The notes under the pieces are model-generated. The model was not told where the DNA came from. It saw nothing but the letters and a program-made list of their open reading frames with translations, and ran no database searches. Source: Planctopirus limnophila DSM 3776 (GTDB lineage Bacteria; Planctomycetota; Planctomycetia; Planctomycetales; Planctomycetaceae). Taken from it: a stretch of DNA of 32,000 nt. Location of the stretch: assembly GCF_000092105.1 (NCBI RefSeq), contig NC_014148.1:5340001-5372000 (forward strand), written 5' to 3'. Position 1 is the stretch's first letter, and each line of letters opens with the position of its first letter. The translations under genes and the position numbers were made by a program. This document shows positions 1 to 32,000 of this stretch, one piece after another.

Positions 1-396
1 CATCACTTCCAGAAGATCCGCATATGGGATGTAGCTACAGGAGTCTGAAAGCATATAGACGCGCAGCACTCTGTCCTTGTTGGGAAAATTCTGGATCAGT
101 TGGCTGGGCTCAAGGCAACCCGGCTTCGAACTATCTCCTGTTCGATCGTAATAGAGAGTTAGTCGTTCGATGCGAGACCCTGACAGTTGTTGAATGGGGC
201 TCCGCCATGCCTTGCTGTCGATCAATGGCCAGTCCACATCACCATTGATCGAGCTGAACGACCATTGCTTGAGATACTCTCTGGTCATCCGGTAGCGGCC
301 GTAGGAATCGATGACGGAATAGCTGAACGACAACAGCAGGAGACAGGCAAGCGATGCCAGAGTAATCCATATCCATCGTTTCCGATTTCGTGACAT
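1..396 (-). CDS. Single-pass membrane-anchored protein, partner-family paralog P4. The first 132 codons are present and the 3' end runs off the window edge.
   Basis: My own reverse-strand translation from the ATG at 396 gives MSRNRKRWIWITLASLACLLLLSFSYSVIDSYGRYRMTREYLKQW..., a basic N-terminus followed by a hydrophobic helix. The frame is open to position 1. The ORF is absent from the supplied track because it has no stop in the window. The last residues, SYIPYADLLEVM, match NLPYADIVEVLGWP in 1503..2165. Confidence 0.6.
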   Translation of the reverse strand, partial: MSRNRKRWIWITLASLACLLLLSFSYSVIDSYGRYRMTREYLKQWSFSSINGDVDWPLIDSKAWRSPIQQLSGSRIERLTLYYDRTGDSSKPGCLEPSQLIQNFPNKDRVLRVYMLSDSCSYIPYADLLEVM

Positions 397-406
397 CGCA
401 CACCTG
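251..406. repeat. Copy A of a 156-bp direct repeat covering the leader plus the first ~47 codons of the P4 gene
   Basis: Manual alignment of 251..406 with 1225..1380 shows only about 6-8 mismatches over 156 bp. Weaker similarity continues for about 30 bp further upstream of each start codon. Confidence 0.85.
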
Positions 407-588
407 CCTTTTTGAAAGTAAAGAATCCATCAAGGTAGGACTTCTTCCGTTTCCACAATATCAAGAATTCGTCCAGACCACTCGGGCACATCGGGCGTCA
501 TGGCCAGCGCGGGGGAGACCGATCCATTCGGTTGGGAGGGGCAGTCGGCCCGGGGACGCGGCAATACTCCGCGTTCAATAAACAAGGC

Positions 589-1200
589 TCACATTGACAA
601 AGGATCTTTTCGCTTCTTCGCGATAGTTCCAAGTTCTTGCCAAAGCAGCTCGACATACTTTTTAAGATTACGGCCATGCCTTTCGTTTATCTGTGCCTGT
701 TCAATCGAAAACAAAATAGAAATCACGCGTTCAAACTCCTCGCCAGGAACATTTTGCAAACATCCGTCGCTTTCGATCGTGACCTTGTTGTGCGGCCATT
801 TGGTCAGATGGAAAAAGACGGCGGGGATCTCGGACTGTTCGACAGATCCAGACAACACAGTGTGAGTCACGCCATTTTTCAGAGGGAAGCTGTCGATGAT
901 TGGCAGAACCCGTACCACCCGTTCAATCCCCGTGTAGGGCAACTCCGGTTCGACGAAGAAATCCACTTCGGTTGGATTGGTGTCGAACCATGCCACGAAT
1001 TGTAAGGGAAGTTGCTGCCGCAGTGCGGCTGGCAGATAGCTCCCCTGTTTAGTGGTGACATGTAAACCATTTTGGCGAGACGTGTGAATGTATCTCCATA
1101 GGACAGCCCGTTCATACGTTTGCTTGACGATCAAGACAAGTGCCACCAGAAACAGTCCTGTCACCACGTACCGCATGATATGATCACGGGAAGTCGTCAT
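589..1200 (-). CDS. Hypothetical single-pass membrane-anchored protein (divergent partner-family paralog P3)
   Basis: 203-aa ORF. The N-terminus MTTSRDHIMRYVVTGLFLVALVLIVKQ is a charged stretch followed by a TM helix. Size and topology match 1503..2165 and 3391..4083. Only a weak WP-centred motif is shared (HLTKWPHNKV). Its ATG overlaps the stop of the 1197..1370 ORF (ATGA). Confidence 0.55.
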   Translation of the reverse strand: MTTSRDHIMRYVVTGLFLVALVLIVKQTYERAVLWRYIHTSRQNGLHVTTKQGSYLPAALRQQLPLQFVAWFDTNPTEVDFFVEPELPYTGIERVVRVLPIIDSFPLKNGVTHTVLSGSVEQSEIPAVFFHLTKWPHNKVTIESDGCLQNVPGEEFERVISILFSIEQAQINERHGRNLKKYVELLWQELGTIAKKRKDPLSM

Positions 1201-1370
1201 GGCGAGTCCTCAGTTTTAGTTCGCGAGCTGAACGACCATTGCTTGAGATACTCTCTGGTCATTCGGTAGCGGCCGTAGGAATCAATGACGGAATAGCAGA
1301 ACGACAACAGCAGGAGACAGGCAAGCGATGCCAGAGTGATCCATATCCATCGTTTCCGATTCCCTGACAT
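1197..1370 (-). pseudogene. 5' gene fragment: truncated duplicate of the P4 N-terminus (57 codons), coupled to the downstream P3 gene
   Basis: MSGNRKRWIWITLASLACLLLLSFCYSVIDSYGRYRMTREYLKQWSFSS is near-identical to the first 47 aa of the 1..396 gene. It then diverges and stops after 10 more codons. I chose the ATG at 1370 by homology with the ATG at 396. The track start at 1400 adds 10 unsupported codons. Confidence 0.45.
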
Positions 1371-1380
1371 CGCACACCTG
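1225..1380. repeat. Copy B of the 156-bp direct repeat
   Basis: Manual alignment with 251..406 (see copy A). Confidence 0.85.
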
Positions 1381-1502
1381 TGTTTTCTTGAATAAAGCAA
1401 TGGCTCAAGGCAAAAGTCTTTTGATCTGCACAGTATTTAGAATCCATTAAGAAGCTTGGATAATCTTGTAAATCGACAAGCTGCCTGCGATTGTCCTCTC
1501 GG

Positions 1503-2165
1503 TTAGAACTCAGTTCTCGCTGGGGGAGAGTTTAATTCGATGTATCTTCTCACCTCTCGATGTGCTTCGGCTAAGGAGTCGTTAGAGGCTTTTGAATTCA
1601 TGACATTCAGCAGGCGCTCCCTGAGGCCGGGGAAATGTTCGCGGGAAAGGTTCTCTCCTGGGAAAAAAAGTGCATTGCACCGGAATGATTCGAGATTGGG
1701 CCAACCCAATACCTCCACGATGTCGGCGTAGGGCAGATTGCCGGTCGGAAACGCGATCTCCACATGCGTCACAAGCGACTTTTCCGGGAAGTTGTGAATC
1801 GAATGACTGGGCTGTTGATACCCCGGAAATGCATAGCTGCTTGTCAAACTTGATTGCGATGGCGAAATATCTGCATACGAGATTAATAGTTCGTCACACA
1901 TACGAGTATCACCCAAGATCGCCAGCGTGGTATCCTGGAACTGGCCGATCCGTGTCCTTTTCTGGGGTAACAACTTGCGCGCATCGTAAATTAAACAGAT
2001 GTGGGGATCCGTCGACTGGTTGGTGGCGCAATGCCGCGCCACACGCAGACGGGCGAAAGTCTCGCGAACAGTCACCCACCCGATAATGACCAGTGTCAAC
2101 ACGAGGATCGTCGCGACTGTGAGGAGAATTCTAGTTTTCCGACTGAGGCGTTTAGATCCAAGCAT
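1503..2165 (-). CDS. Single-pass membrane-anchored protein, partner-family paralog P2, immediately downstream of the orphan module
   Basis: I used the internal ATG at 2165 (MLGSKRLSRKTRILLTVATILVLTLVIIGWV: basic stretch plus TM helix), because the track start at 2249 overlaps the upstream gene end at 2194. The C-terminal motif NLPYADIVEVLGWPNLESF is shared with HPPYRDMAELLTWPGLKNF in 3391..4083 and with the 1..396 fragment. Confidence 0.65.
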   Translation of the reverse strand: MLGSKRLSRKTRILLTVATILVLTLVIIGWVTVRETFARLRVARHCATNQSTDPHICLIYDARKLLPQKRTRIGQFQDTTLAILGDTRMCDELLISYADISPSQSSLTSSYAFPGYQQPSHSIHNFPEKSLVTHVEIAFPTGNLPYADIVEVLGWPNLESFRCNALFFPGENLSREHFPGLRERLLNVMNSKASNDSLAEAHREVRRYIELNSPPARTEF

Positions 2166-2193
2166 GGTCGGTAGGTTCCTAGCTAGATGTATC

Positions 2194-3303
2194 TCAATCG
2201 GGGATAATTGTGGTGTTTTTCTCCACGACAGCGTCCAAGGCCCGACCATTCCAGAGTGGTAATGCTATTGGAGCGGAGATTCGAGGTGAATCCACCCGCT
2301 CGGGCTCCGCGAAAAAGTACACGCCCGACGGATTCTTGGCCACACGAGCATGCCATCCCCAGTGGACAACCTCAAGTGACACCCAGATGCTATCAGCGCC
2401 ATCAGGTTGATACATTAAGTGAGTTGTGAATTGTTCATTCAAGGCAGAGAGATCAAGGGTGATACCACTGATCAGGAGTCCGGGCGAATCGGTAATTGTC
2501 AGGTTCCCGCAGTCGTTGTCATTTAGATGAAGTGATTTGTCTTGAAAATTCCATGCATTCGGAGTCTCCGGTTTTCGATCGAGAACAAACAGTCCTCCGG
2601 AATGCGTTCGTGTTGTTGTTAGTCGTGTGACACCAGAAAAGCTTTGTTGCGTTGTCGTCGATCGATCGAATCGTGTTTTTTGTAGGAACTGGAATGTTCC
2701 CGCCTGCCCGGCAGCGGTTTCACAAGACGCTGCGATAGTGATCCCTTTGGAGTTCTTGCCTAAAGTTACTTCGACATTGGTAAGTGTAATCTTCGGATTG
2801 TCTGTCGTTGAATTCGCGGTGATAACAACGTCGGGCGCTTCTACCGTGATCGAGGCGGATGAATTGTGCGTTCTGTCAGCAATTGTGACCTCGGCAGTCA
2901 ACCGTCCATTCACGACTTTTCGGATCCAGCATGGCGAGATCGCCGCTGTTTGAAAATCTGAGTCAAAAAAGAGATGAACCACAGCTACTGTGTCAACAAC
3001 ATTATAACTCGAATTATGCGGGTGTTGAGTATTTGTCGGATTATAGGTGATTTTGTAATCCCGTACGAATGCACTAGGCAGATCCCATTCATTGGTAAAC
3101 TCGACTTCGGGAGTCACCCGGCATTCGAGTTTGACGCGTTTGCCCACGACGGTCGAGAAGGAACCACCTGTGACATCCTGGTCGTTAGCGAAGATCTGGA
3201 CTTTGTAGACTTTGATTTTCTTTTCGTCGGAGGACTGGCCGCAGGTGGCGGAGAGAGTGTGTTCGCCGGGAGTGGTCCACTTGACGCGGAGCTTGATGGC
3301 CAC
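2194..3303 (-). CDS. Orphan copy of the beta-rich C-terminal module of the 860-aa fusion protein, lacking the glycosyltransferase and linker
   Basis: The 369-aa ORF aligns over its whole length with roughly aa 486-860 of 4086..6668. The first ~72 aa are about 80% identical (AIKLRVKWTTPGEHTLSATCGQSS...KVYKVQIFAN.QDVTGGS..TVVG....LECRVTPE.EFTNEW). The remainder is about 35-40% identical by eye (KGITI.A.C.T, F.FLQ...FDR, LMY.PDG.DSIWVSL....WGW). The start is a GTG at 3303. Homology to the large gene breaks just upstream, near 3311. Confidence 0.7.
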   Translation of the reverse strand: MAIKLRVKWTTPGEHTLSATCGQSSDEKKIKVYKVQIFANDQDVTGGSFSTVVGKRVKLECRVTPEVEFTNEWDLPSAFVRDYKITYNPTNTQHPHNSSYNVVDTVAVVHLFFDSDFQTAAISPCWIRKVVNGRLTAEVTIADRTHNSSASITVEAPDVVITANSTTDNPKITLTNVEVTLGKNSKGITIAASCETAAGQAGTFQFLQKTRFDRSTTTQQSFSGVTRLTTTRTHSGGLFVLDRKPETPNAWNFQDKSLHLNDNDCGNLTITDSPGLLISGITLDLSALNEQFTTHLMYQPDGADSIWVSLEVVHWGWHARVAKNPSGVYFFAEPERVDSPRISAPIALPLWNGRALDAVVEKNTTIIPD

Positions 3304-3390
3304 GATGTGGCCTTCGATTATTTAATGAGTGGATTTCAACACGGCTTCGCCTCCTCCTATTTAAGAGTACACAGCCGACTTATTCATTGA

Positions 3391-4083
3391 TTATTTTTCT
3401 CCTTCGAGAGCCGAATGCTTTGCAAGAAATGAGCGAAGTTCCGAACGAGCTTGCTCTGCCTTGGTTGCGTCCGATTCGTCAATCAAAGTCAGTAAGAGAT
3501 TTCTCAATACCAAGAAGTCGGGTTCGGATAGTTTAATCCTTGGGATTGAAGGCGCATGCAATTCGAAATTCTTAAGTCCAGGCCATGTCAACAACTCTGC
3601 CATATCTCGATAGGGAGGGTGACATGCCATAGATTCTATATGGACAGTCTTGACCTTTGATTTGGCCGGATAACCCCCGACGATACGGCTGACGGTATCG
3701 TAACCTGGCAATCTGACCAACGCTGGGCACGGTCCTGGTAGGATCAGTGTGGGATCATAGTTGAGCACAAGTTCTTGAACACAATGATTTGAAAAATCTT
3801 CTCGACTGGCCCGCAAGCCCACACGTTCGAGCAACCTCAGATGGAACGGCGTTGTCGTCATCTGTAATTGGGAACCATATCGACCACCAATCAGATGGGA
3901 TTCGAGTTGATGGGAGTCGCTCAGGAATTGATCGGCCCTAGCCGCAACAAATGAAGGCTCTAACGTTTGCCAGATGAAATAGCCAGTAACGGTACTTCCA
4001 AGCAAAAAGATGGTGGCAAGGGTCGCGAAAAGTGATGTTTTGCGGAGAAATCTTCTTTGTCGAGTTCCGGTTTGGCTGGACAT
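3391..4083 (-). CDS. Single-pass membrane-anchored protein, partner-family paralog P1, immediately downstream of the fusion gene
   Basis: The ATG at 4083 lies 2 nt after the TAA of the upstream gene (4086-4088). The product starts MSSQTGTRQRRFLRKTSLFATLATIFLLGSTVTGYFIW, a basic stretch plus TM helix. The track start at 4278 would overlap the upstream gene by about 190 nt. It shares the PY.D..E.L.WP.L.NF motif with P2. Confidence 0.7.
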   Translation of the reverse strand: MSSQTGTRQRRFLRKTSLFATLATIFLLGSTVTGYFIWQTLEPSFVAARADQFLSDSHQLESHLIGGRYGSQLQMTTTPFHLRLLERVGLRASREDFSNHCVQELVLNYDPTLILPGPCPALVRLPGYDTVSRIVGGYPAKSKVKTVHIESMACHPPYRDMAELLTWPGLKNFELHAPSIPRIKLSEPDFLVLRNLLLTLIDESDATKAEQARSELRSFLAKHSALEGEK

Positions 4084-4085
4084 AA

Positions 4086-6668
4086 TTATCTCGATGTTGT
4101 GACTGTGCTTCGTTCCAACGGTACGTCCAATGCTCGCATTGACCAAATTGGTAAGTCCACTGAATCTTCGACATTGATTGACTTGATGACGGGATTTCCG
4201 ATGATGGCGAGTGAAAATGCCGGAACCCCTGAGGCCATTGCCGACCAGCCCCATGTGATGGTCTTGAGGGAAACCCAAATGCTATCCTCGCCATCGGGGC
4301 GATACATTAGACGAAGATCGAATGTTTCATCCGCAACGGATGCTGAGATAGCGGTTCTTAATGTCGTGATCTCGGGTGAATCGGTCATGGTGATCCCTCC
4401 TGCATCGATGTTGTTGAGATGCAAGGATCGATTCTGGAAATGCCAGGCGTCCTGGATTTCATCTTTCCGATCCAACACCCGCTCGGTCGTTCGCGTCCTC
4501 TCCGTCGAATCTCTGATTTGAGTTGCAAACTCTTGCCGACGTGTCACAGTTCGATCAAACGTAACTCTTTGCAGAAATCGAAATTCGCCGGCTCCGTCAG
4601 AACCCGTTGCACATAATGCCGAGACAGTGATACCTTTCGAGATTTTACCAAACTTCAGAACATTTTCGTCAACAAAAACTGGAGGTACGTCAGTAGTCGT
4701 TTGCGGGACGATGTTAACAATCGGCGCGCTGATTTCTGGTTTGGCACTCGCCGATTTACTCCGACCAGCAATAGTTACCATTACGCTGATTTCACCTCGA
4801 AATAGCGGCTTAATCCAATACAGTCGGATCGCGGGCAAGCAGGTCTCATTTTTTTCCTGAAACGTCTCGACAACACCGCTTGTATTCACGGATGTGTAGA
4901 GCCTGCCAAACCGATCTTGTTCACCAGTTGGTTTGTATAATATGCTGTATTTCTTGACGTAAATACCTGGAATTACCCACTCGTTCGTGAATTCCATCTT
5001 GGGGGTCACGCGGCATTCCAGTGCGATGGGTCTGCCGACGACTGTCGCGACCGATCCACCAGTCACATCCTGGCTATTGGCGAAGATCTGGACTTTATAG
5101 ACTTTGACCGTGGTCGTGGCGGAGGACTGGCCGCAGGTGGCGGAGAGGGTGTGTTCGCCTGGGGTGATCCATTGGACGCGGAGTTTGATGGCGACGATGT
5201 GGCCTGCGGCGTTCTTTTCCGATGATAGAGGGATGAATTCGCCGCCGGGGATGTTGATGGAGAGACCGTCCAGACAGGTGCCGGTGATGGTGATGTCGTC
5301 TTCATCGCCCACGAAGCAGGTTTCGGGGGCGGAGATGCCGCTGACAGCACACTGGCAGGGTGCGGGAGACGGTTCCGGGGATGGTTCCGGGGATGGTTCT
5401 GGGCTGGGCCAGGGGCTGGGTTCAGAGCCGGTTGCTTCGCTGGTGGGGAGGGTCATGGCCAGGGCCATGAGTTGGGGTGGATTTGATTCGTGGCCGGGCC
5501 AGTCAAGCTGGAAGGTGTGGGCATAGTCGAGTTCATCCCGCAGGCGGCGGCTTTGAACCAGCGTACGCTCTGCCTGGAGACTGGCGAGGTGCTCGTGGAA
5601 GAGATCGAGGGCAGCACGCCAGAGGGGAGGGAGGTGATCGGTGGATGCGGGTGAAGGGAGGAATACACCCTCACCCCGGCCCTCTCCCGGCAGACCGGGC
5701 GAGGGAGTAAGAAGGGGTTCTCCCGGCAGGTCGGGCGCGGGAGCAAGAAGCTGTTCGAGTGTGAGGGGGGTGTTTCTGGCGAGCCACCGCTGGAGATGGT
5801 GGGGGGAGAAGTGTTTGGCCGCCAGGCGCAGTTTGTTGTGGAGGACGTGGGGAGCGGGGACTTCATAATGGTCGAAGGCCCGCTGGAAACGGTGGGCAAC
5901 GCGGGAGAGGACATCCAGCTTGAGGCCATAGCCCAGACTCCAGGCCTTGAGTCCGAAGTCGATATCTTCGACGCCCCAGACCTTCATCCCCGTATCGAAG
6001 CCACCCAGTGCGAAGTAGGTTTCCCGAGAGACGGCCAGGACACAGCCAATGAGAGCGGGCTGATGATAGAGGCGGGTTTCCTCGTCGAGCTGCAGATTGG
6101 ACAGCGGGAGCCAGCGGCAGGAAAGGTCGGCAAGATCGAGGCCATAGCCCAGTCCCGTGCGGCCGGGGATCACAGTGAAGGTCGATTCATCCAGCGCGGG
6201 GAGGGCGGGGGTGAGAAGATCGCGGCCCTGAGATGCCTCGACACCGGCCACCAGCCGCTCCAGAGCTCCAGGTTCGGGCAAGACGTGGGCATCGAGGAAG
6301 ACCAGTACGCCTCCCCGCGCTAACTCGGCAGCGCGATGCTTGGCTGGGGAAGCCCCCTGGCGGGTTTCGAAGCGTTCGACCCGGAGAGGGAGTTCCGCCG
6401 AGTTCGGGAAGTTGGCAAGAGCGGCGGCGATGGAGCCATCGGTCGAGGCGTCATCGACGACAATGATCTCGCATAAGGCGTCACCGGGATTCGCTCTCTC
6501 GCTGTTGGTATCGCCGGGGAACGCGGGACTGGAGAGGCTCGTGGCGAGCAGCGAAGTGCGGACGGCATGGAATGTTCGGCTCAACAGGTGGGCTTCATTG
6601 TGGGCGGCGATACAGATCGAGAAACGCATGGGGCAATTCCTGAGACGAAGGACATCATGGGGCCGCAA
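4086..6668 (-). CDS. Fusion protein: N-terminal GT-A glycosyltransferase (GT2/GT27-like), helical region, PSPE-repeat linker and a beta-rich C-terminal module
   Basis: 860-aa ORF.
- The N-terminus shows GT2 hallmarks: FSICIAAHNEA, IIVVDDASTDGS.
- It has a DxH motif (VFLDAH).
- WGVEDIDFGLKAWSLGYGLKLDVLSRVAHRF parallels the Gal/GalNAc-T motif WGGEN.E.S.R.W.CGG.L......SRV.H.F of ppGalNAc-transferases.
- No signal peptide is visible.
- The linker reads EPSPWPSPEPSPEPSPEPSPAP.
- The C-terminal ~375 aa is paralogous to 2194..3303.
An alternative start at 6629 (MRFSICIA) is possible. Confidence 0.85.
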   Translation of the reverse strand: MRPHDVLRLRNCPMRFSICIAAHNEAHLLSRTFHAVRTSLLATSLSSPAFPGDTNSERANPGDALCEIIVVDDASTDGSIAAALANFPNSAELPLRVERFETRQGASPAKHRAAELARGGVLVFLDAHVLPEPGALERLVAGVEASQGRDLLTPALPALDESTFTVIPGRTGLGYGLDLADLSCRWLPLSNLQLDEETRLYHQPALIGCVLAVSRETYFALGGFDTGMKVWGVEDIDFGLKAWSLGYGLKLDVLSRVAHRFQRAFDHYEVPAPHVLHNKLRLAAKHFSPHHLQRWLARNTPLTLEQLLAPAPDLPGEPLLTPSPGLPGEGRGEGVFLPSPASTDHLPPLWRAALDLFHEHLASLQAERTLVQSRRLRDELDYAHTFQLDWPGHESNPPQLMALAMTLPTSEATGSEPSPWPSPEPSPEPSPEPSPAPCQCAVSGISAPETCFVGDEDDITITGTCLDGLSINIPGGEFIPLSSEKNAAGHIVAIKLRVQWITPGEHTLSATCGQSSATTTVKVYKVQIFANSQDVTGGSVATVVGRPIALECRVTPKMEFTNEWVIPGIYVKKYSILYKPTGEQDRFGRLYTSVNTSGVVETFQEKNETCLPAIRLYWIKPLFRGEISVMVTIAGRSKSASAKPEISAPIVNIVPQTTTDVPPVFVDENVLKFGKISKGITVSALCATGSDGAGEFRFLQRVTFDRTVTRRQEFATQIRDSTERTRTTERVLDRKDEIQDAWHFQNRSLHLNNIDAGGITMTDSPEITTLRTAISASVADETFDLRLMYRPDGEDSIWVSLKTITWGWSAMASGVPAFSLAIIGNPVIKSINVEDSVDLPIWSMRALDVPLERSTVTTSR
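5359..5430. repeat. Degenerate 12-nt tandem repeat encoding the (P-S-P-E)n linker
   Basis: The plus strand reads ggttccggggat ggttccggggat ggttctgggctg ggccaggggctg ggttcagagccg. On the minus strand this translates to SEPSPWPSPEPSPEPSPEPSP. Confidence 0.8.
5684..5755. repeat. Tandem 36-bp duplication inside the fusion gene (two 12-aa units)
   Basis: ctcccggcagaccgggcgagggagtaagaaggggtt (5684..5719) matches ctcccggcaggtcgggcgcgggagcaagaagctgtt (5720..5755) at 30 of 36 positions. The units encode LLTPSPGLPGEG and LLAPAPDLPGEP. Confidence 0.75.
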
Positions 6669-6858
6669 TGCGTCCCCTCATCTCAGCAGGAGTTGTTGCG
6701 CGGGGGTGAGGCAGCGAATGTCAAGAACCTGAAAGGAGGCTGGCGGTTGGCGTCTATAAAACGGCGAAGCTTACAGCGCACCAGATTCCGTTCGGATAGA
6801 GGGCTGCGCGAAAGTGGAGCAGCCCGCACGCCGCCATCGTCTTTCGCCAGGGAATGCC

Positions 6859-7878
6859 ATGCCGCTGATTGTTGATCCCCCGCCAATAGAACCTTTGTTT
6901 TTGTCACCAGGTGATGTCTGGCGGCCTGGTGATATCTGGCCGCCTGTATTGGCTGGTGACAATTCACTGGCGAATGTCGCCGTCGTGACGTGCCACTTCA
7001 ACCCTTGTGCTTACCGGGCGCCGGTGCGGAATCTCCAGCGGTTCCTGCAGCGGATGGAACAGGATGCACTGCCTGTCTGGACGATTGAGCTGGTCGCCAG
7101 TGGCGAAGCGGAAGCTCCCCCTGGCCAACGCGTGCGTCAGGTTCGCTCGCAGAGTGTGCTCTGGCATAAGGAACGGCTGTTGAACCGCCTCATCGAAGAG
7201 TTGCCTCCCTCGATCGAGAAGGTGTTCTGGGTTGATGCTGATTTGTTATTCGACGATTCGACCTGGCTGATGCGAGGAGCAGCAGCGCTGGACGAGTTTC
7301 CGGTGATTCAACCGTTCCGCGAAGCGATGCACCTGGCCTGTGACGCCGGTGAGTTGGAGGCCAATACAACCTCACATGAAACCAAGGCGATGGTGAGCAT
7401 CGCGCATGCGCGAAGGTCGCACCCTGCGCGATCCGAGGACTTCGGCTGGGCACATCCAGGTTTTGCGTGGGGTGCTCGTCGTGAGATCCTCGCTCGGCAT
7501 GGGCTCTACGACCGGCATCCTTTAGGGAGCAACGACACTCTGATGGTGCTGGCGATGACCGGTTCGTGGGGGCATCCCCTTGTGGCCCAATTTCCCTCTG
7601 GGATGCGCCGTGATTATCTGAAGTGGGCCGAACCATTTTATGACGATGTGAGGGGACGCATCGGTGATATCTCCGGCATTGTAAGGCATCTCTGGCATGG
7701 CTCGCTTCGAAAGAGAGCCTACGCAGTGCGGGAACAGATCCTTCGCGAGCATAACTTCGATCCCGCCGCAGAACTCGTACAAAACATCGACGAATGCTGG
7801 GAATGGACGACTCCTGACAGTCCCCTCGCAGTGGCCGTGAAGACCTACTTTCAAGAACGCCGGGAGGATCAGCGATGA
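6859..7878 (+). CDS. Putative GT-A-fold (nucleotide-diphospho-sugar transferase-like) glycosyltransferase
   Basis: The ORF is 6814..7878 in the track. I favour the ATG at 6859, which has AGGGA 5 nt upstream; the GTG at 6814 is possible. It contains VAVVTCHFNPCAYRAP near the N-terminus and a DxD-like motif, VFWVDADLLFDD. The fold assignment rests on motifs only. Confidence 0.6.
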   Translation: MPLIVDPPPIEPLFLSPGDVWRPGDIWPPVLAGDNSLANVAVVTCHFNPCAYRAPVRNLQRFLQRMEQDALPVWTIELVASGEAEAPPGQRVRQVRSQSVLWHKERLLNRLIEELPPSIEKVFWVDADLLFDDSTWLMRGAAALDEFPVIQPFREAMHLACDAGELEANTTSHETKAMVSIAHARRSHPARSEDFGWAHPGFAWGARREILARHGLYDRHPLGSNDTLMVLAMTGSWGHPLVAQFPSGMRRDYLKWAEPFYDDVRGRIGDISGIVRHLWHGSLRKRAYAVREQILREHNFDPAAELVQNIDECWEWTTPDSPLAVAVKTYFQERREDQR

Positions 7879-8810
7879 GTATTTTCTGCGGCTGGATCAG
7901 CCGTCATCCCCACATTTTGTACCACACGCCCTTGTCAGAGCGGCAGGCGTCGCTCTTGCCGAAGGAAAGAATCACCCATTTCATCAAACAAGCATGGTTG
8001 ACGACACTTGAAGACGCCGCAAGGCAAAACGAGCAACTGACAACCTGGCGGCCTGGCGACGCGATCATCCACTGCTGCAACGAGCAATCGCTGCACGGGG
8101 CACTCTGGTCGGCTGGCATCCCTTCGTGCTACCTGCCCCACAATGCCTTTCTTGACGAGGAACTGTTCCATATTGTTCCGGAAGCCAACATCGAGTTCGA
8201 CGCGGTTTATAACGCCCGTTTCGCGCCATTCAAGCGGCATGTTTTAGCACGGAGTATCCCACGTTTGCTGTTGTTGGGAACAATCGTGGCGGAGGGGGAT
8301 GACGCCGCTTACGCCGCTCGTGTCAAGCAGGAACTGTCGCATGCAGTCTTTTCTGAAGATCGCTTTGGTCGGTGGTTGAACGAGCGGCAAGTTGCCCGGG
8401 CCGTTTCGAGTGCAGCAGTGGGGTTGTGTCTGTCGCAGGTCGAAGGGGCGATGTACGCGGCTGTGGAGTATCTGCTATGCGGCCGCCCGATCGTCTCGAC
8501 AGCGAATCAAGGCGGACGAAACGAATGGCTGCACGCTGACTTCTGCCGGATCGTCGCGACCGATCCAGACAGCATCGCCCGTGCGACGCTCGAACTGGCA
8601 AAGGAGAAGATCCCCCCGCAGCAGATTCGCGAACAGACACTGCGCCAGATGACGCATCATCGCCGCACTTTCGGAGAACTCGGCCAGATGATTTACGACC
8701 GCGAACAGACCGGCCGCGACTTTTTGCGAGACTTCTATAGTACCTTCCATCACAAACTCGGTCGCTGGATGTCAGACGAGGATTTTGAACAGGAGGTATC
8801 GACATTGTAA
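7875..8810 (+). CDS. Putative GT-B-fold glycosyltransferase (GT1/GT4-like C-terminal domain)
   Basis: 311-aa ORF whose ATG overlaps the upstream stop (ATGA at 7875-7878). EGAMYAAVEYLLCGRPIVSTANQGGRNEWL resembles the E-x7-E / G.P.v....GG motif of retaining GT-B enzymes. Confidence 0.6.
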   Translation: MSIFCGWISRHPHILYHTPLSERQASLLPKERITHFIKQAWLTTLEDAARQNEQLTTWRPGDAIIHCCNEQSLHGALWSAGIPSCYLPHNAFLDEELFHIVPEANIEFDAVYNARFAPFKRHVLARSIPRLLLLGTIVAEGDDAAYAARVKQELSHAVFSEDRFGRWLNERQVARAVSSAAVGLCLSQVEGAMYAAVEYLLCGRPIVSTANQGGRNEWLHADFCRIVATDPDSIARATLELAKEKIPPQQIREQTLRQMTHHRRTFGELGQMIYDREQTGRDFLRDFYSTFHHKLGRWMSDEDFEQEVSTL

Positions 8811-8874
8811 GGCCGATTCAGCGACCTGAGATCAGCCGGCGGAATTCTCTCTGCGATTGTTCAGGACGCAAAGT

Positions 8875-9069
8875 TCAGCAACGTTGATTGGCGATAAGCT
8901 TCCAGTATTCGTCTTCAACGACAAAATCATCGCGTGCTGATGCGAGCATAGAAATTGATGGTTTGTACGGATGGCACGCAGATGCTGTCCCCGAACGAAC
9001 CAGGCGAACTAACTCTGTTCGCTGGTCGTCCTCGAAAACCACTTCAATATTCTGATTCGACTGTGCCAT
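8875..9069 (-). pseudogene. Truncated paralog (N-terminal ~60 aa) of the small protein at 9727..10059
   Basis: This 64-aa ORF shares EVVFEDD/EIVFNPD and ...ARDDFVVEDEYWKLIA with 9727..10059. The nucleotide block 8891..8948 matches 9929..9986 at roughly 88%. The ORF stops 4 codons after the shared block and so lacks the C-terminal helical half. Confidence 0.45.
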
Positions 9070-9167
9070 CCTGGCATCCTTTCACATCCTGAACCTCCAA
9101 GATCGAGCGCGACCGAACATAAGAAGCATCTAAATAAATATCGATAGATTAACTACTACAACTACTG

Positions 9168-9740
9168 CTAGATGATTTCATCAGATTCGCAAAGCACCTC
9201 GATCAGTAGTTCATTCAGTTGAAGTTGAACGGCTTTCTGTTCGACAACCGTGATTTCGCTTTCCTTCAAACCCTGATAGAGCTTGCGAAGGTCACGCCGG
9301 CTTTTGTGGCTCCCTTTGGAGATCCAGACAAGTTTTGCCAGTGTGAAATCGGGACGACTCACAATCGGTAACGACAGATCGGTAATCATCTCGAACATGA
9401 TAGATCGGTTCAGTTCGCCTTCAATGAGTTCGCGAGGGTAAAGGTCGAGTTTCACAATGGCATGGCTATCGAGTAGCTGGAATGGTTTATTGTGCGAAAT
9501 CGCGTCACGAATTGATTTTGGAGAGTGTTGAAACGAAGTGGATGCTAATTGGTTGATGAAGTCTTCACATGAGTGGATGAGTTGCTGCCGATCGAGCACC
9601 AGATCGACATCTTGTGTCATCCTTGGATCGAGGTAGGCTGCCGAAATGATTCCGCCTGTCAGGTGAAAACGAATATTCAGATGGTTCAGTAACTGGGAGA
9701 TTTTCAAAAGTGTGTCGCGGTATTCTTCAGGAGCGAACAC
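9168..9740 (-). CDS. Minimal nucleotidyltransferase-fold protein (pol-beta superfamily-like), possible toxin-antitoxin or defence component
   Basis: HLTGGIISAAYLDPRMTQDVDLVLD fits the hG[GS]-x9-13-Dh[DE]h NTase motif, with a spacing of 13. I chose the GTG at 9740, which overlaps the upstream gene end by 14 nt. The track start at 9848 would overlap 9727..10059 by about 120 nt and adds a low-complexity S/T/K-rich stretch. Confidence 0.55.
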   Translation of the reverse strand: MFAPEEYRDTLLKISQLLNHLNIRFHLTGGIISAAYLDPRMTQDVDLVLDRQQLIHSCEDFINQLASTSFQHSPKSIRDAISHNKPFQLLDSHAIVKLDLYPRELIEGELNRSIMFEMITDLSLPIVSRPDFTLAKLVWISKGSHKSRRDLRKLYQGLKESEITVVEQKAVQLQLNELLIEVLCESDEII

Positions 9741-10059
9741 GAGAGAGATTCCTTTCGATGATTTCGCGGAGGATCGGGTTGTCGCCGTAGTGCTGGAGGG
9801 CGACTTCCCATTTGAGTTCTTCGGTGGTGAGGTCAGGCCTTTCAGCAAGCAGATTTCTGGCGGCCATCTGTCGGGCCCAGATCAGCATGCGTATGGAGCG
9901 TTCGACTTTCTCAGCCGGTGTCATGCGGGCGATGAGCTTCCAGTATTCGTCTTCAACAACAAAATCATCGTTGGCTGATGCGAACACAGAGTTTGAATGC
10001 TGCTGGCTTTTGCCAGATGCATCGGGATTGAAAACAATCTCTGGACTGAGATCGGTCAT
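9727..10059 (-). CDS. Small hypothetical protein (110 aa) upstream of and overlapping the NTase-fold gene
   Basis: Clean ORF with an ATG start and a predicted helical C-terminal half (MTPAEKVERSIRMLIWARQMAARNLLAERPDLTTEELKWEVALQHYG). Its N-terminal part is duplicated at 8875..9069. I recognise no family. Confidence 0.55.
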   Translation of the reverse strand: MTDLSPEIVFNPDASGKSQQHSNSVFASANDDFVVEDEYWKLIARMTPAEKVERSIRMLIWARQMAARNLLAERPDLTTEELKWEVALQHYGDNPILREIIERNLSRVRS

Positions 10060-10086
10060 AACGTAATCACCTTGGCTGGTGGATGC

Positions 10087-10911
10087 TCACGACAGGCCGG
10101 ATTGTTGCAGGAGTTTTCTGGTCGATTGATAGGCTTCTTTGACCCAGGCTTCAATGGCATCGGGGTCGGGGCTGTATTCGAGTTCAATGGAAATGGCACC
10201 GGGGATTTCCATCTCGCGAATGGCTTCCAGATACGGGGCGAATTGGACGACGCCGCGACCTGGCGGAAGATCGCCGTGAATTTTTCCGTCGCAATCGCTG
10301 ATATGAACATGGAAGGCCCGGCCTTTGAGTTTTTTAAGCTCTTCGGCGGGAACATGGGCTAAGCAGAGATGCGAGATATCGATGTTGGCACCGACGGCTG
10401 GCTCGCCCACATCGTTCAAGAAGCGATCCATGGCATCGACGCTATTGAGCAGCGAAAGGTGGAAGGGTTCCAGTTCGAGGGCGATTTTGAGGCCGAGTTC
10501 ACCGGCATAAGCCCCGAGTGCCTGACAGGCCTCGACGGCACTCTGCCACTGTTCTTCGGGGGGAATGACTTCCTGATTCCAGATATATTCGCCCAGAACC
10601 AGCAGCAGATTTTCGCCTCCCAGTTCGTAGACCAGGTCGAGATGTTGGACGGCTCGATCAAGATGAAACTTGCGGACGCTGGGGAACGGATCGATCAAGC
10701 CTGCTGAAACGCAGCAGATGGAGACCAGCGGCAATTCGAGTCGATCGAGTTCCCGCTGGATCGCGCGCTTTTCTGTCACGGGCAGGTCGAGGGGATCGAC
10801 GAGCAGATCGACCGTGTCAAACCCGATCTCTTTCGTTTTCTGAAGGCCCCAGACGGTTTCGCGGCCAGCCTGTCCCCAGGCAGAATTGATCAAACCTAAA
10901 CGTGACATCAT
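10087..10911 (-). CDS. Sugar phosphate isomerase/epimerase (xylose isomerase-like TIM barrel family)
   Basis: 274 aa with family-typical segments: KEIGFDTVDLLVDP, LKIALELEPF and FHVHISDCDGKIHGDLPPGRGVVQFAPYLEAIREMEIPGAISIELE. Confidence 0.8.
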   Translation of the reverse strand: MMSRLGLINSAWGQAGRETVWGLQKTKEIGFDTVDLLVDPLDLPVTEKRAIQRELDRLELPLVSICCVSAGLIDPFPSVRKFHLDRAVQHLDLVYELGGENLLLVLGEYIWNQEVIPPEEQWQSAVEACQALGAYAGELGLKIALELEPFHLSLLNSVDAMDRFLNDVGEPAVGANIDISHLCLAHVPAEELKKLKGRAFHVHISDCDGKIHGDLPPGRGVVQFAPYLEAIREMEIPGAISIELEYSPDPDAIEAWVKEAYQSTRKLLQQSGLS

Positions 10912-10999
10912 ATTTCTCCGGTGGCAGAACGGCGGTATGCTGCTTCAAAGTTGATCCCTGAGAGATCGCTTTGTCAATTCGCAGCGGGGAGGAAGGCTC

Positions 11000-11734
11000 A
11001 TGACACAACTGGATCGATTTGACGGCATGACGGTTGATGAGCTTCGAGACCGGATGAAGACAACGACAACTCCTGAGACGAGGTTTCGGGCCATGGTCGG
11101 GTTGTGTGCACTGCTGGATCAGGAAGCTGCTCATGCAGATCTGCTCGAGGCGATGGGGGATGCTGACGCTTCACTGGTGGCTTATGCCTGTAAGCAGGTC
11201 GCTCGCAGATCAAGTGTGTTTTCTGAGGAGCAGGCCGCAGAACTGAAGGGGCGACTGGAAGCATGCCTCCAGCATGAGGATCCGGATGTCAAGTTTGAAG
11301 CGGCCAGGGCGTGGGTTCATTTTCCTTTCGATGCACGCGTTGTGCATCGGCTACTGCATGAGTTGTTAAATGATTCGGAAACACAGCCACTGATGCTGGG
11401 CCCGGTTTTGAAGACTTTTGCCAAGGCCCACGGGCCTGTCGATCAACTAAAGGTCTCTTTCAAGCTGCTGGCGGATCATGAAAAGGAAGATCTTCGAGAA
11501 GCGGTGGCGGAATCGATTGGCTTATTGGGGTCGGAAGGCAGGCCTTTTGCCAGCATTCTTTTGAAGCTGCTGGACGATGAAGACCCTTTTGTGCGCGAGC
11601 GTGCCGCTCATAGTCTGGCTTTGATTGGCTCGCAAGCGGCAGAAATTGTGGAGGCGCTGAAAGCGGCTACTCAGGATGAAGATGAAGGTTGTGCGGAAGA
11701 AGCCAGGAAATCTTTGGAACAATTGCTGAAGTGA
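11000..11734 (+). CDS. HEAT-repeat protein
   Basis: 244 aa with GGAGGAAGG upstream of the ATG. It contains repeated HEAT-like helical units: DPDVKFEAARAW, DLREAVAESIGLLG, DPFVRERAAHSLALIG and DEGCAEEARKSLEQL. Confidence 0.7.
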   Translation: MTQLDRFDGMTVDELRDRMKTTTTPETRFRAMVGLCALLDQEAAHADLLEAMGDADASLVAYACKQVARRSSVFSEEQAAELKGRLEACLQHEDPDVKFEAARAWVHFPFDARVVHRLLHELLNDSETQPLMLGPVLKTFAKAHGPVDQLKVSFKLLADHEKEDLREAVAESIGLLGSEGRPFASILLKLLDDEDPFVRERAAHSLALIGSQAAEIVEALKAATQDEDEGCAEEARKSLEQLLK

Positions 11735-11921
11735 GGTTTTCCATTCGCGCAATGTTTGGGAGTGGTACTTTTCGGCTCAATATGTCCTAATGACCATTCG
11801 TGGAATACCAATTATTGATCGATGGTACCTTTGGCCTGGTCAGGGGAACGCAATGTCCGGACTTTCCAGAGCTGAAGTGAATCTCTCACAGGAAGTTTCA
11901 CAGCCCAGTCCTGCCACATCG

Positions 11922-12395
11922 ATGCTGCGGTTTGCTGTCTGTGCGGTGGTGGTCTTTGCCGCCGCTGGTTATGCATCGAGCTTCACACCTGGCCCATGGT
12001 ATCGCACGTTACAATCCCCGGTAGGGACGCCACCGAACTGGATCTTTCCTCCCGTGTGGTCTGTGCTGTATGCGCTACTGGCCATTTCCTTCTGGTGGTT
12101 CTGGGAACAGGCTGATGCAAAGCCACCCACTTCCAAACAGATTTTTCGACTTGGTGCGGCGGTCTTTGTGGCGCAACTGGTCGCCAATGCGTTGTGGAGC
12201 CAGCTCTTTTTTGGCTGGCACTGGATTGGTCTGGCACTGATCAATATCGGGTTCTTATGGCTCTCGATTCTGGCCATGCTGCTGATCTTTCGCCGAAATT
12301 CCCCACTGGCGGCGAACCTATTGCTGCCCTATCTGGCATGGGTGGGATATGCGACGTATCTAAATGCGGGATTTGTGTATCTGAATCGTGAATGA
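11922..12395 (+). CDS. tspO: TspO/MBR family tryptophan-rich sensory protein
   Basis: PGPWYRTLQSPVGTPPNWIFPPVWSVLYALLAISFWWFW plus five hydrophobic segments is typical of TspO. The start is uncertain. I used the ATG at 11922 (MLRFAVCAVVVF), which gives the usual ~157 aa. The track ORF starts at 11790. Confidence 0.8.
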   Translation: MLRFAVCAVVVFAAAGYASSFTPGPWYRTLQSPVGTPPNWIFPPVWSVLYALLAISFWWFWEQADAKPPTSKQIFRLGAAVFVAQLVANALWSQLFFGWHWIGLALINIGFLWLSILAMLLIFRRNSPLAANLLLPYLAWVGYATYLNAGFVYLNRE

Positions 12396-12462
12396 ACTCA
12401 CAGATTGAACGTCGTGAAGTTCAATTTCTCTGCGTCTGCCCAAATCGAAATCAGGTGAGGCA

Positions 12463-13299
12463 ATGCGGCATATCATCAATCAGTTTTGTCCTGCGGCATT
12501 GCGAGCGATTTTCACTCACGCGGAAGCAAGCAAAAAATCATCGCGCCGGCTGTCCGTGTGGTCTGTGGGATTCGTGATACTTTTCGCTGCTGCTGGCTCG
12601 CCGGGAATGGCAAATGAGCCGCCAGTCGCACTCGAACCGGCACCTCGCTATACCTTTCGCGAAGATCATGACCCCAACGGAACTGGCAAGTTCTACATGG
12701 GACGTGAGATTGCTCTGGTGATGAGTTTTCACGGAGCACCCTGGCTGGAACGACCCGAGCGTGAAGAAGAAGAGCGGCTCTCGAAACTGGTACAACTCCT
12801 CGATCTGAAGCCCAATCAGGTAGCGGCTGATATTGGTGCCGGCTCAGGAGTGATCACGATGATGATGGCCGATCAAGTCGGGCCCAAAGGGAAGGTGCTC
12901 GCTGTTGATATTCAGCAGGAAATGCTCGATCTGCTGGCCGATAAACTGAACCGCCGTAATCTGCTCAATGTCGATCTGGTACTGGGGACAGAGAAATCAC
13001 CGAAAATCGCACCGGGCACACTCGACCTGGCATTGATGGTCGACGTTTATCACGAGCTGGAATTTCCTTACGAGATGATGAAGGAAATGGCAGCCTCACT
13101 CAAACCTGGTGGTCGACTCGTCTTTGTCGAGTACCGCCGGGAAGATCCGGAAGTCCCGATCAAGCTGATTCACAAGATGTCTGAAGCGCAGGTTCGCAAA
13201 GAAGCGGAGCAACCTGAGTTTGGCCTCAAATGGAAGGCCACTCATAAAGACCTGCCCCGGCAGCATGTCATCGTCTTTGAGAAATCCGCCCAGAAATAG
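12463..13299 (+). CDS. Class I SAM-dependent methyltransferase with an N-terminal signal/anchor segment
   Basis: Motif I is VAADIGAGSGVITMMMA, followed by KVLAVDIQ and LDLALMVDVYHE. The N-terminus has KKSSRR followed by a hydrophobic stretch, LSVWSVGFVILFAAAGSPG. An alternative cytoplasmic start at 12607 (MANEPP) is possible. Confidence 0.8.
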   Translation: MRHIINQFCPAALRAIFTHAEASKKSSRRLSVWSVGFVILFAAAGSPGMANEPPVALEPAPRYTFREDHDPNGTGKFYMGREIALVMSFHGAPWLERPEREEEERLSKLVQLLDLKPNQVAADIGAGSGVITMMMADQVGPKGKVLAVDIQQEMLDLLADKLNRRNLLNVDLVLGTEKSPKIAPGTLDLALMVDVYHELEFPYEMMKEMAASLKPGGRLVFVEYRREDPEVPIKLIHKMSEAQVRKEAEQPEFGLKWKATHKDLPRQHVIVFEKSAQK

Positions 13300-13324
13300 A
13301 ACACAGAAATAAACATCGGACGAG

Positions 13325-13398
13325 ATGAAATCAGGCCATTAAAGACACTCTTTCGCTTTGACAGGAACTCAAAGCAAGAGCGATTATTCCCGTTTGGC
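13325..13398. repeat. Direct repeat DR1: copy of the gspE 3' end plus a terminator-like hairpin
   Basis: 13325..13398 aligns with 13590..13666, e.g. taaagacactctttcgctttgacaggaactcaaagcaagagcgattattcccgtttggc versus taaagacaactctctcgctttgacaggaactcaaagtaagagcgattattctcgtttggc. Confidence 0.8.
13348..13380. terminator. Hairpin in DR1, a candidate terminator downstream of the methyltransferase gene
   Basis: The arms are ctctttcgctttga and tcaaagcaagag, with loop caggaac. That gives 12 bp of pairing with a 2-nt bulge. It lies 49 nt after the stop at 13299. The following U-tract is weak (gattattcc). Confidence 0.4.
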
Positions 13399-13400
13399 AG

Positions 13401-13562
13401 CGGGTGGCTGGGGTCGGATGTCTGCATCCGCCCCCAGATCAATCGAGTTCACCAGTACAAGTGCATCTGTAAACTTCCTCATAACTCCCCAGCAGAATTG
13501 CCATGAGGAATTCACGTCATTCGATCTGGGGGCAAACGAGGACGTTTGACCCCAGCCACCCG
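13401..13562. repeat. 162-nt compound inverted repeat (long imperfect hairpin); MITE-like element or structured RNA candidate
   Basis: Outer arms: cgggtggctggggtc (13401-13415) pairs perfectly with gaccccagccacccg (13548-13562). Second tier: cccccagatc (13431-13440) pairs with gatctggggg (13523-13532). Inner tier: ttcctcat (13475-13482) pairs with atgaggaa (13503-13510). Each arm also carries a small local hairpin (ggatg-tctg-catcc and caaacg-agga-cgtttg). Confidence 0.75.
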
Positions 13563-13589
13563 GTTATCGAGTCACTCGACTGCATACTG

Positions 13590-13666
13590 ATGAAGATCGG
13601 GCCGGTAAAGACAACTCTCTCGCTTTGACAGGAACTCAAAGTAAGAGCGATTATTCTCGTTTGGCG
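13590..13666. repeat. Direct repeat DR2, overlapping the last five codons and stop of gspE
   Basis: See DR1. It also contains the hairpin 13615..13647 (ctctctcgctttga / tcaaagtaagag), located just after the gspE stop. Confidence 0.8.
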
Positions 13667-15324
13667 AGACGATCAACTTCTTCGAGAGTGGTTGTGCCGT
13701 CGGCGACGCGCAAAAGTCCTGATTCTCGTAATGTGACCATACCGGCAGTGAGCGCGTAAGAGCGGATTTCTGTCGCAGCGGCCCGGCGAATACATAGCCG
13801 GCCAATTTCAGCATCGGTCAGCAGCAGTTCAAAGATTGCCTGACGACCCGTGTACCCCGTATTGCGACATTCCCGGCAACTTCCCGGTTCGTAGATGAAT
13901 TCACAATCCGGATCGGGAAAATCGTCCGGAAGCATTCCGGGCTTCACCTGGACAGGCACCTTGCAATGTTTGCAAAGTCGGCGGACCAGTCGCTGAGCCA
14001 GCACACCCGCCACCGTACTCGAAACGAGATAAGGTTCCACACCCATATCGACCAGTCGTGCAAAAGCCGACGGGGCATCGTTGGTGTGCAACGTACTGAA
14101 GACCAGGTGACCCGTGAGCGAAGCCTGAATGGCGGCTTCAGCCGTCTCGCTATCGCGAATTTCCCCGATGAGAATCACATCCGGGTCATGACGTAGAATA
14201 CTGCGCAAACCGGCGGCAAACGTCAGGCCGATTTTCGAATGGACCTGAATCTGGCTGATGCCCGGCATCTGGTATTCAACAGGATCTTCGACCGTGATGA
14301 TTTTGACCGACGGGTCTTTGATCTCGTGGAGGGCACTGTACAGCGTCGACGTTTTACCACTACCAGTCGGGCCAGTGACCAGCACAATTCCGTGGGGGAG
14401 TGTGATCAACTGGCGGAAGGGGACATCGACCATGGGCGGCATGCCCACGTTTTTCAGATTAAAGACCATACGGCCTTTATCCAACAGACGCATCACGACC
14501 CCTTCGCCATACAGCATCGGGATAATCGATACGCGTACGTCGATCTCGCGGCCCTTAATCTTGAGCTTGATGCGGCCGTCCTGTGGCAATCGTTTCTCAG
14601 CAATATTCAGCCGGGACATGATCTTGAGCCGGGTGACAATGGCCTGCTGGAACTGATTGATCGAAGGAGGCAATGGCTGAACACGCAGCAAACCATCGAC
14701 GCGGAAGCGGATGATCAGGCCATTTTCCTGTGGCTCGATATGCACATCACTGGCCTGCATTTCGAGAGCTTCGACCAGCAACTCGTTGACCAGCTTGATG
14801 ACCGAGGCCGCTTCAGCGGCATCTTCGAGATCACCAGTCTGTTCGAGTGGTTCACTGAGAAGTTCGACACCATCAGCAGCCCTTTGGGCCACCAGTTGGT
14901 TGAGTGTATCGCCCCCGACACCGAGATGATCCTTAATCATCTCAATCACGTCGAGCTTGCGCGCCAGAACTGGCTCGAGATGAAAGCCACTGACGCTGGA
15001 AAGCTCTTCGAGCGCTTCGAGGTTGAACGGGTCTGATGTGGCGACAATGACACTGCCGTTGTTTCGACCAATGGGCAGCAGAGAGTGCCGGAAGACAGCG
15101 TTCGTGGGGAACTGCATCAGCAGATCGCGATCAATTGCTTCGTGCTTGATATCGACGAAGCGCATCCCCAGTTCCTGGGCAATGGTCTGCAGAACTTGAC
15201 CTTCGTCGGCCCAGCCTTTGTCGATCACCAGTCGATCAACGCGCGCACCGCTGGGGACACCCAGTTCTTTGAGCTGATCAGGAGTAATGACTCCTTTACG
15301 GACCAGTGTCGCCCCGATGTTCAT
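13651..15324 (-). CDS. gspE: Type II secretion / type IV pilus assembly ATPase (GspE/PilB family)
   Basis: 557 aa.
- N-terminal T2SSE_N-like domain: [15 protein letters not shown]...[14 protein letters not shown]
- Walker A: [12 protein letters not shown]
- Walker B / Asp box: [14 protein letters not shown]
- His box: [13 protein letters not shown]
- Tetracysteine: CKHCK...[12 protein letters not shown]
Whether this is GspE or PilB cannot be settled from the sequence alone. Confidence 0.93.
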
Positions 15325-15483
15325 AATCTCATTTCAGTCGTATCGCAGGTTGGAAGCGCAGAGAGTTGGGCTCTGATCAGTCAGGAATACTTATACCTAT
15401 CATCATCTTCCCGATGGGACAGGGCTGTGAAAAGAGTTCTCCGCAGGATTCACAGGGTTTCTTGAAGCCCGCAGAAACATTCA

Positions 15484-18400
15484 TCAGCGGCCACCACGTC
15501 CTGAACCGCTCCCGCGACCACTGCCGCCAAAGCCTCCACTGCCAAATCCTCCACTCGGGCGACCACCACTACTATTGCTTCCGCCGCCGAAGCCACCAAA
15601 GCCACTGCTGCTACCACCACTCCCCATGCGTTCCCGCATCCGCTGCTCCATGATCCGACGGATGTCATCCTGATTGGGTTGCTGCTGTTCGGGCTGAGGT
15701 GGATTCTGATTGTTGTTATTCCCTGTCGAACTGGAACCACTGCGCGAAGGTCGGCTCCTCGATGAACCACTGACACTGACTTTAGGCATGAGCGATGAAA
15801 TCGACTGTGAAAGAATCGTGGGGTCAGCCTTATCAAGTGTGATGACACGAATCGTTTGCCGGGCGTCTTTAGCACGCTGATCGAGATCGAGAACCAGTTC
15901 CGAAACCTGTTGAAAGAGGGTGTCATTGGCCGAAACGATGAGATGACTGGTGCGGGTATCGACACCAATCGTCATTTCCGGCCCACGCTGGGCACCACGT
16001 CCCTGCTGACCACCTTGTTGCCCCATCAGCATGGCCAGCGGGTTGAAGTCTCCACCGCCGCGGCCACTTCGTCCACCACCTGGCATGGCCTGCGGTGATT
16101 CGAGCTTATCTTTAAAGACTTCGTTCACGATCGAGGCGACTTCTTCCACATCGGCATAGTTGACCGGGATCGAGCGAGGCAGGCGATCGCGGGCGTTTTG
16201 CGGAAGCTCTTCAGCATCGAGAATCTCCAGCATCTGCTCGATTTCTCGCACTTTATCGGCGGGGCCAGAGACAAACAGGGCATTGGCCCGGGTATCGGTA
16301 ATGATCCGCACTGGCTGCGACGCAGAACCCAGCGAATCCAGACCCGTCGCACTGAGCATCCCCCGGCTCATCGATGAAAACCCGCTGGTAAAGCCGCCGA
16401 ACATTCCACCAGAATCAGCCGCAGAGGAAGCGGTCACACTGCTTTGAGGGAAGAGCCTTTCGAGCATGGTGGCGGTTTCGGTGGCATCGGCTGAGCGGAG
16501 ATAAAAGATCGTCCAACGGGTACGGGCGGGAATGGTTTCGGAGAGTGCACTAAAGAGTTCTTCGAGTCGATCGAGTGCATTTGTATCGGGCGAAGTCATG
16601 ATGATTTCATCGCCATTCACAGTCATGGAAACGCCCGGTGACGCTTTCGTGGCTGGCTGGGAATTCGAGTCTTTAGCAGAGGGAATTTCAGCTGATAGCG
16701 CGGGCGTATTTTTGCTTTGCTGATTGCTGGCAGACTCTTCTTCGAGAACGACAGCCTCAGCTTCCTGCTGAGTAGCATCCTGCAGTGTGGAAGTGCGGGA
16801 AACGGTGAGTAAGCGATTTTGTGGGACTGTCGAAGCGATCTCGCGGGAAGGCTGAATCTGCTGTGTGACGGGGAGTTCCCGTGTGACGGGTGAACGCTCG
16901 ACTGGTGGACTTTCTGGAACGGACGTGGGTTCAATCCGGCGGGCACCAGGTGTCTTCAGTTCACGCACAGGGTTTCGAGCCGAAGGCACAACGACACGAA
17001 TGGGGCTTTCTTCAGAAGCGGCCCAGACCTTCTGCATCATCTGCATCACTTCTTCAGGATCGCGGCCACCCAAAGTGAGTGATCGAACCATGCCCTGGCC
17101 GGTGGCCCGTTTGGCTTGCCCAGTCCCATCTTCGCCCAGTTCTGAAAGAAGCGACTTCACCTGAGACAATTGCTCGGGGGTGCCACGAATCATCAGGCGA
17201 TTGCCATAAGCATCGGGTTCAATACTGGGGGCTTCACGGCCTTCGTTCGAGAAGAGCGAACGGAGTGTGTTCGAGGCAGCGACTGGATCAAGTTTCACAA
17301 GGTTAACCACCGCCACCGAAGACGAGGCATTACCCGCCAGTTGCTTCACCAGACGGTCAATTTCGCCATGCTCGTTTTCGTTGGCCTGAATGAAGATTTT
17401 CCCGTAGCGGGTATCTTCGCCCACTACGGTGCCGGGCATAAGTGTGCTGATGGTTTTCACCACCTGTGCCAGATCACTCGAGGTCACCTGATAGACCCGC
17501 AACGAGACAGGAGAATCTTCGGCCAGGGGGCGGCCATCAGCACCACGGTCCACATCAATCGACTTGATGAGATCTTCGACCGTGGGCAGTAACGTGGCAG
17601 GAGCAGCCACCAGAAGCGAGTTGGTCCGAGGATCGGCAGTGACCTGCAGTTTCGCGGCGAGACTGTTCGTGGTCGACGTCGTGCGGGGTGGCGGCTGTTG
17701 TTCACGAGGATCGCGACTGCGGTCATCCCGGCCGCGATCATCCCATCGGCTGCGATCGCTGGAAGAAGACGATGATGAAGTCGTTGTGGTGGCAGAGTTC
17801 GTGGGGAGGCCAAAGAGTCTGCGGACAGTTCGTTCCGCTTCCTGCGAAGAAATGTGCTTCAGGGCAATCGATTTGAAGGTCAGGTCGCGGTTGCCAGTGG
17901 CTCCATCGCTGGTAAGTAAGCGATAGATACGACGAAGATTCGAACCAATATCAGTGACGACCACCGAGTTGGTGTTTTTGAGAGCCGAGACTTTCCCCTG
18001 CGGGCCCACCAGTTCGCGAATTTCGTTAGCAGCCACTTCGGCATCGAGCCCGGAGAGGGGAATTACAACGGACATCAGTTCGTTTTTGCCCCGGTTATCG
18101 AGTTCTTCAGGAAGCACATCGGGAACCAGATTGGGTGGAATACCAGACGAGATGTTGGCCACCACAAGAAACTGATCGCGACGCACCAGCACAAAGCCCT
18201 TGGGGAGCAAATAGCCATTGAGGATGTCGAGAGCTTCGATCGGCGTGTAGCGACGACCGTCGAGATAGTTGAATGTGCCCGGCGGAATCTCTGTGAGATC
18301 AAGAGTAAGCCCGGCCTTCGTGGCGAACAACTGCAAGACATCGGCCCAGGGGGCATAACGAAAGCTGAATGAGAATGGCCGCTCGGGGTCGACAGCCGGT

Positions 18401-18984
18401 GAGATCGAGGCGGGCTGAGGATTGAAGCTGGCTTCGATCTTGGGAGCAATGACCGGCTTGGGCAGGGCATTGGGTGCTGCCGGCGTTGTGGGTGCTGTCG
18501 GAGTTGCTGCAGGAGCAGTGCCGGTTGCGGGCGTGGTCGATGGACCTGTTGGCGATTGTGATCCGGATGTCGTGGGTGCTCCAGATGCAGTAGGTGCTCC
18601 AGGGGTTGCAGCCGGTTTCGTGGCTTCAGCAGCGGGAGTTGAGGGTGCCGAAGAAGCAGCCTCAGTCCCCTGCGGTTCGAGCTTGCCTGGCTGCGTGGAC
18701 TCTGTGGAACTTTTCGGTTGATCGTCGCTGGTTTCGGTGACTGCTGTCCCTGTTGGAGCGGGACTGGCCGTTTCCTGAGCGAAAGCTGCCACTGACCATG
18801 GCAGGGCAGTGAGAGGAACGGCTCGACCGACATCATCGGCACTGGTTAGCAGCGCAGGAAGAAATGCCGTCAGCACACAGCCCGCAACCAGTCGGCAAGC
18901 CGCCATAAATCCGAGTGTCCCAAAAACTCCATAAGAGGTGATTGATGACTGCTCAGAAGATTTCAGGGAGCACTTCCCGTCCAT
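15484..18984 (-). CDS. GspD-like protein with N0 and multiple secretin N-domains, long low-complexity regions and no recognisable secretin beta-barrel
   Basis: N0-like segment: FSFSFRYAPWADVLQLFATKAGLTLDL...YTPIEALDILNGYLLPKGFVLV. Repeated N-domain signatures follow:
- VVVTDIGSNLRRIYRLL
- VTADPRTNSLLVAAPATLLPTVEDLIKSID
- IEPDAYGNRLMIRGTPEQLSQVKSLL
- IITDTRANALFVSGPADKVREIEQMLEILD
- IGVDTRTSHLIVSANDTLFQQVSELVLDLD
I favour the start at the ATG at 18984, which has AAGGA 6 nt upstream and precedes a hydrophobic signal-like segment, FMAACRLVAGCVLTAFLPALL. The track start is 19059. Confidence 0.8.
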   Translation of the reverse strand: MDGKCSLKSSEQSSITSYGVFGTLGFMAACRLVAGCVLTAFLPALLTSADDVGRAVPLTALPWSVAAFAQETASPAPTGTAVTETSDDQPKSSTESTQPGKLEPQGTEAASSAPSTPAAEATKPAATPGAPTASGAPTTSGSQSPTGPSTTPATGTAPAATPTAPTTPAAPNALPKPVIAPKIEASFNPQPASISPAVDPERPFSFSFRYAPWADVLQLFATKAGLTLDLTEIPPGTFNYLDGRRYTPIEALDILNGYLLPKGFVLVRRDQFLVVANISSGIPPNLVPDVLPEELDNRGKNELMSVVIPLSGLDAEVAANEIRELVGPQGKVSALKNTNSVVVTDIGSNLRRIYRLLTSDGATGNRDLTFKSIALKHISSQEAERTVRRLFGLPTNSATTTTSSSSSSSDRSRWDDRGRDDRSRDPREQQPPPRTTSTTNSLAAKLQVTADPRTNSLLVAAPATLLPTVEDLIKSIDVDRGADGRPLAEDSPVSLRVYQVTSSDLAQVVKTISTLMPGTVVGEDTRYGKIFIQANENEHGEIDRLVKQLAGNASSSVAVVNLVKLDPVAASNTLRSLFSNEGREAPSIEPDAYGNRLMIRGTPEQLSQVKSLLSELGEDGTGQAKRATGQGMVRSLTLGGRDPEEVMQMMQKVWAASEESPIRVVVPSARNPVRELKTPGARRIEPTSVPESPPVERSPVTRELPVTQQIQPSREIASTVPQNRLLTVSRTSTLQDATQQEAEAVVLEEESASNQQSKNTPALSAEIPSAKDSNSQPATKASPGVSMTVNGDEIIMTSPDTNALDRLEELFSALSETIPARTRWTIFYLRSADATETATMLERLFPQSSVTASSAADSGGMFGGFTSGFSSMSRGMLSATGLDSLGSASQPVRIITDTRANALFVSGPADKVREIEQMLEILDAEELPQNARDRLPRSIPVNYADVEEVASIVNEVFKDKLESPQAMPGGGRSGRGGGDFNPLAMLMGQQGGQQGRGAQRGPEMTIGVDTRTSHLIVSANDTLFQQVSELVLDLDQRAKDARQTIRVITLDKADPTILSQSISSLMPKVSVSGSSRSRPSRSGSSSTGNNNNQNPPQPEQQQPNQDDIRRIMEQRMRERMGSGGSSSGFGGFGGGSNSSGGRPSGGFGSGGFGGSGRGSGSGRGGR

Positions 18985-19551
18985 GCCACATCCTTTGCCC
19001 GGGCATCCTCTGCAGAACGAGCTCGTTCTTTTCTTGCAAGAACGCAGCCAGAGAATCACCAGAGCGGTCTCAAAAATTACTAAACAAATACTATTTAATA
19101 GTCAAAACGCGGGAAGGCCGGATCACTCAGACTGCCGCCCCATACTGATTCAAACCTTCGCCAGGGGAGTGAAGTTTCGGTAAAACCCTCCATTTTTTCG
19201 GCAGATGGAGTTTTCGATGGTCTAGGCAACAAGGATAATTTGCATACGATAGCGAACCTTAAGTTGTCTTTTCCGATTGTAGCGTCGATATTTTGGCGAC
19301 TCCTGCCCGCGAGAGGCCTCGCCTGAGACGGCAAAAAATCATGTAACTGATTACTGTGTATATTTTTACAATTATTTCGATCTCTGGGAGATGGAGCGTT
19401 TCCTAGAAAACCACTATTCTCGTCTCAGAAAAAGAATCGACTGTTCGGAAACTACGGCTTCGCGCGCGATCAGTTCAAAATATGCTCAAATAGACAGATC
19501 CGGGCCGTGAACGGGATGTCGGAGACGACAAACGAACTCACCCATGCTGCC

Positions 19552-20700
19552 TCATTCTGCGTGGCGACTGCCGCCTTGCTTATCAAAGCTTCTCAGCCAG
19601 CCTTTCCGCCAGAAAAAGACTAAAAATCCACCTGCAATCAGAGCCATCGCCAACAGGCAGAGCGGGTACCCCCAGGGATCTTTCACTTCCGGCATGTGCT
19701 CGAAATTCATCCCATACACACCCGCCACGAAAGTGACCGGAAGAAACAATGTCGAAATAATCGTGAGCGTTCGCATCACGTCATTCGTGCGGCTGCTGAC
19801 AATGTTGTAGTAGTAGTCGCGGAGATCACCACACGTTTCGCGGTAGATGTCAAGAATATCCATGATCTGCACCACGTGGTCATAGCCATCACGCAAGTAC
19901 AGCAAGGTTTCCCGACCAATCTGCTGGAATTCTCCGCGTAAGAGATGTTGAATCGCTTCCCGCAAGGGCCAGGCCGCCCTGCGCAATTGCAGGAGGTCGA
20001 TCCGATGATCGTGAATGCGACGCAAAGATTCAGGATTGGGCTGACCTTGAACCGCCTCTTCGATCCGGTCGAGATCTTCACCCATCCCTTCGATCACCGG
20101 AAAGTAGCTGTCAATGACCGCATCGAGAAGTTCGTAAAGCAGATAATCGACGCCGAGTGTCCGCGTGCGTCCACGGCCTGATTTCAGGCGTTCGCGCACA
20201 TTGTCGAAACAGTCGCCTTCGAGATCCTCCTGAAATGTGAGCAGGATACTCCCCACCAGGACAAAGCTGATCTGCTCACTTCGAAAGGGTGGCCCCAGCA
20301 CTCGCCGGGCGACAATGAATAACTGGTCGTCGTAGTTATCGACCTTTGCTCGCTGATGGGTATTGACCACATCTTCCATGGCGAGCGGGTGGATTTTGAA
20401 ATCGTTAGCGAGCGATTTGAGGAGTTCGGCATCGCCATAACCATCGATATTCAGCCAGTGTACGCGATCAGGAATCAGCAGGCTGGGAAGCTGTTCGATC
20501 GAGAAATCAGCGGCTTCGCGATAATCGCTAAGGGAATAGGAAATGAGTTCCATGCGGGCGGGCCGCTGCTCGTGAGGTGTAATCGTCCCCGGCTGAAGCC
20601 CGACCGCCGTCCGCCGGCGAAACCAGCGTCTGCGAATTTCCCCCTTACGTGAATTTGCCGGTATAGATGCAGCAGCCACATCAATTGAGGAAGAAGACAT
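19552..20700 (-). CDS. corA: CorA-family magnesium/cobalt transporter
   Basis: It has the C-terminal signature VAGVYGMNFEHMPE (GMN motif) between two TM helices, and a typical cytoplasmic N-domain. I favour the ATG at 20700. The track start at 20727 is a TTG. Confidence 0.9.
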   Translation of the reverse strand: MSSSSIDVAAASIPANSRKGEIRRRWFRRRTAVGLQPGTITPHEQRPARMELISYSLSDYREAADFSIEQLPSLLIPDRVHWLNIDGYGDAELLKSLANDFKIHPLAMEDVVNTHQRAKVDNYDDQLFIVARRVLGPPFRSEQISFVLVGSILLTFQEDLEGDCFDNVRERLKSGRGRTRTLGVDYLLYELLDAVIDSYFPVIEGMGEDLDRIEEAVQGQPNPESLRRIHDHRIDLLQLRRAAWPLREAIQHLLRGEFQQIGRETLLYLRDGYDHVVQIMDILDIYRETCGDLRDYYYNIVSSRTNDVMRTLTIISTLFLPVTFVAGVYGMNFEHMPEVKDPWGYPLCLLAMALIAGGFLVFFWRKGWLRSFDKQGGSRHAE

Positions 20701-21086
20701 GCGTTTCCCTGCAAAAGTTCTTTTCAAGCCGCCCTGTCAGATTCGAGCCGCTCTGATGAGTGGATTCTGGTCATCGACTGGATTGTGCCTGAGATCACTC
20801 CCGATTAGCCAGAGTGAAAATCGCCAGCCTGAAATTGACCAGGGGGATCTCGATGGACATGAACTCTCACAGAAACAAATCGTTGGCTGAGTAAAAAAAT
20901 CCTCAGCACGACGGGGGCTTCTGCCAGAGCTATCTGAAGAACGGCTGAATCCCGGATGGGCAATTCCGGCCGACAATAGCGAAGTCCACCACGCCTTGGC
21001 ACAATCAGCAGACCGGGCCATTGGTGAAAACTTATTGATGAGTGACTGATTCCTGAAGCATGGCCAGTTGATCAAGAGAGGCTTGT

Positions 21087-22082
21087 GTGAGCGGGTACGT
21101 TGTGATTCAGCGAAATCCTCATTCGGGAACGCATCGCCGCTCGCATGTTCTTCTGGATCTGATCGCCGGGTTGAAAAGAGCGGGGCTTAAGCCGCGACTA
21201 TTTTCCAATCGATCTCGGCTCGATGAGTTTGTCCTGCGCCATCAAACAGCCGGAGATTTGGTGGCGATGGTGGCGGCTGGTGGTGATGGGACAGTTGATG
21301 ATCTGCTCAACAGACATCCCGAGTTACCATTGGCCATACTTCCTTTAGGAACCGAGAATCTGCTGGCTCGCTATCTGGGGTTTCGGCTTGACGGAAGTTG
21401 GCTGGCAAAGATCATCGCCCTGGGCCATGTGCGGGAAATGGATCTGGCCCGGGCGAATGGGCGTCTGTTCTGCACTGTGGCCAGCGCGGGTTTTGATGCG
21501 TCGATTGTGCGCGACGTGCACTCCCGCCGCTCGGGGCATGCGAACCGCTGGAGCTATTTTTTCTCGTTTCTCAGACATCTGTTCTCGTATCGTTTTCCCG
21601 TTATGGACGTGACCGTGCACTCTTCGCGGGGAGTGGAGAAACATTCCGCTACGCAATTGTTTGTCAGCAATGTCCCTCGTTACGCCATGCAACTGCCGGT
21701 TGGTCGGGGTGGCGATGAAGCCGATGGTCTGCTGGAAGTCGAACTGATTTCGATCAGCCATATCGGGGCACTGCTGTGGGTGCTGGGCTGGATGTTTTTG
21801 GGAAAAACTTCAGGAGTCAGGCTGCAGGCAACCGAGTTGATCATCACTTCTTCGCGGGATGCAACCATTCCTTTCGAGGTCGATGGAGACCCAGCCGGAG
21901 AGACACCCATGCATTTGACGATTTCTCCACGCGGGTTAAAGCTGATCGATACTCGTTCGGCCCAGAGTTCCAAAAGTGTGGCTGCGATGCCCGTCAATCG
22001 CAGCACGGCACAGCCGGGTACACACACATGCGGAAAAACTTCCGGAGATTGCAAGCTTATCAGTCCCTGCAATCCTGTCTGA
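21087..22082 (+). CDS. Diacylglycerol kinase catalytic-domain (YegS/LCB5-like) lipid kinase
   Basis: VAAGGDGTVDDLLN is the DAGK GGDGT motif and PLAILPLGTENLLAR is the following GT.N motif. The start is a GTG at 21087 with agagagg upstream. The C-terminal ~50 aa are low-complexity and may be over-extended or species-specific. Confidence 0.8.
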   Translation: MSGYVVIQRNPHSGTHRRSHVLLDLIAGLKRAGLKPRLFSNRSRLDEFVLRHQTAGDLVAMVAAGGDGTVDDLLNRHPELPLAILPLGTENLLARYLGFRLDGSWLAKIIALGHVREMDLARANGRLFCTVASAGFDASIVRDVHSRRSGHANRWSYFFSFLRHLFSYRFPVMDVTVHSSRGVEKHSATQLFVSNVPRYAMQLPVGRGGDEADGLLEVELISISHIGALLWVLGWMFLGKTSGVRLQATELIITSSRDATIPFEVDGDPAGETPMHLTISPRGLKLIDTRSAQSSKSVAAMPVNRSTAQPGTHTCGKTSGDCKLISPCNPV

Positions 22083-22165
22083 CACTTCGCTATAGTGATT
22101 TTCTGGTTCGAAGAGGCCTTTTGACTGACGATCGACTGACTGTTTACTGAATCATTTTCGCAGGG

Positions 22166-23032
22166 ATGCACGCGATGTTGCCAAGTCTTGATAACCCGAT
22201 CGAAATCGGCTCTTACCGCTGTGGAAAGGGACAACCACTGCTGTTTGTAATCGGCCCTTGTGTGATTGAATCACATGATTTGATTACGAAAGTTTCTGGT
22301 GAACTGGCCGAACTGGCCGCTAAGAAGAATCTGCAGATTGTCTTCAAATCGAGCTTCGATAAAGCGAATCGCACCAGTGGCGATAGTTTTCGCGGGCCAG
22401 GGATGGAGCGAGGGCTCGAAATTCTGGCCAGAGCCCGCGAAGCCACAGGTTTGCCGATTACAACCGATCTGCATGAGCCGTCTCAGGCCGAACCTGTCGC
22501 CAAGGTGTGTGATATTCTGCAGATCCCCGCTTTTCTGGCCCGGCAGACTGATCTGGTCGAAGCCTCTGCTCAGGCGGCCGCCAAGTTTGGCCGGGTGATC
22601 AACGTTAAAAAGCCTCAGTTCGTGGCACCCGAAGATATGGTGCATGCAGTCAAAAAGTGCAAATCGGTCGGTTGCCACAAAGTGATTCTGACAGATCGCG
22701 GCACGATGTTCGGCTACGGACGGCTGGTCAACGATTTTCGCTGTGTGCCGGTCATGCACGGCTTTGGTGTCCCGGTGATGTTCGACGCCACGCACAGTGT
22801 GCAGATGCCAGGGGGAAGTACGACTGGTGGCAATCGCGCGCTGGTTCCTTTCCTGGCGCGAGCTGCTGTGGCCTGTGGGGTTGATGCCGTTTTCCTTGAA
22901 ACGCATCCTGATCCTGATCGCGCCTTAAGTGATGGGCCCAATCAGGTGGCTCTCGCCGATCTGCCGGGGGTCATCCATCAACTCGTGCGATTGCGTGAGC
23001 TGACTCTGGAGTTGACTGCTGACGAACGATGA
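22166..23032 (+). CDS. kdsA: 3-deoxy-8-phosphooctulonate (KDO-8-P) synthase
   Basis: 288 aa, with [52 protein letters not shown] and [12 protein letters not shown], all characteristic of KdsA. Confidence 0.92.
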
Positions 23033-23105
23033 CAATTGTGAGATGCTGGAACCTGCCAGCTTTTCATGCTAAAAACGGGAGCTCAGACGTATTTCGGGGG
23101 AGGAT

Positions 23106-23642
23106 ATGGTCTACAACCCGCGACGAATTCGAGAACGCAGGCTCGATGCAGCCCGAGGGTATCTGTTGCTGGAAATGCCTCAGCCAGCCCTTGCCGAGCT
23201 GGCACAAATTCAAGATCCCGGCCCGCAGAAGTTTGAATTCCATCTGCTGAAAGGCGAATGCTTCCGTGCTCTAAAACGACACGAGGAAGCGTTAAGCGAG
23301 TTTGAAGAAGCCCACCATCTGCATCCCAGCGATCTCGATGTCCTCATGGGGATGGCCTGGTGCTTCAAACGCACCAGCCAGTTACTGCGGGCGATTGACA
23401 CGATGCATTCGGCATACGCCTCGCATGCGGAAGAACCAGTCGTCCTTTACAATCTTTCGTGCTATTACGCACTGGTAGGGCAGCGTGAACAGGCTTTGAG
23501 CTGGCTGGGCCGGGCTTTGCGGATGAATCGTGAACTTTTGAAGCTCGTTCCTGAGGAAACGGATTTTGATCCAATTCGCGAAGATGCCGAGTTCCGTCTG
23601 CTGATTCATCTGGCGGCTTCAAGCAAATCCGCTACGAAATAG
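23106..23642 (+). CDS. TPR-repeat protein
   Basis: 178 aa with GGAGG upstream of the ATG. TPR-like 34-aa helical pairs are visible: LLKGECFRALKRHEEALSEFEEAHHLHPSD and YNLSCYYALVGQREQALSWLGRALRMN. Confidence 0.7.
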   Translation: MVYNPRRIRERRLDAARGYLLLEMPQPALAELAQIQDPGPQKFEFHLLKGECFRALKRHEEALSEFEEAHHLHPSDLDVLMGMAWCFKRTSQLLRAIDTMHSAYASHAEEPVVLYNLSCYYALVGQREQALSWLGRALRMNRELLKLVPEETDFDPIREDAEFRLLIHLAASSKSATK

Positions 23643-23785
23643 GCACTCTGCGACGAAACTGGCATGACGAGTCTGGGATCAAGTGCGGCCTCTCCTGCAG
23701 CCGCCACAGGAAAAATCGTCGCTTCGCCCGCTAACTTGTTCATAACGACGCACTCAGTCACAATAGGCCAAAAGGACTGCTGTGC

Positions 23786-26700
23786 ATGGCCAAACGTAAA
23801 TCTGCCTCCACTCTTGCTCAACCACAACCAATCCCTGGGGTTGATGATGCTCGAATTGAAGCGGAAACAACTCAACTGGGTGAATTGATCTGGCGACGAC
23901 TCGCTGCCAGACAACCATCATTCTTTGAACAGCGCTGGTGGGATGATCGCATTCTGGCAGCCGCCATGAATGATGAATCTCTCAAGGTGCAGATGTTCCG
24001 GTTTGTGGATGTGTTGCCGCGACTGAAAACGCATCAATCGATGACGCGTCATCTTCAGGAATACTTTGACGAGATTCGTGAGCATCTTCCGTGGGCGATC
24101 CAACTGGTCGGATTTGGTGTGGAGCAGGTCGCTCCTAATTCGATTTTATCCCGAACACTCGCATTTAATGCCCGGAATAACGCTCAACGGATTGCCAAGC
24201 GTCTGATGGGTGGTGAATCGACCGATGATGTTCTCAAGACGATTCATAAACTTTATCGACAAGGCTATCTCTTCTCGCTCAATTACCTGAGCTCGAAAGT
24301 TGTCAGTCAGGCCGAGGCAGATCAGTACCAGCAGCGATATCTCGACATGCTTTCGTCATTGGGCGCGGAGGTCAGCAACTGGCCAGCCCATACGTCATAT
24401 GCCCATGCTGCTGCGGTCGAGGGTAAGTCAGCTGCGACTGCGGAGATTCCTCAACTGCAGCTTTCGCTCAAACTGTCGTCGTTAACCAGCGACTTTCGCC
24501 CACTCGATGCCCAAGGGACCATGCGTGTGGTGCTGGAGCGATTGCGGCCCATTCTCCGTCTGGCCATCGAGCAGCAGGCGATTGTGCAGATCGAGCTGGA
24601 GCATTCGACGACGAATCGATTGATTCTCGATATTGTTCAGCAGGTTCTCTCGGAAAAAGAATTCCAGAGCTGGGCCGATTGCGGCATCACTTTGCCGGCC
24701 TATCTAAAAACTGCGGAAAGCGATCTGACGGCACTGGCAACCTGGGTTCAAAAACGCGGTACACCGATTCGCATCTGCCTGACCAAGGGAGAGTATTGGA
24801 ATCAGGAAATCGCTCTGGCTCAGTCAAAAAGCTGGCCAGTGGCTGTTTTTGAAGAAGAATGGCAGATCGACGAGAACTACGAAAAACTCTCCCGAGCTTT
24901 GATCGATCAGCCGGAGTTATTCAAGCCCGTATTTGCAGGCCAGAGTTTAAGAAGCCTCTGTTACGTTCTGGCCTATGCACAGGCCCGCAATTTGCCCCGC
25001 TCCCGAGTTGAACTGCAATTGCGATACGGTTTGGCCGATGAGCAGGCCCAGGCATTTGCCGAACTGGGTTGCCGGGTCCGCATTGATACGCCGGTCGGTC
25101 ATCATGTGAAAGGAATGGCCCGCCTGGCGCGTCACTTCCTGGAAAACTCTGCGAATGATTCGTTTCTCAGGCAAGGCTATTCCGCCGAAGTCTCCATCGA
25201 GGATCTGCTTATGAATCCCACCGTCGCCGGCCAGACGGCCCGGGTCCGAAAAACCTCGAAGATGTGGACCGTTCCACCCCAGGGCTTCGTGAATGAACCA
25301 GTGACTGATTTTTCAATGCCTGCTCACCGTGAAGCGATGCAGGGGGCAATTGAAAAGGTCGAACATCAATTCGGGCAAACCTACTCGTTGATCATCAATG
25401 GTCGCCGGGAAGATACTCGGCAGAATCTGACAGTTCGTTCCCCTTCCGATAAGTCGAAAGTGCTGGGACTGGTCGCTTCAGCAAGTCCGGAGCAGGCTCT
25501 GGCAGCCATTGATTCGGCCCGACGGGCTTTCGTGCGGTGGTCAGTGATTGAAGCCAGTTATCGAGCTGAATATCTCGAACTGATTGCGCGTGAACTCAGG
25601 CAGCGCCGATTTGAACTGGCTGCCTGGCAGATCTTTGAATGTGGCAAGCCCTGGGCGGAAGCCGATGCTGACGTGGCCGAAGCCATCGACTTCTGCAATT
25701 ACTACGCGATGCAGATGCGCGAACTAGCGGAACCCCAAAGGTTCGATATTGCCGACGAAGAGAACGCTTACTTCTACCGTCCGCGTGGTGTGGTGGTGGT
25801 GATCTCTCCCTGGAATTTCCCCATGGCTGTCCTGACCGGGATGGTCGCTGCTGCCCTGGTGGCTGGAAACACCGTCATCATCAAGCCTGCTGAACAGGCT
25901 TCGGTCACGGCTGCGAAACTGATGGAAATCCTCCAGGCCTGTGGTATTCCGGATGGTGTCATCACCTTCCTGCCCGGTATTGGGGAAGAGATTGGCCCGG
26001 TTCTCGCTGGGAGCCCTGATGTCGATCTTGTGGCCTTTACCGGTTCCACGGAAGTCGGACTGACAGTGAATCAGTCGGCAGCACAGGTCCATGCGGCTGC
26101 ACAATCGATCAAGCGGGTCATTACGACCTTGAGTGGTCACAATGCTATCATCGTCGATGCCGATGCCGACCTGGATGATGCCGTCACGGGTGTGATTGAA
26201 AGTGCCTTCAGTTATGCCGGGCAGAAGTGCTCATCGTGCTCGCGAGTCGTTGTGATTGGTGAAATCTACGACGAGTTCATCAAACGACTCGTGGCCGCCA
26301 CTTCTGATTTGAAGCTGGCCCGTGCAGAAGATCCCGCCTGCCAGATAGGGCCCGTGATTGATGAAGAATCTTGCAAGCGACTTCTGGCACTCATCGAAGA
26401 TGCTAAGCAGACCTGCGAAGTGATTCTTGCGATGGAAACGGGCTCACTGGCTAAGAAGGGATACTTCGTCGGCCCGCACATCTTTGCGAATATTCCGAGT
26501 GAGTCACGCCTAAATAAAGAAGAGATCTGCGGCCCGATTCTCCTCGTCTACAAAGCCGCCGATCTTTCGGAAGCCTTGGGGATGGCCAACAGCGTGCCTT
26601 ATGCTCTGGCAGGTGGTTTGTATAGTCGCAGCCCGGCGAATCTTAAACGGGCCAAACAGCAATTTCTGGCAGGAAATCTCTATCTGAATACTCCGGTCAC

Positions 26701-26863
26701 GACCGGTCTCGTCGCCCGGCAACCTTTCGGTGGCTTCAAACTCTCCGGGATTGGCAGCAAAACGGGCGGGCCAGATTACCTGCCACAGTTCATGGTGCCA
26801 GTCAATGTGACAGAAAACACATCCCGACGCGGCTTCAGTCACGAGACAACGACTGAAAGTTAA
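23786..26863 (+). CDS. putA: Bifunctional proline dehydrogenase / L-glutamate gamma-semialdehyde (P5C) dehydrogenase
   Basis: 1025 aa. The N-terminal half is PRODH-like (FRFVDVLP..., LSLKLSSL, QLRYGL). The C-terminal half is an aldehyde dehydrogenase, with ISPWNFPMAV, VIIKPAEQ, FTGSTEVG and the catalytic-Cys region YAGQKCSSCSR. No N-terminal ribbon-helix-helix domain is obvious. Confidence 0.9.
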   Translation: MAKRKSASTLAQPQPIPGVDDARIEAETTQLGELIWRRLAARQPSFFEQRWWDDRILAAAMNDESLKVQMFRFVDVLPRLKTHQSMTRHLQEYFDEIREHLPWAIQLVGFGVEQVAPNSILSRTLAFNARNNAQRIAKRLMGGESTDDVLKTIHKLYRQGYLFSLNYLSSKVVSQAEADQYQQRYLDMLSSLGAEVSNWPAHTSYAHAAAVEGKSAATAEIPQLQLSLKLSSLTSDFRPLDAQGTMRVVLERLRPILRLAIEQQAIVQIELEHSTTNRLILDIVQQVLSEKEFQSWADCGITLPAYLKTAESDLTALATWVQKRGTPIRICLTKGEYWNQEIALAQSKSWPVAVFEEEWQIDENYEKLSRALIDQPELFKPVFAGQSLRSLCYVLAYAQARNLPRSRVELQLRYGLADEQAQAFAELGCRVRIDTPVGHHVKGMARLARHFLENSANDSFLRQGYSAEVSIEDLLMNPTVAGQTARVRKTSKMWTVPPQGFVNEPVTDFSMPAHREAMQGAIEKVEHQFGQTYSLIINGRREDTRQNLTVRSPSDKSKVLGLVASASPEQALAAIDSARRAFVRWSVIEASYRAEYLELIARELRQRRFELAAWQIFECGKPWAEADADVAEAIDFCNYYAMQMRELAEPQRFDIADEENAYFYRPRGVVVVISPWNFPMAVLTGMVAAALVAGNTVIIKPAEQASVTAAKLMEILQACGIPDGVITFLPGIGEEIGPVLAGSPDVDLVAFTGSTEVGLTVNQSAAQVHAAAQSIKRVITTLSGHNAIIVDADADLDDAVTGVIESAFSYAGQKCSSCSRVVVIGEIYDEFIKRLVAATSDLKLARAEDPACQIGPVIDEESCKRLLALIEDAKQTCEVILAMETGSLAKKGYFVGPHIFANIPSESRLNKEEICGPILLVYKAADLSEALGMANSVPYALAGGLYSRSPANLKRAKQQFLAGNLYLNTPVTTGLVARQPFGGFKLSGIGSKTGGPDYLPQFMVPVNVTENTSRRGFSHETTTES

Positions 26864-27078
26864 ATCATGGAAGTTGAAACCATAAAAGGCGCGAGGTTCG
26901 ACAATCAATGAATGTCAGCCCGAACTCGAGCATGAAGTCGGGTATCAGAATTCAACTGTGATGTGTGCGCCTGGCTCGCAGCTTGTCTTCTGAGAATACG
27001 TAGCAAGTATGCCTCAACAACTCGTCTTCGCCACAAAACTATCACCCTGGGGTGGCCCGGCCAACTTGTAGCCGGATT

Positions 27079-27123
27079 GTCGTGCATCACCACGACAGCA
27101 AGATGCACGCGCCATGCGCGTGC
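27079..27123. terminator. Two adjacent GC-rich hairpins between the convergent putA and GT4 genes (candidate terminators, no U-tract)
   Basis: gtcgtg-catcac-cacgac (27079..27096) and gcacgcgc-cat-gcgcgtgc (27105..27123) are both perfect stems. Confidence 0.3.
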
Positions 27124-27166
27124 TCGCCCAACCTCTTTCAGGTTCTCACAAGACTTCAAAGTCAGT

Positions 27167-28315
27167 CTATCGTTTCGAGAGCTGGGGGATGGCAACGGTG
27201 GTCAAACCCGCCATGCGCTCGTCGAGAACTTCACGGTAGACCTCGACTGTCGCTTCCACCATATGTTCAACATTGAACTCGGTCTCGGCTTCGAGCATGG
27301 CAGCAGCACCAATTCTGCGGGCTAATTCGGGATTGGTAAGCAGTTCAATGATTCTTTCGGCCAGACGGACACTGTCTGATGGAGGGACCAGCAGCCCTGT
27401 CTGATTGTCGCGAACGACGTTGAAGACGCCTCCCACACTCGTCGCAATCACCGGACGGCCCATGGCCATCGCTTCGAGCATGATGGTGCCAATCCCCTGC
27501 TGCAGCGAAGGGAGGCAAAAGATATCCATGGCACTTAACGCATCAGAAAAATCGAGCAGATTTGGCACAAATGTCACATGTTCATGAATACCCAGCGTGC
27601 GGGCTAACTTGCGTAAACTGGTCTCTTCCGGCCCGGCCCCCGCAATCAAAAATTCGACGTCGCGATGTGTCCCGAGCACGTGGGCTGCCGCAGCGAGAAA
27701 AAACGGAAACCCTTTGACAGCCTCCAGGGGGCCTGCCGTACCAACCACGGGAACTTTCCCTGATTTCAAGACCAGCGATTTATCTTCATCACTGGCCCGA
27801 GGCACACCACAGGGAATGACCACAAAGAGATCTTCCGGCAGCCCCGATCGCTCGACAAGTGCCGCTTTGACCGATTCACTCACAGTGATTATCCGCCGGC
27901 ATAAAGCGAGATCAGGCTGCAGAAATTCATGACTCTGCATGTAATCGTGAACTGTGAGCACATAAGGTCGATTGAGCCGGCGGGCAATCCATTCACCATG
28001 CCACATCGCTGTGCGTGATTGAATATGAATCAGATCAGGGGGATGGGCCAGAAGTTTGCGGCAATAAAGCTCCAGCACAACCCACTTCCAGGCGGGTGCT
28101 TCAAGATAAGGGAGCACTTCAATGCCCAACGCCTTGCGACGCGCCAGATCAACCGTCGAGGCACCGGGGCAGACAATACTCTGAACAAACCCGTATTCAG
28201 GCAATCGTTCGGCCAGCCTGAGGGTGTAGACCGAACTCCCCCGAAACTGGAAGTTCGAAGAGACCATCAACAATGAAAGATCGTCGCGGGACATACCCTC
28301 ATCATACTGCACCAC
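27167..28315 (-). CDS. Glycosyltransferase family 4 (GT-B, retaining)
   Basis: 382 aa. The C-terminal motif PSLQQGIGTIMLEAMAMGRPVIATSVGGVFNVVRDNQTGLLV is classic GT4 (E-x7-E). The N-terminal domain is YVLTVHDY. Confidence 0.85.
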   Translation of the reverse strand: MVQYDEGMSRDDLSLLMVSSNFQFRGSSVYTLRLAERLPEYGFVQSIVCPGASTVDLARRKALGIEVLPYLEAPAWKWVVLELYCRKLLAHPPDLIHIQSRTAMWHGEWIARRLNRPYVLTVHDYMQSHEFLQPDLALCRRIITVSESVKAALVERSGLPEDLFVVIPCGVPRASDEDKSLVLKSGKVPVVGTAGPLEAVKGFPFFLAAAAHVLGTHRDVEFLIAGAGPEETSLRKLARTLGIHEHVTFVPNLLDFSDALSAMDIFCLPSLQQGIGTIMLEAMAMGRPVIATSVGGVFNVVRDNQTGLLVPPSDSVRLAERIIELLTNPELARRIGAAAMLEAETEFNVEHMVEATVEVYREVLDERMAGLTTVAIPQLSKR

Positions 28316-28516
28316 CCGGGCAAATGCGCGCTGTGTTTGATTTGGCGCAACTCGCGGGTCATAAGTCGTTTATTTGTATTATTTTACAATATAGACCAAT
28401 CGTCGGTTTGTGGCCCGCCAGCGTACTTCGGCTGATCTTGCCGACAAACGGCCATTTGAACTACAAGACGCTCTTCAGGTTCATCGCCTGGTGAATTCAG
28501 AGGTTCATACCTGTGG

Positions 28517-29101
28517 ATGAATGAACTCTTCTCGCGATACGTTCGATGGGGCAGGGACGCCTTGGAATACTCGCTCAAACCGCTCGGCAAGATCTGTGCG
28601 GCGACAGGATCTCCGCTGTCTCCGGGAACTGTCTGTCGGTGCGTTCTTGTTGAGCAGAATGGGCAGACTCTTCGTCTCGATTATCGACACGATGCCTGGC
28701 CCGGACCTGTCCCGAATCAACTCGCTGTCTGGAAGACAGTCGTTCCTCCACCACTCAATCCGGATGCTGTGCATCTTGACTCGGATCGACTGCTGGAGTT
28801 ACTCGAAGAACCAGTCCCTGAGTTTTCCGATGATCTGCACGAATCACAGCACGATCAGCAGGAACTAGCGGGATACTCAGAAGCCGAAGCCATTCGTTAT
28901 GTGGCGGCTCTGTTCCTGCTCCAAAGAAGAAAACTCAAACTCGACGACGCGGTCTCGCGCCAAGGTGTCGAAACCTTGCGGCTGTTGGGCAGCCGGGGAG
29001 AAGGCCCATTTGAACTGGTCAATCTGCGACTGAAAGATGAAGAGATCCATGCGATCATTCAGAAGCTGAAACAACGTCTGGCGACGGAGGTCTCGACATG
29101 A
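28517..29101 (+). CDS. Hypothetical protein
   Basis: 194-aa ORF with coding-like composition and an acidic central region. Its stop overlaps the ATG of the next gene (ATGA at 29098-29101). I recognise no family. Confidence 0.5.
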   Translation: MNELFSRYVRWGRDALEYSLKPLGKICAATGSPLSPGTVCRCVLVEQNGQTLRLDYRHDAWPGPVPNQLAVWKTVVPPPLNPDAVHLDSDRLLELLEEPVPEFSDDLHESQHDQQELAGYSEAEAIRYVAALFLLQRRKLKLDDAVSRQGVETLRLLGSRGEGPFELVNLRLKDEEIHAIIQKLKQRLATEVST

Positions 29102-29997
29102 TGAGCTCCATACCAGCAGCCAATACTTCAACAAAGGATCGGGCAGAACCTGTTTGCAGCAGACGAGCTGCCCTGGGAATGCTGGCTTTTGGCAGTTTGC
29201 AGGGGTGTAATTCACTTCGAAACTGGCAAAAAACCGATGAGTTTGCCAAGCGATCCAACTGTCCGTTAGGCAATGCCGCCACGGCTGATGATTACGTCGC
29301 GCATCTCAATCAGAATGTGGATCGGATCGAAGGCTGGCGTGCCGGGCGTGTCCATATTCGCGCCAACCATATTCCACTCACAGCGGAAATTGCGGTGCAG
29401 AAATCGCAGTTGCTGAGAATTTCCGTGACCAGCGCACTGGGTCAGGAAGTCGATCTGGGATCGAACGAAGAGATTTTCTGGTTCTGGGCCAAGCGAAATG
29501 ATCCCCCCGATCTGATGTTTGTGCGCCATGAGGAAATGGCCGAAGTTCAACAGAATATGCCCATTCCTTTTGAGCCGGGCTGGTTGATGGAAGCGCTGGG
29601 TGTGGCGCCTTTCGATGCCAGTACGATGACACTCAATCGAGCGGGTGATGGTCGCACGGTGGCTTTAACCAGTTCGCACCTTTCTCCTGCCGGAATCCCC
29701 ATTCGCAAGGTCATCACTGTCGATGCCTGTCATGGCCTGGTGCTGGAGCATGGCCTCTACGATCCAAAGGGACGAGTAGTGGCTCAAGGTCGGCTCAAAA
29801 ATCATTTTCGTGACCAGCACTCCGGGGCAGTTCTCCCTCGCCAGATGACACTCGACTGGCCCTTGGCACAAATGAATATGGTCCTGAACTTCGACAAAAT
29901 CGAAGTGAATCCGGGGGAGCTACCACAACAGGTCTGGCAGCCGCCGCAGATGCCCCAGACACGATTGGTCAACATGGCAGAAGCCATGCGCAGCTAG
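29098..29997 (+). CDS. Putative lipoprotein with a twin-arginine-like signal (LolA-like/DUF4292-like is only a tentative impression)
   Basis: CSRRAALGMLAFGSLQGCNS contains an RR motif, a hydrophobic core and the lipobox L-Q-G-C. The gene is translationally coupled to 28517..29101. Confidence 0.6.
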   Translation: MMSSIPAANTSTKDRAEPVCSRRAALGMLAFGSLQGCNSLRNWQKTDEFAKRSNCPLGNAATADDYVAHLNQNVDRIEGWRAGRVHIRANHIPLTAEIAVQKSQLLRISVTSALGQEVDLGSNEEIFWFWAKRNDPPDLMFVRHEEMAEVQQNMPIPFEPGWLMEALGVAPFDASTMTLNRAGDGRTVALTSSHLSPAGIPIRKVITVDACHGLVLEHGLYDPKGRVVAQGRLKNHFRDQHSGAVLPRQMTLDWPLAQMNMVLNFDKIEVNPGELPQQVWQPPQMPQTRLVNMAEAMRS

Positions 29998-30019
29998 TTC
30001 ATTCTGGAACTGGCGACGA

Positions 30020-30976
30020 TCAGTTCCATTCCACGGGATGTTCCAGCCGGCCGATGATGCGCTGGAGCCGTGACATCCGCTGTTGGGCTTCCTCAAGTTG
30101 CGGCTGAGCCTGAGCTTTCTCGAAATGCGAGATGGCTTTTTTCAAACGTCTGCCCGCCCGTTTGTATTCACCATGCACTTCGCACAGCTGGGCCACATGC
30201 AGTTGATCGAGCCCCATCCCCAGTTGGTCACCCGCTTGACGATGATGTCGCCATGCCAGACGGAGCCGGGAGAAGGTTTCATCCGCATCGCCATTGAGCA
30301 TCGCGACGAGAGCCAAAGTTCCCCAATCAGCACCCGATTGATCGGGTAACTCGGAGAACTCAGCACTCTCGTCGTCACATTCCAGGCTTAAAGCAGCCTG
30401 CGCAAGTTGATCGGCTAAAGTCACTCGTGAAGCCATCAAGGCATCGAGTGCGAGATTTGAAAGATCGAAAGCGTCTGACGATTCACTGGAATAAAGGGCC
30501 AGTTGCTGAAAGCGCCGGGCACTCGTGAAGTCGCCAATCTGGCGGTACACCCGGGCAATCATCGATGACGCTCGCGATTGCGTCTGGCGACAGCCCAATT
30601 CGCTGGCAAAATCTTGAAGTTGACAGGCATAACCCATGGCATCACGCAGATGACCACGCCGGAGGGAGAGAATCGTAAACAACTCCAGGCATTCGCGTGG
30701 CGCCACTTCAGCATCGCAAAGACGATTTAACAGCAGGTCGGCATCATCCAGTTGACCCTGCAGAATCGACTGGGAGATGTCGTCGAGAACTCCGTGAATC
30801 CAGCTCTCGGATTCAATCGACTCGCTCTCATTCAGACCACCATGATCGTGATCGTTCTGGCCGTGGCGATTGGTGGAATCGTTGCCGGAGCGCGCCACTT
30901 CATCGTCGCCGAAAGGCGAACCTTCGGCAGGTTGATTATCTGACGGATAGAACATGTCCTTCGTCCTTCTCTTCAT
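30020..30976 (-). CDS. Hypothetical helical-repeat (TPR-like) protein with an acidic N-terminal region
   Basis: 318-aa ORF. Repeated helix-pair segments resemble TPR units (AMGYACQLQDFASELG, IARVYRQIGDFTSARRFQQLALY, HVAQLCEVHGEYKRAGRRLKKAISHFEKA). Confidence 0.55.
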   Translation of the reverse strand: MKRRTKDMFYPSDNQPAEGSPFGDDEVARSGNDSTNRHGQNDHDHGGLNESESIESESWIHGVLDDISQSILQGQLDDADLLLNRLCDAEVAPRECLELFTILSLRRGHLRDAMGYACQLQDFASELGCRQTQSRASSMIARVYRQIGDFTSARRFQQLALYSSESSDAFDLSNLALDALMASRVTLADQLAQAALSLECDDESAEFSELPDQSGADWGTLALVAMLNGDADETFSRLRLAWRHHRQAGDQLGMGLDQLHVAQLCEVHGEYKRAGRRLKKAISHFEKAQAQPQLEEAQQRMSRLQRIIGRLEHPVEWN

Positions 30977-31615
30977 TAGCCCAATGAATCGAAGACGAGC
31001 AACTCAAACACAACTTGTGGCGCGTGTTGTTTTGAGGGCGTCCAATGTGATGAGACCTGAGTCCATTCAGAGAATATCAGATTTGCCTATTCTCGCAATA
31101 GATCTCTTTTTAATTATTTTACCCAATTTTCCTAAATGTCGCTTTTTCTCATCATTCCAGCATGAACAGGAGAGCACATCCGGGCGTGTGGAAATCGATC
31201 GACTTTCGATGATTGATCAGAATTCCCGGGGGACGAGGGGTTGATTCAACCCTTCTTTGCATAGGAACTTTGGGCAGATCGTGTTAAATTTGCAGGTTGT
31301 GGTAGGGCGTCATGCAATCCGTCAAATGTCGGATGCTGTGCTTGCCAGACTCGACAGCATTTACTCTAAACTAAAGTCATTTCACAGTTTGCACATTCAT
31401 CGGGTCGCTGCCAACCATCCATCAGGCGTGACTCACTCTGAGGCGATGTCTCGTGAAGATCGCCGCCAGAGGATTAGTTTTTCTTCGATAGATAAGCTGT
31501 TGGATTGGATGAGGTTGTCAATCATTCAGTCTGTCAGATCCACATTCGACAAACGATAGACTCCAGTGCCGGTGACGACCTCAGGTCATCGCGGCCGACA
31601 GGGAAGGAAACAGGA

Positions 31616-32000
31616 ATGGCCGTCGATCTTTACCAGCCCTGCCCGTGTGGCAGTGGGAAGAAACTCAAATTCTGCTGTGCACCGATCTCCGACGAAATGT
31701 CGCGTGTCGACCGGTTGATCGCAGATGGCCAGTTACGCCCTGCATTAACGGCCCTCGAAGCTCTCGACCGCAAAGTGACTCCCGATACGTCCAGCCATGC
31801 CTGGATTGTGACCACGACATCCACCGTCCATTTGCAGATGGAACGGCCAGATCTCGCTCGCGATCTGCTCAAAAAACTGCTCGAGACTCATACCGACAAC
31901 GACTACGCTTTCTGCCTCTATGCGATGGCTTCGCTCGCGACAGACAGCTACGAACCGTCTCGCAAAATCATCCAGAAGGCATTCTTCCGCTGCACCCGCA
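31616..32000 (+). CDS. SEC-C motif (CPCGSGKK.K.CC) metal-binding domain protein, N-terminal part (continues past the window end)
   Basis: My own translation from the ATG at 31616, with GGAAGGAAACAGGA upstream, gives MAVDLYQPCPCGSGKKLKFCCAPISDEMSRVDRLIADGQ.... The frame is open to position 32000. It is not in the supplied track because there is no stop in the window. Confidence 0.75.
   Translation, partial: MAVDLYQPCPCGSGKKLKFCCAPISDEMSRVDRLIADGQLRPALTALEALDRKVTPDTSSHAWIVTTTSTVHLQMERPDLARDLLKKLLETHTDNDYAFCLYAMASLATDSYEPSRKIIQKAFFRCTR

Follow-up and report, generated by a model that had tools for sequence, protein, structure and literature searches.

The window, a 32,000-nt stretch of the Planctopirus limnophila chromosome, very probably carries a polymorphic cassette array at the 3′ end of a GT27-like glycosyltransferase (GT) gene. 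The array observation was judged to be real, and stronger than first described. All cassette ORFs lie on the minus strand, and the ORF listing bore out the positions originally given for them. The GT-module fusion ORF (4086..6668, 860 aa counted from TTG) is followed by P1 (Plim_4178, 3391..4083, 230 aa), which begins 2 nt past the fusion stop and is the partner of module A. Beyond it lie orphan module B (Plim_4177, 2194..3303, 369 aa, an open frame from GTG), its partner P2 (1503..2165, 220 aa, with an N-terminal membrane helix) and two lone partners, P3 (589..1200, 203 aa) and P4 (1..396, the first 132 codons, cut by the window edge). On the plus strand, two conserved neighbours are divergently transcribed (6814..8810); the first encodes 354 aa, shows a DAD motif and falls into no Pfam family, and the second is GT1/GT4-like, with 311 aa (Glyco_trans_1_4 match, E = 5e-7). 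Their synteny was kept in a pond MAG and in locus L015, and in Rubinisphaera italica a homolog of the 354-aa protein adjoins the GT. Our best explanation of the whole, held with slightly less than even confidence, is a switchable cassette array in which cognate pairs confer specificity on the GT.

The glycosyltransferase and its linker

The fusion protein (847-860 aa) comprised a GT27-like catalytic domain, a Pro/Ser/Glu-rich linker and an all-beta, Ig-like C-terminal module. Alignments with 112 homologs begin at residue 14, and thus the true start is probably Met14 at 6629 and not the TTG at 6668. The catalytic domain (5770..6629, minus strand) was assigned as GT-A and ppGalNAc-transferase-like from Pfam, PDB matches and motifs. 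The N-terminal part of the fusion matched the Pfam families Glycos_transf_2 (E = 4.5e-17) and Glyco_transf_7C (E = 1.2e-8), and the best 16 matches in a sequence search of the PDB were all polypeptide GalNAc-transferases, with 1xhb at the top (E = 1.3e-25). The motifs FLDAH (DxH), WGVEDIDFGLKAW and SRVAHRF aligned with those of GalNAc-T1; the DxH, Gal/GalNAc-T and His motifs were intact, and dN/dS for the domain relative to the MAG was 0.19. The same GT core was also found fused to PKD, TIG, Big_9/cadherin-like, lectin-like 3-keto-disaccharide-hydrolase and NifU_N domains, and one homologous core was fused to a PLOD-type GT domain.

Eukaryotic polypeptide GalNAc-transferases (CAZy GT27) are the closest solved relatives of the catalytic domain (E = 1e-25), with DxH, Gal/GalNAc-T and the downstream His conserved, and share with it the succession of catalytic domain, linker and C-terminal non-catalytic domain. 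In GT27 enzymes, the C-terminal domain steers substrate choice. The P. limnophila protein differs in having an Ig-like tail instead of a ricin-type lectin, a bacterial host, and neither an N-terminal membrane anchor nor lumenal topology; its tail also appears to change through recombination of cassettes, where animals rely on fixed paralogs. Because of this closest relationship, the conserved motifs and the alternative binding-type C-terminal domains found elsewhere, the favoured, if unproven, reading is of a ppGalNAc-T-like enzyme whose recognition domain can be swapped.

The constant linker and first constant beta segment (CQCAVSGISAPETCFVGDEDDITITG..., 5209..5769, minus strand) were conserved in the MAG and in P. 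hydrillae. Identity to the MAG was ~90% over 9000..4976, a span that takes in this region, and the segment was common to P. hydrillae contigs L006, L007 and L009, all of which start at the equivalent of 5351. The linker contains a 36-nt tandem duplication (repeat D3, 5683-5754, minus strand). Neither a signal peptide nor a TM segment was predicted in the fusion, which therefore looks cytoplasmic, and searches for known trafficking domains (Rhs/YD, haemagglutinin repeats, PAAR, LXG, WXG etc.) found none.

The handle and its breakpoints

DNA homology between the fusion and the orphan begins abruptly at AGGCCACATCGT. Both contain a GC-rich handle of ~280 nt, present as a direct repeat (D1). Copy 1 (4927..5208, minus strand, GC ~61%) codes for an Ig-like domain that is conserved (GHIVAIKLRVQWITPGEHTLSATCGQSS...KVYKVQIFAN...), and it aligned with every other cassette examined; the orphan cassette begins at its 5′ side with copy 2 (3035..3316, minus strand), a local GC peak (57%). 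Fusion residues 492-855 were 46% identical to the orphan protein (E = 1e-106). Identity was 76% in the first 75 residues and 39% beyond. The value of dS was 0.63 over the first 50 codons of the handle and was saturated further on, in the variable part.

GC content falls from 62% to 48% where the handle ends on its 3′ side (step at 5000-5100), and this step coincides with the break in homology. Copy 2 was 89% identical to the handle of the P. hydrillae orphan, after which identity dropped to ~40%; homology thus stops right after the handle, where breakpoints had been predicted. The handle of module D, found in the MAG, clustered with those of B and C (85-91% aa identity), while its variable part clustered with E and F (34-35% versus 22-25%). 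The conflict between these groupings, together with the GC step at the homology break, points to recombination at the handle. Judged from these comparisons, the breakpoints are at the handle, and cassettes would be exchanged by homologous recombination within it, as in CDI/Rhs loci.

The array could also have arisen by ordinary tandem duplication of a unit of module tail and membrane protein, after which the copies diverged and decayed; they would then play no part in switching, and the handle would be kept only by structural constraint on the Ig domain. The start of the orphan is indeed unclear, with its GTG inside the handle and an in-frame TAA just upstream, scars or remnants lie at 1224-1397 and 430-550, and no switching within the population was seen, the P. 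limnophila read-set assemblies (L001-L003) being identical to the window. However, synonymous sites in the handle are conserved beyond what protein constraint alone would explain, and the handle and variable-part groupings disagree. In addition, the GT-fused module differs among genomes with ~90% identical GT genes, the 369-codon orphan frame is intact (dN/dS 0.22), and the compositional boundary falls at the breakpoint. We consider duplication alone distinctly improbable. The TAA truncates the orphan and closes the 69-nt spacer that separates it from P1 (3322..3390, minus strand; AGGAGG and a 6-codon mini-ORF); P. limnophila and P. hydrillae do not differ at all in the spacer (100% identity), against ~94% identity in the flanking coding DNA.

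Variable modules in P. limnophila and its relatives

The variable part of module A (4089..4926, minus strand; stop codon 4086-4088) is all-beta, with Ig-like repeats. Two AF2 models, built from 4-5 sequences, were of moderate confidence (pLDDT ~65); that of module A (pLDDT 65) consisted entirely of strands. Foldseek matched the module to tandem Ig-domain proteins only, and a Big_2-like segment was recognised; Pfam gave nothing significant in the module or in the P proteins. A search for a toxin or enzyme fold in the module recognised only Ig-like folds. In orphan module B, the GT, linker and first constant segment are all missing. Module A showed 22-39% aa identity to modules B-F, and the homology remarked on for two modules extended to all six. 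All are members of a large, uncharacterised family of C-terminal domains with 1,918 representatives, which almost always occupy the C-terminus and sit mostly on secreted Ig-repeat proteins, often with signal peptides; none of 72 scanned members carried a toxin-system domain. The module may well serve in binding or specificity and not as an enzyme or toxin.

P. hydrillae and the MAG had the same constant part and handle, with different variable modules. As predicted for a conserved GT with a variable module, the GT carries module A in P. limnophila and P. hydrillae (96.6% nt identity between the two copies of its variable part, dN/dS 0.06) and module D in the MAG, where the GT is the same (~90% nt) and syntenic; module D carries a frameshift there and may be misassembled. 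The orphan set also varied between species as expected, with B and P2 in the window and C with a P4-type partner in P. hydrillae. There, ~94% identity to the window through A, P1 and the handle gave way to ~40% nt identity, with module C next. Two further P. hydrillae modules, E and F, each had a P gene of their own; downstream of partner E comes a GT cut short at about residue 198, an orphan that keeps more of the constant part, and a tRNA-Ala gene marks the end of the array.

Ig-like repeats, a module family found mostly on adhesin-like proteins with signal peptides, and a tip that varies together with the downstream gene would also suit surface or antigenic variation. The module would then be displayed on the surface, evading phages or grazers or altering adhesion, with P as a membrane anchor, export or assembly factor and the orphans as silent donors. 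The silent 5′-truncated copies with a shared handle do resemble the silent donor cassettes of pilS- and vls-type loci. On the other hand, no export signal is present in the fusion, whose N-terminal half is a nucleotide-sugar transferase of cytoplasmic type. No relative was found in PHROGs, phage genomes or viral contigs, and lone partners are conserved even where they have no module. With cassettes in direct orientation, simple crossover at the handle would lead to deletion and not to reversible switching. Surface variation therefore seems quite unlikely.

Phage tail-fibre tip and chaperone cassettes (Mu S/U-S′/U′, R-type pyocin) offer another likeness, with their constant N-terminal part, variable C-terminal binding tip, cognate small downstream gene and alternative tip/partner cassettes nearby. 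They differ from the present array, which has direct repeats instead of invertible segments, no recombinase, membrane-anchored partners and an enzyme as its constant part.

Partner membrane proteins and remnants

The P proteins showed 13-28% mutual identity, with P..K and WP motifs in common and one N-terminal hydrophobic helix each (P1, residues 19-37; P2, residues 13-31; both with an N-flank of charge +5, basic in P1). A P-family HMM recognised P2 and P3 (both E = 2e-68) and P4 (E = 2e-41), while P1 had no match in Pfam, NCBIfam, PHROG, PADLOC or PDB. By the positive-inside rule, the ~180-residue domain of most partners would lie outside the cytoplasm. The family was confined to Planctopirus. 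P genes standing apart from modules had been named as evidence against the predicted pairing; across 16 loci, every P gene followed a module or module remnant. The distant GT-module fusions L012 and L016 had no P-like gene, so that pairing does not extend to the architecture in general. Module and partner showed a positive correlation in their divergence that did not reach significance (Mantel r = 0.47, p = 0.083, n = 6).

By sequence match, the lone partners are cognates of modules found in relatives. For P3 this is module D: window 1231..1051 equals L008 11243..11423 at 97.8%, directly after the MAG module. P4 matches the 240-aa gene after module C in L006 of P. hydrillae (94% nt and 96% aa identity, dN/dS 0.07). 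With dN/dS of 0.06-0.22 across the array (0.22 for P1 against P. hydrillae and for module A against B overall), all of its parts look functional.

These data show that the GT domain, linker and first Ig-like domain (the handle) are constant, and that the remaining ~280 module residues move as a unit with the next gene, encoding a single-pass P-family membrane protein. The unit fused to the GT differs among Planctopirus-type genomes, and 5′-truncated units and partners without modules pile up downstream. In the proposed scheme, recombination at the handle would swap the unit fused to the GT. If module and partner form a cognate pair, a cassette swap would redirect the protein O-glycosyltransferase to another membrane-anchored partner, or to another site or substrate that the partner defines, and would amount to a change of its specificity; selection would act for diversity between strains and, within a type, for conservation. 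Such a binding-pair or targeting function is possible, although on balance somewhat doubtful. Against the scheme stands a mismatch of topology, as the fusion looks cytoplasmic while most partner domains and most module-family proteins look extracytoplasmic or secreted. If correct, a freshwater bacterium would possess a conserved, mucin-type-related GT with an exchangeable Ig-like tail, in a toxin-locus layout without a recognisable toxin domain or secretion signal.

Strong purifying selection on lone partners such as P4 fits an immunity-like role better than that of a substrate or anchor. In a toxin/immunity or effector/immunity system, the fusion would leave the cell by an export route that was not recognised, neighbouring cells would be harmed by the module or by the GT under its direction, P would be the periplasmic cognate immunity protein, and orphan pairs and lone P genes would form a reserve or immunity repertoire. 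Immunity proteins for periplasm-acting toxins have an N-terminal anchor and their bulk outside, which the predicted topology of the partners resembles. In polymorphic toxin loci, a constant 5′ body ends in a variable 3′ tip that is swapped with standalone cassettes, and a small gene follows directly 3′; cassettes move as pairs, and strings of small genes accumulate downstream (PMC3482391). The array agrees with this published definition in its constant body, variable tip, small 3′ gene and moving pairs. As in cdiA-CT/cdiI and Rhs-CT/rhsI arrays (PMC3482391), there is also a short recombination segment, truncated tip/partner cassettes and lone partners lie downstream, a GC-rich constant part meets GC-poorer tips, and tips are replaced from strain to strain. 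The array varies between species and adjoins a tRNA gene in P. hydrillae, and its lone partners are intact.

The differences are nevertheless considerable. The constant part is a GT27-like GT and not a trafficking or presentation domain, no secretion signal or secretion genes accompany it, and a constant GT would need no variable immunity partners. The tips are homologous Ig-like modules of one family, not unrelated toxins, in which no toxin or enzyme fold was found, and that family mostly ends secreted Ig-repeat proteins; the partners form a single membrane-anchored family restricted to Planctopirus. The original identification with CDI, Rhs or other polymorphic-toxin loci is consequently not supported, and a toxin function is considered unlikely.

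Adjacent genes with co-varying variable regions, one encoding a membrane protein, also occur in Proteus IdsD/IdsE and Dictyostelium TgrB1/TgrC1, and Tgr recognition uses Ig-like (IPT/TIG) domains. No sequence relationship to either pair was found; the array has no linked secretion system, and orphan arrays are not known from those pairs.

Two partial copies lie among the lone partners, both on the minus strand. Where a 57-codon fragment had been described, a fragment does exist, within an ORF of 67 aa (1197..1400). It holds a truncated duplicate of a P4-type 5′ end (1224..1397), a 93% direct repeat of the P4 5′ end at 250-423, 95% identical to L006 3185-3347 and covering P-family HMM positions 1-49; from these matches, it is read as a recombination scar. 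The ~120 nt just upstream of P4 (430..550) are a 3′ remnant of module C, since window 550..1 equals L006 3047..3596 at 92.9% and module C of L006 ends at 3167. The original prediction had missed this remnant, as well as the GC step from 62% to 48%.

Array genes, partner proteins and the repeat opening each module

Every ORF of the original prediction was found at its expected position on the minus strand: the fusion gene (4086..6668, 860 aa, presumably Plim_4179, a tag deduced from neighbouring genes), in which a glycosyltransferase (GT) domain is joined by a Pro/Ser/Glu-rich linker to C-terminal module A; the orphan, a standalone module B (2194..3303, Plim_4177); and the partner genes P1 (3391..4083, Plim_4178), P2 (1503..2165), P3 (589..1200) and P4 (1..396, cut by the window edge). 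The supposed 57-codon fragment exists as an ORF but is 67 aa long, and its stretch 1224-1397 duplicates the start of P4 at 93% identity.

The orphan had been described as homologous to the fusion C-terminal module, with an abrupt onset, a conserved first part and a diverged remainder, and re-analysis bore this out. Fusion residues 492-855 aligned to the orphan with 46% identity (E = 1e-106), the nucleotide match between the module copies began at AGGCCACATCGT, and protein identity was 76% in the first 75 residues and 39% beyond. The GC-rich conserved repeat that opens each module, referred to here as the handle, was placed by a repeat finder at 3035-3316 and 4927-5208. GC content falls from ~62% to ~48% exactly at the handle 3′ end, the orphan's handle forms a local GC peak, and a 3′ remnant of another module (~430-550, ~120 nt) lies upstream of P4; the original prediction mentioned none of these features. 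Over the first 50 codons, dS between modules A and B was 0.63, and past them it was saturated; the handle has thus been homogenised at the DNA level, beyond protein constraint.

Plain duplication and decay would be a rival explanation for such an array. Remnants of modules do occur, before P4 in the window and before a 203-aa partner in Planctopirus hydrillae (contig L006); the 369-codon frame of the orphan is nevertheless intact, with a dN/dS of 0.22 against module A.

Searches of the window against Rfam returned no match, and promoter and terminator scans gave counts no higher than chance expectation. P1 and the orphan are separated by a 69-nt spacer (3322-3390) that is 100% identical in P. 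limnophila and P. hydrillae, while coding DNA on either side is ~94% identical. The spacer contains AGGAGG, then a 6-codon mini-ORF (GTG TTG AAA TCC ACT CAT TAA) that ends 14 nt before the orphan GTG, and it could control expression of the orphan, through translational coupling or as a regulatory element.

The partners had been predicted to be diverged, membrane-anchored proteins. Consistent with this, they were 13-28% identical pairwise with few common motifs (P..K, WP), and each had a single hydrophobic helix at the N-terminus, in most cases with basic residues before it. No relative of the P proteins was found in Pfam, NCBIfam, PHROG, PADLOC or PDB. An AF2 model of P1 (pLDDT 65), built like that of the module on 4-5 sequences, gave a long helix at the N-terminus and then an alpha/beta domain, and Foldseek produced no match to it at E < 0.1. 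An impression of an LRR-like domain was supported by no tool. The family was seen only in Planctopirus-type sequences; in a profile scan of 16 loci, P-like ORFs occurred only adjoining modules or module remnants, and none lay near distant GT-module fusions. A shared partner type after distant fusions was also considered and rejected, as the candidates (148 aa in L012, 179 aa in L016) were similar neither to each other nor to the P family. On a metagenome contig (L013 2141-5213), a distant GT fusion (P0016) is followed 3′ by paralogous lipoprotein genes of 254 aa and 428 aa, the longer protein having two copies of the domain present in the shorter. These genes are possibly an analogue of the partner array, though unrelated in sequence to the P family.

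The GT27-like domain and the C-terminal module family

The GT domain matched Glycos_transf_2 and Glyco_transf_7C in Pfam, and all 16 of its significant PDB sequence matches were polypeptide GalNAc-transferases of family GT27 (best E = 1.3e-25). These enzymes transfer GalNAc from UDP-GalNAc to Ser/Thr of proteins, and are recognised by a GT-A domain with a DxH metal motif, a Gal/GalNAc-T motif and a downstream metal-binding His. All three elements were present on alignment to GalNAc-T1 (1xhb): FLDAH aligned with FLDAH, SRVAHRF with SHVGHVF, and the Gal/GalNAc-T motif WGVEDIDFGLKAW of the fusion with WGGENLEISFRIW. GT homologs begin at MRFSICIAAHNE and align from Met14, so the fusion probably starts at 6629.

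Outside the catalytic domain, the fusion departs from the family pattern. GT27 enzymes have a C-terminal ricin-type (beta-trefoil) lectin domain and type II membrane topology with a lumenal catalytic domain, whereas the fusion had no Ricin_B match in Pfam, its module being modelled as Ig-like beta-sandwiches instead, and no N-terminal hydrophobic segment. Neither a signal peptide nor a TM segment was detected (maximum Kyte-Doolittle 19-residue mean of 1.5), and Pfam and NCBIfam gave no Rhs, haemagglutinin, PAAR or LXG match. The GT-to-module linker contains a 36-nt tandem duplication (5683-5754; copies 83% identical) encoding Pro/Gly/Glu-rich repeats, with a PEPSPEPSPEPSP run further along.

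At least 112 relatives of the GT core were identified, at 32-47% identity, the named ones mainly from Planctomycetes with some actinomycetes. Varied C-terminal extensions were carried by the 45 that reach at least 550 aa, examples being PKD, IPT/TIG, Big_9/cadherin-like, 3-keto-disaccharide hydrolase and NifU_N. The module of this locus occurred on only 7-8 of the 112. One relative (P0038) has an N-terminal PLOD-type (collagen) glycosyltransferase domain, the GT27-like core and, at its C-terminus, a NifU_N domain. NifU_N, which several further relatives also carry, is a surprising domain to find on a glycosyltransferase.

The module itself had no match in Pfam, NCBIfam, PHROGs or PADLOC. A word-indexed search returned only four relatives, all from Planctopirus; an exhaustive profile search returned 1,918 representatives at E ≤ 1e-3, a count that takes in partial matches, some possibly generic Ig-like segments, and 460 at E ≤ 1e-10. 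Among the best 150 of the 1,918, the match lay nearly always at the extreme C-terminus, in proteins of 190-1,449 aa. An AF2 model was all-beta (pLDDT 65, pTM 0.59), Foldseek against PDB and BFVD found only tandem Ig-domain proteins at low TM-score, and a deeper profile searched against PDB sequences recognised only a Big_2-like segment.

The company kept by the module was that of surface proteins. The N-terminal parts of 72 family members carried Ig-like or beta-sandwich domains typical of such proteins (Glucodextran_B, TSP3_bac, Big_13, He_PIG, Calx-beta and cadherin-like), and, by a conservative heuristic, at least 35 of 124 had an N-terminus resembling a signal peptide. A GT was present on 2 or 3 of the 72 scanned, and a toxin-system domain on none. 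A rival explanation of the array is a surface variation locus with the partner as anchor or chaperone; the fusion enzyme, for its part, is cytoplasmic-looking.

Cassettes in relatives

The array structure is robust and was cross-validated in three genomes. P. hydrillae contig13 (L006) matched window 5351..3044 at 93.6%, covering module A, P1, the spacer and the orphan's handle, and the match stopped there: at the orphan position, identity between the two genomes fell from 89% in the handle to ~40% beyond. The P. hydrillae orphan is another module, C; the partner after it, of 240 aa, is orthologous to window P4 (92.9% nucleotide identity over 550 nt). Of module C, the window retains just the final ~120 nt, upstream of P4.

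A pond MAG (L008) was ~90% identical to the window over the GT, linker, handle and both upstream genes, yet carried a different module, D, whose variable part (the module beyond the handle) was 25% identical to that of A. Module D is frameshifted in the MAG assembly, and may be misassembled. Directly after it comes the ortholog of window P3 (97.8% over 181 nt). As their orthologs follow modules D and C, the lone P3 and P4 of the window would be the cognates of modules that in relatives are fused or orphaned.

Two further P. hydrillae modules, E and F, lie on ~2-kb contigs, each with its own P gene 3′. At 31 nt beyond partner E, a GT begins at about residue 198, making it an orphan whose constant stretch is much longer, and 3′ of partner F is a copy of the 3′ module remnant found before the last partner in L006. 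The constant and handle repeats are where public assemblies are interrupted: the P. hydrillae contigs L006, L007 and L009 begin at the equivalent of 5351, and L015 ends inside the handle. The cassette order in P. hydrillae was deduced from contig ends.

Similarities in the handle and in the variable part gave conflicting groupings. By handle, D groups with B and C, at 85-91% identity; by variable part, it is nearest to E and F, at 34-35%, the remaining modules being at 22-25%. P. limnophila and P. hydrillae share 96.6% identity in the variable part of module A (dN/dS 0.06) and only 88.5% in the constant-plus-handle stretch. For the same pair of genomes, dN/dS was 0.22 for P1 and 0.07 for the lone P4. 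Co-divergence of modules and partners was positive, though not significant (Mantel r = 0.47, p = 0.083, n = 6).

In L006, a tRNA-Ala(CGC) gene (5009-5081) follows ~130 nt past the last partner gene, then ftsY and smpB. This places the array between the tRNA gene and the conserved GT gene; the window stops short of the corresponding point. Such a location is a typical variable-island position. The cassette form, a module with its partner gene, has so far been seen only in Planctopirus-type genomes.

Comparison with known systems and neighbouring genes

In the published definition of polymorphic toxins, a constant 5′ body carries a variable tip that is swapped with those of standalone cassettes, and the cognate gene lies directly 3′ (PMC3482391). 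Because the cognate gene is immediately 3′, pairs move together and downstream genes pile up (PMC3482391). The N-terminus is dedicated to trafficking, presentation or secretion, or secretion genes are linked; the C-terminal toxins, such as nucleases, deaminases, peptidases and pore-formers, typically have diverse, unrelated folds, and the downstream protein neutralises the cognate toxin (PMC3482391). The array resembles these systems in that close relatives are alike except in the C-terminal-most region, with P. hydrillae adding three further variants, and in having standalone 5′-truncated cassettes downstream, each with a small gene 3′ (B with P2 in the window, C with a P4-type partner in L006). 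Unlike them, it has a GT27-like catalytic domain as its N-terminal half, with no trafficking or secretion domain found, and its six modules are mutually homologous, with only Ig-like folds recognised in the models. As two defining features, the trafficking/secretion N-terminus and the diverse toxin-type C-terminal domains, were looked for and not found, we do not class the locus among polymorphic toxin systems, though genetically it behaves like one. A 'polymorphic-toxin-like' gene layout alone is insufficient for annotation as a toxin.

Phage tail-fibre/chaperone cassettes are recognised by a prophage context or by similarity to the proteins that form or assemble phage fibres, and neither was found here. 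PHROGs gave no match for module or P proteins, tblastn gave none in 50,697 phage records, and searches of viral contigs and plasmids found no relative. The genes flanking the array are chromosomal housekeeping genes. PADLOC defence-system models matched none of the 8 proteins searched.

On the best-supported functional reading, the fusion would be a GT27-like protein glycosyltransferase whose C-terminal Ig-like module, paired with a cognate membrane protein, would serve as a swappable domain for specificity or binding. This reading is favoured by the GT27 homology, the alternative binding-type C-terminal domains across the family and the close genetic linkage between modules and partners. Three points weaken it: a topology mismatch between the cytoplasmic-looking enzyme and partner domains predicted to lie outside the cytoplasm, the non-significant co-divergence and the strong conservation of lone partners. 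That conservation would better suit an immunity-like role in a toxin/immunity system, a rival for which some cryptic module activity is still conceivable, as the module models are of moderate confidence.

Taking the specificity-module reading further, we regard it as a speculative and rather improbable proposal that the locus belongs to an undescribed class of polymorphic recognition/effector system in Planctomycetes. A GT27-like protein O-glycosyltransferase would be re-targeted by recombinational exchange of Ig-like modules, with the co-transferred membrane proteins serving either as cognate receptors or as immunity factors. Glycosylation targets would then vary from strain to strain within a species, giving glycosylation-based kin discrimination or conflict. 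The literature, including that on planctomycete GT27 and P. limnophila glycosylation, yielded no description of Plim_4177 to Plim_4179, nor of a cassette array on a glycosyltransferase. The recombination architecture is already known; its content is new, with a ppGalNAc-T-type enzyme as the constant part, homologous Ig-like tips from a large uncharacterised family, and partners from a lineage-specific membrane-protein family. If the specificity-module reading is right, CDI/Rhs recombination logic (constant body, handle, swappable tip, cognate downstream gene and orphan reserves) would also diversify the targeting domain of a protein glycosyltransferase. It would also offer a concrete, genetically tractable context for bacterial relatives of the animal mucin-type O-glycosylation enzymes, and suggest that bacterial GT C-terminal domains set specificity, like the lectin domain in animals. 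It would be a first functional clue both to the large C-terminal domain family (~1,900 representative proteins) and to the Planctopirus-specific membrane proteins.

About 7 kb from the array, a T2SS/T4P-type ATPase gene (T2SSE and MshEN) lies beside that of a 1,191-aa secretin with five Secretin_N stretches (13651-19059, minus strand); no evidence was found for a link between these genes and the GT fusion. Other glycosyltransferases and sulfotransferases are common near distant GT-family members. The divergently transcribed 354-aa gene that adjoins the GT here (6814-7878, plus strand) does so also in the MAG, L015 and Rubinisphaera italica, and the GT1-like gene beside it recurs in the MAG and L015. 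The 354-aa protein belongs to no Pfam family but has a DxD-like WVDADLLF motif, and is probably an unclassified GT-A-type transferase. Near this glycosyltransferase cluster, an ORF at 9168-9848 (minus strand) resembles AbiEii nucleotidyltransferases (Pfam PF08843, E = 1.2e-5), with no PADLOC match; no antitoxin partner is evident, since the adjacent 64-aa ORF (8875-9069, minus strand) matches no family. At the corresponding position, the MAG has a 190-aa ORF (L008 5651-6223).
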